The notes under the pieces: model-generated
Databases searched by the model: none
Told to the model about the DNA's origin: nothing
What the model saw: only the letters and a program-made list of their open reading frames with translations
Assembly: GCA_963776345.1 (NCBI GenBank)
Contig: CAVZMH010000018.1
Coordinates: forward strand, 32,001-96,000
DNA: 64,000 nucleotides
DNA from: an uncultured delta proteobacterium
GTDB lineage: Bacteria > Myxococcota > Myxococcia > Myxococcales > Myxococcaceae
Reading direction: 5' to 3'
Translations under genes and position numbers: made by a program
In this document: piece by piece, positions 1-64,000 of the stretch
How positions within the stretch are numbered: position 1 is the stretch's first letter
Layout: every line of letters begins with the position of its first letter

Positions 1-1264
1 CACGGCGTGCCGGTGGTGAACCCGCCGCCGGCCGCTCCGTTCCAGGGCATGGGAGTGCGCTTGGCCTCGTCCCCGTCCGCGGTGCCGTTCAGCAGACCGA
101 TCTCCTCGCCGTAGTAGAGGAACGGCGTGCCGGGCAGGGTGAGGAGGATGGCCGCGGCGCTCCGGAGCTTGCCCGCGTCTCCCTTGAGCACGCTCGCCAC
201 CCGGCGCATGTCGTGGTTGGTGAGGAACGGCACGTCGGTCGCGCCGGGCGGGTAGGTGTCCGCGACCTCGCGCAAGGTCTGCGCGATGCCGAGCGACTCG
301 CCCATCTGGACCGCCTCCACCAGGTGCTTGGCCATGGGGAAGTCGAAGTTGAGCGGGAGCTCGTCGCCACCCGGGACCGCCTCGGTCGAGCCGTAGTACG
401 GCGCGATCTTCGGGGTCTCGGTCCAGGCCTCGCCGACCAGCAGCGCGTCCGGGCGCACCGACCGCACGTGCGCGGCGAACTCCTTCCAGAAGGCGTGCGT
501 CTCGGGCGTGTCGTTCTGGCCGTCGCCCCCGCCGTCCTCGATGAGGTGCCGGGCTGCGTCCAGGCGGAATCCGTCCACGCCACGGGCAAGCCAGAACGCC
601 GCCAGCCGCTTGGCCTCGGCCCGCACCGCCGGCGCGCGGAAGTTCAGGTCCGGCATCCCGGCCCAGAACAGCCCGTAGTAGTAGGCGCCGTTCTTCTTGT
701 GCCATGTGCTGCCGGCGGCGTTCCACGGCTGCCCCAGCCGAGGTCGGTGGGGCTCCACACGTACCAGTCGCGCTTCGGCGAGCCCGGGCCCGACGCCGAG
801 TCGATGAACCAGGGGTGCTGGTTCGAGGTGTGGTTGAGGACCAGGTCGACGATGACGTGCATCCCGCGGCGGTGGGCCTCGGTGCACAGCCGGGTCAGGT
901 CCTCATTCGTCCCGTAGTCGGGATTGACCCGCTCGTAATCGGTGGTGTCGTAGCCGTGGTAGCTCGGCGAGGCGAACACCGGCATGAGCCACAGCGCGTC
1001 CACGCCGAGGTCCTGGTCGGTCTCGGGCTTGCCGTCGTTCAGGTAGTCGAGCCGGGAGATGAGCCCCGGGAGGTCGCCCTTCCCGTCGCCGTTCGAGTCC
1101 TGGAAGCTGCGGACGAAGACCTCGTAGAAGACTGCGCCGTTGGCCCAGCTCTCGAAGGTGCGTGGCCGCTCCGCGACGGGCGCCGTCGCCGGAGGCGGCC
1201 GTGACGCAGTGCAGCCGAGTCCGGCGAGGAGGACGAGCAGCGTCGTGGCCCGTCCGCGGCGCAC
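1..1264 (-). CDS. GH13 alpha-amylase family lipoprotein; frameshift at ~733; 3' end runs off the window
   Basis: Motifs [25 protein letters not shown] and DLVLNH. After a shift in a G-run the frame continues [34 protein letters not shown]. Lipobox LAGLGC; start codon (GTG 1264) uncertain. Confidence 0.9.
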
Positions 1265-1322
1265 CGCGCGCCGTCCCTGTTTGCATTGCCCGGGGACTCC
1301 GAACGGTTCAATCTCCGTCGCC

Positions 1323-4823
<3,501 letters not shown>

Positions 4824-4834
4824 ACGTGGGTCCG

Positions 4835-6628
4835 ATGACCGAGCAACGCCTCCACCGTACGCTGTGCCTCACCGCCGTCCTCGTCGCCCTCGCCGGCTGC
4901 GGCTCGAGCAGCGGCAACAACGACGCCGGCACCTGGAGTCCCGGCCAGCCGCTCACCCTGAACGTGGGCGCCACCTTCCCGGCCGGGACGGTGGTCCGCG
5001 ACGTCTCCTCGAACACCACGGCCACCGTGAGCTCGCAGGGCACGGTGAGCTTCACCCCGGACTCGAGCGGGCTCCTGCTGCTGGAGAAGGACGGGGCGGC
5101 GCCCACCCCGTTCAGCTGGGCGAATGCCACCGTCTATTTCCTGCTCACCGACCGCTTCTTCAACGGGGACCCATCGAACGACAACTCGTACGGCACGCGG
5201 CCGAAGGACGGGGCGGACGAGATCGGCACCTGGCACGGCGGGGACTGGAAGGGCGTCACAGCGAAGCTGGACCACATCGCCAGCCTCGGGGCGACGGCGA
5301 TCTGGATCTCGCCCATCGTCGAGCAGGTGCACGGCTGGGTGGGCGGCGGCACCGGCGACTTCAAGCACTACGGCTACGCGGGGTATTGGGCGCTCGACTT
5401 CACCCGGCTCGACGCGAACTGGGGGAACGAGGCAGACCTCCGGGCGCTGGTGGACGCCGCCCACGCCCGGGGCATCCGGGTGCTGGTCGACGTGGTGCTG
5501 AACCATCCGGGTTACGCGACCGGCGACGACCTGGTGGCGTACCTGCCCTCGGTCTTCTTCGACGGCACGGGCGATGCGTTCATGGCGTTCGTCCCGCCGG
5601 CGGGCCGTGGCTATCAGGCCTGGAACGACCTGGTGAACTACAACTCCAGCGACTGGGTGAAGTGGTGGACGCCGGTGTGGATCCGGGCCGGCTTCCCGGG
5701 GTTCCCACCGTCGGGGAGCACCGACGAGACCCGCCAGCTGAGCTCGCTCCCGGACTTCCGGACCGAGTCGACCGACGCCGCGCCGCGGCCGCCCTTCTTC
5801 GACCAGAAGACCGACACGGCCTTCGTCGGGACGGCAAACACCACGGTCCGCCAGTACCTGGTGAAGTGGCACACCGACTGGCTCACGCAGTTCGGGTTCG
5901 ACGGCTTCCGCTGCGACACGGCGAAGAACGTCGAGCTCGCCTCGTGGAAGGCGCTCAAGGACGCCGCGGTCCCGGCGCTGGCGGCGTGGAAGAGCGCCAA
6001 CCCGACCAAGAAGCTCGACGACGCGCCGTTCTGGATGACCGGCGAGGTCTTCGGCCACGGCGTCGAGAAGGACGCGTACTACTCCGACGGCGGGTTCGAC
6101 TCGCTCATCAACTTCGACTTCCAGCGCTTCCTGCTCTCGTACCTCACCACCAGGGGCTCGCTGGTCGCTGCCCAGGCCGACGTCGAGGCGCTCTACTCGA
6201 GCTACGCGGCGCTGATCTCCGCCGACCCGACCTTCGACGCGCTCTCGTACCTATCGTCGCACGACACGCAGCTCTTCTACGCCGCGCTGAACCAGCAGCC
6301 GTCGCTGCAGAAGCAGGCCGGCACCGCACTGCTCCTCGCTCCGGGCGGGGTGCAGATCTTCTACGGCGACGAGAGCGGGCGGCCGCTCGGCAAGTCGGGA
6401 AGCGACCCCACGCAGGGCACCCGCTCGGACATGAACTGGGCCACCATGGACCCGGACATGCTCGCCCACTGGCAGAAGGTGGGCGGGTTCCGGAAGCGCC
6501 ACGGGGCAATCGGCGGCGGGGCGCACCAGAAGCTCCAGGCGCCATCGAACGTCTACGCCTTCTCGCGGACCCTGAAATCGGGCAACGTGGACGACGCCGT
6601 GGTGGTGGCCATCACCCCCACCAACTGA
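4835..6628 (+). CDS. Alpha-amylase (GH13, MalS-like) lipoprotein
   Basis: Motifs YFLLTDRF, WHGGD, GYWALDFT, DVVLNH, DGFRCDTAK, GEVF and SSHDT. Lipobox LAGC. Confidence 0.9.
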   Translation: MTEQRLHRTLCLTAVLVALAGCGSSSGNNDAGTWSPGQPLTLNVGATFPAGTVVRDVSSNTTATVSSQGTVSFTPDSSGLLLLEKDGAAPTPFSWANATVYFLLTDRFFNGDPSNDNSYGTRPKDGADEIGTWHGGDWKGVTAKLDHIASLGATAIWISPIVEQVHGWVGGGTGDFKHYGYAGYWALDFTRLDANWGNEADLRALVDAAHARGIRVLVDVVLNHPGYATGDDLVAYLPSVFFDGTGDAFMAFVPPAGRGYQAWNDLVNYNSSDWVKWWTPVWIRAGFPGFPPSGSTDETRQLSSLPDFRTESTDAAPRPPFFDQKTDTAFVGTANTTVRQYLVKWHTDWLTQFGFDGFRCDTAKNVELASWKALKDAAVPALAAWKSANPTKKLDDAPFWMTGEVFGHGVEKDAYYSDGGFDSLINFDFQRFLLSYLTTRGSLVAAQADVEALYSSYAALISADPTFDALSYLSSHDTQLFYAALNQQPSLQKQAGTALLLAPGGVQIFYGDESGRPLGKSGSDPTQGTRSDMNWATMDPDMLAHWQKVGGFRKRHGAIGGGAHQKLQAPSNVYAFSRTLKSGNVDDAVVVAITPTN

Positions 6629-6645
6629 TCCGAGCGTTGCCAGAG

Positions 6646-7164
6646 ATGACCGTCCGACTCACCGCCGCCTCGCTGCTGCTGGCTCTCGCCGCCGGCTGCA
6701 ACGATGGTGGCCCCTTCAACCCCGACGCGGGTTTCCCCGCCTTCGATGTCACCATCGGCGGCGTCCGCCTGGTGGCCAACTCCAGCGCGGCGATCGCCAG
6801 CGGCAACGTCTTCACCGTGCTGCTCAGCGATCAGCCCAACGCCTGCCAGCAGTACGGCCACTACCCGGCGCGGACCTGGACCACGCTGACCATGAAGCTG
6901 GCAGCCTCGACCAGCACGCCCACCGTGGGCACCGTGGTCCCGCAGCAGGCGCTGCCTGGCCCCGGTCAGGTGGTGGGCACGCTGGTGAAGGCCACGGCAG
7001 ACCGGCCGCCGAGCGCCAACCTCGACGCCCAGGACGGCACCGTCACCTGGAGGTCCAACATCGACTTCAGCCTCACGCTCCAGTCGATCGACGTCGGGTT
7101 CGCCGGGACGTCCGACCGGTTGACGGTGCAGGCCATCGGCGTGCCCCCATGCACGCCGCAGTAG
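6646..7164 (+). CDS. Hypothetical lipoprotein
   Basis: Signal peptide and lipobox MTVRLTAASLLLALAAGC; beta-rich body; starts 17 bp after the amylase stop. Confidence 0.7.
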   Translation: MTVRLTAASLLLALAAGCNDGGPFNPDAGFPAFDVTIGGVRLVANSSAAIASGNVFTVLLSDQPNACQQYGHYPARTWTTLTMKLAASTSTPTVGTVVPQQALPGPGQVVGTLVKATADRPPSANLDAQDGTVTWRSNIDFSLTLQSIDVGFAGTSDRLTVQAIGVPPCTPQ

Positions 7165-7168
7165 GCGG

Positions 7169-9814
7169 CTACGGCGGCGCGGGCAGGGTGATGATCGCCG
7201 TGTCGTCGATGATCAGCGGATCCGTGCTCTGGCCTCCGCCGAAGTCCCACTGCCCACCGCTGGGCGTGAGCGGCCGGAAGTTCCCGCCGATGCCGTCGAA
7301 GTCCCAGGTCGTCAGGTAGACCTTCACCCCGGCCCAGGTGGCGAGCCCGTAGTTGGTGCGGTTGTAGGAGAAGGTCACGGTCTTGGTCGCCTGATCGGCG
7401 AACACCACCGGCGGGATGGTCGTCGTCCCGTAGGCCGAGTCCGTCGCTCCCTGCGTGGTGTACATCGCGTTGTTCCAGCCGTAGGTGAACTGGTCCAGGC
7501 TCCAGGTCAGCCCGCCCGGCATCGAGGCGTTCAGCTTGGGAAAGACCGTGAGCCCCTGCTGGCCGGGAATGGCGAAGAAGATGTTGAAGGCGACGTGGTC
7601 GAAGCCGAGCGCCGGCTTCCACACCACGCTCCAGTCCGCCATCGTCACGTGGAGGAGCATGGTGGTCTTGCCGACCTCTGCCACCACCTTGGTGATGTCC
7701 CCGAAGTGCTTCCCGGTGAACGTCATGTCCTGGGGATAGGTGTACGTCTTCCCCTGGGGACCGGTGTCGTCGCCGGCCGGGTCGTCCAGGGTGACCGAGT
7801 TGCCGACGAAGACGATGTTGCTGGTGAACTTCAGCCGCGGGGTCGAGACGTGCACCGCCGGCGCATAGAAGGCGAGCGTGTGGCTGGCGGTCCCGATGGG
7901 GAAGTTCGAGACCGGAAGCACGATGCTCCAGGTGCCGTCCGGCTTGACGTTGACATCCGTGGCCCGGTCGTACGCGCCGTCGATCACCATCTTCAGCGCG
8001 GTGCTCGCCGGGCTCACCGAGCCGGTCACCGTCACGTCGTCGGTGAAGGTCTGGCCGTCGATGGTGGTGCTGACCGTGATGGTGGCCCCGGGCGGGGGAA
8101 CGGTGGTCACCTGGGTGGTCGCCTGGAGGATCTGCACCGAGCGCCCCGGGAGGACGGCCACGATGGCCCCGCCGTCACCCACGGACACCAGCGTGCCCGC
8201 CGGCACCGCCGGGGTGAAGCCCTCGGCATCGAGCACCGAGAGCTGCGTGCCGGCAGGCAGGCCGGTGGGCAACCCGGACATGAGCGTGTTGCCGTCCGAG
8301 GTGTTCATCACCACGAAGAAGGTGTCGCTCCCTAGCGCGCGGCGATAGGCGAACACGCCCGGCGACGCCTCGTTGTCGTACAGCACGTCCAGCGAGCCCT
8401 GGGTGAACGCCTTGTTCGCCTTGCGGATGTCCGCCAGCTTCTTCAAGAAGAAGTAGCGATCGCCCGGGAGGAACGAGTCGCCGTTCGCCTTCCAGCCCCC
8501 GGCGAACATCGCGGCGCGCGTCTCGGTGAAGTCCTGCTCGGTGCCGTAGTAGACGATCGGAATGCCCGGGATGGTGAAGATCAGCGCCAGCGCCTGGATC
8601 ATCGCCTTCCGGCTGCCCACCGCGAGGAAGCGCTGGTTGTCGTGGTTGTCGATGAAGGTCGGCGTGGCGTAGGGGTTGGGGTACAGCGACGGGTCCATGA
8701 AGCGCCCGAGCCGGTAGCTCAGGTACGAGGTCGGCTGCCCGCCGGTGAAGACGCGGTTGATCTCCGAATAGAGCGGATACGCGAGCAATGCCGGCAGCTC
8801 GGGGCTTCCCGCATCGCCCTGGTAGCTCGCCACCTTCTGGTCCGCGACGGCGCTCAGCGGGTCGGAGTTCTCGAAGACCTCCCCGAAGGCGAAGAAGCGG
8901 TCGCGCCCGGTGGACCTGGCGGCGGCCATCATCCCCGGCGCGTCCGCGGCAGTGGAGTAGAAGAAGTCGTTCCAGAAGGCGTGCGGGACGTACTTCACCG
9001 TGTCCACCCGGAACGCGTCGACGCCCACCTCCTTGATCCAGTAGCCGTACGAGTCGCGGAGCGCGGTGCGCACCGTGGCGTTCTCCGTGTTCAGGTCATC
9101 CAGGTCCGACACCTGGTAGTTCAGCTCCTGGTTCGCGTCGAAGTAGTCGGTGATGACCGGCGTCCAGTGGTAGACGCCGGCGTCTCGCTGTGCCGGGTCG
9201 CGCGGATCGTCCTGGTCGAACGGTGACTGCTCGGGCCTCGCCGTCGGCACCGCCTGGGTGTTCATCACCACGTTCTTCGAGACGTCCGAGGGGTCGTAGC
9301 TCGACTAAGTGAAGAAGTTCCCCATGTGATTCGGGACCACGTCCTGGATGAGGTACATCCCGCGCTTGTGCAGGGCGTCGCTCAGCGCCTTGTAGGTGTC
9401 GAGCGTGCCCAGGTGCTCGTCCACCTTCTTGAGATTCCGCGCCCAGTACCCGTGGTAGCCGCCGGACTGCTGCAGCGGGTCCCACCACATGTTCGCCACG
9501 GGCGGGGTGATCCAGATCGCGGTCGCGCCCAGCCCCTGGATGTAGTCCAGCTTGTCGATGAGTCCCTTGAGGTCGCCGCCGGAGTACTTGTCCGGGTTGG
9601 TCGGATCGAACTCGTCCCTTCGCTTGGTTGTCGTTCGACCTGTCCCCGTTCGCGAAGCGGTCGGTCATCACGAAGTAGACGACCTGCTCCTCCCAGGCGG
9701 GCGAGGGGACGTGGAGCTTCAGCTGCGAGGGCGGCGGCTCCGACGGCGCGACGAGCATCCGAGCGCGACGACGCCGACCACCAGCCACCACGCCCACCGA
9801 CGAACAGGTTCCAT
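7169..9814 (-). CDS. GH13 amylase/CGTase-like lipoprotein with C-terminal glucodextranase DOMON-like domain; frameshifts at ~9750 and ~9620, in-frame TAG at 9305-9307
   Basis: Segments join as MEPVRR..VALGC / YFVMTDRFANGD / GGDLKG..GYHGYWA..DVVPNH / DAFRVDTVK, GEVF, FIDNHD. C-terminal LDDPAGDDTGP..YTYP domain. Confidence 0.85.
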
Positions 9815-9880
9815 CCAGTGCCTCCCGGAGGCGGTCGACCGCCGGTCCGGCCAGGGATCTACGCCGAAGCGGGCCCCCGG

Positions 9881-10009
9881 CGCACGAGATGCAGCACGTC
9901 GGCGCTGACATCGCGCGCAAGCGGTGCACCGGGCTCGGCGCCGGATCCGCACGGGTTGCGTCGGGTCCGGCACAATCAGAGTGTTCCCCTCGTTGGCGCA
10001 GTGTGTGCA
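9881..10009 (+). promoter_or_regulatory. Three YGCA-N5-TGCR palindromes plus a sigma-54 -24/-12 promoter
   Basis: CGCACGAGATGCA at 9881, CGCAAGCGGTGCA at 9916, CGCACGGGTTGCG at 9948; TGGCGCAGTGTGTGCA (GG-N10-GC) at 9994-10009. Confidence 0.65.
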
Positions 10010-10023
10010 CGATGCGGGCCCCC

Positions 10024-10623
10024 ATGGAACGCGCAGACCTCGCCACGCGCTCCGGAGACGCTCCCGCGTTCTCCGGCCTCGTCCGTTCGCTCGTCGACTG
10101 GTACGGGGGGCTCTTCGCACCGAGCGCCACCGTCGAGGAGATCACCTCCCGGGTGCAGCTGCCCGCGCCTCCGGACCGGGTCTGGGGCTCACTCAAGTTC
10201 TACGAGGAGGTCCCGTCCCGTCCTGGGGCCTTGCTCCGGATCGGCCTGCCCGCCCCGGTGCGCTCCGAGGGCGAGAAGACCCGCGTCGGGGGCACCGTCC
10301 GCTGCGTCTACGAGGGCGGGTACGTCCTCAAGCGCACCACCTCGGCCGAGCCACCGAACGTGCTCCGCTTCGAGGTGTTCGAGCAGAGGCTCGGGCTCGA
10401 GCGGTGCCTCTCGCTGAGCGATGGCGTCTACGAGATCCGGGCCGTTCCCGGCGGCTCCGAGGTGGCGCTGACCACGAGGTATCGTGGTCACCTCCGCCCG
10501 CGGGGAGTGTTCCGGCCCCTCGAGCGGCGGCTGGCCCACGAGATCCACGGGCACATCCTCGCGGGGATGCGCACCGCGCTGGAGACGGCCGCGGCCTCCC
10601 GGATCGAGGCGAAGGTCGGTTGA
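10024..10623 (+). CDS. SRPBCC/START-like (polyketide cyclase-like) protein
   Basis: Pattern APPDRVW..., GGTVRCVY, EPPNVLRFEV, GSEVALTTRY and a C-terminal helix. Confidence 0.65.
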   Translation: MERADLATRSGDAPAFSGLVRSLVDWYGGLFAPSATVEEITSRVQLPAPPDRVWGSLKFYEEVPSRPGALLRIGLPAPVRSEGEKTRVGGTVRCVYEGGYVLKRTTSAEPPNVLRFEVFEQRLGLERCLSLSDGVYEIRAVPGGSEVALTTRYRGHLRPRGVFRPLERRLAHEIHGHILAGMRTALETAAASRIEAKVG

Positions 10624-10772
10624 GAGCGGTCCGCGGCGGCGCTGACGGAGCATCGGAGTCCGGAGACAGGGAACGGCCTGCCCCGAGGGAACGCGGCCGG
10701 CCCGTGAGGATGGCGCGGCTGCCAGGAAGGTGCTGGCCTGGGCCCCAGCCGTGGCAGGTTGCAGAGGCTGCA

Positions 10773-11018
10773 TTCCGGGGATGCCGAGTGCAACGCTGCA
10801 TCCCGAAACGATCTCTCGGGAGGGCGGGGGGGGCAGGGCGAGCTGTCATCGCGAGAGGATTGGAAGGCTCGGGGACGTGGAGTGCAGTTCGGGTATGCCG
10901 AGTGCGATGCCACGTCCCGGAACGGACGCTTCCACGTTCGGGAAGTGCGGCCTCGGCCGGGTCCCCCCACCCAGGCGAGAGATCGTTCCGGGATGCCACG
11001 TGCAACTCCACATCCCGG
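10773..11018. repeat. REP/BIME-like cluster of three imperfect palindromes between convergent genes
   Basis: Units at 10773-10817, 10888-10924 and 10977-11018 resemble TTCCGGGATGCC-x-GTGCAAC-x-CATCCCG. 10798-10817 and 10977-10996 form a 19/20 inverted repeat. Confidence 0.7.
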
Positions 11019-11214
11019 CGGCGCTCTCGTTCCCAGTCCTGAGCGGCCGGAACGTGCGGAGGCCGTCCGGGACTTCGCACTGCCCGCGGTGCCCGGCGAG
11101 CCCCGTGTCCGCTCGAGGCCAGGCACCGCGTTCATCCGGGTACTGCAGACCGGACGGACGCAGAAGACCACCTCCCGCAGGGTCGCCGGAGCGACAGACC
11201 TCACCTCACGGGTC

Positions 11215-13308
11215 TCAGCCGTGCGCGGCGCTCGCCGGCTCGAGCCGGCACACGGCCGAGCGGAACGCCGGGAACCCGGAGATCGGATCCCGCCGCTCGC
11301 CGTCGATGAGGAGGTTGGCGTTCGCCTCCTCCCAGCCGGCCGGCATCACCGCCACGTCCGGCCGCACCTCGGTGGTCACCGAGAGCCGCAGCTCCACCCT
11401 GCCCACGGGTGACACCACCGCGACGCGCTGGCCGTGCGCGAGGCCCGCGGCCCGGGCGGCGTCCGGATGCACCCTGAGCAGCGGCTCCGGCTCCAGCAGC
11501 CGGATGCGCGCCACCTGACGGAACTGCGAGTTGATGTACGCCCGCGTCCGGGGGCCGGTGACGAGCATCAGCGGGAACTCGGAGGTCGGCCGCAGGGACG
11601 GCGGCGTCCACTCGGGAAGGGCAGGGTGGCCCGCCCGGGCGAGGAGCCCCGAGGCGAGCTCGATCTTCCCGGACGGGGTCCCCACCGCGGGCGGCCCCGA
11701 CCCCGGCTCGAACCCCGGCGCGAGCTCCGGCGCCGCCGGCACCAGGACCCGCGGGGCGCGCTCCGCCTCCGCCCAGCTCCTCCAGGGGAACCACGCGCCC
11801 AGGCCCATCGCCCGGGCCAGCTCGAACACCACCTTCCAGTCCGGCCAGGCCTCGTGCTGCGGCGGCACCACGCCCTCCGACTCGGCAAAGGTCGCCGCCG
11901 GCAGGACCACGTGCGCCCGGCGCCCGCTCGCGGTGAGGAACGGGTCCACCGACACCAGCAGCTCGAGCCGCTCGGCCGCGCGCGCCAGCGCCGCGCTCCC
12001 CGGCGAGGTCACCAGCCCGTTCGAGGCCACCAGCACCAGCGCGCGGACCGGGTAGGGCCGGTCCTCGAGGATCGCCCGGGCCAGGAGATTTCCCTGCGCC
12101 TCGCGGTTGAACATCTCGAACAGCGGATGCTCCGCTGCGCCCACCGCTCGCGCGCTCACCGGTGGCGGCACGGGCTCGGGCGTGCGGAGGCGGGGCAGGG
12201 CGGGCAGGGGGCCGGCAGCGGCCGCGGACCGCACGGGCGTGAGGTCCTGTCGAATCTCCGGCTCGCCCGGGCGCCGGCAGAGCGCCTCGAGCGCGGCGAT
12301 GGCCCGCACGGTCTGGACGCCGTTCTCGTGGTGCTCGACCCCGAGGCCCGGCCAGATGGCGGTCGGGGTCTCGGTCCCGAGCAGCCGCGCCGCCCGGAGG
12401 ATCTGCGCCTCGGGAACGCCGGTGAGCGCCGCGGTCCGCGCCGGCGGGTAGGAGGCGGCCAGCTCCGCCAGCGCCTCGAACCCCACCGTCTCGCGCGCGA
12501 GGAGCGGCCGATCCACGAGACCCTCGGCCACCAGCACGTGCACCAGGCCGAGCGCGAGCGCGCCATCGGTCCCCGGCCGCACCGCGAGATGCTCCGTCGC
12601 CACGGCCGCCAGCTCCGTGCGGACCGGGTCCACCACCACCAGCCGCCCGTCCGTCGCCTTGTGCGCCACCACGTGCGCCAGGAGCGGGGTGCTGTGGGTG
12701 GGATTGGTGCCCCAGACGACCAGCGTCCGCGTCTGCCGGAGGTCGTGCCGGTACTTGCTGCCCACGGTGAGCGCCTGGCCCATCCGCCCGGAGGTCTCGC
12801 AGAGGCTCGCCACCGAGACGACGTTCGGCGTTCCCCAGGCGCGCGCCAGCCGCTGGATCCAGTCCATCAGCGGATGGCGCACCAGCGGCCACCCGGTCTG
12901 GAACGCCACCGCCTCGGGGCCGAAGCGCGCGCGCACCCGGGCCATCCGCTCGGCGATGAACCCCAGCGCGTCGTCCCACGAGCTCTCGACCAGCCGGTCT
13001 CCCCGGCGCACCAGCGGCCGGCGCAGGCGCTCGGGTGAGTGCACCACCGCGGGAAGCGCGTGGCCGTGCTGACAGAGGAAGCCCCGGGTCTCGCCGTCCG
13101 GGTCGCCGTCCACGCGCAGGAGCGTGCTCCCGGACACCCGGCCCGCCAGGTCGCAGTGGAGCAGGCAGAAGCGGCACTGGCCCTTGGTCACCCGGGTGCG
13201 CTCGGGAGCCCGCGCCACCGCGCCGACCGCCACCGCGGCCGCGCCCGCCCCGGCGATGGGGGCCGCCCGGAGCAGGTCCCTCCGCGAGAGCCGCCGGCGA
13301 CCGCTCAT
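11215..13308 (-). CDS. Tat-exported molybdopterin (bis-MGD, DMSO-reductase family) oxidoreductase catalytic subunit
   Basis: Tat motif SRRDLLR; Fe-S motif CRFCLLHC..FLC; motifs SPERLRRPL, SWDDAL, VVVDP, VRPGTDGALA, LPAATFAE; C-terminal molydopterin-binding domain (VHPDAA..GL). Confidence 0.9.
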   Translation of the reverse strand: MSGRRRLSRRDLLRAAPIAGAGAAAVAVGAVARAPERTRVTKGQCRFCLLHCDLAGRVSGSTLLRVDGDPDGETRGFLCQHGHALPAVVHSPERLRRPLVRRGDRLVESSWDDALGFIAERMARVRARFGPEAVAFQTGWPLVRHPLMDWIQRLARAWGTPNVVSVASLCETSGRMGQALTVGSKYRHDLRQTRTLVVWGTNPTHSTPLLAHVVAHKATDGRLVVVDPVRTELAAVATEHLAVRPGTDGALALGLVHVLVAEGLVDRPLLARETVGFEALAELAASYPPARTAALTGVPEAQILRAARLLGTETPTAIWPGLGVEHHENGVQTVRAIAALEALCRRPGEPEIRQDLTPVRSAAAAGPLPALPRLRTPEPVPPPVSARAVGAAEHPLFEMFNREAQGNLLARAILEDRPYPVRALVLVASNGLVTSPGSAALARAAERLELLVSVDPFLTASGRRAHVVLPAATFAESEGVVPPQHEAWPDWKVVFELARAMGLGAWFPWRSWAEAERAPRVLVPAAPELAPGFEPGSGPPAVGTPSGKIELASGLLARAGHPALPEWTPPSLRPTSEFPLMLVTGPRTRAYINSQFRQVARIRLLEPEPLLRVHPDAARAAGLAHGQRVAVVSPVGRVELRLSVTTEVRPDVAVMPAGWEEANANLLIDGERRDPISGFPAFRSAVCRLEPASAAHG

Positions 13309-13880
13309 GCCCGGCCTCCGGTCCGAGCACCGTCCGGGACGATGCGGATCGCCCGCGCCTCCTCGGGGCAGGCCTCCTCGCACAGCCCGCAGCCCACGCA
13401 GCCCTCCGGATGGAACAGCGGCGCCTGCTGCGGGCCGACCAGCTCCACCGCGCGGCTGCCCATCGGACAGACGTAGGCGCAGAGCCGGCAGACGCCCTGG
13501 CCGCTCCAGGGAAGGCACGACCTCCGCTCGAGCACCGGGACGCCGATGCGCACCTCGGCCGCCACCCGCTCCGGCAGCGCCGGAATCCGGGCGAGCGCGC
13601 CGGTGGGGCACGCCTCGGTGCACGCCATGCAGAGCACGCACGGCGCCTCGCGCAGCGCGAGGAACGGATGCCCCGCGTCCAGCCCCGCGCCGCCCGGGAA
13701 GCGAATGGCCCGGGTGGGGCAGACCTCCGCGCAGCGGAAGCAGCCGATGCACGCCCGCTCGAAGTCTCCGGGCGGAAGCGCCCCCGGCGGACGCAGCTCC
13801 GACGCCGCGGCGCGCGGGCGGCGGGCGAGCAGCCCGGACAGCGCCCCGGCGGCGAGCGCGAGCACGCCCCGGCGGTTCAC
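13305..13880 (-). CDS. NapG/MauM-like 4Fe-4S ferredoxin
   Basis: NRR Tat-like leader, LRPPGA, and four Cys clusters (CIGCFRCAEVC, CVLCMACTEAC, C..CRLCAYVC, CVGCGLCEEAC). GGAGG RBS before GTG 13880. Confidence 0.85.
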   Translation of the reverse strand: MNRRGVLALAAGALSGLLARRPRAAASELRPPGALPPGDFERACIGCFRCAEVCPTRAIRFPGGAGLDAGHPFLALREAPCVLCMACTEACPTGALARIPALPERVAAEVRIGVPVLERRSCLPWSGQGVCRLCAYVCPMGSRAVELVGPQQAPLFHPEGCVGCGLCEEACPEEARAIRIVPDGARTGGRA

Positions 13881-14777
13881 CGGCGCCTCCCCTCGAGCGA
13901 CAGCGACGAGCGCGCCGGTGGGGCACGACGCCACGCACCGCCCGCACCGCTCGCACCCGGCGTCGAGCTGGTCGCTCATCGGACGCTGCCCGAGGTTGCA
14001 GACCACGTCGCAGACGGTGCAGTCGGTGCACGCCTCGGCCTCGCGCCGCACCCGGAGCGGCGACCTCGCGCCCAGCAGCGAGAAGAGCGCCCCGCCCGGG
14101 CAGAGCGAACGGCAGAAGCCCGCCCGCGAGACGGTGGTGTCGAAGAGCCACACCGCGGCGAGCACCGCCGCCCCACCGCCGAGCCCGAGGCCGAACGCCA
14201 GCCGGTACGCGCTCCGCGCCAGCAGCGCCGGCGGGTACACCAGCGCCGCGAGCTGGATGCCCAGCGCCGCCGTCCCGCCGAGCACCGCGCCGAGGACGAG
14301 GAAGCGCAGCCACCCGGGAAGGCGCAGGTCGAGGGTGGGGATGCCGAGCCTTCCGAGCGCCCAGCGGACCGCGTTGCTCACCGCGAGCAGCGGCAGGTAC
14401 GGGCAGAGCCACCCGCAGAAGAAGCGGCCCAGCACCACGACCAGGAGCAGCACCGGGAGCGCCGCGGCGAGGAGGCCGGGACGGGCGCCGCGCGCGAGCC
14501 AGACGCCGGCCGACATCAAAGGGTCCACCAGCTCGACGTCGAGCAGCCGCGCCGCGCCCGTCGCGCCGACGAAGAGCCCCGCGGGCCAGGTCCGGTCCGT
14601 GAACCGCGCCGCCAGGAACGGCGTCCCGACCACGGTGAGCACGCTGAGCGTGAGCACCGCCCGCCGCCACCGCTGGTAGGCGCGCCCGCCCCGCAGCGCC
14701 ACGTCCCAGGGCTGGAGCAGGCCACGGGCCCGCCGCGCCGCCGCGCCCGGTCCTGGAGGTGTTCCAAGGTGGTCCAA
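13877..14777 (-). CDS. NapH/MauN-like membrane polyferredoxin (quinol dehydrogenase subunit); probable indel at ~13905 makes it read into the NapG-like gene
   Basis: TM segments; GRFFCGWLCP, FCRSLCPGG, CTDCTVCDVVC and CERCGRCVASC. Alternative frame ends SLSLEGRRR-TGA overlapping the next GTG. Start uncertain (TTG 14777 or GTG 14702). Confidence 0.85.
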
Positions 14778-14813
14778 CGGACGTCTCTGGCTGCTGTCGA
14801 TGGACGACGGTAT

Positions 14814-14903
14814 CGCAAGCGACGTACCACCGCCGAGGCGCGTGCCGGACGCAGCCACTGCATCCGGCGAGCGGTGCGTTCGCCGGGGCGCGCAATCCGT
14901 GCG
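14814..14903 (-). promoter_or_regulatory. Sigma-54 promoter with paired YGCA-N5-TGCR upstream sites
   Basis: TGGTACGTCGCTTGCG on the minus strand at 14814-14829; CGCAGCCACTGCA at 14850 and CGCAATCCGTGCG at 14891. Confidence 0.7.
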
Positions 14904-15074
14904 CGACCGGACCGCTGCCCTCCCTGGACACGGTGCCACACCTGTGGGGGACATTCCTCCGCAGCGCTCGGGCGCGAGCGCAGCGGGTCGCCGGGTGGGA
15001 GACCTCCGGTGCGCGTGTGCCCCGGGGCTGCCAGTGCAGCCGGACCGCCACTGGGGCAAGCTTCCAGGATCCCC

Positions 15075-16559
15075 GTGCGCTGGCCGTCTCTTCTCGTCCC
15101 GGTGCTGGTCGTCGCCGGCGCGGTGGCGGCGATCGCCCTGCGCCGAGCGGCCCCGACGACTCCGGCCTCGCTCTCGCCGGTCGCGGTGCTGGAGTCGGCC
15201 ACCGACGCAGGGCTCACCGATGACCAGGTGTTCGCCGCGAGCATGGCGCGGCTCGCGGAGGCGAAGCGACGCACGGAGACGGAGGAGGCCGCCGCGCGCG
15301 CCGATGCCGGCCCACGGCTGGGCGACGTCGCTCCGGACGCGGGCGTGCTCCGCGCCGTGCTGGAGGCGACGGGCGACGCCGGCATCCCGTCCTCGGCGCG
15401 CGCCGAGCTCGAGCGGGTCGCCGGGCTGCTGCTCCAGCAGGACCTCGCCGGTGCGGTGGAGGCGCTGCACGCGCTCTACCGCGTCCACTCTCCGGCCGCG
15501 GCGCCAGGCCTCGAGCTGGTCACCCGCTCCGCGCAATCGAGCGCGCGGGCCGGCGCCCTCGGGCAGGTCGAGCCGGTCCTCCCGCGGATGCAGGAGCTGC
15601 CCACCTCGGACCCGGCGGTGCGCTCCGCCGTCGCCCGGGTGCTGGCCACCGTCGCGCTGGCCTCGGCGCGCGCCGGCCAGCCCGAGCGGTCGCGGCAGCA
15701 GGCCCGTGCGGCGCTCGCGCTCGACGAGTCCACGCCCGAGGCGTTCCTCGCGCTCGGCGAGTACCAGTTCCAGGACAACGACCTCTCCGGCGCGCTCGAC
15801 ACCTGGGAGCACGGGCTCCGCCTCAACCCGGGCAACCCGTCGCTCGCCCGCCGTCTGGAGCGCGGCCGCTCCGAGTCGCAGCGCCTCGGCGGCCTGGAGC
15901 GGGTCTCGTCCGAGCACTTCGTCGTCGCCTTCGACGGCCGCGCGGACGTCCCGGCTGCCCGGGCGAGCCTCGAGGTGATGGAGGCCGCCTACCGCGGGGT
16001 GGGCGCGCTCTTCCAGAGCTACCCCGAGGGCCCCATCCCGGTGGTGCTCTACCCGGACCGCTCCTTCGACCGGGAGGGCCACGCCTCCTGGTCGGCCGCG
16101 GTGTACGACGGGAAGATCCGCCTCCCCGCGGCCGGCGCCGACCCGCACTCGCTCGCCTTCCGGGGCACGCTGTTCCACGAGTACGCCCACGCGCTCGTCC
16201 ACCGCGCCACCGGCGGCAAGACCGCGCCCGCCTGGCTCAACGAGGGCTTCGCCGAGGTGGCCAGGCTCCGGGGCGACGCCGGGCCCGCCGTGCGCTGCAC
16301 CCCGGACGTGCACGTCTTCGCGCTCCGGGCGCTCGAGGGCAGCTTCCAGCGCATCGGCGATCACCGGGCCGCGCACCTCGCCTACCTCGAGGGCCGCCAC
16401 GCGGTCGAGCACATCATCGACCGGCACGGCGAGGCGGGCGTCCGGGCGCTCCTCGGCGAGCTGTCCACCGGCGCACCGTTCGCCGCCGCGTTCGAGCGCG
16501 CGCTGGGCGAGGAGTACGCGACCTTCGCCGCGGCGTTCGACGCCGAGGCGCGCCGCTGA
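15075..16559 (+). CDS. Membrane-anchored TPR plus peptidase MA-family metalloprotein
   Basis: N-terminal TM segment, TPR-like helices, zinc motif HEYAH..WLNEGFAE. Confidence 0.8.
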   Translation: MRWPSLLVPVLVVAGAVAAIALRRAAPTTPASLSPVAVLESATDAGLTDDQVFAASMARLAEAKRRTETEEAAARADAGPRLGDVAPDAGVLRAVLEATGDAGIPSSARAELERVAGLLLQQDLAGAVEALHALYRVHSPAAAPGLELVTRSAQSSARAGALGQVEPVLPRMQELPTSDPAVRSAVARVLATVALASARAGQPERSRQQARAALALDESTPEAFLALGEYQFQDNDLSGALDTWEHGLRLNPGNPSLARRLERGRSESQRLGGLERVSSEHFVVAFDGRADVPAARASLEVMEAAYRGVGALFQSYPEGPIPVVLYPDRSFDREGHASWSAAVYDGKIRLPAAGADPHSLAFRGTLFHEYAHALVHRATGGKTAPAWLNEGFAEVARLRGDAGPAVRCTPDVHVFALRALEGSFQRIGDHRAAHLAYLEGRHAVEHIIDRHGEAGVRALLGELSTGAPFAAAFERALGEEYATFAAAFDAEARR

Positions 16560-16643
16560 TACGTGAGCGGCCATGAAGCTCGAGTGGATGCGCTTCTTCG
16601 AGGTGAACGTCCTGAGCGGCGTCCGCGCCATCGTCTGACCAGG

Positions 16644-17867
16644 ATGTCCCCCGAGGCCCAGGTCGCCCCCGCGGATCGGCAGCTCGTCCGGCGCGCCCGG
16701 GCGTTCGTGGTCGTCATGGGGGTGGTCGCCCTGTTCGGGGACATGACCTACGAGGGCGCCCGCGGGCTGGTCGGGCCGTACCTCGGACTGCTCGGCGCCT
16801 CCGCGGTCGGCGTGGGCATCGCCGCGGGCGCCGGGGAGCTCGCGGGCTACGCGCTGCGGCTCCTCACCGGCTGGCTCGCGGACCGCACCCGCGCCCACTG
16901 GCTCCTGACCATCCTCGGCTACTCCTTCAATCTGGTCGTCGTCCCCGGCCTCGCGTTCGCGGGCTCGTGGGAGCTGGCCGTCGTGCTGGTCATCGGCGAG
17001 CGGGTGGGGAAGGCCATCCGCTCGCCGGCGCGGAGCACGCTGGTCTCGTACGCAGCGCGCCGGGCGGGGGAGGGGGCGAGCTTCGGGCTCGAGGAGGCGC
17101 TGGACCAGATCGGCGCGGTCGCCGGGCCGCTGCTCACCACGGTGGCCATCGCCGCCCGCCCGGGCGCGACGCCGCTCGGCGGCTACCGCTTCGCATTCCT
17201 CGCGCTCGCCGGCCCGGCGCTGCTGACGCTGCTGCTGGTGCTCGCCGCACGGCGGGCGTTCCCGGCGCCCGAGGAGTTCGAGCCGCCGCCCGCGCCCGCG
17301 CACGTGGGCCTCGGCCGCGCGTTCGCCCTCCACGTGGCGGCCGCGGCGCTGGTGGGCCTCGGCTTCGCCGACTGGGCGCTGATCGCCTTCCACGCCGGAC
17401 GCTCGGGGCTGATCGCGCTCACGCTCCTTCCGTTGCTCTACGCTGGCGCCATGGCGGTGGACGGGGTCGCGGCGCTCGTGTTCGGCCGCGCCTTCGACCG
17501 GCGTGGGCCCGGGGTCCTGGCAATGTCCTGCCTGGTGGGCGCAGGGGCGGCCCCGCTGGTCTTCCTCGGAGGCTCCGCCACGGCGCTGCTCGCCGGCGCC
17601 GCGCTCTGGGCAGTGGCGATGGGCGCGCAGGAGTCTGTCTACAAGGCGGCGGTGGCCCGGCTCGTCCCGCCGTCCCAGCGGGGCCGTGCCTACGGCCTCT
17701 TCTTCGCGGCGTTCGGGGTTGCCTGGTTCGTGGGGAGCGTGGCGATGGGCTGGCTCTACGAGCACTCGCGGACCGGCCTGGTCGCGCTCGCCATGGTGGC
17801 CCAGCTTGGCGCGGTGCCGCTCTTCCTGAGGGTCGCGCGCGGACCTGCGGCCGGCGCTCAGCGGTAG
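16644..17867 (+). CDS. MFS transporter
   Basis: About 12 TM segments; GDMTYEGAR, GWLADRT and ERVGKAIRSPAR motifs. Confidence 0.85.
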   Translation: MSPEAQVAPADRQLVRRARAFVVVMGVVALFGDMTYEGARGLVGPYLGLLGASAVGVGIAAGAGELAGYALRLLTGWLADRTRAHWLLTILGYSFNLVVVPGLAFAGSWELAVVLVIGERVGKAIRSPARSTLVSYAARRAGEGASFGLEEALDQIGAVAGPLLTTVAIAARPGATPLGGYRFAFLALAGPALLTLLLVLAARRAFPAPEEFEPPPAPAHVGLGRAFALHVAAAALVGLGFADWALIAFHAGRSGLIALTLLPLLYAGAMAVDGVAALVFGRAFDRRGPGVLAMSCLVGAGAAPLVFLGGSATALLAGAALWAVAMGAQESVYKAAVARLVPPSQRGRAYGLFFAAFGVAWFVGSVAMGWLYEHSRTGLVALAMVAQLGAVPLFLRVARGPAAGAQR

Positions 17868-18295
17868 ACGAGCACCGGCACCTTGCAGTGGGTGAGGACG
17901 CGCTGGGTCTCGCTCCCCAGCAGCATCCCGGCGACCCCGCGCCGCCCGTGCGAGGCCATGAAGACCAGGTCGCAACCCTGCCGCTGCGCCGCCTCGATGA
18001 TCGCCTGCCAGGGGGCGTCGTTCACCACCGAGATGACCTCGCAGGAAACGCCCGCGGCCGCGGCCTTCGTCCGCGCATCGCCCAGCACCTCGCGGGCGCG
18101 GCTCTCGTGCGCGCGCTCGTACTGGGTCGGCGTCACGGTGACCAGGAACGGGTCGTAGCCCGTCAGGTGGAAGGGGGGCGACACCGTGACCGCGGTGATG
18201 CGGGCGCCGATCGCCTTGGCGAACGCCACCGCCTCCGCCACCGCGCGGTCGGAGAGCTCGGAGCCATCGGTCGGGACCAGGATGTGCTTGTACAT
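17858..18295 (-). CDS. Universal stress protein (UspA family)
   Basis: YKHILVPTDGS and MASHGRRG..LLGSET motifs. Confidence 0.93.
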   Translation of the reverse strand: MYKHILVPTDGSELSDRAVAEAVAFAKAIGARITAVTVSPPFHLTGYDPFLVTVTPTQYERAHESRAREVLGDARTKAAAAGVSCEVISVVNDAPWQAIIEAAQRQGCDLVFMASHGRRGVAGMLLGSETQRVLTHCKVPVLVYR

Positions 18296-18321
18296 GACGC
18301 GCTTCTCCCCAGGCGGAATCT

Positions 18322-18337
18322 TGCATGGGGCGCGCCT
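18322..18337 (-). promoter_or_regulatory. Putative sigma-54 promoter of usp
   Basis: AGGCGCGCCCCATGCA (GG-N10-GC) just upstream of the GGGGAG RBS. Confidence 0.45.
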
Positions 18338-18385
18338 GCAGGCACCCCCCCGGGCGCGAGGTCGCGGTGCGTCAAGCGCTGGGGG

Positions 18386-18652
18386 TCAGGTGGGGCGGTG
18401 GCCGTCCCGCGTCGACGCGCAGCCGGTGCAGAGCGCCTGGGCCGGGTTCACCAGCAGGACCTGGGCGCCGATGGCCGCGCCGCACTCGTCACAGATGCCG
18501 TAGCGGCTCTCGTCGATGCGCCGGAGCGCCGCCTCGATGCGATTGAGCTCGGCCTCGGGATCCTCGGTCCGATCCTGCCCCGCGCGGGCCAGCACCGCTC
18601 GCCTCATCAGGAGGCGGGCTTTCGCACGCGTCTCCGCCGGTGTGAGTCCCAT
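18386..18652 (-). CDS. TraR/DksA C4 zinc-finger protein (short)
   Basis: IEAALRRID..YGICDECG..I..CTGC. Confidence 0.8.
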   Translation of the reverse strand: MGLTPAETRAKARLLMRRAVLARAGQDRTEDPEAELNRIEAALRRIDESRYGICDECGAAIGAQVLLVNPAQALCTGCASTRDGHRPT

Positions 18653-18669
18653 CGTCGATGGGGAACATC

Positions 18670-18774
18670 AGCAATGGACGAGCCGACGCCCGCTTCACTC
18701 TGATCCGCCTGCCACGCCGTGGCGCACCGGTGCAGGAGCTGCGGGACCCTGCCGGAGGGGGCGCAAGGGTTGCG
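18670..18774 (-). promoter_or_regulatory. Sigma-54 promoter with paired YGCA-N5-TGCR sites
   Basis: CGGCTCGTCCATTGCT on the minus strand at 18670-18685; TGCAGGAGCTGCG at 18731 and CGCAAGGGTTGCG at 18762, 31 bp apart. Confidence 0.65.
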
Positions 18775-18778
18775 TCGC

Positions 18779-19860
18779 TCAGGCTCTCGGCAACCAGATG
18801 TGGAAAGCCGCACCCCGCTCTCCCGCCCGGTCGACCCACACCCGGCCGCCGTGCTGGTCGACCAGGCTGTGGACGATGGCCAGCCCGAGCCCGGTCCCGT
18901 TGGGCTTGGTGGTGAAGAACGGCTCGAAGAGGCGGTTCCGCACCTCGGAGGGGATGCCCGGGCCCTCGTCGGCGACCACCAGCTCCACCCCGTCGTCCCC
19001 CGGGCGGCCCTGGAGCTGGATCCGCCCCCCGCGCGGGCTCACGTCGAGCGCGTTGAGGATCAGGTTGAGCAGCACCTGGCGCAGGATGCCCTCGTCGGCG
19101 GCGGCGGCGGGGGTGCCGGGGGCCACGTCCACCACCAGCTGGACCAGCCGGGCCTCGGCGTCGCCCGACAGGAGGTCCGCCACCTTGCGGAGCAGCCCGT
19201 CCAGGGCACCGGCCGGCGCACCAGCTCGCGCGGCCGGGAGAAGAGGAGGAAGTCCTGGAGCGTCTGGTCCAGGCGGCGGATCTCGTCGCGCACCAGGACC
19301 AGCGGCTCGAGCAGCGGGGCCTGCCCGCTCTCGGGCAGCTTGCGGATGCGCCGCTCGAGCACCGACAGCTGCAGCGCGGCGGCGTTCAGCGGATTGCGGA
19401 TCTCGTGCGACAGCCCGGCCGTGAGCCGGCCGACCGCGGCCAGCTTCTCCGCGAGCTGCGCCCGCCGGGTCAGCTCCTCCCGCTCGGCCTGGAGCCTCAC
19501 CTGTCGCAGCGCCTGGCCCACCGTGAGGAGCAGCTCGGGGACCGCGCACGGCTTGACCAGGTACGCGCATGCGCCGGCGCGGATGGCCGCCGCCGCGGAC
19601 TCCACGCTCGCGAAGCCGGTCAGGAGCACCACCTCGGCCCCGGGCACCGTCTGGTGCAGCTCGGACGCGAGCTCGGTCCCGTCTCCGTCCGGCAGGCGCA
19701 GGTCCACCAGCGCCACGTCGAAGCCCTCGGCGGCGCGGGCCCGGGCGGTGGCGGCGCTCGTGGCCCGGAGGACCTTGTAACCCTCGTCCTCGAGGATCTC
19801 GCCCAGGTTGTCGACCAGGTCGACGTTGTCGTCGACGAGGAGGATTCGCCCCTGGCTCAC
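18779..19860 (-). CDS. Hybrid receiver-histidine kinase (NmpS-like); frameshift at ~19205
   Basis: ILLVDDN..DLRLPD receiver and HEIRNPL H-box; second frame carries NLILNA, DEGPGI and FFTTK..GTGLGL. Confidence 0.85.
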
Positions 19861-20501
19861 CCACCCTCCTCGAACCGCTCCAGCTCCGCGTCCAGGGCGG
19901 TGGCCAGCGCCTCGAACGAGCTGGGGAGCCGGACCAGGTGCACGCCGGGGTGGACCCGGGCCCACGCCTCCACCGCGTCGTCCGGTGTGTCGGCGAGCAC
20001 CGCCAGGAGCGGGGTGGGGCCCTCGGGCGGAGCGTCCCCCGGGGTGAAGGGCATGGGCGTGCACCCGTGATCGCGCACGAACTCCATCACCCGGCTCATC
20101 CGGTCCGACCCGCCGCACACCACCCAGACCACCGCCCCGCGCCGCGCCTGCTCGAGCCGCTGGAGCAGGGTCTCCACCGGGACGGGCTTGGGGAGCGTGG
20201 CCAGCACGCCCATCCGCTCCACCCGGGCCAGGTCGGCGTCCCCGATGAACGCCGTCACCACCAGGGCGGGGAGTCCAGGGTCCGCCAGGCGTGCCGCCGC
20301 GAGCAGCTCGGCGCCCCCCAGCCCCGGCATCCGCATGTCGGTCACCAGCGCCGTGTAGCGCCGGGTCTGCAACCGGCGGAGCGCCACCCGCGGATCGAGC
20401 TCCACGTCGACCTCGGCTCCGCTGGTCTCGAGGATCTCGGCGAGGTTCTCCGCGAGCGGCTGGTTGTCATCCACCACCAGATACCGCCGCGCCGCCTTCA
20501 T
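19857..20501 (-). CDS. Response regulator (NmpT-like): receiver plus degenerate second domain
   Basis: YLVVDDN, TDMRMP, TA and KP motifs; ATGA overlap with the upstream kinase stop. Confidence 0.8.
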   Translation of the reverse strand: MKAARRYLVVDDNQPLAENLAEILETSGAEVDVELDPRVALRRLQTRRYTALVTDMRMPGLGGAELLAAARLADPGLPALVVTAFIGDADLARVERMGVLATLPKPVPVETLLQRLEQARRGAVVWVVCGGSDRMSRVMEFVRDHGCTPMPFTPGDAPPEGPTPLLAVLADTPDDAVEAWARVHPGVHLVRLPSSFEALATALDAELERFEEGG

Positions 20502-21641
20502 GACTTCACCCCCGGGAGCGTGAGCACGAAGCGCGCCCCGCCGCGTGGGCGGCGCGACGTGAACGATGGTGCCGCCGTGCCGCTCGGCGATGCGGCGCAC
20601 CAGCGCCAGCCCGAGCCCGACGCCCTTCGACTTGGTGGTGATGAGCGGCTCGAAGAGGCGCGCCTTCACCGACGCGTCCAGGCCGTGCCCGGTGTCCTCC
20701 ACGGCGATCTCCACCTTCCCGTCGACGCTCCGGGCCTCGACCCGGACCTCGCCGGACTCGCCGCAGGCGTCCACCGCGTTCTGGACCAGGTTGACGAAGA
20801 CCTGCCGGAGCTGGGCCGCGTCGCCCAGGACATTGAGCCCGTTCAGCGGTCCCAGCTCGACCTTCACGCCCTCCGGCCGGGGCACCCGGTCCACGGCGCT
20901 CTCCACCACCTCGGAGAGCGAGAGCTGCCGGGCGTCCATGGGCCGGTCCCGGACCAGGTCGAGGAGCGCGCCCACGATGCCGTTGGCCACGGCGATCTGC
21001 TCGCCGATGCGCTGGAGGTGCTTCCGGGCGCTCGGGTCCGTCCCCACGCGCTTCTCCAGCAGGAACACCGAGGACTCCGCCACGCCCAGCGGGTTCCGTA
21101 GCTCGTGGCCGATGCTGGCCACCACCTGTCCGAAGGTCGAGAGCCGCTCGGTGCGCGCCTTCTGTGCCTCCAGGTCTTCCCGGTAGGTCTGGAGCATGAT
21201 CGCCAGCTCCAGGTCCAGCATCCGGGAGAGCGCGTTCTGCGCCACGTGGTGCTCCGGCGAGTCGGGCGGCACGAGCTGGGAGATGCGGGCCGAGAGCTCG
21301 CGGCGGAGCAGGTTCATCGCCCCGAACATGTAGTGCTGCGGGAGCCCGATGCGGACGTGCACCCGGCCGATCCGTGCCCGCATGTCGACGTACGCCTCGT
21401 CCCAGGGCCCCTGGAACAGCCCATCCATCCAGGCGACCAGGGTGTGCCTGAGCCGACCGACCGAGCTCTCGCCCCGTTCGAGCACCGCGCGCGCGGGCGG
21501 GTACTCGAGGATGCGGGCGTAGAAGAGCTCCGACACCTGGGGGAAGTCCGGGGCCAGGCCGGGGTGCAGCGCGCGGAGGATGACCTGGTCCGCGTGCCCG
21601 AACCCCACGTAGTCCTGCAGCTCCTGGAAGAACCCTGTCAT
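20498..21641 (-). CDS. Protoglobin/globin-coupled O2-sensor histidine kinase (AfGcHK/NmpU-like); frameshift at ~20545
   Basis: Globin motifs LFYARI and RIGRVHVRIGLPQHYMFGAMN; kinase motifs HELRNPL, NLVQNA and ITTK..GLGL. Alternative frame ends GARFVLTLPGVKS-stop. Confidence 0.92.
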
Positions 21642-21721
21642 CGCGCCAGAGGACAATTAGTCCGGATCCCCGGGCAAAGGCGACCCTGCGGCCCGGGTTT
21701 TGCTAAAGTTTCCGTTCACCG

Positions 21722-23122
21722 ATGGCCTCAGCCCGCATCCTGGTGGTGGACGACGAGCCGAACGCCCGGGGCGCGCTCCGGACCATCCTGACCGAGGAGG
21801 GCTACACCGTCAGCGAGGCCGGGGACGGGGTGGAGGCCCTGTCCGTCCTCCGCAGCGCCGGGGCGGACGTGGTCCTGGCGGACGTGCGGATGCAGCGGAT
21901 GGACGGGCTCACCCTGCTCCGCGAGGCGCGCGAGAGCGGCATCGACGCGGTGTTCGTGGTGATGACCGCCTTCGGCTCCATCGAGATGGCCGTGGAGGCG
22001 ATGCGGGCCGGGGCCGAGACCTTCCTGGTCAAGCCGCTGGACGAGCGGGCGGTGCTGGTGGTCATCGAGAAGGCGCTGGAGAAGCGCCACCTGGTCCAGG
22101 AGGCGGCCAGCCTGCGCGCCCGGGTCCGCGAGCGCGTCCACTTCGACAACATCGTCGGCGACAGCCCGGCGCTCCGGGAAGTGTTCGAGGTCGTCCAGCG
22201 GGCGGCCCCCACCCGGGCCAACGTTCTCATCCTCGGCGAGTCCGGGACCGGGAAGGAGCTCATCGCCCAGGCGCTGCACGAGCTCTCGCCCCGCAAGGAC
22301 CGGCCCTTCGTCCGGGTGAACTGCGGCGCGCTCACCGAGACCCTGCTCGAGTCCGAGCTCTTCGGGCACGAGCGGGGCGCCTTCACCGGAGCGGTGACCC
22401 GGCGCGAGGGCCGCTTCGAGCGCGCCGACGGAGGCACGCTCTTCCTCGACGAGATCGGCGACGTCTCCCCGGCGGTGCAGGTGAAGCTGCTCCGGGTGCT
22501 GCAGACCCGCGAGTTCGAGCGGGTGGGTGGGACCGAGACCCTGAAGGTCGACGTCCGGCTGCTCACCGCCACCAACAAGGACCTCGCGGCGGAGGTGGCC
22601 GCGGGCCGCTTCCGCGAGGACCTCTTCTACCGGCTGAACGTCATCTCGGTGACCCTGCCGCCGCTCCGGGCGCGCAAGGGTGACATCCCGGCGCTGGTGT
22701 CACACTTCGTCCGGCGCTTCACCGAGGCGCACGGGAAGAAGATCCAGGGCCTCGCCCCGGGCACGCTCCAGGCGCTGCTCCGGCACGACTGGCCCGGGAA
22801 CGTGCGCGAGCTCGAGAACTCCATCGAGCGGGCGGTGGTGCTGGCCCAGGGGCCCTACCTCACCACCGACGACCTGCCCCCCACCGTGCTGGGCGCCCGG
22901 CCGTCCGATCGGCCGATGAGCAGCCTCATCCCCGGCGGCACCTGGCAGGAGATCGAGAAGCAGGCCATCCTCCGGACGCTCGAGGTGGTCGGCGGTTCGA
23001 CCTCCCGCGCCGCCGCGATGCTGGGCATCAGCACCCGCACCATCCAGTACCGGCTCAAGCAGTACGCGCAGGAGCGCGAGGAAGCCGTCGCGCCGAGCCC
23101 CGGAAACGGCCCGGAGAGCTGA
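21722..23122 (+). CDS. Sigma-54 NtrC-family response regulator (NmpR-like)
   Basis: Receiver, GESGTGKE, GAFTGA, WPGNVREL and a Fis-type HTH; divergent from the globin kinase. Confidence 0.93.
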   Translation: MASARILVVDDEPNARGALRTILTEEGYTVSEAGDGVEALSVLRSAGADVVLADVRMQRMDGLTLLREARESGIDAVFVVMTAFGSIEMAVEAMRAGAETFLVKPLDERAVLVVIEKALEKRHLVQEAASLRARVRERVHFDNIVGDSPALREVFEVVQRAAPTRANVLILGESGTGKELIAQALHELSPRKDRPFVRVNCGALTETLLESELFGHERGAFTGAVTRREGRFERADGGTLFLDEIGDVSPAVQVKLLRVLQTREFERVGGTETLKVDVRLLTATNKDLAAEVAAGRFREDLFYRLNVISVTLPPLRARKGDIPALVSHFVRRFTEAHGKKIQGLAPGTLQALLRHDWPGNVRELENSIERAVVLAQGPYLTTDDLPPTVLGARPSDRPMSSLIPGGTWQEIEKQAILRTLEVVGGSTSRAAAMLGISTRTIQYRLKQYAQEREEAVAPSPGNGPES

Positions 23123-23192
23123 CAAGGTCGGGCGGAGCGGCCGTTGAACGGCGCCGCCCCACCCTGTTGCCCCGGCCAGGGGGGCCTTCAGC

Positions 23193-23480
23193 TCAGGTGA
23201 ACCGCGGCCGCTCCCGGTTCCGCAGCTGGAACCGGGCGACGAACACCGTGACCACCGCGCCCAGGCCTGCGAACAGCAGAGCCGGGCTCACCACGCCCAT
23301 CTCGCCCGAGAACGGGCCGGGAACGAGGATCCGTCCGATCAACCCGCCCACGATCCCGCCGAAGGCGCCGATCCCGAGGGCGCGCAGCCAGGTCAGACCT
23401 TCGGTCCGCCAGAAGGCAGCCACCAGCACCCCCACCGCTGCGCCGAGAACAAGCCAGCTCAAGAGCTCGAAGACCGTCAT
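23193..23480 (-). CDS. GlsB/YeaQ/YmgE-family small stress membrane protein
   Basis: Three Gly-rich TM segments (WLVLGAAVG, LGIGAFGGIVGG). Confidence 0.7.
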   Translation of the reverse strand: MTVFELLSWLVLGAAVGVLVAAFWRTEGLTWLRALGIGAFGGIVGGLIGRILVPGPFSGEMGVVSPALLFAGLGAVVTVFVARFQLRNRERPRFT

Positions 23481-23584
23481 TGCCTACCGCCACCTTTCCA
23501 CGACCGCTGGTGTGCATCGGCTGTGCGCGAGGCAAAACGTCCAGGAATTCGATGACGCTGCCGGGGCCGGCCGGTCTCGGAGGG

Positions 23585-23627
23585 TGCACGAATTGCGGTG
23601 CGCCTGCTCCGGAACGCAAGCACTGCG
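23585..23627. promoter_or_regulatory. Paired YGCA-N5-TGCR sites upstream of the GlsB-like gene
   Basis: TGCACGAATTGCG at 23585 and CGCAAGCACTGCG at 23615, 30 bp apart. Confidence 0.6.
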
Positions 23628-23669
23628 GCCCCGGCAGATCGGTCAGCCCGATTGCCTCATCCGTCGGAG

Positions 23670-24155
23670 TCAGACCTTGGCGGCCTTCTCCACGGTCACC
23701 GGGATCTTCTTCGGCTGCACCGCCGGCAGCTTCGGGAAGACGATGGTGAGCACGCCGGCGCTGAGGTTGGCCTGCACTGCGCTCAGGTCCGCGCCGTCCG
23801 GCAGGGTGAACGAACGGGTGAAGCGGCCGTAGGTCCGCTCACGGGCGTAGTACTCACCCTCCTCCTTCTCCGTCTTGTCCACCCTGGTGCCGGTGATGGT
23901 CAGCCTGTTCCCGGTGAGGTTGACCTCGACGTCCTTGGCCTCCACGCCCGGCAGGTCGGCGAGGAAGACGAACCGGTCCTTGGTCTCCCGCACCTCGAAG
24001 GGAGGGGTCACCCGGTGCACGTCCACCGGAAGCAGCGGGGCCATCTCCTGGAACGGATCCCAGGCGAGCAGCTCGCGGAGCGAGCGGATCGGGTGGAACG
24101 GGGTCAGCGCCGGTAGCTCGGTGCTCGGGGTCCGGCGCACGATGAGATCGTTCAT
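23670..24155 (-). CDS. Hsp20/alpha-crystallin small heat-shock protein
   Basis: FEVRET..ADLPGV, ERTYGRFTRSFTLP, GVLTI..PK and KKIPV motifs; GGAGG RBS. Confidence 0.93.
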   Translation of the reverse strand: MNDLIVRRTPSTELPALTPFHPIRSLRELLAWDPFQEMAPLLPVDVHRVTPPFEVRETKDRFVFLADLPGVEAKDVEVNLTGNRLTITGTRVDKTEKEEGEYYARERTYGRFTRSFTLPDGADLSAVQANLSAGVLTIVFPKLPAVQPKKIPVTVEKAAKV

Positions 24156-24202
24156 GACGTCCTCCACTGGCCCACTGACAGATCGGGCCAGCGATCGCTC
24201 GC

Positions 24203-24218
24203 AGCATTTTCCGAGCCA
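24203..24218 (-). promoter_or_regulatory. Sigma-54 promoter of hsp20
   Basis: TGGCTCGGAAAATGCT (GG-N10-GC). Confidence 0.55.
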
Positions 24219-24340
24219 CGCGTGCTGCGCCGCGGCACGGAAGGGATGGAGTGCAAGCCGTTCGCAACGTCCACGAGCGGCGTGGCCCGCAAGGAGAACT
24301 GCTCCGACACATCGAGCGAATCTGATGCGCTCCGCGCGAT

Positions 24341-24356
24341 CGGTACGCTCGGTGCA
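24341..24356 (+). promoter_or_regulatory. Sigma-54 promoter of the STAS-like gene
   Basis: CGGTACGCTCGGTGCA (GG-N10-GC). Confidence 0.5.
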
Positions 24357-24393
24357 AGACCGATCCACTGCACCCTGGTGGAGACGGAGCGAC

Positions 24394-24702
24394 ATGAGCC
24401 GCGCGTTCGAGGTGGACTGGACGGGCACGAAGGAGGAAGGGCCGGTGTTTCGCGCCGGTCGCGAGTTCGGTGTGACCGAGGCAGCCGAGCTGCGGCAGCG
24501 CCTGACCGAGCTGGGCGCGCGCGTGCCGGTCCGGGTGGACTTCACCCGGACCGTGGACCTGTCCGACCATGCGCTCGCCGAGGTGCTGGAGTGGGTGGTG
24601 GACCGGCACCGCGGCCAGGTCTCCCTCGTGGGGCTCAACGCGCACCACGAACGGATGCTCCGCTACCTCGTGCCCCGTGCGGCGCCGGCGCTGCCGCCCT
24701 GA
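24394..24702 (+). CDS. Small STAS-like protein
   Basis: VRVDFTRT..SDHALA and VSLVGLNAHHERMLRYL; GGAG RBS. Confidence 0.6.
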   Translation: MSRAFEVDWTGTKEEGPVFRAGREFGVTEAAELRQRLTELGARVPVRVDFTRTVDLSDHALAEVLEWVVDRHRGQVSLVGLNAHHERMLRYLVPRAAPALPP

Positions 24703-24778
24703 CCTGGGGCGCGTCGTTGCGCCGCCCCCGCCCTCGTGGGTCGCTCGGCCGGCGCGGACCCTCGAGCGAGGACCTCTC

Positions 24779-25384
24779 ATGACCCCGAGCCGTCGATCGC
24801 CGCATCACCGCGCGCTGGCGCTGTCCATCCTCCTGCTCGCGGCCTGCGCGCACGCGCCTCCCCCGCCGCCGGAGCCGACCGCCGCACCCTCTCCAGGCGC
24901 GACGCCCATCCCGGAGTCGCAGCGGTCGGCGCTGGCCGGGACCTGGGTCTACGCCGGCGGCGACGCCGAGCTGGCCCAGGTGAACGCGGCCGTGGAGCGC
25001 GCGACGGCGGACATGGGCTTCCTCGCGCGGGGCTTCGCCGCCGAGGCGCTGCGGGCCCGTGCCCGTCCCCGCGACCGGTACACGCTCTCGTTCCAGGGGT
25101 CGGAGGTCAGCATCGCCTCGCCCGACCACCCGACGGAGCGCGGGGAGGTGGGCGGTCCGCCGGTGACCATCACCGACCGCTTCGGCGACGAGAACCAGAC
25201 CACCTTCCAGCTCCGCGAAGGCGCCCTGGTCTCGTCGGGCAAGGGCACCGACGGCTCGGGCGAGACGGTCTTCACGCCCGGCGCCGACGGCCGGACCCTC
25301 CGCGTCCACCGCCTGATGCTCAGCGGGCGGCTCTCGGCGCCGGTGGACGTGACGCTCAGCTACCGCCGTGAGGGCGCACCCTGA
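24779..25384 (+). CDS. Hypothetical lipoprotein
   Basis: Lipobox LLAAC, Pro-rich linker, LAGTW motif. Confidence 0.7.
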   Translation: MTPSRRSPHHRALALSILLLAACAHAPPPPPEPTAAPSPGATPIPESQRSALAGTWVYAGGDAELAQVNAAVERATADMGFLARGFAAEALRARARPRDRYTLSFQGSEVSIASPDHPTERGEVGGPPVTITDRFGDENQTTFQLREGALVSSGKGTDGSGETVFTPGADGRTLRVHRLMLSGRLSAPVDVTLSYRREGAP

Positions 25385-25493
25385 TCCACGGCCCGGGACG
25401 GCGCTCCCCTCGACGCGCTCATTGCGCTGAACCGGTCGAGCGCTAGTCCGCCTGTGCTTGCCCGGGCGGGGCAGGCGGAGGAACTTGCCGCTC

Positions 25494-26882
<1,389 letters not shown>

Positions 26883-26928
26883 CGTTCCGTTGCGCCGTGG
26901 ACCGCGGTCCCGGGATACGCTTCGTGGG

Positions 26929-27084
26929 ATGCGCTTCTCCCGCCTCCTTGCCGCCATCGTCCTCTGCGCCTCGTCGGCCGCGCTCGCCGATGACTTCACC
27001 GCCTCCAAGACCGGGCTCATGTACGAGGCGAGCGTGGGCGGGCAGAAGTTCGGCTACCAGCCCTTCGGCGCGAAGAAGAAGTGA
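26929..27084 (+). pseudogene. Signal peptide joined to the C-terminal tail of a Ysc84/SYLF-like protein (internal deletion, or a microprotein)
   Basis: MRFSRLLAAIVLCASSAALA followed directly by FTASKTGLMYEASVGGQKFGY. Confidence 0.55.
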
Positions 27085-27862
27085 GCCCGAGCGAGCTCGT
27101 CCCGCGCCCCGCGGAGCGCGGCGCCGAGTGGGGCAAGACGCCTCCGCGCAGCGAGGAGCACGCCTTCCTCGCCGGGCCGCGGAACCGCCCGCTCGAGCTG
27201 CTCTGGGTGCTCCGCACCGCGCCGAGTTCCTCCGCTGCTTCCGGCAGCTCCACTTCGTGGGTCCGTGCGTGACGGTGTTCGGCTCGGCGCGGTTCCCCGA
27301 GGGACACCCGGCCTATTCGCTCGCTCGCCGGATGGGAGCGGCGCTGTCCCAGGCCGGCTTCACGGTGATGACCGGCGGCGGCCCCGGGCTGATGGAGGCG
27401 GCGAACCGTGGCGCGAAGGAGGCCGGAGGCGCCTCGGTGGGCTGCAACATCGCGCTCCCGGTGGAGCAGCGGCCCAACGCCTACCTGGACCGGTGGGTGG
27501 AGACGCGCTCGTTCTTCGTCCGCAAGGTGGTGCTGGCGAAGTACTCCTACGCCTTCGTGGCGGCGCCCGGAGGCCTCGGCACGCTGGACGAGATCTTCGA
27601 GGTGGCGGTGCTGGTGCAGACGGGGAAGATCCGCGACTTTCCCCTGGTGCTCCTCGGGGTGGAGCACTGGCGGCCGCTCCTGGACTTCCTGCGCGAGCGC
27701 CTGGTCCCGGCGGGGACCATCGACGCGGCGGACGTGGAGCGCTTCTGGCTGACCGACTCGCCCGAGGAGGCGGCGGAGTACGTACGGGAGCGAGCCCTGC
27801 AGAAGTTCGGGCTGAGCGCGGTGCCCCCGATGCGCCGGCGCTGGTGGCTCCTCGAGCGCTGA
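27081..27862 (+). CDS. LOG-family (TIGR00730) nucleotide phosphoribohydrolase; frameshift at ~27220
   Basis: VTVFGSAR, TGGGPGLMEAANRGA, FFVRK and PGGLGTLDE motifs. Confidence 0.88.
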
Positions 27863-28029
27863 CGCCCCGGCGGGTCGCCGGCTCCTACCTGGCGCGTGGG
27901 AGGCGCATGGAGCGGGAGGCTACGACGGGAGCGTCTCCCATCTCGCGGGATGCAACGGGTCCCGGTCGACAGAGGAGGACGGCGCGTGACCTCGGCCACG
28001 CGCCGCCCGGACTGCCTTCGGTGAACGAC

Positions 28030-28449
28030 CTAGCTCTGGCTCGCGCCGCACTGGGCGCGGAAGTCGTGGAGCTTGCCCTGCGACGGCTCCAGCTTCAGCG
28101 CGCCCTGCACGTCCGAGACGAAGGCCATCGACGAGCCGTCCTGGCACTTGAGATCGGTGCCCGGCTGCACCTTCACCGTCACATCCTTGTCCGAGGGCAG
28201 GTTGTCGATCTGGTACGAGCAGCGGTTCTTGCTCGCGTGGATCGACGAGCGGCCCACCTGCTGGTCGCCCACGGTGGCCACCACCGCAAGGTTGTTGCAC
28301 ACGGCCGAGCCCGCCGTCGCCTCAGGGACGACGATCACGCCGGTCACGGAGCTGTTGTAGGTGTACTCCAGGCGCGGATCGACGCCGGAGGCGGAGGTGG
28401 CACAGGCCACGGCGCCGAGGAACGCGAGTGCTGCGATGACTGGCTTCAC
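28030..28449 (-). CDS. Hypothetical lipoprotein
   Basis: GGAGA RBS, GTG start, lipobox AVAC, four further Cys. Confidence 0.7.
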   Translation of the reverse strand: MKPVIAALAFLGAVACATSASGVDPRLEYTYNSSVTGVIVVPEATAGSAVCNNLAVVATVGDQQVGRSSIHASKNRCSYQIDNLPSDKDVTVKVQPGTDLKCQDGSSMAFVSDVQGALKLEPSQGKLHDFRAQCGASQS

Positions 28450-28643
28450 GGTATCTCCCAAGGAAAAGTGATCGCGGCCGAGCCCACCGAAGTGGCCCCT
28501 TCCGCCTGCCCGTACGGTCCGGGTCGGGAGTTGATTGCGTCCCCGATCGGGGAACGGCAACCACAGTGCAGCGAGCGAGTGACCGGCACAGCGCTCGCTG
28601 CGGTCGCGACACCGTTCGCTGCGTGCGTTGCGGAGGAACAGGC

Positions 28644-30077
28644 GTGAGGCGCGCGTGGCCGTGGATCCGTGTGCTGCTTATTCTGCAGAGCCTCCGTCTC
28701 GTCGTCAGCTCGCTCTTCGAGCTCGTTCCGCAGGAGGCGTACTACCTCTTCTACGCGCGGCACCCTGCGCTCTCGTACTTCGACCACCCCGGTCTCCTCG
28801 CCTGGTGCCTCGCACTGCCGGCGCAGCTCCGCCCTCCACCGCCAGTGCTGGTCCGGCTGGTTCCCTTCCTCCTCGCCGCGGTCACCCTCGCGGGGATGGT
28901 CCGGCTGGCGCGCCGCTTCGTTCCCGCCGCGCCTGGCCGGGCGGTGTTGCTCCTCGCCACCACCGGCGCCTTCAGTGTGCTCGGCGTGGTGGCGTTGCCC
29001 GACGCGCCGCTGGTCGCCGCGTGGACCTGGACCCTCTGCTTCCTGGCCGAGGCGCTGCTCGAGGGTCGACCGGCGGCGTGGCTCCCGGCCGGCCTGTGCG
29101 CGGGCCTGGCGTTCGAGTCGAAGTACACCGGCGCCTTCCTCCTTCTCGGCGCGGGAGTGCTCCTCCTCGCGCTGCCTCGGGGCCGCCGGGCGCTCGGCAC
29201 CCCGTGGCCGTGGCTCGGCCTGGCGCTCGCCGCGCTCATCACCGCCCCGGTGTGGATCTGGAACGCCACGCACGGCTGGGCGTCGTTTCTCTTCCAGACC
29301 GCGGGGCGGGTGGAACATGCCCGTGGCCTCTCACCGTGGAACCTGCTCGGCCTCGTCGGCTCCGAGCTGGTCCTGGTGCTCCCGCCGCTCCTCTTCGTCT
29401 GGGGACGGGAGGCGGTGCGGGCCGTGCCGCGCGCCCTGCGCGGGACGCTGGACGAGGACGAGCTCTTCCTCGCCGTCTTCTCGCTCCTCCCGGCGGCGGT
29501 GCTGATCGGGGTGAGCCTCGGCGCGGTGGTGAAGCCCAACTGGCCCTTGCCCCTGTGGATCGCCGGCGTGCTGTGGGCGGCGCGCCGCTCCGGCCCGGCG
29601 CTGCTGCGCTGGAACGCCGCGGCGTCCGCGGTGGTGCATGCGCTGGTGCTGGTGGAGCTCTTCGCCTACCCGGTCCGGCTCGGCGACGACACCTGGGTCG
29701 GGTGGCGGTCGCTCCGGGAGCAGACCCAGGCCCGCCTCGGGCCGGGCGAGTTCGCGTTCTCCGCGGACGACTACAAGACCACCGCCGAGCTGCTGCTCGA
29801 CGGGCGGGTCGAGGCCTACGGACGCAACCTCCTCGGCCAGCCCGCGCTCCAGTTCGACTTCGTGGGGCTCGACGCCCGCGCGCTGGCCGGGCGCACCGGC
29901 CTGTTCCTGGACTCCGAGCCGCGCCGCTTCGACGACGCGCCGTCCGGGCCACCGCCTGCGGCGCTCGTCGAGCGCTGTGGCCGGGTGGTCGACGAGCCGC
30001 CGCTCCTCGTCCGGCGCGGAGAGCGCATCGTGCGCCGCTTCCGTGCCTGGCGCTGCGTGGACTACCGGCCGCCCTAG
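28644..30077 (+). CDS. GT-C fold glycosyltransferase (ArnT/PMT, GT39/83-like)
   Basis: QEAYY..LSYFDHP, PDAP and SKYT motifs; multiple TM segments. Confidence 0.85.
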   Translation: MRRAWPWIRVLLILQSLRLVVSSLFELVPQEAYYLFYARHPALSYFDHPGLLAWCLALPAQLRPPPPVLVRLVPFLLAAVTLAGMVRLARRFVPAAPGRAVLLLATTGAFSVLGVVALPDAPLVAAWTWTLCFLAEALLEGRPAAWLPAGLCAGLAFESKYTGAFLLLGAGVLLLALPRGRRALGTPWPWLGLALAALITAPVWIWNATHGWASFLFQTAGRVEHARGLSPWNLLGLVGSELVLVLPPLLFVWGREAVRAVPRALRGTLDEDELFLAVFSLLPAAVLIGVSLGAVVKPNWPLPLWIAGVLWAARRSGPALLRWNAAASAVVHALVLVELFAYPVRLGDDTWVGWRSLREQTQARLGPGEFAFSADDYKTTAELLLDGRVEAYGRNLLGQPALQFDFVGLDARALAGRTGLFLDSEPRRFDDAPSGPPPAALVERCGRVVDEPPLLVRRGERIVRRFRAWRCVDYRPP

Positions 30078-31441
30078 ATCCAGGCGTCGAAGAGGTTGTT
30101 CAGCGACTCGGCCAGGCCGGGGTGGGGGAAGATGGCGTCCCGCAGCACGGTCCAGGGCAGGTCGCCCAGCATGGCGGTCTGCACCACCGAGGCCAGCTCG
30201 CCGCCCTCGAATCCCAGCGCCGAGAACCCGAGGATGCGATCCGTCCCGGCGTGGACCACCGCCCGGAGCAGCCCCCGGGTCTCGCCTGCCTCGATGGCCC
30301 GCGCCACGTGCGTCATCGGCAGGCGGGCCACCTTGATCGGCAGCCCCCGCGCCCGGGCCTCGGCCTCGGTGAGGCCCACCCGTCCGAGCTGGGGGTCGGT
30401 GAACAGCGTGTAGGGGACCAGCCGCCCCACCGGCGACCGCGCCGGCCCGCCGATCAGCTCCGCGCGGAGGACCCGGTAGTCGTCGTAGGAGACATGGGTG
30501 AACTGTGGCGCCCCGGTGACGTCTCCCACGGCGTACACGCCCTCTGCAGAGGTCCGCAGCTGCGCGTCCACCCGGATGAAGCCGTGCGCGTCCAGCGCCA
30601 CGCCGCCCACCCGACAGTCCAGCGCGTCCGAGTTCGGCGTCCGTCCCACCGCGACCAGGAGGTGCGTCCCCTCGAGCGCCGTGCCGCCGTCGAGCTCGAG
30701 GCGAACGCCCGCGCCGCCCGGGCCCACCCGCGTCGCGCGCGCGCCCAGGTGGAGCGAGATGCCCTCGCCGCGGAGGATGTCGGCCAGCGCCCCGGAGATG
30801 TCCTCGTCCTCGCGCGGGGCGAGGCGGTCCGCGGTCTCGACCACCGTCACCTCCGCGCCGAGCCGGCGGAACACCTGGCCCAGCTCGAGCGCGATGTAGC
30901 CACCCCCGAGCACCAGGAGGCGGGAAGGGAACTCGGGCAAGGTGAGGATCGACGAGGAATCGAGTGCCCGGACCGAGTCCAGCCCGGGAAGCGGGGGCTG
31001 GCGGGGCCGTCCTCCGGTGTCGAGCACCACCACCGGCGCAGAGTGCTCCTCGTCTGCGCCCTCGCCTCCGGTGACCAGGAGCCGCCGCGGGCCGACGAAG
31101 CGCGCCTCGCCGCGGAGCAGCGTCACGCCGCCGTCGCGGAGCCGCCGCTCGCCACCGGCCCGGAACTGGCTCACCACGGCCTGCGCGCGGTCGCGGACCG
31201 CCGCCCACCGGGTGCGGGGCGGCCCGGCGTCGATCCCGTACTCGGCGGCTCGGGCCGCCAGGGCGGCCACGCGCGCGCTCGCCACCAGGGTCTTGGTGGG
31301 CGTGCATCCGACGTTGATGCAGGTCCCTCCCACCTCGGCCCGCTCGATGAGCGCGGTCTTGCGGCCCGCCCGCGCCAGCGCCACCGCCAGCGGCACTCCC
31401 GCCTGACCGGAGCCGACCACCAGCGCATCCCAGGTCCGCAT
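30074..31441 (-). CDS. Class I pyridine nucleotide-disulfide oxidoreductase (MerA/RclA-like, no C-terminal Cys pair)
   Basis: GSGQAG, GGTCINVGCTPTK, GGGYIALE and HPGLAESLNNLF motifs. Confidence 0.88.
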   Translation of the reverse strand: MRTWDALVVGSGQAGVPLAVALARAGRKTALIERAEVGGTCINVGCTPTKTLVASARVAALAARAAEYGIDAGPPRTRWAAVRDRAQAVVSQFRAGGERRLRDGGVTLLRGEARFVGPRRLLVTGGEGADEEHSAPVVVLDTGGRPRQPPLPGLDSVRALDSSSILTLPEFPSRLLVLGGGYIALELGQVFRRLGAEVTVVETADRLAPREDEDISGALADILRGEGISLHLGARATRVGPGGAGVRLELDGGTALEGTHLLVAVGRTPNSDALDCRVGGVALDAHGFIRVDAQLRTSAEGVYAVGDVTGAPQFTHVSYDDYRVLRAELIGGPARSPVGRLVPYTLFTDPQLGRVGLTEAEARARGLPIKVARLPMTHVARAIEAGETRGLLRAVVHAGTDRILGFSALGFEGGELASVVQTAMLGDLPWTVLRDAIFPHPGLAESLNNLFDAWI

Positions 31442-31553
31442 CGACACCGCACGTACCATGCCGAGGTCTGCGCGCACCACACAGCGGCGCCTCCCCTGCG
31501 CAGCGAAGCCACCTTGTTGTGCTCGCGCCGGGGCGGTCAGATCCGCTGGCCTC

Positions 31554-33458
31554 GTGAGACCCTCTCCGGTTTCCAACCGCAGCGCGCTCCGCGTCCTCCT
31601 GGTCGAGGACTCCGAGCCCGACGCGACCCTGATCGTGCACGCGCTCCAGACCGAGGGGCGGCTGGTGCGCTTCCACCGGGTGGACACCGCCGAGACGTTC
31701 CAGGAGGCGCTCCTGTCCGCGCCGTGGGACGTCATCGTCTCCGACCACCGGCTCCCGCAGTTCGACGCGCTGGAGGCGCTGGGGCGACTGCAAGAGAGCG
31801 GGCTGGACGTGCCCTTCATCCTGGTGTCGGGGACGGTGGACGAGGCCCACGCCGTCGCCGCGATGAAGGCCGGGGCGCACGATTACCTCATGAAGGACAA
31901 CCTCGCCCGGCTCGCGCCGGCGGTGGAGCGGGAGTGCGCCGAGGCGGCCCAGCGCGCCGCCCGGCGTCGCACCGACGCCGCGCTCCGCCGGAGCGAGATG
32001 GACCTGCGGGCGGTGATGGAGCACGTCCCCGACGGGCTGCTCACGGTGAGCGCCGGCGGGATGCTGGTCAGCATGAACCCCGCCGCGGAGCGCATCTTCG
32101 GGGTCCAGGCCTCGGAGGTGGTGGGGCGGCCGGCGGACGAGTTCCTCCCTCCCGGCTTCCAGGGCTACGTGGGTCAGGGGAGCCGCTCCAGCGAGGCCCG
32201 CCGCCGCGACGGCACCATGGTCCACCTCGAGCTCGCGGTGGCCGAGGTGCCGGGGGGCGACCAGCGGCTGGTGGTCAGCGTGCGCGACGTCACCGAGCGC
32301 AAGCGGCTCGAGGCCGAGGTGCAGCGCACCCAGAAGATGGACACCGTGGGCATGCTCGCCGGCGGCGTGGCCCACGACTTCAACAACGTGCTCACCGGCA
32401 TCCAGAGCGCCGCAGCGCTGGCCCGGCTCGACCTCCCGGTGGACCACTCCGCCCAGACCGACCTCGCGGAGATCGAGCGGCAGTGCCAGCGCGCCGCGGC
32501 GCTGGTGCGGCAGCTCCTGGCCTTCGCCCGCCGTCAGCCGCTGGCCCAGCGCTCGCTCAGCCTCAACCAGGTGGTGCTCGACGTGGAGAGCCTGCTCCGC
32601 CGCGTCATCGGCGAGCCGGTGAAGCTGGTGACCGAGCTGGCCGAGGATCTCTGGACCATCTCCGGGGACCCGGCGCAGCTGGAGCAGGTGCTGATGAACC
32701 TCTGCGTGAACGCCCGCGACGCCATGCCCGAGGGCGGGACGCTCACCGTCCGGACCCGCAACCTCGAGGTGGATGCCGAGTTCGCCACCCGCCACGGCAC
32801 CGTCCCGGGGAGGCGAATGGTCGAGCTGTCGGTGAGGGACACCGGCGTGGGCATCCCCGCCGGCACGCTGGAGCGCATCTTCGAGCCGTTCTTCACCACC
32901 AAGGCGCCGGGCCGGGGCACCGGGCTCGGCCTGGCGGTGGTGCACGGCATCGTCCGCCAGCACCAGGGCGTGGTGGAGGTGTCGAGCGCGCCGTCGCGGG
33001 GCTCGACCTTCCAGATCCTCCTCCCGGCCGTGGAGGGGCTCCCCCTGGAGACCGAGCGGCGCGCCCGCCCCCCCGCGCCGCGCACCGGGGGCACGGTGCT
33101 GGTCGTCGAGGACGACGCCGCCGTCCGGCAGGGGCTCGCCCGGCTCCTCGAGCGGAGCGGCTTCCGGGCCCTCACCGCGGACGACGCCGAGTCCGCCCTG
33201 GCCCTCCTCGGCGGCGTGGCGGTCGACCTGGTCATCCTCGACGCGGTGCTGCCGGGGCTGAGCGGGCTGGCCGCCTACCGCACCATCCACCAGCGCCACC
33301 CCGGGGCGCGGGTGCTGGTGGTGAGCGGGTACGGCGAGGGGCAGATGGACCCGGAGCTGAGGCGTGACCCCGGGACGAGCTTCCTCCAGAAGCCCTTCAC
33401 CCACCTCGAGCTGCTGGAGGCGGTGCAGCGGGTGCTGGCGCCGAGGACCGGGACCTAG
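31554..33458 (+). CDS. Hybrid sensor kinase (REC-PAS-HisKA-HATPase-REC)
   Basis: [38 protein letters not shown] and VLVVEDD motifs. Confidence 0.92.
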
Positions 33459-34642
33459 GGAGCCCGTCGCAGCCGCTCGGCCACCGGGGGCGAGTTCAGG
33501 ACTGGCGCGGGCGCGTCCAGCTGCGGGAACGCGTGCCGGAGATCCTCCAGCAGCTGGGACCGGGTCTCCGACGGCGGCCCCGAGCGGATTCGCTCCACCT
33601 GCTCCAGCCCGCGCCGGAGGTTCCCCGCGGCGAGGTGCGCCCGGGCGCTCCAGGCCAGCAGCCGCACGTTGTCCGGATCCGCCGAGAGCGCCTTCTCGAA
33701 CCGCAGCGCGGCGGTGGAGAACGCGCGGGCGTGGTACGAGCGCATCCCCTCGTTGAAGTTCCACGCCGGCTCGTCCTCGAGCAGCTCCCGCCCGCGCGCC
33801 TCGAGCGCGCTGGCCATCGCCTCGTCGCCGAGCCGCCGGGCCGCCTGCACCGCGTTGGCGAAGAGCGGGCGGAAGTGGGGGAAGCGCTCCACCGCGGCAT
33901 GGAGCAGGTCCATCGCCTCGCGGTCCCGTCCGGTCTGCATCAGGACCAGGGAGAAGTTGTTGGGAAGCTCCGGCGCGTCGGGCGCGCGGTCCTCGAAGAA
34001 GCGGAAGATGCGCTCGGCGGTGACCACGTCGCCGGCGAGCATCCGATGCACGGCGACGTTGTTCTGGAAGAGGACGAAGGCCTCGTCGTCCGGCACGTCG
34101 TCGTACAGCGAGAAGCGCCAGGGCGAGGTGTGCACGTTGCCGAAGTCCACGATGACCGCCTGGTCCCAGGAGGCGTCGCGTCCGAGGGCCACCGCCATGT
34201 GCGAGGACTCGAAGAACCGTCCCCCGGCCTCCCAGGTCACCGGGAGCTGGGTGATGCGCACGTACCGCACCGGCACGTCGAGCGTCCGCGCCAGGGCGAC
34301 CAGGAGGTTCGCGTAGCTCATGCAGTCGCCGCGTCGGGCGGCGAAGGCCTTCTCCGCGGTGAGCGAGCTCTGCGTCTGGTACTGGAAGCCGAGGCCGTCG
34401 GCCTCGCCCATGAAGCGCACCAGCTTCAGGAGGCGGGACTTCTCGTTCCCCGCGTAGCCCACCTTCTCCCGCACCAGGGACCTCACCTGTGGCGAGACGC
34501 GCAGCGGCTCCTCGAGCACCAGCCCCTCGGCGCGGGCCTGGTCGATCCACTGATCGGTCAGGGAGTGACGGCCGGCCGAGGTCGATGCACACCCCGACGC
34601 GAGGACCAGAACGACGGCGACGGCCAGCGACTTGGCCACCAC
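33455..34642 (-). CDS. Transglutaminase-like plus TPR lipoprotein
   Basis: Lipobox ASGC; putative Cys-His-Asp triad (GDC, HM, VDF); TPR-like C-terminus. Confidence 0.75.
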   Translation of the reverse strand: MVAKSLAVAVVLVLASGCASTSAGRHSLTDQWIDQARAEGLVLEEPLRVSPQVRSLVREKVGYAGNEKSRLLKLVRFMGEADGLGFQYQTQSSLTAEKAFAARRGDCMSYANLLVALARTLDVPVRYVRITQLPVTWEAGGRFFESSHMAVALGRDASWDQAVIVDFGNVHTSPWRFSLYDDVPDDEAFVLFQNNVAVHRMLAGDVVTAERIFRFFEDRAPDAPELPNNFSLVLMQTGRDREAMDLLHAAVERFPHFRPLFANAVQAARRLGDEAMASALEARGRELLEDEPAWNFNEGMRSYHARAFSTAALRFEKALSADPDNVRLLAWSARAHLAAGNLRRGLEQVERIRSGPPSETRSQLLEDLRHAFPQLDAPAPVLNSPPVAERLRRAP

Positions 34643-34740
34643 GGAACTCCTCCGGCTCCCCTCGACCTTCCGCTGGAAGTCTAGGTCCAGGCGGGGGAAG
34701 GACGCGAATCGCGCAGCGGGCGGGGCCAGGGACGCAGCCG

Positions 34741-34770
34741 TTGACTCACAGCGGCACGGGTGGTTATACG
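34741..34770 (+). promoter_or_regulatory. Sigma-70-type promoter of the tRNA
   Basis: TTGACT-N18-TATACG followed by a GC-rich stretch. Confidence 0.55.
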
Positions 34771-34797
34771 CGCGGACCCTCGCGCAGCCGGGCGAGC

Positions 34798-34870
34798 GGG
34801 AGCGTAGCTCAATTGGCAGAGCAATGGACTCTTAATCCATAGGTTGTGGGTTCGATTCCCTCCGCTCTCA
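34798..34870 (+). tRNA. tRNA-Lys (anticodon CTT); CCA not encoded
   Basis: Acceptor stem GGGAGCG/CGCTCTC, D-arm GCTC..GAGC, anticodon arm ATGGA-CTCTTAA-TCCAT, T-loop TTCGATT. Confidence 0.95.
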
Positions 34871-34891
34871 CTCACGTTGTTGACGGACGAT

Positions 34892-34934
34892 GACGCCGGT
34901 CAGGCCCTTGCCAGCCTGACCGGCGTCCTTGTTT
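34892..34934 (+). terminator. Intrinsic terminator after the tRNA
   Basis: 14-bp stem GACGCCGGTCAGGC/GCCTGACCGGCGTC followed by CTTGTTT. Confidence 0.7.
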
Positions 34935-34945
34935 CCGGACCGGCC

Positions 34946-35809
34946 TCAGAGGCCGTCGTAGTGGATGGACCCGGCGTCGGTGACGTCGTAGCCCGGGACG
35001 CGCGCCGCTTCGGTGCGGAACCGGCTGCTCTGCGCGGCCTCGCAGAGGGCGACCAGCGCCGGATGGCCCAGCTTCGCTGCACGGACCACCAGCCCGTAGG
35101 CCTCCTCGGCCAGCGGCCGGAACCGGAGCCCGAGCCACTCCGCCCAGGCGCGCGAGGCCACGCCGACCTGGGCACGCCCCTGGAGCACCTGCGCGCAGAC
35201 CTCCAGATGCGACGCACAGAGCACGGCGGTGCGGTGGACCGCTGCGGGATCCATCCCGGCCCGGGTCAGCGCGGCGTCGAGGTGCACTCGCACCCCCGCC
35301 GTCGGCGGCCGCGAGGCGAGGATGGACGCCCCCAGCGCCTCGAGCGCGGGTGGAGGGTTCCGGGCGACGAGGCCGATCTCCCGCCGCACGAGGTGGATGC
35401 GCGCCACCCGTTCGGCTCCCACGTGGGTGGGGAAGCCGCCGGCGTGGTTCCCGGTGGCCAGCACCGCGGAGCGGGCCAGGAGCGCCAGACCCTCGGCCTG
35501 GTCGGCCTGGACCAGCCCCACCGGCGCGCCGCGCTCGAGCGCCACCCGGAGCAGCAGCAGCACCACCCGGTCGCCGTTGGCGGCCACCAGCGGCGGGGCG
35601 TCCGGAGCGGCCGCCTCGGCCTCCGCCACACCGCCCTGGCCGCCGCGGGTCCAGCGGGCCACCTCGGACGGGTCGAACCGCCACTCCCCGCCGATGCGCC
35701 GCGCCGGCAGCCCGCGCCGGAGCAGCCGGTAGACGTGCTTCGGGTGGACGGAAAGGAGTTCGGCCACCTCGGAGGTGGTCAGCAGGGAAGGCGCGGCGGG
35801 CCTGCGCAT
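34946..35809 (-). CDS. Excisionase-like HTH plus PBP-like (molybdate-binding-type) transcriptional regulator
   Basis: HTH LLTTSEVAELLSVHPKHVYRL..LPARRIGGEWRF; PBP-like REIGL, RPPTAGVR, HLEV, LRFRPLAEE and PGYD motifs. Confidence 0.85.
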   Translation of the reverse strand: MRRPAAPSLLTTSEVAELLSVHPKHVYRLLRRGLPARRIGGEWRFDPSEVARWTRGGQGGVAEAEAAAPDAPPLVAANGDRVVLLLLRVALERGAPVGLVQADQAEGLALLARSAVLATGNHAGGFPTHVGAERVARIHLVRREIGLVARNPPPALEALGASILASRPPTAGVRVHLDAALTRAGMDPAAVHRTAVLCASHLEVCAQVLQGRAQVGVASRAWAEWLGLRFRPLAEEAYGLVVRAAKLGHPALVALCEAAQSSRFRTEAARVPGYDVTDAGSIHYDGL

Positions 35810-35856
35810 CGCGGCCGGGAGCATACCCGGGGTGCGGCTCACCTGATTGGGCTCAA

Positions 35857-35906
35857 GAGGGCACGACAGGTTACTAAAAGCCACCACAAGCCACCAAGAG
35901 ACACGA
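35857..35906. promoter_or_regulatory. Five phased 10-bp direct repeats (candidate operator)
   Basis: GAGGGCACGA / CAGGTTACTA / AAAGCCACCA / CAAGCCACCA / AGAGACACGA. Confidence 0.55.
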
Positions 35907-35958
35907 TAGGGTCTCTCGCCTGTCCCCTCGGCAGGGGGGCGCACGGGAGGGGACACAC

Positions 35959-36831
35959 ATGGTCAGTCGTGGCGCTCGCGCACGGTGGCTCTGGTTCTTT
36001 CTTGGAGGCCTTCTGGTGGGCACTCAGGCCCGGGCGGAAGACGACCTCGGGCTCGGGAACTTCTTCACCAAGGGCTGGAACGAGGAATGGCACATCCGGA
36101 CCCGCCGGACGCCGGACATGGCGATCCTCCGGGCCACCACCAACTTCCTCGAGCGGGAGCTGCGGCTGGACTACGTGCTCACCGACCTGCGCACCGGGAA
36201 GTTCGAGGCGCAGCACCTCGCCCAAGGGCTCATTGCATACGGAACGAGCCGCCGGCTGATGCTCGAGGTCATCACCAACTACCAGTGGAACACTCCCGCG
36301 CAGGGCTCGCCTCAGCACGGCGGCGGCGGTGGCGGCCTGGTCCGGATACAGCTCGTGGAGAACGACACCCAGTCCTACGCCTTCCAGGCGAAGCTGGCGG
36401 TGCCCAACCGGGGCCTCGGCCAGACGCAGACCTCGATGGCCTACACGCTCACCGGCTGGCAGGACCTCCAGGCGGTCGTCCCCTTCCTGGACCGGGTCGG
36501 GCTCTACTTCTCGTTCACCTACGAGAACCTGCTCGGGTCGCACGCCAGCGGCGCGCGCGAGAACGACATCTCCTACGACGTCTCGCTGGCCAAGACCTGG
36601 ACCCGGGCCACCCAGCCGGTGTTCGGGAAGCTCACCACCTTCCTCGAGCTCTACGCGACCACCGACCTCGACGGCGCCCACTCCGGCTGGACGGTGGCCA
36701 CCCTCACTCCCGGGATTCGCTTCTGGTTCATCCCGGAGAACTCGCTGATCGCGGGGGTGGACTTCCCCATCAGCGCGAACCCGACCTTCGCCGCCATCTA
36801 CCGGGTCACCTACATCCTGAACTTCGAGTAG
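35959..36831 (+). CDS. Putative outer-membrane beta-barrel protein
   Basis: Signal peptide (..QARA), amphipathic strands, C-terminal YILNFE. Confidence 0.65.
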   Translation: MVSRGARARWLWFFLGGLLVGTQARAEDDLGLGNFFTKGWNEEWHIRTRRTPDMAILRATTNFLERELRLDYVLTDLRTGKFEAQHLAQGLIAYGTSRRLMLEVITNYQWNTPAQGSPQHGGGGGGLVRIQLVENDTQSYAFQAKLAVPNRGLGQTQTSMAYTLTGWQDLQAVVPFLDRVGLYFSFTYENLLGSHASGARENDISYDVSLAKTWTRATQPVFGKLTTFLELYATTDLDGAHSGWTVATLTPGIRFWFIPENSLIAGVDFPISANPTFAAIYRVTYILNFE

Positions 36832-36832
36832 G

Positions 36833-39800
36833 TCAGGCCGGCGCGGCGCTCCCGTGGTCGACCGCGCCGTGGGTCGCAGGGATGGTCGCCTCCGCCGCAG
36901 GCCGCTTGGCGAGCACCATGAACATCGACGGGACGAGGAACAGCGACAGCACCGTCGACGACATGAGCCCGCCCACCACCGCCAGCGCCAGCGGCCGGTT
37001 GGCCTCGGTGCCGGCCTCGAGCCCGAGCGCGGTGGGGAGCAGCCCGATGATGGTCGCGAGGCTGGTCATGGCGATGGGGACGAACCGGATGCGCGCCGCC
37101 TGGATCATCGCCTCGGCCTTCTCGGTCCCGGAGAGGAAGCGGTGGTTGGCCTCGTCCACCAGGAGGATTCCGTTGGACACCGCGATGCCCACCACCATCA
37201 GCAGGCCCATCAGCGCGGTCACCGAGAAGCCCTGGCCGGCGGAGAGCAGCGCGAGCACGATGCCGATCAGGGTGCAGGGGATGGTGAAGAGCATGATCAG
37301 CGGCAGCCGCAGCGACTTGAACTGCGAGGCCATGATCATGAACACCACCATGACTGCCAGCGCCACGGCGACGCCCAGGCCGCCGAACGTCTTGCGCATC
37401 AGCTGCACCTGACCGACGAAGTTGAAGTCCAGCCCGCGGGTCCTCGGGTCGGTGTGCAGCCGCTGCTCCAGCTCCTCGGCGGCGCTGCCGATGTCCCGCC
37501 CCTCGGTCTGCATCAGGATGTGGGCCGCCCGCTGGAGCTGGTTGCGCTCGACGAGGATGGGACCCACCGAGCGGCGGATGTTTCCGTACTGGCCCAGGGT
37601 CACCGCCGCGCCGCGATCGTTCACCCGCAGCGGCACCCGCGCCAGGGCCGCGGCGTCGGGGATCGAGCTCGGGTCGTACGAGGTGACCACGTAGTAGGTC
37701 TGCCCGTTGGTGCTGTCCACCCAGACGCTCGGGGTGTTGATGTTGCCGAGCGTGGCCTCCAGGGTCGCCTGGGCGGCGGTCCGCGCGCTCACCCCCACCA
37801 GGCCGGCCTGCTGGCGATCGGTGTCCACGCGCACCTCCGGGTAGTCCACCTGGAGGGTCGGGTAGACGTCGCGGATGCCCTGGACGGTGCGGGCCACCTC
37901 GGCCACCGCGAGCGCCTGCTCGTTCAGCCGCTCGAGGTTCTCGCCGCGCAGCTCGATGACCAGCGGAGCGTTGTAGCCGTTGGCGAAGACGGCGGCGACG
38001 AGCCCGCCCGGCTTCTGGAGAAACTCGATGCCCGGGTAGTCGTGCGCCAGGATGGCCCGCGCCCGGTCCGCCACCTCGCGCTGGCTGAGCTTGCGCTTCT
38101 CCGGGTCCGACAGCTGCAATTTCAGAAATCCGGTGTGGGGCCCGGAGTTCGGGCTGGTCATGGCGCTGCGGACGTTGGTGGGCGAGCCGATGTTGGTGAG
38201 CGCCAGCTCCACGGTGCCCGGAGGGAGCTTCTTGACCAGATCTCCCGCCATCTCCTGGATCTGCCGCGAGGACTCGGTGAGCGGGATGCCGGCCGGGAAG
38301 CGCACGTAGACGCGGGCGATGGACTCGTCGATCTCCGGGAAGAAGGTGCTCGGGAGGCGGCTGGCGGCGAACACTGCCGCCGCGACCAGCGTCACCGCCG
38401 CGGCGATGAGCCAGCCGCGGAAGGGGAGCACGCGGCGGAGGAGCGCGGCGTAGGACTCGGCCACCCGGATGATGCCGTGCTCCACCCGCTTGGCGAGCTT
38501 CCCCGGCTCCTTGTTGGTGAGGAAGTAGCGGCAGGCCACCGGGGTGACGCACATGCTGACGATGTACCCGGCGAACATGGCGCAGGCCACGGTGAGGGCC
38601 AGCGGCGCGAAGAGCTTCTTGGCCAGTCCGAACAGCAGCAAGCACTGGCAGGAGCACCGCCACCGTGGTCAGGGTCGCGGCGAGCGCCGGCACCGCCACC
38701 GCCTCGGTGCCCTCGCGGGCGGCGATGGCCGGGTCCCCGGAGGCGTGAAGCCGCCGGTGCACCGATTCGAGCACCACCACCGAGATGTCCACCAGCGGGC
38801 CCATGGAGAGCGTGAGCCCGCCGAGGGTGAAGGCGTTGAGGGTGTTCCCGGTCGCGTAGAGGACGATGAGGATCGCGGCGAAGGAGATGGGGATGGCGAT
38901 CGCCGCGATCAGCACCGCCCGCACGTTCTGCAGGAAGAGCAGGATGACCAGCGAGATGAGCACCAGCGCCTGCAGGATCTCCTGCTTCAGGCCGGCGTAG
39001 CTGGTCCGGACGAAGGTGCTCTGGTCGAACACCGCCTCCACGTGCAGACCGGGCGGCAGGTCCTTGAGCTCGCGGACCGCCTTCTTCACCGCGTCCACGA
39101 TCTGCAGGGTGTTGCCGCCGGGGACGCGCAGCACGTTCAGGTACACCGTGTCCTGGCCGGCCACCGAGACCGACTGGGTCGCCGGCGAGCCCGAGTCCTC
39201 GACCCGCGCGATGTCGCGGATGAGCACCGGACGGCCCTGGCTCTCCTTGACGAAGGCGTCGCCGATGTCCCCGACCTTCGCCGCCACCGCGTTGGTGTAG
39301 ACGTTGGCGTCGAAGGTGTCGGAGATGAACTCGCCGGAGGGGAGCAGGGCGTTGGCGTGGGACACTGCCGTGGCCACGTCCTCCGAGGTGACTCCGCGGG
39401 CCTGGGCCTTGGGCAGATCCACCACCACGTTGATCTGCCGCTGCGTGCCGCCGTTGAGCGCGGCGCTGGCCACGCCCGGGATGCCCTCCAGCACCGGCTC
39501 GATGTTGTTCAGGGCGTAGTCGTACAGCTGCGGCCCGGTGAGCCCCCCGCCGTAGACCGCCACCTGCACCACCGCGGCGTTGGAGGGGTCGTACTGGAGC
39601 ACGAACGGCGGGAGCACGCCCAGCGACTTCGGGACCGCCGACATGGCGAACGCCGTCTGCTGCTGCACCAGCGTCTGGGCCGCGCTCAGGTCCGTGCCCC
39701 ACTGCAGCCAGACGTAGACGATGCTGAGGTTGTTGCGGGAGAGGCTCTCCACGTGCTCCACGCCCGGCGTGGCGCTCACGTACTTCTCGATGCGCCAGGT

Positions 39801-39983
39801 GATGGTCTTCTCCACGTCCTTGGGCCCCAGGCCCGGGGCCAGGGTGCCGACCACCAGCACCGGCGGGGTCAGCTCGGGGAAGGTGTCGATGCTCATCCGC
39901 GGCACCACCACGGCGGCGAAGACCACCACCCCGATGCACACCATCAGGATGGCGATGGGGTTCCGGAGCGAGACCCGGGTCAC
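36833..39983 (-). CDS. RND efflux permease (AcrB/CusA superfamily); frameshift at ~38645
   Basis: IDTFP, FDQS, LNAFTLGG, FFPEID, GIAVSNGILLVD, RFVPIAMT and PLALAVVGG motifs. Confidence 0.92.
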
Positions 39984-41206
39984 TGGCGGCCCTCCGCGGT
40001 CGAGGCCTGGACGCTGCTCGGCGCCAGGTCGGACGCGGCGTCCGCCCGGGCCGAGCGCTCCACCGCGGTGACCTTGTCGCCGTCAGCGAGCAGGGTGCGC
40101 CCCTGGGTCACCACCAGGGTGCCGGCCGCGAGCTTGGGGTCGAGGAACAGTGTCCCTCCCTGCTCGCCGAGGACCGGGAGCGTCTCGCGCTTCACCTTGT
40201 CTCCCTGGACCACGAAGATGTCCGCCTTCTTGCCGCGCACGGTGGCCGCGGTCAGCGGGATGCGGGTCGCCGGCATCGGCTTGCCGACGTCGATGCCCAG
40301 GAGCGCGGTGGTGTTCACCGGGAAGCGGTGGTCGGCGTTGGCCAGGTCGATCTCCACGTGCACCGTCCGGGTCCCCAAATCGGCCGCGGGCGCCCGCCGG
40401 GAGATGACCCCTTGCGTCTTCTGGCCGGTGGAGACGACCTCGATCTGCACCACGGTCTCGGGGGCCACCGCGCCGAAGTCCTCCTCCGGCACGTCGGTGG
40501 TCACCCGCACCACGTTGCGGTCCACGATGGTCACGATGGCGCTCCCCGGACGGGCGAAGGAGCCGGGGTCGGCCGTGCGCTCGGAGATCTCCCCGTCGAA
40601 CGGGGCTCGCAGCACGCAGTCGTCGACTTGAAGTGCGCTGCCCATCATCTGCGCCTGGAGCGCCAGCAGCTGCGCCTCCTTGCTCGCGCTCTCCGCCTGC
40701 CGCTGATCCACCTCGTTGGGCGAGACGAAGCCGCCGTCCAGCATCTTCGAGACCCGGCCGGCCTGCTTGGCCAGGGCAGTCTCCATCGCCTCCACCGCGC
40801 GGGCCTGCATGGCCACCGACTTCTGCGAGGCGCTGGTGTTGCGGCAGTCGAGCGTGGCCAGCACCTGGTTGCGCTTCACCACCGCGCCGGGCCGCACCAG
40901 CACCGTGTCCACGTAGGCCGAGACCAGCTGCGGGCCGACCTGGGCCTGGATCCACGGGGCCATGGTGCCCACGTACCGCCGCGAGGGCTGGTACTGGGTG
41001 GACACCGCCCGCTCGACCGTGACGCCCTTGGGAGCGTCGGCGAGCGCCACGTGGTTGTTGTGCGCCACCGCACGCCAGTAGAGCAGCCCTCCGAAGAGCA
41101 GCACGCCCACCACCACCGCGGCGATGGTCAGAGGAATCCGCCGGCCCTTGCCGCCGCCGGCGCCACCACCACCGCCACTCGTTCCCGTCTCCATCGTCGT
41201 GCTCAC
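39980..41206 (-). CDS. RND membrane fusion protein
   Basis: N-terminal TM segment, lipoyl-like VLVRPG..V, LRAPFDG and DVPE motifs. Confidence 0.9.
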   Translation of the reverse strand: MSTTMETGTSGGGGGAGGGKGRRIPLTIAAVVVGVLLFGGLLYWRAVAHNNHVALADAPKGVTVERAVSTQYQPSRRYVGTMAPWIQAQVGPQLVSAYVDTVLVRPGAVVKRNQVLATLDCRNTSASQKSVAMQARAVEAMETALAKQAGRVSKMLDGGFVSPNEVDQRQAESASKEAQLLALQAQMMGSALQVDDCVLRAPFDGEISERTADPGSFARPGSAIVTIVDRNVVRVTTDVPEEDFGAVAPETVVQIEVVSTGQKTQGVISRRAPAADLGTRTVHVEIDLANADHRFPVNTTALLGIDVGKPMPATRIPLTAATVRGKKADIFVVQGDKVKRETLPVLGEQGGTLFLDPKLAAGTLVVTQGRTLLADGDKVTAVERSARADAASDLAPSSVQASTAEGRQ

Positions 41207-42651
41207 AGTCCCTCCGCGATGACCCGGCCGAGGTACGCGCGGGCGCGCGCCACCTCGAACCGGCCCACGGCCAGCTGAATCTCTGCATCGGTGCGAAGCG
41301 CCTCGGCGTCGGCCAGCTCCACGCTGGTGCCGAGCCCCTCCCGGAAGCGCGCGTCCGCCTGGGCGCCGTTGGCCACCGCCGCCTTGAGCGCCTCCGCCAG
41401 GCCGGGCAGTGCCGCCTGCGCCACCTCCAGCGAGGCGTAGGCCTGCTCGATGGCGGTGGTGGTCTGCTGTCCGGCCTCGACCAGCTCGGCCTGTCGCGCC
41501 CGCTCCTGGCTCTCGGACGCCGATTTCTGGGCGAAGACGCCGAAGTCGAGGATCGGCCAGCTCAGGACGATGGCCGCATCCCAGTTGGGCACGTTGGGGA
41601 CGTAGCCGCTGCCCGAGGGCACCGCGCCGGTGGGCGTGGGTGCCCCCCCGGCGCGCCCGCTCAGGGTGCCGGTGATGAAGAGCTCGGGGAGCAGCGCGCT
41701 GGTGAAGACCCGGGTCGTGGCCTCCTGGGCGGTCAGCCGAGCCTGGGCCGCGCGCACGCTCGGGGCCTTGGTCGCCAGGTCGTGCAGCACCTGGTCCATC
41801 GCCGGCACCGGGGCCACCGTCGTCTCCACGTCCGGGACGTCGGCGGCGTCGAGGCGCGACTCGTCCACCCCCACCGTGGCGGCGAAGACCGCCTGGGCCT
41901 CGATCAGGCCGCCCCGGGCCCGCGTGCGCAGCACGTCCGTCCGGGCGAGGTCGGCGGCGGCGCGCGTCAGCTCGATGGGCGATCGCATCCCCTGGGCCAC
42001 CCCGACCTGGGCGAAGTCGCGGTGGGCCAGCGAGCGGGTGTACGCGGCCTCGGAGGCCCGGAGCACCGCCTTGGCGGCGAGCACCGCGAAGTAGGACTGC
42101 TCCACCTGGAAGCGCACCGCCAGCGTGGCCAGGCTCGATCGTTCCTTCTCCGCCGCGGCCTCGGAGTCGGCCAGCGCCGAGAGCGCCGAGATGCGCCCGA
42201 AGTCGAAGAGCTCCTGCCGGAGCCCCACCGCCGCGAGGCTCGACCCGTTCGGGTCCCAGGTCCCGGTGGTCCCGGCCGTGGTGCCGCCGATGCGAGGCAG
42301 GTCGAGCGTGCCCACCGAGACGTAGCCGGCGGTGGTGTTGTTGCTCGTCCCGATCATCTCCTGGGCGGTCACCCCGAGCCGCGGGAGCCAGAGCGCGCGC
42401 GGCACGCGGGTGGTCGACATCGCCGCCTCCAGCCGTGCGCGGGCGGCGAGCAGGGTGGGCTGGTGCGCGGTGGCGTAGGTCTGCGCTTGCTCCAGCGTGA
42501 AGACCTGGGATGTCCCGGGCAAGACGGCGCTCATGGGCTCGGCGGTCGCGCCAGTGGGAGCCAGGGGAGGGGGCCGCTGCTGCCCCAGCGCGGGAAGCGC
42601 CAGGACGAGCGCGAGCCAGCAGCCGGGCCAGCGTGGGCGGAGGTCGGGCAT
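41203..42651 (-). CDS. TolC-family outer-membrane efflux protein
   Basis: TLEQA..HQP, ELFDFGR, YFAVLAA and RFREGLGT..EL motifs. Confidence 0.9.
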   Translation of the reverse strand: MPDLRPRWPGCWLALVLALPALGQQRPPPLAPTGATAEPMSAVLPGTSQVFTLEQAQTYATAHQPTLLAARARLEAAMSTTRVPRALWLPRLGVTAQEMIGTSNNTTAGYVSVGTLDLPRIGGTTAGTTGTWDPNGSSLAAVGLRQELFDFGRISALSALADSEAAAEKERSSLATLAVRFQVEQSYFAVLAAKAVLRASEAAYTRSLAHRDFAQVGVAQGMRSPIELTRAAADLARTDVLRTRARGGLIEAQAVFAATVGVDESRLDAADVPDVETTVAPVPAMDQVLHDLATKAPSVRAAQARLTAQEATTRVFTSALLPELFITGTLSGRAGGAPTPTGAVPSGSGYVPNVPNWDAAIVLSWPILDFGVFAQKSASESQERARQAELVEAGQQTTTAIEQAYASLEVAQAALPGLAEALKAAVANGAQADARFREGLGTSVELADAEALRTDAEIQLAVGRFEVARARAYLGRVIAEGL

Positions 42652-42667
42652 GTGGGCGGGCTCCTTC

Positions 42668-42782
42668 AGCAGGGACCGTACCAGCGGGGTGCTCGCCCGA
42701 GGACGCGAGGGGCACCGTCCCTCCACCCGGGAATCGTTCCGGGGCGCCCCGGAATCCTTCCGTCCCCGCGGGAAGGCGGCCC
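42668..42782 (-). promoter_or_regulatory. Sigma-54 promoter with GGAA-N3-TTCC enhancer pair for the efflux operon
   Basis: TGGTACGGTCCCTGCT on the minus strand at 42668-42683; GGAATCGTTCC at 42730 and GGAATCCTTCC at 42751. Confidence 0.55.
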
Positions 42783-42887
42783 GAGGGGCGGCCTGCACAC
42801 CGGGTCGGTGGTCCGGGGCTTGCTGCTCGGGCTCCCATCGTGGAGTCCAGTCTGGTCAACCCGCGCGCCAGTCGCGAAGATGGTCAG

Positions 42888-44399
42888 GTGATCCGGCAGC
42901 CTCGCCTGGCCCTCCTGATGGCCCTGGCGCTCGCGGCGGTGACGGCCCTTGCCTTCTGGGACGAGGAGCGCGAGTCCGCCGCGGCGTTGAACGACTTCGC
43001 CCAGGAGCAGGGCCGGGCCAGCAAGATGATCGCCGCCGAGCTCGCCGGCCGCCTGGAGTACGCGGTCCGCGACGCGCGCATGCTCGCCGCCGAGCTGGCG
43101 CAGCCCGGCGAGCCGCCGACCCTCCCCACCACGTACCGCGGCTACCGGGTCGAGGGCGGGCCCTCCACCGGAGAGCCGCCCCACGGCACGCTGGCCATCG
43201 ACGTGACGCTGGCCGACGGCCGGCACGTCGAGCTGTTCGCCGAGACGGGGGTGATCTTCGCCGGTCTGCGGCGGCTCGAGCGGCCGGGGTCGCTGGAGAT
43301 CCTCGTCGCCCGTCCCGGGGACCCGCGGCTGTGGACCACCGACGGGAGCGCCCGCCCGGTGCCCTTCCTGGCGGCGGCCCTGGAGGGCGGACTGGGCAGT
43401 CTCCGCCTCAAGCCCGGCGAGGCCGCGAGCCTGGGGCTTCCCGCCCGCACCGCCTTCGCCGGCCTCAGCACCCACAGCGTCGATGGCGCCGGGACCTGGG
43501 GCGCGGTGGTGGTGGCCACCGCCGAGCGCGAACGCGACCGCGAGCGCCGGGCCCGCTGGCGGCTGGTGCTGGCGGTGGGCATCGGCTGCGGCCTGGTGCT
43601 GGCGTTCGGGGGGGTGGCGCTCCGGAACCAGCGCCGCGAGCTGGAGCTCGCCCGGGAGCTGGAGGTGGCCAGGCTGGTCCGCGAGCGGGACGAGCGGCTC
43701 GAGCGCGAGGGGCAGGCGGCGACCGTCCTCACCCTGGCCGGCGGCGTGGCGCACGAGATCTCCACCCCGCTGGCGGTCATCGTCGGCCGCTCCGAGCAGC
43801 TGCTCGAGCGGTTCGAGGGCGACGAGCGCGTCCGCCGCCCGCTCCAGGTCATCCTCGACCAGTGCCAGCGGATCAACGCGGTGGTGCGCGGTTTCCTCGC
43901 GCTGGCCCGGGGCGGCACGCCGGAGCTGAGCGACACCGACCCCGCGGACGTCGTGGCGGGCGCGGTGACCCTGGTCGAGCACCGGTTCCGCCGCTCCGGC
44001 GTGGCGCTGGCGTCGGAGATCTCGCCCGGCCTGCCCCACCTCCGCGCCAACCACCGGCTCCTGGAGCACGCCCTGGTGAACCTGCTCCTCAATGCCTGTG
44101 ACGCCTGCGCCCCGGGCGGCCGGGTGGTGGTGAGCGCCCAGCAGCGAGGCGAGGAGGTGACCCTCGACGTGCGCGACGACGGGGCGGGCATCCCGCCGGA
44201 GGCGGTCACCCGTGCCACCGAGCCCTTCTTCACCACCAAGAAGCCGGGGCAGGGGACGGGGCTGGGCCTGGCCATCGTCAGCGAGATCGTGAAGACCCAC
44301 CGGGGCTCGCTGGTCATCGGCTCGGCGCCGGGCCGGGGCACCCAGGCCACCATCACCCTGCCGGCAGGCCCGGAGGTGCTCCGTGCCGCGCACGCCTAG
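42888..44399 (+). CDS. Membrane sensor histidine kinase
   Basis: Two TM segments; HEISTPL, NLLLNA, DDGAGI and FFTTK..GTGLGL motifs. Confidence 0.9.
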   Translation: MIRQPRLALLMALALAAVTALAFWDEERESAAALNDFAQEQGRASKMIAAELAGRLEYAVRDARMLAAELAQPGEPPTLPTTYRGYRVEGGPSTGEPPHGTLAIDVTLADGRHVELFAETGVIFAGLRRLERPGSLEILVARPGDPRLWTTDGSARPVPFLAAALEGGLGSLRLKPGEAASLGLPARTAFAGLSTHSVDGAGTWGAVVVATAERERDRERRARWRLVLAVGIGCGLVLAFGGVALRNQRRELELARELEVARLVRERDERLEREGQAATVLTLAGGVAHEISTPLAVIVGRSEQLLERFEGDERVRRPLQVILDQCQRINAVVRGFLALARGGTPELSDTDPADVVAGAVTLVEHRFRRSGVALASEISPGLPHLRANHRLLEHALVNLLLNACDACAPGGRVVVSAQQRGEEVTLDVRDDGAGIPPEAVTRATEPFFTTKKPGQGTGLGLAIVSEIVKTHRGSLVIGSAPGRGTQATITLPAGPEVLRAAHA

Positions 44400-45741
44400 A
44401 CCGGCCAGGGTCCTGGTGGTGGACGACAGCGCCGAGCTGGCCTCCACCGTCGCCGACGGGCTGGAGGACCGGGGCTACCGCGCCCGGGCCTGCGGCTCGA
44501 GCGTGGAGGCGCTCCAGCTGCTCGAGGCCGAGGACTTCGACGCGCTGGTGACCGACCTCCGCATGCCCGAGGTGGACGGGCTGGGGCTCCTGGCCCACTC
44601 GCGCCGGCTCCTGCCCGAGCGGCCGGTGCTGGTGATGACCGCCTTCGCGGCCATCGACACCGCCATCGAGTCCATCCGGCGGGGCGCCTACCACTACCTC
44701 ACCAAGCCGTTCACCGTGGAGGAGCTGGCGCTCTTCCTCGGGCGCGCCCTGGACGAGGCGGCGGTGCGGCGCGAGGCGCGGGCTCTGAAGTCGGTGCTCG
44801 GAGAGCGCTTCGCCCCGGGCCAGTTCGTGGCCGAGAGCCCGGGGATGCGCAGGGTGCTCGAGGTGATGGAGCGGGTCGCCGACGCCGACGCTCCGCTCCT
44901 CATCCTCGGCGAGACCGGGACCGGCAAGAGCCTGGTGGCGCGCTCGCTCCATGCCGCGAGCCGTCGGGCCGCTGCGCCGTTCGTCACCCTCAACTGCGCC
45001 GCGGTGCCCGAGGCGCTTCTCGAGTCCGAGCTCTTCGGCCACGTGCGAGGCGCCTTCACCGGCGCCCTCGTGGACCAGCGCGGGCTCTTCACCGAGGCCG
45101 ACGGGGGGACGCTCTTCCTCGACGAGATCGGCGAGATGTCGCCCGCGCTGCAGGCCAAGCTGCTCCACGTGCTCGAGACCGGCCAGGTCCGCCCGGTGGG
45201 CGCGGCGCGCGAACGGGTGGTGGACGTCCGGGTCCTCGCCGCGACGCACCGCGACCTGCGCGAGCAGATCGCCAAGGGCGCGTTCCGGCAAGATCTCTTC
45301 TACCGGCTCGAGGTGGTCACCATCGAGCTGCCGCCGCTCCGGGCCCGGCGGGACGACCTCCCCGGGCTCATCGAGCACTTCTTCCGCGCCGCGCTGGCCA
45401 AGCACCCCACCTCCCCGGTGCGCTCGCTCTCGCCGGACGTGGTGCGGCAGCTGCTCGAGCACCGCTGGCCGGGCAACGTCCGGGAGCTGGCGCACGTCCT
45501 GGAGCGGGTGGTGCTACTCGGACGCGGCCCCGAGGCCGTCCCGGCCGACCTGCCCCCGCTGGTGGACGACCGCGAGCCGCCGCCCAACCGGTTCGGGCTC
45601 CCGGTGCGCTCCATCCGGCAGCTCCAGCGCGAGTACGCGTCCTGGGCCCTCGAGCAGCTCGGAGGCCACCGCGGACGGACCGCCGAGCAGCTCGGGGTGG
45701 ACGGGAAGACGCTGGCCAAGTGGCTCTCCGAGCCGGGCTGA
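44383..45741 (+). CDS. Sigma-54-dependent response regulator
   Basis: Receiver, GETGTGKS, GAFTGA, WPGNVREL and HTH. Confidence 0.93.
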   Translation: MPRTPRPARVLVVDDSAELASTVADGLEDRGYRARACGSSVEALQLLEAEDFDALVTDLRMPEVDGLGLLAHSRRLLPERPVLVMTAFAAIDTAIESIRRGAYHYLTKPFTVEELALFLGRALDEAAVRREARALKSVLGERFAPGQFVAESPGMRRVLEVMERVADADAPLLILGETGTGKSLVARSLHAASRRAAAPFVTLNCAAVPEALLESELFGHVRGAFTGALVDQRGLFTEADGGTLFLDEIGEMSPALQAKLLHVLETGQVRPVGAARERVVDVRVLAATHRDLREQIAKGAFRQDLFYRLEVVTIELPPLRARRDDLPGLIEHFFRAALAKHPTSPVRSLSPDVVRQLLEHRWPGNVRELAHVLERVVLLGRGPEAVPADLPPLVDDREPPPNRFGLPVRSIRQLQREYASWALEQLGGHRGRTAEQLGVDGKTLAKWLSEPG

Positions 45742-45836
45742 GCGGCCGCCTTCCGGCGACGACACCGAAACGTTTCCCAGGGCCGCCCGCCTTCCCTGAA
45801 GTGTCACAGAACGGTCGCAGGGGTCGTCCGCACGGC

Positions 45837-45852
45837 TGGTACATCGGCCGCG
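45837..45852 (+). promoter_or_regulatory. Putative sigma-54 promoter of the porin gene
   Basis: TGGTACATCGGCCGCG (GG-N10-GC); GAAACGTTTCC upstream at 45767. Confidence 0.45.
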
Positions 45853-45901
45853 CCTCGGACACGCACACCCCGAAGGCCTCCCAGAGGAGGGGTCACTCAC
45901 A

Positions 45902-47355
45902 ATGTCTCGATCCAGGCCTTGGCTCGTCGGCGCGCTCCTGTTCGCCGGCGCCGCTCTCGCCCAGTCGTCACCCGCTCCCGCGACCGCGGGGACCGACGCG
46001 CAGCCCGCCGCTGGCGTGACGTCACCGCGGCTCCAGCCGGATCGCGCCTCGGCACCCGAAGCTCGCCAAGCCCCCGCCGCCGACGCAGGAGTTCATGAAG
46101 ACGAAGTGGGGCACCGAGTTCTACGGGTTCGTGGAACTCGATTCCATCTACGACAGCACGCAGAGCTTCAGCGACCTGCAGGGCAACGGGAACATCGTCC
46201 GGCCTGGCTCGTACGGCTACGTCCACCACCGGGTGCAGTTCACGCCCCGCAACTCGCGACTCGGCTTCCGGCTCAGCGCACCCGAGTAGAACGGGATCCG
46301 CGCCTCCGCCCTGGCGGAGATGGACTTCTTCGGCAACCAGCCGCCGGGTCCCCGTCGAACGCCAGCACCGCGGTCGGTGAGGGCGCGTTCTTCCAGAACC
46401 CCACCTTCCGGATCCGCCACTTCATGTTCAAGGCCGAGACGGACTACGTGGATCTCATGATGGGGCAGTACTGGAACCTCTTCGGCTGGCAGTCGTACTT
46501 CCACCCGAACTCGGTCAACCTGCAGGGCCTTCCGGGGCAGGTGTACTCCCGCAGCCCGCAGATCCGCCTGTCCCACACCTTCAAGTCCGACGCCGTTGAA
46601 CTTGGAGGTCGCCGTCGCTGCGCCGCGTCCGCCGCAGCGCGATGCGGGCCTCCCCGACGGTCAGGCCGGCCTCCGCTTCTTCCTGAACGACTGGAAGGGC
46701 TTCCACACCGCCGGCGGCACCGGCACGGCGCTCGACTCGGCAGCATCGGAGTGTCCGGCATCCTCCGGAAGTTCGAGCTTCCGGTCTACTCGGCCAGAGC
46801 GGGCGCGGCGACACGTCGACCTACGGCTGGGGCGTCTCCATCGACGGGCTCATCCCGATCATCCCGGCCAGCAAGACCGACCACGGGAACGCGCTCACCC
46901 TGACCGGCTCCTACGTGCGCGGCGCGGGCATCGCGGACATGTACACCGGCCTGACCGGCGGCGTGGCCGGCGTCGGCAACGCACCGGTCGGACGGCGGAC
47001 CTACACGTACACCGGCATCGACTCCGGCCTGGTCGGCCTTCGACAAGCAACGGCAACCTGGAGGCCATCAAGTGGACCACCTTCATCGTCGGCGCGCAGT
47101 ACTACCTGCCCACCAGCGACAACCTCTGGGTCAACGTCGTCTACTCCCGGAGCGTCTCGTACAACGAGCCAGCTCTACGGCGCGGCGACATCGGTGTGCT
47201 ACAACCAGTCGCAGTACGTCGAGGGCGACATCTTCTACGACCTGACCAAGGCCGTGCGCCTCGGCCTCGGGTACATGTACACGCGCCAGGAGTACGTGGA
47301 CGGCGCAGTCGCCGAGAACCACCGCGTGCAGCTCTCGGGCTGGTTCATCTTCTAG
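45902..47355 (+). CDS. DcaP-like outer-membrane porin broken by about 7 frameshifts and an in-frame TAG (46287-46289)
   Basis: Signal peptide; FYGFVELD..YD, NSRLGF, EMDFFG, FRIRH, GQYW and PQIR across frames; terminal WFIF. Confidence 0.75.
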
Positions 47356-47374
47356 TCAGTCGACCGTTCGCTCG

Positions 47375-47404
47375 GGCCCCGTCCGGCATCCGCCGGGCGG
47401 GGTT
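47375..47404 (+). terminator. Hairpin terminator
   Basis: GGCCCCGTCCGGC-ATCC-GCCGGGCGGGGTT just after the stop codon. Confidence 0.55.
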
Positions 47405-47455
47405 CCGCGTCTCCCCGGGAACGTCTGGAGAACGCAGCGCGTCACGCCGGCCTGC

Positions 47456-47558
47456 GTTACCGAACGTAACGGGGCGTTACGCATTCACACGCGTCCCACG
47501 TGGTGGCGAGTGCAAACCCCTCGATTTCAGAGGCTTTTCCGATGGAACGTACCTTGCC
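47456..47558 (+). promoter_or_regulatory. GTTAC-N5-GTAAC enhancer plus sigma-54 promoter
   Basis: GTTACCGAACGTAAC at 47456 with an extra GTTAC at 47476; TGGAACGTACCTTGCC at 47543-47558. Confidence 0.7.
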
Positions 47559-47638
47559 TACAGCGGGGTCGGAAAATGCCCATCTATGTCCGCTCGCCGG
47601 CGGGGGCGGGCGGCGCAGTCACACGGGAGAGGGGACGC

Positions 47639-48926
47639 ATGAAGCTCAAGAGATGGTCGTGGTGTCTCGGAGTCCTATGCGCGCTGGTGGCCGTGCGCGC
47701 TGAGGCGGCGAAGTTCTCATTCAGCGACAAGGGCTTCATCGACGTCGGCACGCTGATTCAGGGGCAGTACCGGATCGAGCAGGACGCGGCGCCGTCCGGC
47801 AAGGATCCATCGAACGACTTCCTGCTCCGTCGTGGCCGCATCATCATCTCGGGCCAGTACGACGAGCACATCGGGTTCTTCTTCGACACCGACGTGAGCT
47901 ACGGCCCGATCTCGACCGCCGTCGGAAGCAACTCGACGGCTGCGTCGACCGCGGCGGGCTGGAACATGAACATCTACGTGCTCGACGCGGTGGCCATCTA
48001 CAAGGTCAGCCGGTCGCTGATCATCGACGCCGGCCTCACGCTGCTCCCCTACAGCCACAACTCGCTGACCAACCCGGCAACCCTGGCCGGCATCAACGGG
48101 ACGTTCACCCCCTACTGGGCGCCCGGCAACCAGCGTGGCATTCCGGGACGCGGGCCTCGTCATCCGCGGCCTGATCCTCGATGATCGCCTCTACTACCGC
48201 CTGGGCGTCTTCAACGGCGTGCAGGGGGTGAAGAACACGGCCGCGGTCGGGGCGCCTTCGAACGGGAACAACCCCGGCGACGCGCCGAACTTCGCCGGCA
48301 TGCTCCGCTTCAACTTCGCCGGGAAGGAGGAGGGCTACGGGTTCTGCCAGATGTGCTTCGCCGCGAGCCCGATCATCAGCCTCGGCGTTTCCGCCGACGT
48401 CCAGCCCAACAGCTTCCGGGCCGTCGCTCCGACGGGTGCCACCACCGCCGCCACCCAGCTGGGGAGCCAGGCCTGGGCCAACTACAACGTCGATTTCTTC
48501 ATGGACGTCCCCTTCGGGAACGACATGGAGCTCTCGCTCGACGTGGTGGGCCAGCTGGTGAAGGCCGGTGACGGCGCTCCGCAGAGCGGCAAGAGCGTCA
48601 ACGGCATCGTCAGCTTCCGCTTCGGGCCGATCGCGCCCTCCTTCCAGATGGAGTGGTTCGACTCGGATTCCAACTACGTCGGCTTCACCACGCGTGGGCA
48701 CGACGCACCACCGGGTACACGGCGGGCGAACGTCACCACCTACCGCGGCGGCCTGACCTGGTACCTCTCCAAGCACAACTACAAGATTTCGGCGGAGATC
48801 GCCTTCCAGGACAAGGAGAACGCCGGCGCGTGGCCACGCACCCTGGGCCCCCCGGCGACCGTCACCATCGGCACCGTGCCGACCAACCACTGGGTCGGCA
48901 CGCTGCAGTTCCAGTCGTACTTCTAG
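47639..48926 (+). CDS. OprO/OprP-like outer-membrane porin; frameshift at ~48135
   Basis: Signal peptide; DFLLRRGRI, LDA, RDAG and YRLGVFNG motifs; terminal QSYF. Confidence 0.8.
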
Positions 48927-48949
48927 ACGCTGCGGCGTAAGAGCACTCG

Positions 48950-48984
48950 AGGGCCGGATTCCCGCGCAGGGGTCCGGCCCTTCG
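48950..48984 (+). terminator. Hairpin terminator
   Basis: AGGGCCGGATTCCC-GCGCA-GGGGTCCGGCCCT. Confidence 0.55.
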
Positions 48985-49574
48985 TGCGTCCGCGGGCCAA
49001 GCGCAGGTCGACTGGCGACCCGGTTCCAGCGCGTGCGGGCCAGCCTGGCGGGCCTGCGCGGCACGGGGCTGGGGTTCGGGGTCGGGCGAAACACACTGCT
49101 CGAGCAGGGCCTACGAGCAGCACTGCGCGAGGAGGAGCTTTCAGCGCGCCGAGCTCGGCGTGAGCCCGAACGAGCCGAGCTCGCGCCGATGCTCGCACCC
49201 ATCACGCCCACCTCCCTGGGCGGCGCCTGGAGCTGAACGCGACCAGGAACCGCTCCATCAGCGTGCTCGAGAGGGAGGGGTGCTCGAGGAGGGCTCGGGC
49301 TGAGGCTCGGGCGGGGTGCACGAGAGGTTGCTCGGCACGAGTGCTCGGGAAGAGTCCTCGGAAGGAAGCCGGCCGGGCCTCGGGACGCCTCGCCCGGCGT
49401 GGAGCGGTCCCCGTGCCACCCGCCTGGATCGACCGGTGCCGTCCATCGCGGCTCGAGCCCCCAGCTCGCGCGCCGCCGGGCCTGCTCCGCTCGCGTCCCT
49501 CGGGACCCCGCCGCCCCTGAATCGCCTTCGCCCCCCCCGCATTGACCGCGGCGGCGAGCCCGTTCGCACCACGA

Positions 49575-49624
49575 CAAACGAACCGGCCGGCACCGCGCTC
49601 CGGGGGGAAGCGCGGGCCGGCCGG
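49575..49624 (-). terminator. Terminator of the MFS gene
   Basis: CCGGCCGGC..CGCGCT stem followed by TTCGTTTG on the minus strand. Confidence 0.55.
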
Positions 49625-49659
49625 CGATCGGGGAAGCACCCCGGGACGGCAGCTGACCG

Positions 49660-51295
49660 CTAGATGACGCCGATCTTGTGGTCCTTGGTCTCGCGAACGG
49701 CGATCGACCCGACGACGAAGGTCATCGCCGCCACGATGATCGGATACCAAAGGCCGTAGTAGATGTCCCCGGTGGTCGCCACCAGCGCTGCGGCTGTCAG
49801 CGGGAGCATGCCCCCGAACCATCCGTTGCCGATGTGGTAGGGCAGCGACATCGATGTGTACCGGATCCGGGTGGGGAACAGTTCCACCAGGAACGCGGCG
49901 ATGGGCCCGTACACCATGGTGACGTAGATCACCATGATCACCAGGATCAGCAGGACCATCGGCCAGTTCAGCCCCGCCGGATCGAACTTGGCCGGATAGC
50001 CGTGCGTGGCCAGAGCGGCAGCGACCTTGCCCTCGTAGGCCTTGATGGCGGCCGCATCCATTCCGCTGGTGGCCGGGATCTCGGTGTCGTTGATCCGGAG
50101 CAGCGGGGCCGCGCCGGGCGCGGCTTCGATGTTGGTGTAGCTCACGCTTCGCGAGGTCAGGACGTTCCGCACCCGGTCGCAGTCGCTGTACCGGGTGGTG
50201 GGCAGGGCGAAGATGTGGACCTGGCAGTCGGTGGCGGTGAGCGTGATCTTGTTGCTGGCGTTGAACCGCTCCAGCGCCGGGTTGGCGTAGTGGGTCAGTC
50301 CCTTGAAGAGCGGGAAGTAGGTGACCACCCCGAGGAGGCAGCCCACCATCATGATCCACTTCCGGCCGATCCGGTCGGAGAGCCGGCCGAAGACGATGAA
50401 GAACGGTGTGCCGATCACCAGGGAGGCGGCGATCAAGCAGATACACCGTCTCGAACGGGACCTTGAGCGTCGTCTGGAGGAAGAACAGTGCGTAGAACTG
50501 GCCCGTGTACCAGACCACGCCTTGCCCGGCGGTGGCGCCGATGAGGGCGAGGATGACGATCTTCAAGTTCGCCCACTGGCCGAAGCTCTCCGACAGCGGC
50601 GCCTTGCTCCCCTTGCCCTCCGCCTTCATCCGGCGAAACATCGGTGACTCGTTCAGCTTGAGCCGGATGTAGATCGAGATGACCAGCAGGATGATCGAGA
50701 GGATGAAGGGAATCCGCCAGCCCCATCTCTGGAAGTCCGCGGGGGCCATCACGTATCGGCAGATCCAGATGACCACCAGCGCCAGGAACAGACCCACCGT
50801 GGCGGTGGTCTGGATCCAAGCGGTGTGTCCGCCGCGCTTCTCCTCCGGGGCGTGCTCGGCGACGTAGGTGGCCGCGCCTCCGTACTCACCGCCCAGGGCC
50901 AGGCCCTGCGCCAGTCGGAGCAGGAGGAGCAGCGCTGGCGCCGCCATGCCGATGGCAGAGTAGGTGGGGAGGAAGCCCACCAGGGCCGTGGAGAGACCCA
51001 TCACCGTGATGGTCACCAGGAAGGTGTATTTCCGGCCGACCAGGTCACCGATGCGTCCGAAGAAGAGCGCGCCGAACGGACGCACCAGGAAGCCCGCCGC
51101 GTAGTTCACGAACGCGTTGAGGAGCGCGGTGGTCTGGTTGCCCGGGGGAAAGAACACGACGGCGAAGAACGGGGCCAGCACTGCGTAGATGTAGAAGTCG
51201 TACCACTCGAAGACGGTACCCAGGGACGACGCGAAGATGACGCGACGCTCTTCGCTCTTGTCGACCATGGGCAGGGACGATGCGGCGACGGCCAT
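49660..51295 (-). CDS. MHS-family (metabolite:H+) MFS transporter; frameshift at ~50437
   Basis: GTVFEWYDF, RPFGA..GRIGD..GRK, GGEYGGA, WGWRIPF and ELFPTRIRY motifs. Confidence 0.92.
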
Positions 51296-51339
51296 CGGCT
51301 GCCTCCTTCAGGAAAGACGGGTGGGCATCTTCCGTAGAC

Positions 51340-51446
51340 CGCAACATTCAAGCCAAGTTGCACACATCAACTCTGTCACCCGGTTCGAAGTTGACGCGTC
51401 GCACTAGCCGCGCAGAACGGTAACAGTCGACGTTACCTTCGGTAAC
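51340..51446 (-). promoter_or_regulatory. Sigma-54 promoter plus GTTAC-N5-GTAAC enhancer
   Basis: TGGCTTGAATGTTGCG on the minus strand at 51340-51355; GTTACCTTCGGTAAC at 51432 with an extra half-site at 51420. Confidence 0.7.
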
Positions 51447-51632
51447 GCCCTCCACCATCTCATGGCATCACGCGCGCCCCATCGAGCCCTCGATGGGGAA
51501 GACGTTGCTCGGCGTCACCGCACCGAACGGGGCGAGGCCGGTCATCGAGAGGCTCCCGTCGCCGAGCTCCAAGCTGCACGCCGCGTAACCGTCGGCAGAG
51601 AGTCACCATCCAGTGGCCCGGTCCGCCCTGAT

Positions 51633-51660
51633 CGGTAACAGGTCCGTTACCTTCGGTAAC
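51633..51660. repeat. Second copy of the CGGTAAC-N6/7-GTTACCTTCGGTAAC element
   Basis: Near-identical to 51418-51446. Confidence 0.7.
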
Positions 51661-51738
51661 ACCTCGGCGCGCAGTCCTACTGCAATCCGATTGCACGAAA
51701 ATAGGGCCAGTGGACCTCCCGAGCCTGGTGCTCGATGG

Positions 51739-53067
51739 TCAGCCCAAGAAGGCCCGGCTCACCGCGTAGTAGAGGGGCAGGAGCGTGACCGCGCTGTAGC
51801 CCAGGTAGCGGAAGAACCCCGGCATCCGGACGCCGGCGTGCTCGGCGATGGCCTTCACCATGAAGTTGGGCCCGTTGCCGATGTACGTGTTCGCGCCCAT
51901 CAGCACCGCGCCCAGGGAGATGGCGGTGAGGAGCTCCGCACCGCGTTCGCTCGCCACGAGCTGACCCAGGTTGGTGGCATCGGTGCCCATCTGGCCGCTG
52001 GCCGCCGAGGCGAACACCAGATAGGTGGGCGCGTTGTCCAGGAAGGAGGAGAGCGCGCCGGTGGCCCAGAAGTACTGCCACGGTTGGTGGAGCGCGAGCT
52101 CACCCCCTCGGGCATTGAGGATGGCCAGCGGAGGAATCATGGTGGCGAAGATCCCGGCGAAGAGGATCGCCACCTCCACGATGGGATGCCAGCTGAAGGA
52201 GTTCTCGGTGCGGAGCGCTCGCGGGGTGGTCAGCCAGCAGAGAGCGGTCACCAGCAACATCGCCCCGGTCTGCACCAGGACCGGAAGCCGCAGGGTGCCC
52301 GACACCAGCAGCACCGCCAGGAGTCCCCCGAGGTAGGCCAGGCTTCCCCAGCCGGCGATGTGGATCGGGATCTGGTGGGCCACGGCGATCTCGTCGAGGT
52401 CCCCCGGCCGCTCCAGATCTTCCCGGCGGAAGACCGTGGAGTCGACGATGTAGAAGACGACCAGCAGGGCGCCATTGACCAGGAGCCACGGCTTCCACAG
52501 CCCGAGGGTCCAGGTGAAGGGGACACCGCGAAGGTAGCCCAGGAACAGTGGCGGATCCCCCAGCGGTGTCAGAAGACCCCCGGCGTTCGCCGCCATGAAG
52601 ATGAAGAAGACCACCACGTGGGACTTCCGCAGCCGGACGGAGTTTGCCCGGAGGAGTGGACGGATCAGCACCATCGACGCGCCGGTGGTCCCGATCAGCG
52701 AGGCCAGGACGGCGCCGCTGCCGAGGAGGACCGCGTTCAGCCCGGGCGTCCCGGCCAGTGTGCCGCGAACGACCACCCCGCCGGCGATGACGAAGAGCGC
52801 CCCGAGGAGGACGATGAAGGCCAGGTACTCGCTCGCCGTGTGCAGCAGGGCTCCGGTGTCGAGCAGTGCCGTCCAGATCGCCACCGGTGCCCCGAGCGCC
52901 ACGCTCAGGAAGGCCTTGTTGCGGTTCCGCTCCCAGGTCCGGCCGGCGACCAGCGGCAGCACGGCGATGGCCAGAAGCATCAGGGCAAAGGGGATGATGC
53001 TCCAGGCGGGGAAGCGGTGACCGAGCTCTGAGGTCGAGGCGACCGCAACGACGACCGGACGGTGCAT
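51739..53067 (-). CDS. IT-superfamily ion/carboxylate transporter (putative Na+/H+ antiporter or citrate transporter family)
   Basis: IGTTGASM, ANAGGLLTPLGDPPLFLG, LSSFLDNAPTY and TYIGNGPNFMVK motifs. Confidence 0.85.
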   Translation of the reverse strand: MHRPVVVAVASTSELGHRFPAWSIIPFALMLLAIAVLPLVAGRTWERNRNKAFLSVALGAPVAIWTALLDTGALLHTASEYLAFIVLLGALFVIAGGVVVRGTLAGTPGLNAVLLGSGAVLASLIGTTGASMVLIRPLLRANSVRLRKSHVVVFFIFMAANAGGLLTPLGDPPLFLGYLRGVPFTWTLGLWKPWLLVNGALLVVFYIVDSTVFRREDLERPGDLDEIAVAHQIPIHIAGWGSLAYLGGLLAVLLVSGTLRLPVLVQTGAMLLVTALCWLTTPRALRTENSFSWHPIVEVAILFAGIFATMIPPLAILNARGGELALHQPWQYFWATGALSSFLDNAPTYLVFASAASGQMGTDATNLGQLVASERGAELLTAISLGAVLMGANTYIGNGPNFMVKAIAEHAGVRMPGFFRYLGYSAVTLLPLYYAVSRAFLG

Positions 53068-53168
53068 CCGGCGGACGTTAGTCGGGGCATGGCCGGTGTT
53101 GCATCGGGATGGCGCGACGGGCTGGAACCTGGGAACCTCTCCCGGCCCCAGACCTGGCGCTCTCAACG

Positions 53169-54632
53169 ATGCCGGACGCTCGCCTCGAGACCGGACTGCA
53201 CCGCCTGCGGGCCAGGGAGCTGGTGGCCCGGCCCCCATTCCTCACCGCGCCCACCGAGGCCGTCGCTGCCGTGGCCCGCGCGATGGCGGAGCGCCACATT
53301 GGCTCGGCGGTGGTCGCCACCGGCCGAACGCCGGTGGGCATCGTGACCGATCGTGACCTCCGCTCCAGGGTCGTCGCCGGCGGGTACCCCCCCTCGGGGC
53401 CGGTGTCGGGAATCATGTCCGCACCGCTGAAGACCGTCCGAGCCGAGGACTCGGCCTTCACCGCGCTCCGGGAAATGACCCGCTCCGCCATCCACCACCT
53501 GGGGGTGGTCGATGGCGAAGGTCAGCTGCTCGGCGTCATCTCCAGCAATGACTTCCTGGCCCTGGAGAGAGGGCATCCGGCCTCGCTGGTCAAGGAGCTG
53601 GACGCGGCGACCTCCCTGGACGGGGTCCGTGCCGCAGCAGGACGCCTCCCCACTCTGGTGCAGGGGCTCCTCCGCGCGGGTCTCCCGGCCATCGAGGTGA
53701 CGCAGCTGGTCGCCGAGGTCCACGACCGGACTCTGCGGCGGGTGGTGCAGCTTGCCGAGGAGGGCCTGGCCAGCGAGGGGCAGGGTCGGCCGCCGGGGCC
53801 GTTCGCCCTGGTGGTCGGAGGCAGCGAGGGTCGGCGCGAGCAGACCATGGTCACCGATCAGGACAACGGGCTGGTCCACGCCTCCGTCCCCGAGGAGGTC
53901 GCCGGGACGGCAGGGGACTACTTCCCGCGTCTGTCCGAGGCGATTGCCTCGCGGCTCGCCGCGCTGGGCGTTCCCTCCTGCCCGGGCGGGTTCATGGCGG
54001 TGAACCCCCGTTGGCGTCTCGACGTCGGGCGGTGGAAGGAGCGATTTCTCCAGTGGATGGAGCGGCCGGAGGGCCACGCCCTGGTCGAGGCGAGCGTGTA
54101 CTTCGACTGGCGGTTCGTCGCCGGCGACGAGGCGTTGGCAAGCGAAGTGTGGAACTGGGTGTGCACCGAGGCTCCCCGGCACGCGCCCCTCCACCAGGCT
54201 CTGGCGCGCGAGGCCCTGCGCCGGGATCCTCCGCTCGGGCTCTTCGGACGTTTTCGGGTGGCCCACCACGGCCCGCATCGGGGGCGCTTCGACGTCAAGG
54301 CGCTGGGGCTCTTCCCCCTGGTGCACGGGATGAGGACTTACGCGGTGCAGCTTGGCCTGAAGGAGACCGGGACCTCCGCCCGCATCGCCGGCGCGGTGGA
54401 GGCCGGGGCCCTGGGCGCGGGGGAGGGCCGCGACCTGAGTCATGCCCTGGAGACGGTGCTCCGGGCGCGCCTGGAGGCCGAGCTGGGCGGAGCGGTAGGG
54501 CAGCCTCCCTCGACCCAGCTCGACCCCGCCCGTCTCGACGCCATCGATCGGGCCGCCCTCCGCCAGGCATTCCGGACCATTCGCCTGTTCCAGCGGGGAC
54601 TGGCCGAGCGGTTCCGCACCCAGCTCTCCTGA
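53169..54632 (+). CDS. CBS-pair plus DUF294/DUF294_C nucleotidyltransferase, copy 1
   Basis: CBS motifs GIVTDRDLR and IHHL; NTase GSEGRREQ..TDQDNG; CPGGFMA.NP.W, FD.R and FDVK..GLFP. Confidence 0.88.
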   Translation: MPDARLETGLHRLRARELVARPPFLTAPTEAVAAVARAMAERHIGSAVVATGRTPVGIVTDRDLRSRVVAGGYPPSGPVSGIMSAPLKTVRAEDSAFTALREMTRSAIHHLGVVDGEGQLLGVISSNDFLALERGHPASLVKELDAATSLDGVRAAAGRLPTLVQGLLRAGLPAIEVTQLVAEVHDRTLRRVVQLAEEGLASEGQGRPPGPFALVVGGSEGRREQTMVTDQDNGLVHASVPEEVAGTAGDYFPRLSEAIASRLAALGVPSCPGGFMAVNPRWRLDVGRWKERFLQWMERPEGHALVEASVYFDWRFVAGDEALASEVWNWVCTEAPRHAPLHQALAREALRRDPPLGLFGRFRVAHHGPHRGRFDVKALGLFPLVHGMRTYAVQLGLKETGTSARIAGAVEAGALGAGEGRDLSHALETVLRARLEAELGGAVGQPPSTQLDPARLDAIDRAALRQAFRTIRLFQRGLAERFRTQLS

Positions 54633-54633
54633 T

Positions 54634-56094
54634 ATGCCCGAAGCTCGCCTCCAGACCTGGCTGCACCGCCTCAGGGCTCGGGAGCTGCTGAGTCGCCCCC
54701 TGGTGACCGCAGCTCCGACCGAGGCCGTGGCGGCCGTGGCCAGGGCGATGACCGAGCGACACACCGGCGCGGCGGTGGTCGCTAACAAAGGAACCCCCAT
54801 CGGGATCGTCACCGACCGGGACCTTCGCTCCAAGGTCGTCGCCGGCGGGTATCCACCCTCGGGGCCGGTTTCGGGGATCATGTCCGCCCCGGTGAAGACG
54901 GTGCGCGGCGAGGACTGGGCCTTCACCGCCCTCCGGGAGATGACCCGCACGGCCCTCCACCACCTGGCGGTGGTTGACGGGGACGGTCAGCTGATCGGCG
55001 TGCTCTCCACCGACGACTTCGTTCCGCTCGAAGCGGGGCATCCGGCCTCGCTCACCCAGGCGGTGGACGCCGCGGCCTCCCTGGACGGGATTCGCGCCGC
55101 CGAGTCGCGGCTCCCTCCGCTGGTTCGGGGCCTGGTCCGCGCCGGCCTCCCGGCGATCGAGGTGACCGAACTCGTTGCCGAGGTCCACGGCAGGACCCTG
55201 CGCCGGGTGACGCAGCTTGCCGAGCAAGCGCTCGCTGCCGAGGGGCACGGACGACCGCCGGTGCCGTATGCCCTGGTGGTGGGAGGCAGCGAAGGCCGCC
55301 GCGAGCAGACCATGGTCACCGACCAGGACAACGGGCTGGTGTACGCCCTCGGCGCAGACGACGGCGGGGCCAGGGAGTACTTCACTCGACTGGCCGAGGG
55401 CATCGCCCAGAGACTCGCGGCACTGGGCGTTCCCCACTGTCCCGGGAATTTCATGGCGACCAACCCCCGGTGGCGCCTCGACGTCGGGCGGTGGAAGGAG
55501 CGATTTCTCGAGTGGATGGAACGGCCGGAGGACCATGCCCTGGTCGAGGCGAGCGTGTTCTTCGACTGGCGGTTCGTCGCCGGTGACGAGGCGGTGGCAA
55601 GCGAGGTGTGGACCTGGGCGTGCACGGAGGTTCCCCGGTACGCGCCCTTCCACCAGGGTCTGGCGCGCGAAGCCCTGCGGCGGGATCCGCCTCTGGGGCT
55701 CTTCGGCCGTTTTCGGGTGGCGCACCGTGGCCCCCATCGGAGGTGCTTCGACGTCAAGGCGCTGGGGCTCTTTCCTCTGGTGCACGGGATGCGGGCCTAC
55801 GCGGTGCAGCTGGGCCTGAAGCACACCGGGACCTCCGCCCGCGTCGCCGGCGCGGTGGAGGCCGGGGCCCTGCGCGCAGAGGAGGGGCGTGACCTGACTC
55901 ACGCCCTGGAGACGGTGCTCCGGACGCGTCTCAATGCCGAGCTGGGCGCGGTCATGGAAGGCCGGTCTCCCTCCAGCCAGGTCGACCCTTCCCGCCTCGA
56001 CGCCATCGAGCGCGCCGCCCTCTACCAAGCATTCCGGACCATTCGCTTGTTCCAGCGAGGACTGGCCGACCGGTTCCGCACCCAGCTCTCCTGA
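54634..56094 (+). CDS. CBS-pair plus DUF294/DUF294_C nucleotidyltransferase, copy 2
   Basis: Collinear paralog of copy 1 with the same motifs. Confidence 0.88.
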   Translation: MPEARLQTWLHRLRARELLSRPLVTAAPTEAVAAVARAMTERHTGAAVVANKGTPIGIVTDRDLRSKVVAGGYPPSGPVSGIMSAPVKTVRGEDWAFTALREMTRTALHHLAVVDGDGQLIGVLSTDDFVPLEAGHPASLTQAVDAAASLDGIRAAESRLPPLVRGLVRAGLPAIEVTELVAEVHGRTLRRVTQLAEQALAAEGHGRPPVPYALVVGGSEGRREQTMVTDQDNGLVYALGADDGGAREYFTRLAEGIAQRLAALGVPHCPGNFMATNPRWRLDVGRWKERFLEWMERPEDHALVEASVFFDWRFVAGDEAVASEVWTWACTEVPRYAPFHQGLAREALRRDPPLGLFGRFRVAHRGPHRRCFDVKALGLFPLVHGMRAYAVQLGLKHTGTSARVAGAVEAGALRAEEGRDLTHALETVLRTRLNAELGAVMEGRSPSSQVDPSRLDAIERAALYQAFRTIRLFQRGLADRFRTQLS

Positions 56095-56169
56095 GCTGCC
56101 GTCGCTCGAGAGAAACGGGATTGGCCGCGAGGGCCAACGAGGACCGATCAACCAGGCCGGTTTCCGCTG

Positions 56170-58373
56170 TCAGTACTTCAGGCGCGCGGCCCAGGTCCGC
56201 TGCGATGCCTCCCTGGCCTCGCGGAGCGTCTCGATGCCCCGCGCCCTCAGCAGGGGGACCATCCTGAGGAAGATCTCGCCGGTCATGATCGCGTCGCCGA
56301 GCGCGGTGTGCCGCCCGAGCACGGGAACGCCGAACCGTTCGGCGATGCCCTCGAGCCCGGTGGGGGGGAGGTCCGGCTGGATCAGCTCGGCGAGGAGCAG
56401 GGTGTCGAGCACCGGGTGCGTGAAGCGGACCCCCGCCACGGCTTCCTTGAGCTGGAGGAAGCGCAGGTCGAAGGCGCCGTTGTGCGCGACGAGCACGGTG
56501 CCCTCGCAGAAGCGATGGAACCGGGGGAGGACCTCCTCGATCGGCGGCTTGCCCCGGAGGAGCGCAGGATCGATGCCGGTGATCCGGACCGTCTCCGGCG
56601 ACACGGTCCTCCTGGGGTCCACGAACTGCTCGAAGGCCTCCTGGTGGAGCAGCCGCCCGTTCACGATGCGCACCGCGCCGATGGAGATGATCTCGTCGCC
56701 GCCGGAGGGGGAGAGCCCGGTGGTCTCGGTGTCGAAGGCGGTGTACTCGAGCGCCGTGAGCTTCCGCTCGTCCAGCTCCCGGGTCTGCCCCGCCTGGTGG
56801 AACAGGTCGAAATCGTAGAACTCGGGCCGGCCGCCCGTGAGGGGGAGGCGAGCGTCGCCTGCTCCGCCTCCGCCACCGGGAGGACCAGCCGGATGAATCC
56901 GGGCGCGGAGGGACGGTCCCCCTGGGACCAGACGGCTCCGTCGTGGCGCTCGACCACCGCCCTCAGCGTTGGCGGCATGGGCTCCCCGTCGACGTCGGGG
57001 GGTTCGTCCTCCCAGCGAGCGATGACCTCGGTCGGCACGTCGGCGCCGGACCAGGTGACGTCGAGATGCGCCCGCCGGCCGGCCCGCCGGAGCGCAAGCC
57101 GCAGCTCCCGGACGCCCCGGCGCTGGAGCCGGCTCCCGATCGAGGCGACGGCCCGCACCAGGGAGTAGCTCTCCACCTTGAGCCAGAGCCCGGGATCGAT
57201 CTCGTCGAGGGTCGTGGACAGGCCGAGGGTGCCCTCGATGCGCGAGCGCGCCGCCGAGAGGAGGTCGGCTCCCTGCATGTTCTCGAGGAGCCACTCGGCC
57301 CGCAGCGAGGTGAGCTCGGGTGCGGCGCGATCGAGGGTGGCCGAGAGGGCCGACGCCTCGTCGTGGATGACCCCGACGAACGCGGCCCGCCGCTCGACCT
57401 CCAGGCCCGGGTGGGCGAGGAGCGTCTCCACCGCCGCCCGGATGTTGGCGAGCGCACGCCGGCTCGCGTCGGTGAGCGCCTGAAGGGCGGCCTCGGTGCG
57501 GCTCCCCGCCTGGAGCGGCCGGGTGACGTCGTCGATGCGGAGCACGAACCCACTGATGACGCTCGTCCCGGCGCCGCGCGGGGCGGTGTCTTCCCCCTCC
57601 TGCGTCGCGCGCCCGCCGCGCAGGACGGGCGAGACGTGGACGCGCAGGAACCGACCGCCGCCGGCGGTGACGAAGCTCGCCACGGGATGTTGCGTCCCCT
57701 TCTCCAGGCGCGCCTGGATCGTCTCCAGGGCGTGGGCGACCTGGGCCCGCTCGAGGATCACGAACACCGACCGCGCCAGCCCCACCAGGCCGGCCCCGCC
57801 GTCCGGCGGCGTCCCGTCGGTACAGTCGGTCGTCCTCCCGTGGAGCTCCCGCGCCTTCAGGTTGTAGAGGAGGATACGCCCCTCGAGGTTGCAGACGAGC
57901 ACCGCCTGCGACGACTCGGCGATGATCGCGGCGAGCCGATCGCGCTCCTCCCCCAGCCGCTGCTGCGCCTCCGCCACCCTCGCCTCGAGCTCGCCGCGGA
58001 GCGTCTCGTGCTCGGCGGCGAGCGCGTTGATCGCGTCCGCCAGCTCCCGGAGCTCCGCTCCGCCGAGCGGCTCGAGCCGGTGGGAGGCGTTCCCGTGGGT
58101 GACGAGGCGGGTTCCCTGCGCGAGCGCGAGGGGGGCGGCCACGTGCTGCTGGACGAGCACCCAGACCAGGAGCCCGTGGCCGGCGAGCAGGCCGACCCCG
58201 AGACCGACGAGCAGCGGGGCCCGCTCCGTCACGCCGGCGGCAAGGGCGGAGCGCTCGTCGGGCCCGAGCGCGGCCCACACCCCCGCGCAGACCAGGGCGG
58301 CGGCGACGAACGCGAGGGCCTGGGAACCCACGAGGACGAGCGCGAACCTGGCCTTGGCGAGCCTCGCCATCAC
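56170..58373 (-). CDS. Membrane TM-HAMP-PAS-degenerate kinase-DEDDh (DnaQ-like) exonuclease; frameshift at ~56850
   Basis: Two TM segments; HAMP ([10 protein letters not shown]); PAS ([14 protein letters not shown]); [25 protein letters not shown] and HTALGDA. Confidence 0.85.
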
Positions 58374-58741
58374 CCGTCGCCGAGCAACGCCTTCACCGTG
58401 GCCACCAGCTCCTTCGTGGCGAACGGCTTCGTGACGTAAGAATCGGCGCCGAGAGCGAGCCCCTTCTCGGCGTCGATGTCACGCCCCTTCGCGGTCAGCA
58501 TCACCACCTTGATCCCCGCCAGGCCGGGCGTCTCGCGCACGGCCTGGCAGATCTCGTAGCCGTTTCGCTTCGGCATCATCACGTCGAGCAGGACCAGGTC
58601 GGGACGGAAGTCGCGGAGGATCTGGAGGGCCGTCTCCCCGTCGGCCGCGGTCCGCACCTCGTACCCCTCGAACTCCATGAGGAACTGGAGTGACATGACG
58701 ATGTTCGGCTCGTCGTCGGCGATCAGGACTCTCTTCTTCAT
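58370..58741 (-). CDS. Single-domain response regulator
   Basis: LIADDE, LDVMMP, TA and KPF motifs; 123 aa with no output domain. Confidence 0.9.
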
Positions 58742-58752
58742 GCTGGCTCCGT

Positions 58753-61575
58753 TCAGCTGGCACCGGCCCCCGTCCCGGACGCGCCGAGCGCAGCGGCGCG
58801 ATCGTCCCGCACGTCGCCACCGCCCACCTCCGCCGGACGGCGGAGCGGGATGACGAACGAGAACGTGGCTCCCCTCCCGGGCTCGCTCTCCACCCACAGG
58901 CGCCCCCCGAAGTGGTGGATGATCTCGCGGCTGATCGGGAGCCCCAGGCCGGTTCCCCTGGGCTTGGTGGTGAGGGTGTCGCCGCCCTGGCGGAACTTCT
59001 CGAAGATGAGCTCCTGGTCCTTCGCCGCGATTCCCATCCCGTTGTCGCGCACGTCGACGCGGACCCCCCCCGGCTCCGCGCGCAGCGAGATGGAAACCCG
59101 GCCGCCCGGGTCGGCGCAGAACTTGGCCGCGTTGGAGAGGAGGTTGATCACCACCTGCACGAGGCGGTCCCGATCGGCGAGGATCCGTGGGACCTCCGCC
59201 GGCACGTCGACCTCCAGCGTCGCCGCCTTCTCGGCGAAGAGCTGGCTCGTCGCCGCCACGGCGTGCTCGACCACCTCGCGCGGGCTCACCTCCCCGATCC
59301 GCCAATCGACCCGGCCGGCCTCGATCTTCGAGAGGTCGAGGACCTGGTTGATCAGGCGGGTGAGCCGCTCCGCCTCCTGGATGACGACGGACAGGTACTT
59401 GGTGCGGGTGGCGGCATCGAGCTCGGGATGGTCGTGGAGAATCTCGGAGGCCGAGCGGATGGAGGTGAGCGGGGTGCGGAGCTCGTGCGAGACGTGGGAG
59501 ACGAAGTCGTCCTTCATCCTGTCCAGCTCCTTCAGCTGCTCGTTCGCGCTCCTGAGCTCCGCGTACGCGCTGGTGAGCTCCCGCGACGTCTTCTCCAGCT
59601 CCCGGCTGTACTTCATGATCTGCGAGGCCTCGTCGAGGATGGACATCACCTCGTCCATGGTGAGCGGGGCCTCCTTCACGACCGACGCCACCATCGCGTG
59701 GGCCGACGCTCCGCCGATGGCGCCGGCCAGCTTCGTCTCGGCGAACTGGATGAGATTCGCGTCGGCGTCGACCTCCCACGCCGACCGCACGCGACGATCG
59801 CGCGCGTAGCTCTCCAGCACCTCGTCGGCCTTGTCCGCCCCGAGGAAGCGCGAGAGGAGCGCGCGCAGCTCCTGGACCGACACGCCGCCCCGCCAGAAGA
59901 GCGACCCGGTGCCGGCGGCGGAGTGCTTGAACACGTCCACGAACAGCGTCGCCTGGCTGTGCTCGACCGCGCTCTGGGTGGTCGACAGCGAGAACGCGAC
60001 GTAGGCGCCCACGTTGGCCAGCATGGACCAGATCATCCCATGGGTGATCTGGTCGAGGCCGGTGAGCCCGAAGAGCTGCAGGGGCCTCAGGGCCTCGATC
60101 CCGAACGGCCCCGCCTCGACGATGGACATGGGCACCCAGCCTGACCTCGCGAACGCCGGGACGAGGAGGGTGTAGAGCCAGACCAGGAATCCGGCGGAGA
60201 GGCCGGCGAGGGCGCCGGCGCGCGTACCGCCCTTCCAGAAGAGCCCACCCAGGCAGGCGGGCGCGAACTGCGCCACCGCGGCGAAGGAGATGAGGCCGAT
60301 CGACACCAGCGCGTAGGCCTCCCCCGCGATCCGGAAGTAGAGGTAGCCGAGGAGCAGCATCACCAGGATCGCCCCGCGCCGGATGCCCAGCAGGAGTCCG
60401 GTGAGATTCTTCCGCTCGTTCAGCCGCAGCGCGCGCCAGCGGAGCAGGAGAGGCATGGCGAGGTCGTTGCAGACCATGGTGGAGAGCGCGATCGTCTCGA
60501 CGATCACCATTCCGGTCGCCGCGGAGAGCCCTCCGATGAAGACCAGCAGCCCGAGCCCGTTCTGGCCCCTGGAGAGCGGCAGGGTGAGCACGTACGTGTC
60601 CGGATCGACCGGGGTGCCGGCGAAGTGGACCATCCCGCCGAAGGCGATCGCCGGCACGAAGAGGTTGATGACCAGCATGTAGAGCGGGAACAGCCAGATC
60701 GCGGTCTTCACGTGGTCGACGTCGACGTTCTCGACCACCGCGACCTGGAACTGCCGGGGCAGGAACATGATCGCCAGCATGGCGAAGAAGGTCGCGGAGT
60801 AGAGCGAGGCCAGGACGCCAGTTTGCCCATCGCCCGTTCCCCCGATGACGAAGAGGGCCTGGACCCCGGGCAGCTCCCGGGCGCGGGTGAAGACGTCCCG
60901 GAACCCGTCGAACATTCCCCAGGTCACGAACCCGCCCACCGCCAGGAAGGCGACGAGCTTCACCAGCGACTCGAAGGCGATCGCCGCGACCATCCCCTCG
61001 TGCCGCTCCGAGGCGTCGAGGTGGCGGGTCCCGAACATGATGGTGAAGGTGGCGAGGATGAGCGCCGCGTACAGCGCGGTGTCGCCGAGGAACGGCCCGC
61101 CGTGGCCCGCGCCGACGGCCTCCACGTCGTGCGAGTGGACGATGGTGAAGGCGGTGGAGATCGCCTTCAGCTGCAGCGAGATGTAGGGGAGGATCCCGAT
61201 CACCGCGATGACGGTGACGAGCCCCGCGACGAGGCCGCTCTTGCCGTACCGGGAGGCGATGAAGTCTGCCAGCGACGTGATCCGGTGGACCTTGCTGATG
61301 AGGATGATCTTCCGCAGCAGGATCCACCACAGGAGGCACATGATCGTCGGGCCGATGTAGATGGGCAGGAACCCGATGCCGGTGGAGACGGCGCGCCCGA
61401 CCGAGCCGTAGAAAGTCCACGCGGTCGCGTAGACCGCGAGCGACAGTGAGTAGATGTACGGGTTCGCGATGAGACTCCGCCCGCGGTCGGCGCGCCGGTC
61501 GGCGTAGTAGGCGATCGCGAAGAGGAGCCCCAGGTAGGCGCAGGCGACAGAGATGACGACCCAGTCCCGGAGCAC
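58753..61575 (-). CDS. SLC5 (Na+/solute symporter)-STAC-histidine kinase (CrbS/CbrA/PrlS-like)
   Basis: About 13 TM segments with YSLSLAVYATAWTFYGSVG and LPRQF; STAC-like LAGAIGGASA; HELRTPL, NAAKF and GTGLGL. Confidence 0.92.
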   Translation of the reverse strand: MLRDWVVISVACAYLGLLFAIAYYADRRADRGRSLIANPYIYSLSLAVYATAWTFYGSVGRAVSTGIGFLPIYIGPTIMCLLWWILLRKIILISKVHRITSLADFIASRYGKSGLVAGLVTVIAVIGILPYISLQLKAISTAFTIVHSHDVEAVGAGHGGPFLGDTALYAALILATFTIMFGTRHLDASERHEGMVAAIAFESLVKLVAFLAVGGFVTWGMFDGFRDVFTRARELPGVQALFVIGGTGDGQTGVLASLYSATFFAMLAIMFLPRQFQVAVVENVDVDHVKTAIWLFPLYMLVINLFVPAIAFGGMVHFAGTPVDPDTYVLTLPLSRGQNGLGLLVFIGGLSAATGMVIVETIALSTMVCNDLAMPLLLRWRALRLNERKNLTGLLLGIRRGAILVMLLLGYLYFRIAGEAYALVSIGLISFAAVAQFAPACLGGLFWKGGTRAGALAGLSAGFLVWLYTLLVPAFARSGWVPMSIVEAGPFGIEALRPLQLFGLTGLDQITHGMIWSMLANVGAYVAFSLSTTQSAVEHSQATLFVDVFKHSAAGTGSLFWRGGVSVQELRALLSRFLGADKADEVLESYARDRRVRSAWEVDADANLIQFAETKLAGAIGGASAHAMVASVVKEAPLTMDEVMSILDEASQIMKYSRELEKTSRELTSAYAELRSANEQLKELDRMKDDFVSHVSHELRTPLTSIRSASEILHDHPELDAATRTKYLSVVIQEAERLTRLINQVLDLSKIEAGRVDWRIGEVSPREVVEHAVAATSQLFAEKAATLEVDVPAEVPRILADRDRLVQVVINLLSNAAKFCADPGGRVSISLRAEPGGVRVDVRDNGMGIAAKDQELIFEKFRQGGDTLTTKPRGTGLGLPISREIIHHFGGRLWVESEPGRGATFSFVIPLRRPAEVGGGDVRDDRAAALGASGTGAGAS

Positions 61576-61584
61576 GTGTGCGCC

Positions 61585-61842
61585 TCAGCGTGGCGGCGGC
61601 GGCCGTCGCGCCCCTCCTTGCCCGCCGCGGAGGTTTCCGTCGTCGGATCCGCTCACCTGGAGGACCAGGGCGGCTCCCAAGATCACCACCGCCCAGGCGA
61701 CGAAGAGGTACAGGTAGAGCTTCGGCATCCCCAGCACCAGCGTGGGGGCGTTGAACATCTGGAGGAGCGGGTAGTTGAAGAGGAGCAGACCGAACAAGGC
61801 CAGGGCGACAAGTCGTTCGTTCCTGACATTGGTTCGCTTCAA
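61585..61842 (-). CDS. Small two-TM membrane protein upstream of the SLC5 kinase
   Basis: LLLFNYPLL..GMPKLYLYLFVAW; GGGAG RBS and TTG start. Confidence 0.7.
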   Translation of the reverse strand: MKRTNVRNERLVALALFGLLLFNYPLLQMFNAPTLVLGMPKLYLYLFVAWAVVILGAALVLQVSGSDDGNLRGGQGGARRPPPPR

Positions 61843-62023
61843 CTGGCCGCTCCCGCCATCGCGTGGCGCATCGTAATCCCCTCCCGCGTCCTCGCGTCCA
61901 CCCGGGTCCATGGCCCGACGCGGCGGGTGCAGGCGCATCTCCTCGGAGTGCACCTCTTCGGACCCTTGCTCCAGGTGCCGGATCGGCTCCAGCGCGCGGC
62001 GCGGTGACGGCCAGCGCCTCCGC

Positions 62024-62311
62024 TCAGCGCGGAGCCTGCGCCCCAAACTTGAGGTCGAGCACCACCGTCACCACCCACACCGCCACCGCCAGGGCAAACG
62101 CCACCCACCGCACTTTCCGCTCCGACGCGCCGGAGCCGGCAAGCGCTCGGGCGGGCCGGAGAAGCGGCGAGGCGACCAGGGCGAAGAACCCCAGCACCTT
62201 GCTCTCCGGATTCTTGGCCAGTCCCGTCGCCGCGATGTAGAGGCCCACGTAGCAGACGGCGATGAACGCAACCGTGCGGAGAATCAGCAGCACGCCGGGC
62301 AGCACTTCCAT
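62024..62311 (-). CDS. Small membrane protein
   Basis: GGAGG RBS; two to three hydrophobic segments; FF..VASP motif. Confidence 0.6.
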   Translation of the reverse strand: MEVLPGVLLILRTVAFIAVCYVGLYIAATGLAKNPESKVLGFFALVASPLLRPARALAGSGASERKVRWVAFALAVAVWVVTVVLDLKFGAQAPR

Positions 62312-62406
62312 CGCCAGGGAACCTCCGGAAAGCGGAGGGGCCCAGGAGGTCTCGCTCGAGCTTCGAGCGAGACGCCCCGGGCCCCGTCAGGCAGCAGTGG
62401 CCTCCG

Positions 62407-64000
62407 CTAGTGGGCGAATTCCGCCGAGGAGACGGTCGCCTTCGGATAGCGGACGCTGCTCACCAGTTCCTGGACCCGCTCCGGGGGAGGCGCGGTGAGG
62501 AGAGAGACCACCCAGATGGTGACGAAGCCGAGCGGGATCCCGAAGACCCCCGAGGCCACGGTGGCCGTGCCCCACCAGGTCATCCCGTAGAAGCGCGAGC
62601 CGACCATGTAGATGAGCGTGGTTGCCAGGCCGATGCCACATGCCGGCCACGGCCCCTGGGCGATTCGCCCGCTTCCACCAGATGCCCATCACCAGCGCCG
62701 GGAAGAAGCTCGCCGCGGCGAGACTGAAGGCCCAGGCCACCAGCTCGACGATGATCGCCAGCCGGAAGGTGGCGACGCTCGCCGCGATCAGCGCGGTGGC
62801 GATGAGGAGGATCTTGGTGATGGTGAGCCGGCGGATCAGCGGCGCCTTCGGGTCGATGATCTTGTAGTAGAGGTCGTGGGAGATGGCGTTGGCGATGGTC
62901 AGGAGCAGCCCGTCGGCGGTCGAGAGCGCCGCGGCGAGGCCGCCGGCCATCACCAGCCCGGTGATCACGAAGGGCAGGCCGGCTATCTCCGGCATCGCCA
63001 GCACCACGAAATCGGAGCTTTTGATCACGAAGTCAGCGAGCTGCACCACCCCGTCCCCGAGCTTGTCCACCACGTCGAAGAGGCCGGCGGGTTTCCACAG
63101 CGTCACCCACCGCGGCAGGTCGGCGATCTGCGTTCCGACCAGCCGGGTGTAGACCACGAACCGGGCGAAGGCGGCGTAGGCCGGGGCCGTGAAGTACAGG
63201 AGGAAGATGAAGAACAGGCCCCAGGCGACGGAGGTTCGCGCTTCCTTGACCGAGGGTGTCGTGTAGTAGCGGGTCAGGATGTGGGGCAATCCAGCCGTGC
63301 CCACCATCAGGCAGAAGGTGAGCGCGAGGAAGTTCCACATCCCCACGCCCTTGGGGACCGTCAGGTAGTTTCCGATGGTCGCGCCCGGGGCGGCGGGCGG
63401 CTTCGCCTGCACTACCGCCGTCTTCTGCTGGGCGGTCAGCTTCTCCCGCTCGGCGTCCGACAGCGCCGGGTGCTTTCAGCTTCGCCGTGGCCGCGTCGGC
63501 GTCCCGTTTCCACGCTGCTCGCGTGGCCGCCTCCTTCGGATCGTTGGTCACCTGGATTGCCGCGGCGTTGTTCCGCTGCAGCAGCTGGCCGTAGGTGAAC
63601 TGGGGGAAGGGGAAGGTGAAGAGCTGCCAGCTCAGCACCACCACCGGGACCAGGTAACTGATGATCAGGATGATGTACTGCGCCACCTGGGTCCAGGTGA
63701 CCGAGCGCATGCCTCCCAGCACCGAGCAGAAGAGCACGCCTACCAGTCCCACGAAGACCCCGATGTTGAAGTCCAGGCCCAGGAAGCGGCTGACGATCAG
63801 CCCCACCCCGGTCACCTGGGCGATGAGATAGGTGAAGGAGCAGAGAATGGCGGCGAGCACACCCACCAGCCGCGGCGCGATCCCGCCGTAGCGGCCCCCC
63901 AGGAAGTCAGGGATGGTGTAGGCCCCGAACTGCCTGAGGTAAGGACCGAGGAACACCGCCAGGAGCACGTACCCGCCGGTCCAGCCCATCACGTATGCCA
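62407..64000 (-). CDS. actP: ActP-like cation/solute (acetate) symporter, SSS family; 5'-partial; frameshifts at ~62640 and ~63410-63480
   Basis: MGWTGGY, YTIPDF, GGMRSVTWTQVAQY, GTAGLPHIL.RYYT, AAALSTADGLLL and WAFSLAA motifs. Confidence 0.85.

Follow-up and report, generated by a model that had tools for sequence, protein, structure and literature searches.

A candidate nucleotidylation writer and a pseudokinase-fused candidate eraser beside a solute symporter in a myxobacterial genome

The window, by which we mean the whole 64,000-nucleotide stretch of DNA analysed, carries a cluster in which two CBS-CBS-DUF294-DUF294_C genes on the + strand converge on a minus-strand run of a DEDDh nuclease fusion, a receiver (REC), a sensor kinase, two hydrophobic open reading frames of 85 and 95 aa and an SSS transporter. 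All the parts listed in a preliminary description of this DNA (symporter, small proteins, kinase, receiver, nuclease and two CBS-DUF294 proteins) were recovered where it had placed them, including the two convergent CBS-DUF294 genes (Pfam E 1e-41 and 1e-42):

53169..54632, + strand: CBS-CBS-DUF294-DUF294_C nucleotidyltransferase, copy A, candidate writer (Pfam PF00571 twice, PF03445 E 1.5e-41, PF10335)
54634..56094, + strand: CBS-CBS-DUF294-DUF294_C nucleotidyltransferase, copy B, candidate writer (same Pfam set as A)
56170..56845, - strand: candidate eraser, the fusion protein's DEDDh domain (3'-5' exonuclease; PF00929 E 3.5e-34)
56846..57530, - strand: His-less pseudo-histidine-kinase core of the fusion, DHp plus degenerate CA (hhalign 98% against the cognate kinase core)
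57531..58373, - strand: N-terminal part of the fusion, two hydrophobic segments, HAMP (E 0.0015) and PAS (S-box, weak)
58370..58741, - strand: single-domain response regulator, 123 aa (PF00072 E 1.8e-30)
58753..61575, - strand: SLC5-STAC sensor histidine kinase (HisKA and HATPase_c; PDB 10ED profile match)
61585..61842, - strand: two-helix small membrane protein encoded immediately upstream of the kinase (alignment; recurrence)
62024..62311, - strand: 95-aa hydrophobic ORF (small-family profile match E 2e-7)
62407..64000, - strand: VC_2705-family solute:sodium symporter, candidate target (TIGR03648; its start lies upstream of the window)

The whole DEDDh fusion gene spans 56170-58373 (- strand). 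Compared with the intact relatives L002 and L123/L237, its reading frame is broken by one base missing near 56841-56846, and the symporter frame by two extra bases, one near 62638 and one near 63472. The pseudokinase-DEDDh frame is unbroken in P0001, L002 and L123, the symporter is intact in L002 and L237, and the extra base at 63472 was absent from relatives' contigs in three of the four runs compared. Judged for this strain from its relatives, the frameshifts are likely assembly errors. The arrangement of the locus is far above chance and recurs, with differing gene orders, in three proteobacterial lineages and in Myxococcota.

Both transferases matched PF03445 and PF10335 above cut-off and carry a CBS pair, a COG2905-type architecture. 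The copies are 79% identical, the duplication is common to L002 and L123, and dN/dS of copy A against orthologs is about 0.25. The pol-beta/GlnD-GlnE-type GS..DxD motif described earlier was borne out, together with a third acidic residue: copy A has GS-x-x-R-x-E and all three Asp, and copy B has D230, D232 and D311. These three positions were kept in 163, 164 and 164 of 164 DUF294 proteins, and the CBS Thr and Asp in 155 and 156 of them; D311 would be the third carboxylate, as predicted from its invariance rather than from a structure. The cNMP-binding domain of the Pseudomonas form gave no Pfam match in the window transferases (486-487 aa), and this short form also occurs at other cassette loci. 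At L203 and L204 the transferase lacks CBS and takes a Cache/PAS-like membrane form. The DUF294 core family comprises 3,057 clusters at 50% identity (E up to 1e-30), and a profile search with the core gave no PDB match. The core could be aligned to one sequence, which from our own reading we take to be GlnE-like, in its C-terminal transferase region (211 columns, hhalign 53%, E 1.3e-4), and weak PF03445 matches fell on GlnE/GlnD-like frames of about 900-1000 aa. DUF294_C has been grouped with GlnD/GlnE (PMC3710099).

The nuclease had been described as HAMP-PAS-DEDDh. Those domains stand, but a degenerate DHp+CA kinase core between PAS and DEDDh had been overlooked. The N-terminus, with two transmembrane segments predicted from its sequence, matched the VicK-like HAMP-PAS protein 4i5s (profile E 3e-13). 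The pseudokinase core aligned with the neighbouring kinase core over 215 columns, the phospho-acceptor His was present in 0 of 108 homologs, the N-box Asn is replaced by Arg and the G1 Asp by Trp. An active histidine kinase at this position was rejected on the failure of the phospho-acceptor His and of the N, G1 and G2 boxes; the DHp+CA homology without catalytic residues seen here matches the make-up of a DivL-type pseudokinase. The D-E-D-H-D catalytic set of the nuclease domain was kept in 106 of the 108 full-length homologs.

Databases name this protein Pol III epsilon, its closest solved relatives by profile search were PolC exonuclease and Pol III epsilon, and it is the sole PF00929 match in a genome that is 98% complete, all of which would suit a conventional DnaQ-like enzyme of proofreading or repair whose linkage is incidental. 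We consider this very improbable. Pol III epsilon proper (DnaQ) was rejected, as the domain piece scored 102 bits against the TIGR01406 cut-off of 223, a clamp-type motif (a pattern taken from general knowledge) occurred in only 3 of 108 homologs, and the tail past the last catalytic motif is only about 40 aa. The membrane anchor, the fusion with transferases in relatives and carbon-source-specific phenotypes (both below) also argue against it, as do the 31 of 201 Myxococcota genomes without any PF00929 match. Since one of these, G130 of the same genus, has neither DUF294 nor any DEDDh, a proofreading-only role is unlikely, in line with the role beyond DNA proofreading proposed initially.

The SLC5-STAC label given to the kinase has no Pfam support in the window kinase, but the family profile matched PDB 10ED, a CbrA SLC5-STAC construct, over positions 7-627 (E 7e-136), which together with the intact HisKA/HATPase supports it. 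Its H, N, G1 and G2 boxes were invariant in 16 sequences, its catalytic motifs are intact, and PAS or REC gave no Pfam match. The receiver, with PF00072 as its only domain, is indeed without an output domain; D9, D10, D53 and K105 were invariant in 30 aligned sequences. A CrbS/CrbR or CbrA/CbrB system was rejected, given a kinase without a PAS match and a receiver without a DNA-binding domain. The kinase-adjoining small membrane protein was found in 61 of 69 assessable loci and had no Pfam or PDB match; it is like CbrX by position and size only, with no homology to CbrX detected. The 95-aa ORF had no Pfam match; its family, recognised by a profile from related loci, was seen in several loci and recurs beside VC_2705 symporters.

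The receiver stop codon overlaps the nuclease start, and the pseudokinase would provide a physical basis for the receiver-to-nuclease coupling suggested earlier. The pseudo-DHp keeps cognate-kinase-like residues, and its profile ranked the cognate kinase first among the genome's 33 kinase cores (43.7 vs 15.9 bits). A receiver was present in 10 of 10 loci with a strong pseudokinase, probably all of one clade, and in 0 of 27 others. Binding of the receiver to the pseudokinase is, in our judgement, likely. Kinase and receiver might instead control the transferase or some other target, the pseudokinase being a relic or scaffold and the nuclease independent of phosphorylation. This would suit the Anaeromyxobacteraceae, where a small protein-kinase-receiver-DUF294 set lacks a pseudokinase nuclease (5 of 5 genomes searched) and the receiver may therefore have another partner, as well as 10 loci with DUF294 directly before the receiver and the membrane nucleases whose pseudokinase is lost or decayed yet which persist beside DUF294 (L179-181, L185, L186, L188). 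Pseudokinase nucleases without an adjoining receiver were seen at four loci (L052, L055, L060, L077). However, the Anaeromyxobacteraceae DUF294 proteins nest inside the betaproteobacterial cassette clade of our tree, suggesting later nuclease loss, and the tracking of pseudokinase by receiver and the retained cognate-like residues make this alternative improbable.

The expected co-occurrence of transferase and nuclease was evident among relatives, where the two families pair and fuse with conserved catalytic residues. Of 40 hand-picked Pseudomonadota loci, taken from 110 matches, 37 had DEDDh no more than 3 kb from DUF294, as did 15 of 20 Myxococcota loci, and 4 of the 40 encoded single DEDDh-CBS-CBS-DUF294 chains. 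Among the matches listed, all 120 natural DEDDh-CBS-DUF294 fusions carried the complete set of four Pfam domains with both active sites preserved. Of the 69 relatives that could be assessed, 60 had the full cassette of small protein, SLC5/STAC kinase, lone receiver and pseudokinase/DEDDh. In a midpoint-rooted tree of 85 of the 164 DUF294 proteins, partners of the pseudokinase nuclease fell into several separate clades. DUF294 was missing from the neighbourhood at 16 of 51 wide loci, though all five such genomes tested carry it elsewhere. It seems likely that transferase and nuclease oppose each other on one substrate.

The transporter had been called ActP-like. It does belong to the SSS family, but its two main frameshifted pieces both scored above the cut-off of TIGR03648 (VC_2705 family) and far below the ActP model cut-offs, and its partner just upstream, beyond the window, is a TIGR03647/DUF4212 small subunit rather than DUF485, so that ActP proper was rejected. 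Of 70 genomes encoding a VC_2705 symporter, 48 had DUF294 and 22 lacked it, against 30 with DUF294 among the 181 that have no such symporter; in these counts kin are not independent. No Tyr, Ser, Thr, His or Lys of the VC_2705 symporters separated 41 DUF294-adjacent from 18 DUF294-free genomes. An SSS transporter was present in 26 of 40 loci, a BCCT transporter in only 3 of the 18 DUF294 loci without SSS (47 of 97 neighbouring ORFs scanned), and Acs beside only 26 of 80 relatives. We slightly favour the transporter as a target.

In P. putida, deletion of the nuclease gene pp_0353, yjcH or actP-I leads to poorer growth on pyruvate, while deletion of the transferase gene pp_0354 leaves it unimpaired (PMC9927547; bioRxiv 2026.09.07.749794). 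An inhibitory mark with an eraser predicts this asymmetry, which fits a writer/eraser pair. On propionate, both transferase and nuclease deletions lower growth and actP-I deletion does not (bioRxiv 2026.09.07.749794), which a transporter-only target fails to explain. A gene with an RNase T domain shows cofitness with DUF4212 (bioRxiv 072470). The aryl-NMP ester pNP-TMP is cleaved by one nuclease of the DEDD family (PMC6390093), and RNase Z acts as a deAMPylase (PMC12663964). The system had been thought to lack any mechanistic description; we found no published activity for any DUF294 or partner DEDDh, but deletion phenotypes and a prediction of protein nucleotidylation by a DUF294 protein exist (PMC5715377; bioRxiv 10.64898/2026.09.07.749794). 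The proposal of such nucleotidylation is already in print, and the eraser role and the pseudokinase are new relative to the literature searched. The idea of a circuit in place of the transcriptional CrbS/CrbR route does not hold in Pseudomonas, where the pair is transcriptionally controlled by CrbS/CrbR (MxtR/ErdR) and hence lies downstream of that route.

Nucleic acids are common substrates of enzymes with DEDDh and Pol-beta folds, and the nearest solved relatives of this DEDDh are nucleic-acid exonucleases, which would favour RNA or oligonucleotide tailing by DUF294 and 3' trimming by DEDDh, with post-transcriptional control of transporter or metabolic genes. Speculation in print points the same way (mRNA degradation, PMC9927547; symporter expression, bioRxiv 072470), and the fusions and deletion asymmetry fit equally well. 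This reading is nevertheless unlikely: the transferase has a putative GlnD/GlnE-type C-terminal domain and no RNA-binding domain match, RNase T itself matched the nuclease profile weakly (E 0.023), positions 45000-64000 gave no Rfam match, and a membrane target explains the membrane tether more easily. A local second messenger, a dinucleotide or NMP-metabolite adduct made by DUF294, degraded by DEDDh and acting on the transporter or CoA-ligase metabolism, appears unlikely as well. Sensor-synthase and sensor-hydrolase logic with fused forms, DEDD cleavage of dinucleotide mimics (PMC6390093), the propionate defects of both deletions and the Cache/PAS-like transferase form would agree with it; against it, no dedicated receptor gene recurred in the clusters surveyed across 80 loci, and the nearest characterised relatives modify proteins.

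We thus prefer, with a probability of roughly 0.45, a GlnE/GlnD-like reversible nucleotidylation of a protein, most likely the transporter, with an eraser gated in DivL/DivK style. CBS-DUF294, with its probable GlnE/GlnD-type fold, would move NMP from NTP onto a protein hydroxyl side chain, most likely of the DUF4212/SSS transporter, which would thereby be turned down, and the CBS pair would sense adenylate charge. The membrane-tethered DEDDh domain would hydrolyse the NMP-protein phosphodiester and restore activity, gated by two-component input without transcriptional output: the SLC5-STAC kinase would phosphorylate the lone receiver, which would dock on the nuclease's dead DHp/CA core as DivK~P does on DivL. 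That the shared substrate is a protein seems reasonably probable. A stricter version, in which the membrane DEDDh de-nucleotidylase is the pathway's sole output and opposes an energy-charge-gated writer that reversibly NMPylates a secondary transporter, strikes us as doubtful; it would amount to a third GlnD/GlnE-class cascade with a new eraser fold and covalent control of solute uptake. The gene set occurs widely next to genes for organic-acid uptake, and CrbS/MxtR groups have described the DUF294/nuclease pair as the targets under the strongest regulation, yet still unexplained. If the preferred reading is true, acetate, pyruvate and lactate uptake would be under covalent post-translational control, and thousands of genes now carrying a Pol III epsilon annotation would encode signalling erasers.

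Like GlnE (GS adenylyltransferase) and GlnD (PII uridylyltransferase/removing enzyme), the system has a Pol-beta transferase with a putatively related C-terminal helical domain and would combine a sensor-gated writer with an eraser, in one chain in alphaproteobacterial fusions. The GlnE eraser is a second transferase domain and that of GlnD an HD domain, in contrast to the candidate DEDDh eraser here, and DUF294 systems have CBS/cNMP sensors with no nitrogen-gene link seen. DivL signals to another kinase, whereas the output here would be the fused nuclease. DivL of Caulobacter crescentus, without kinase and phosphatase activity, is otherwise a close parallel to the predicted receiver binding, as a kinase core repurposed to sense the single-domain receiver DivK (PMC4211667). 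PP_0354/PP_0353 of P. putida KT2440 and Pflu5625 of P. fluorescens share the CBS-DUF294 and RNase T-family exonuclease pair, the link to ActP/YjcH and an SLC5-STAC kinase, and the predicted protein nucleotidylation (PMC9927547; PMC5715377; bioRxiv 10.64898/2026.09.07.749794). They differ in a transferase with a cNMP domain, a nuclease described as an exonuclease-domain protein and MxtR/ErdR transcriptional control of both, where the window has short, duplicated transferases, a nuclease fused to TM-HAMP-PAS-pseudokinase and a lone receiver without a DNA-binding domain. CbrA/CbrX, CrbS/CrbR (MxtR/ErdR) and RpuS/RpuR likewise place an SLC5-STAC kinase after a small helical-hairpin membrane protein (PMC13488458, PMC5715377, PMC9100948) but end in transcription factors, unlike the window's kinase without PAS or REC match and its output-less receiver. 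Finally, RNase Z/SelO offers a precedent for a nuclease as protein-NMP eraser (PMC12663964), although both its writer and its eraser have other folds and the eraser is apparently not genetically linked to the writer.

The window covers C18:32001-96000 of a 5.1-Mb Myxococcaceae genome that is in 24 contigs and is 98% complete. Two plus-strand transferase genes converge there on a minus-strand symporter, two small hydrophobic ORFs, a kinase, a receiver and a nuclease, a system that is real and conserved:

51739-53031 (-): CitMHS_2, putative citrate transporter
53169-54632 (+): CBS-CBS-DUF294-DUF294_C transferase, copy A (candidate writer)
54634-56094 (+): CBS-CBS-DUF294-DUF294_C transferase, copy B (candidate writer)
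56170-58373 (-): membrane HAMP-PAS-pseudokinase-DEDDh nuclease (candidate eraser)
58370-58741 (-): lone receiver
58753-61575 (-): SLC5-STAC kinase
61585-61842 (-): small protein

The last four genes are referred to below as the cassette. The citrate transporter gene is divergent from copy A over about 140 bp, and DNA alignment placed CitMHS_2 next to the transferases in two further genomes (loci L002 and L123). A promoter scan returned no promoters and 2 terminator-like sites (3.1 expected), and Rfam gave no matches in positions 45000-64000. Three single-base indels lie in the nuclease (around 56841-56846) and the symporter (around 62638 and 63472), both of which are unbroken in relatives, and the extra base at 63472 was missing from relatives' contigs, that is, from other strains, in three of four runs. 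We disfavour true pseudogenisation through these frameshifts, given that the genes are whole in relatives with 94-97% DNA identity and that the window has further split genes. Between 45900 and 51295, an MFS transporter is frameshifted and porin-like frames are split, consistent with indel errors of the assembly. Among named proteins, the one nearest to the nuclease (93% identity) comes from a Myxococcaceae MAG.

The transferase copies are 79% identical, and a dN/dS of about 0.25 indicates purifying selection on each; the duplication also occurs in two relatives. The pol-beta/GlnD-GlnE-type motif ascribed to both in the preliminary description held up: each carries the GS motif and three Asp, and GS-x-x-R-x-E plus these Asp is nearly invariant across 164 DUF294 proteins, both copies included, as are the CBS Thr/Asp positions. 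An alignment of the DUF294 core to a GlnE-like protein reached a probability of 53%, and DUF294_C is classed with GlnD/GlnE in the accessible text of PMC3710099. The PDB held no solved structure spanning the DUF294 core, and the ESM Atlas no usable match beyond DUF294/CBS clusters. In a midpoint-rooted tree of 85 of the 164 cores, whose deep branches are weak, the window's pair formed its own clade and the pseudokinase nuclease adjoined several separate clades. The second DUF294 of a tandem pair (L138:7816-9309) has an altered catalytic motif and is possibly an inactive subunit. L203:5403-7961 and L204:4401-6965 encode membrane proteins of about 850 aa that fuse sensor-like N-terminal parts to the DUF294 core, with neither CBS domains nor a DEDDh nearby. 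In Thauera/Azoarcus-type loci (L082-L084, L086, L088) a long DUF294 gene precedes a degenerate DEDD gene, whose first catalytic Asp is Asn in L086; the gene ahead of the long DUF294 gene in L084 and L086 is presumably PhoH-like.

Within the nuclease, residues ~285-497 form a histidine-kinase core that the preliminary description had overlooked. Judged from sequence, the TM-HAMP-PAS-pseudokinase-DEDDh fusion is real, since 108 of 120 listed homologues of the N-terminal part (at least 120 exist) are at least 690 aa long and run on into DEDDh. Across 108 sequences, the phospho-His position is occupied by Glu (74), Asp (22), Gln (10) or another residue (2) and never by His; Arg replaces the N-box Asn in 103, and Trp replaces the G1 Asp in all 108. 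The DEDDh catalytic set is complete in 106. Run against the genome, the pseudokinase profile matched only itself and the neighbouring kinase (E 1.4e-10, full length), with which it aligned over 215 columns (hhalign, 98%), and its PDB matches include several kinase cores. A pseudo-DHp profile ranked the cognate kinase first among the genome's 33 kinase cores (43.7 vs 15.9 bits), as expected if pseudokinase and kinase bind the same receiver; this rank could come from common descent alone. Elsewhere (L179-L181, L185, L186, L188), membrane DEDDh proteins with a deleted or decayed pseudokinase adjoin Acs-DUF4212-SSS-DUF294, with neither receiver nor kinase. The DEDDh domain is closest to DNA exonucleases (profile against structures) and is the sole PF00929 match of this 98% complete genome, as a plain proofreading enzyme might be; however, a same-genus genome (G130) has neither DUF294 nor DEDDh, and PF00929 matches are absent from 31 of 201 Myxococcota genomes, and we consider proofreading very improbable.

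GTDB yielded 586 confirmed relatives, of which the best 80 loci, mostly Burkholderiales and not independent of one another, were fetched. Among these best 80, flanks were long enough in 74 loci, and 68 of those have a receiver directly upstream of the nuclease (on the locus map, two of the other six carry one as well). Small protein, kinase and receiver occur together in 60 of 69. DUF294 is found in 50 of the 80 (35 of 51 with wide flanks) and SSS in 58. Four nuclease loci have no receiver, which we counted against a gated cycle; that the receiver acts elsewhere than on the nuclease is improbable in our estimate. DUF294 occurs in 78 of 251 Pseudomonadota genomes, and in 40 loci hand-picked from 110 Pseudomonadota matches DEDDh lay within 3 kb of DUF294 in 37 and SSS was present in 26. 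Ten of the 40 show the order DUF294-receiver-pseudokinase nuclease, nine of them directly behind DUF485-ActP and six then continuing with small protein and kinase, so ordered differently. A receiver accompanied 10/10 strong-pseudokinase loci vs 0/27 others. In Myxococcota, DUF294 was matched strongly in 37 of 201 genomes, and DEDDh lay within 3 kb in 15 of 20 fetched loci. The two families co-occur, even as one chain: DEDDh-CBS-CBS-DUF294-DUF294_C proteins were found in 4 of the 40 hand-picked loci (two confirmed by Pfam). A search with one such chain returned at least 120 proteins, named ones mostly Hyphomicrobiales; every listed one has all four domains, and both active sites are intact in 120/120.

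Other distributions counted against a cycle. In Anaeromyxobacteraceae, kinase, receiver and DUF294 are kept and the pseudokinase nuclease is absent in 5/5 genomes tested, although their DUF294 nests inside the cassette clade of the midpoint-rooted 85-core tree. Loci of this family (L127, L129, L094, L095, L100, L107) read small protein-kinase-receiver-DUF294 without the nuclease. Each of these genomes has more than one DUF294 gene, in places two or three of them in tandem. Many DUF294-DEDDh pairs also have no adjoining transporter; BCCT appeared in 3 of 18 SSS-free DUF294 loci (47 of 97 neighbouring ORFs scanned).

Phosphorylation residues are kept in 30/30 aligned receivers, and catalytic boxes in 16/16 kinases. 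The membrane part of the window's kinase had no Pfam match; a 21-sequence family profile matched PDB 10ED, a CbrA SLC5-STAC construct (E 7e-136), bearing out the SLC5-STAC label. CbrX is bound to CbrA in the accessible part of PMC13488458; homology of the small protein to CbrX found no support, as it gave no PDB match. In the window's extended locus (L001:4374-8700; contig ~98370-102700) and in L237:5474-8862, a CbrA/CbrB-like pair, made up of another SLC5-STAC kinase and a response regulator of the sigma-54 type, lies directly upstream of an Acs-like gene, giving the locus two transporter-kinases.

The symporter, first called ActP-like, belongs with the VC_2705 solute symporters rather than with ActP proper, and a DUF4212 subunit is encoded upstream of it. 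Of the 70 genomes that encode a VC_2705 symporter, 48 also carry DUF294, vs 30 of the 181 that do not encode one (odds ratio 11, ignoring kinship), and a recheck of the 22 symporter genomes scored negative gave weak matches only. In an alignment of 41 DUF294-adjacent, 16 other and 18 DUF294-free VC_2705 sequences, only V and G columns were differential, so no residue tracks DUF294, which we counted against a transporter nucleotidylation cycle. At the C-terminal R-x-P motif, the DUF294-adjacent and DUF294-free groups alike show Tyr, Ile, Val or Leu, and no long DUF294-transporter fusion appeared among 8000 candidates of 852-2430 aa, a weak negative. Acs as main target was abandoned: it is present in 26/80 loci (19/51 wide ones), and the adjacent Acs-like gene (L001:2668-4290, contig ~96670-98290, just upstream of the window; also L237:9878-11398), which stands ahead of the DUF4212/symporter genes, is missing the P-loop, further catalytic motifs and its C-terminal portion. 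It is conserved in a same-genus genome and is possibly a pseudo-enzyme; two intact copies of Acs are encoded on contigs other than this one.

We propose, with a probability of about 45%, a reversible protein nucleotidylation cycle with predicted DUF294 writer and DEDDh eraser activities. The writer would sense energy and attach an NMP that inhibits the transporter or a different protein of carboxylate metabolism, and DEDDh would remove this NMP; in the window the eraser would be membrane-bound, with the SLC5-STAC kinase as its switch, acting via the lone receiver and pseudokinase. In the accessible texts, an oligoribonuclease of the DEDD family cleaves by hydrolysis an aryl-NMP ester (PMC6390093), which we infer to be chemically like Tyr-O-NMP, and RNase Z acts as a deAMPylase (PMC12663964). 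With an inhibitory mark, eraser loss should mimic transporter loss and writer loss should be silent. This is what is reported in P. putida, where deleting the nuclease pp_0353 or actP-I, not the transferase pp_0354, impaired growth on pyruvate (PMC9927547, repeated in bioRxiv 10.64898/2026.09.07.749794; accessible parts of both). On propionate, growth was lowered by deleting PP_0353 or PP_0354, not actP-I (same preprint), which we counted against the cycle and which suggests another target or a product requiring both enzymes; a small-nucleotide signal made by DUF294 and degraded by DEDDh is quite unlikely in our view. PMC9927547 speculated on mRNA decay, and the preprint suggested that PP_0354 modifies protein and that PP_0353 cleaves RNA/DNA. 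RNA tailing by DUF294 with trimming by DEDDh strikes us as unlikely.

COG2905 is, we assume, the transferase family, so a cofit RNase T-domain gene under that label may be either enzyme. Such a gene is cofit with DUF4212 in the accessible text of bioRxiv 10.1101/072470, yet labelled COG2905 there. The transferase Pflu5625 belongs to the CrbS/R regulon with regulation by nucleotidylation predicted, the available part of PMC5715377 giving no mutant phenotype. Among the papers listed by our literature search, none dealt with a DEDDh eraser or with the pseudokinase fusion, although subscription papers or bioRxiv supplements may describe the cassette. The first statement that no mechanistic description was known needs amending: the enzyme pair and nucleotidylation idea are in print, and the eraser role, fusion argument and pseudokinase gate were not found there.

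For the nucleotidylation cycle, two known systems offer comparisons. DivL, a dead kinase core reading a receiver (accessible text of PMC4211667), is a model for the predicted role of the nuclease pseudokinase. The alphaproteobacterial DEDDh-DUF294 fusions, the strongest sign that both enzymes serve one process, join two enzymes in one chain like bifunctional GlnD/GlnE.
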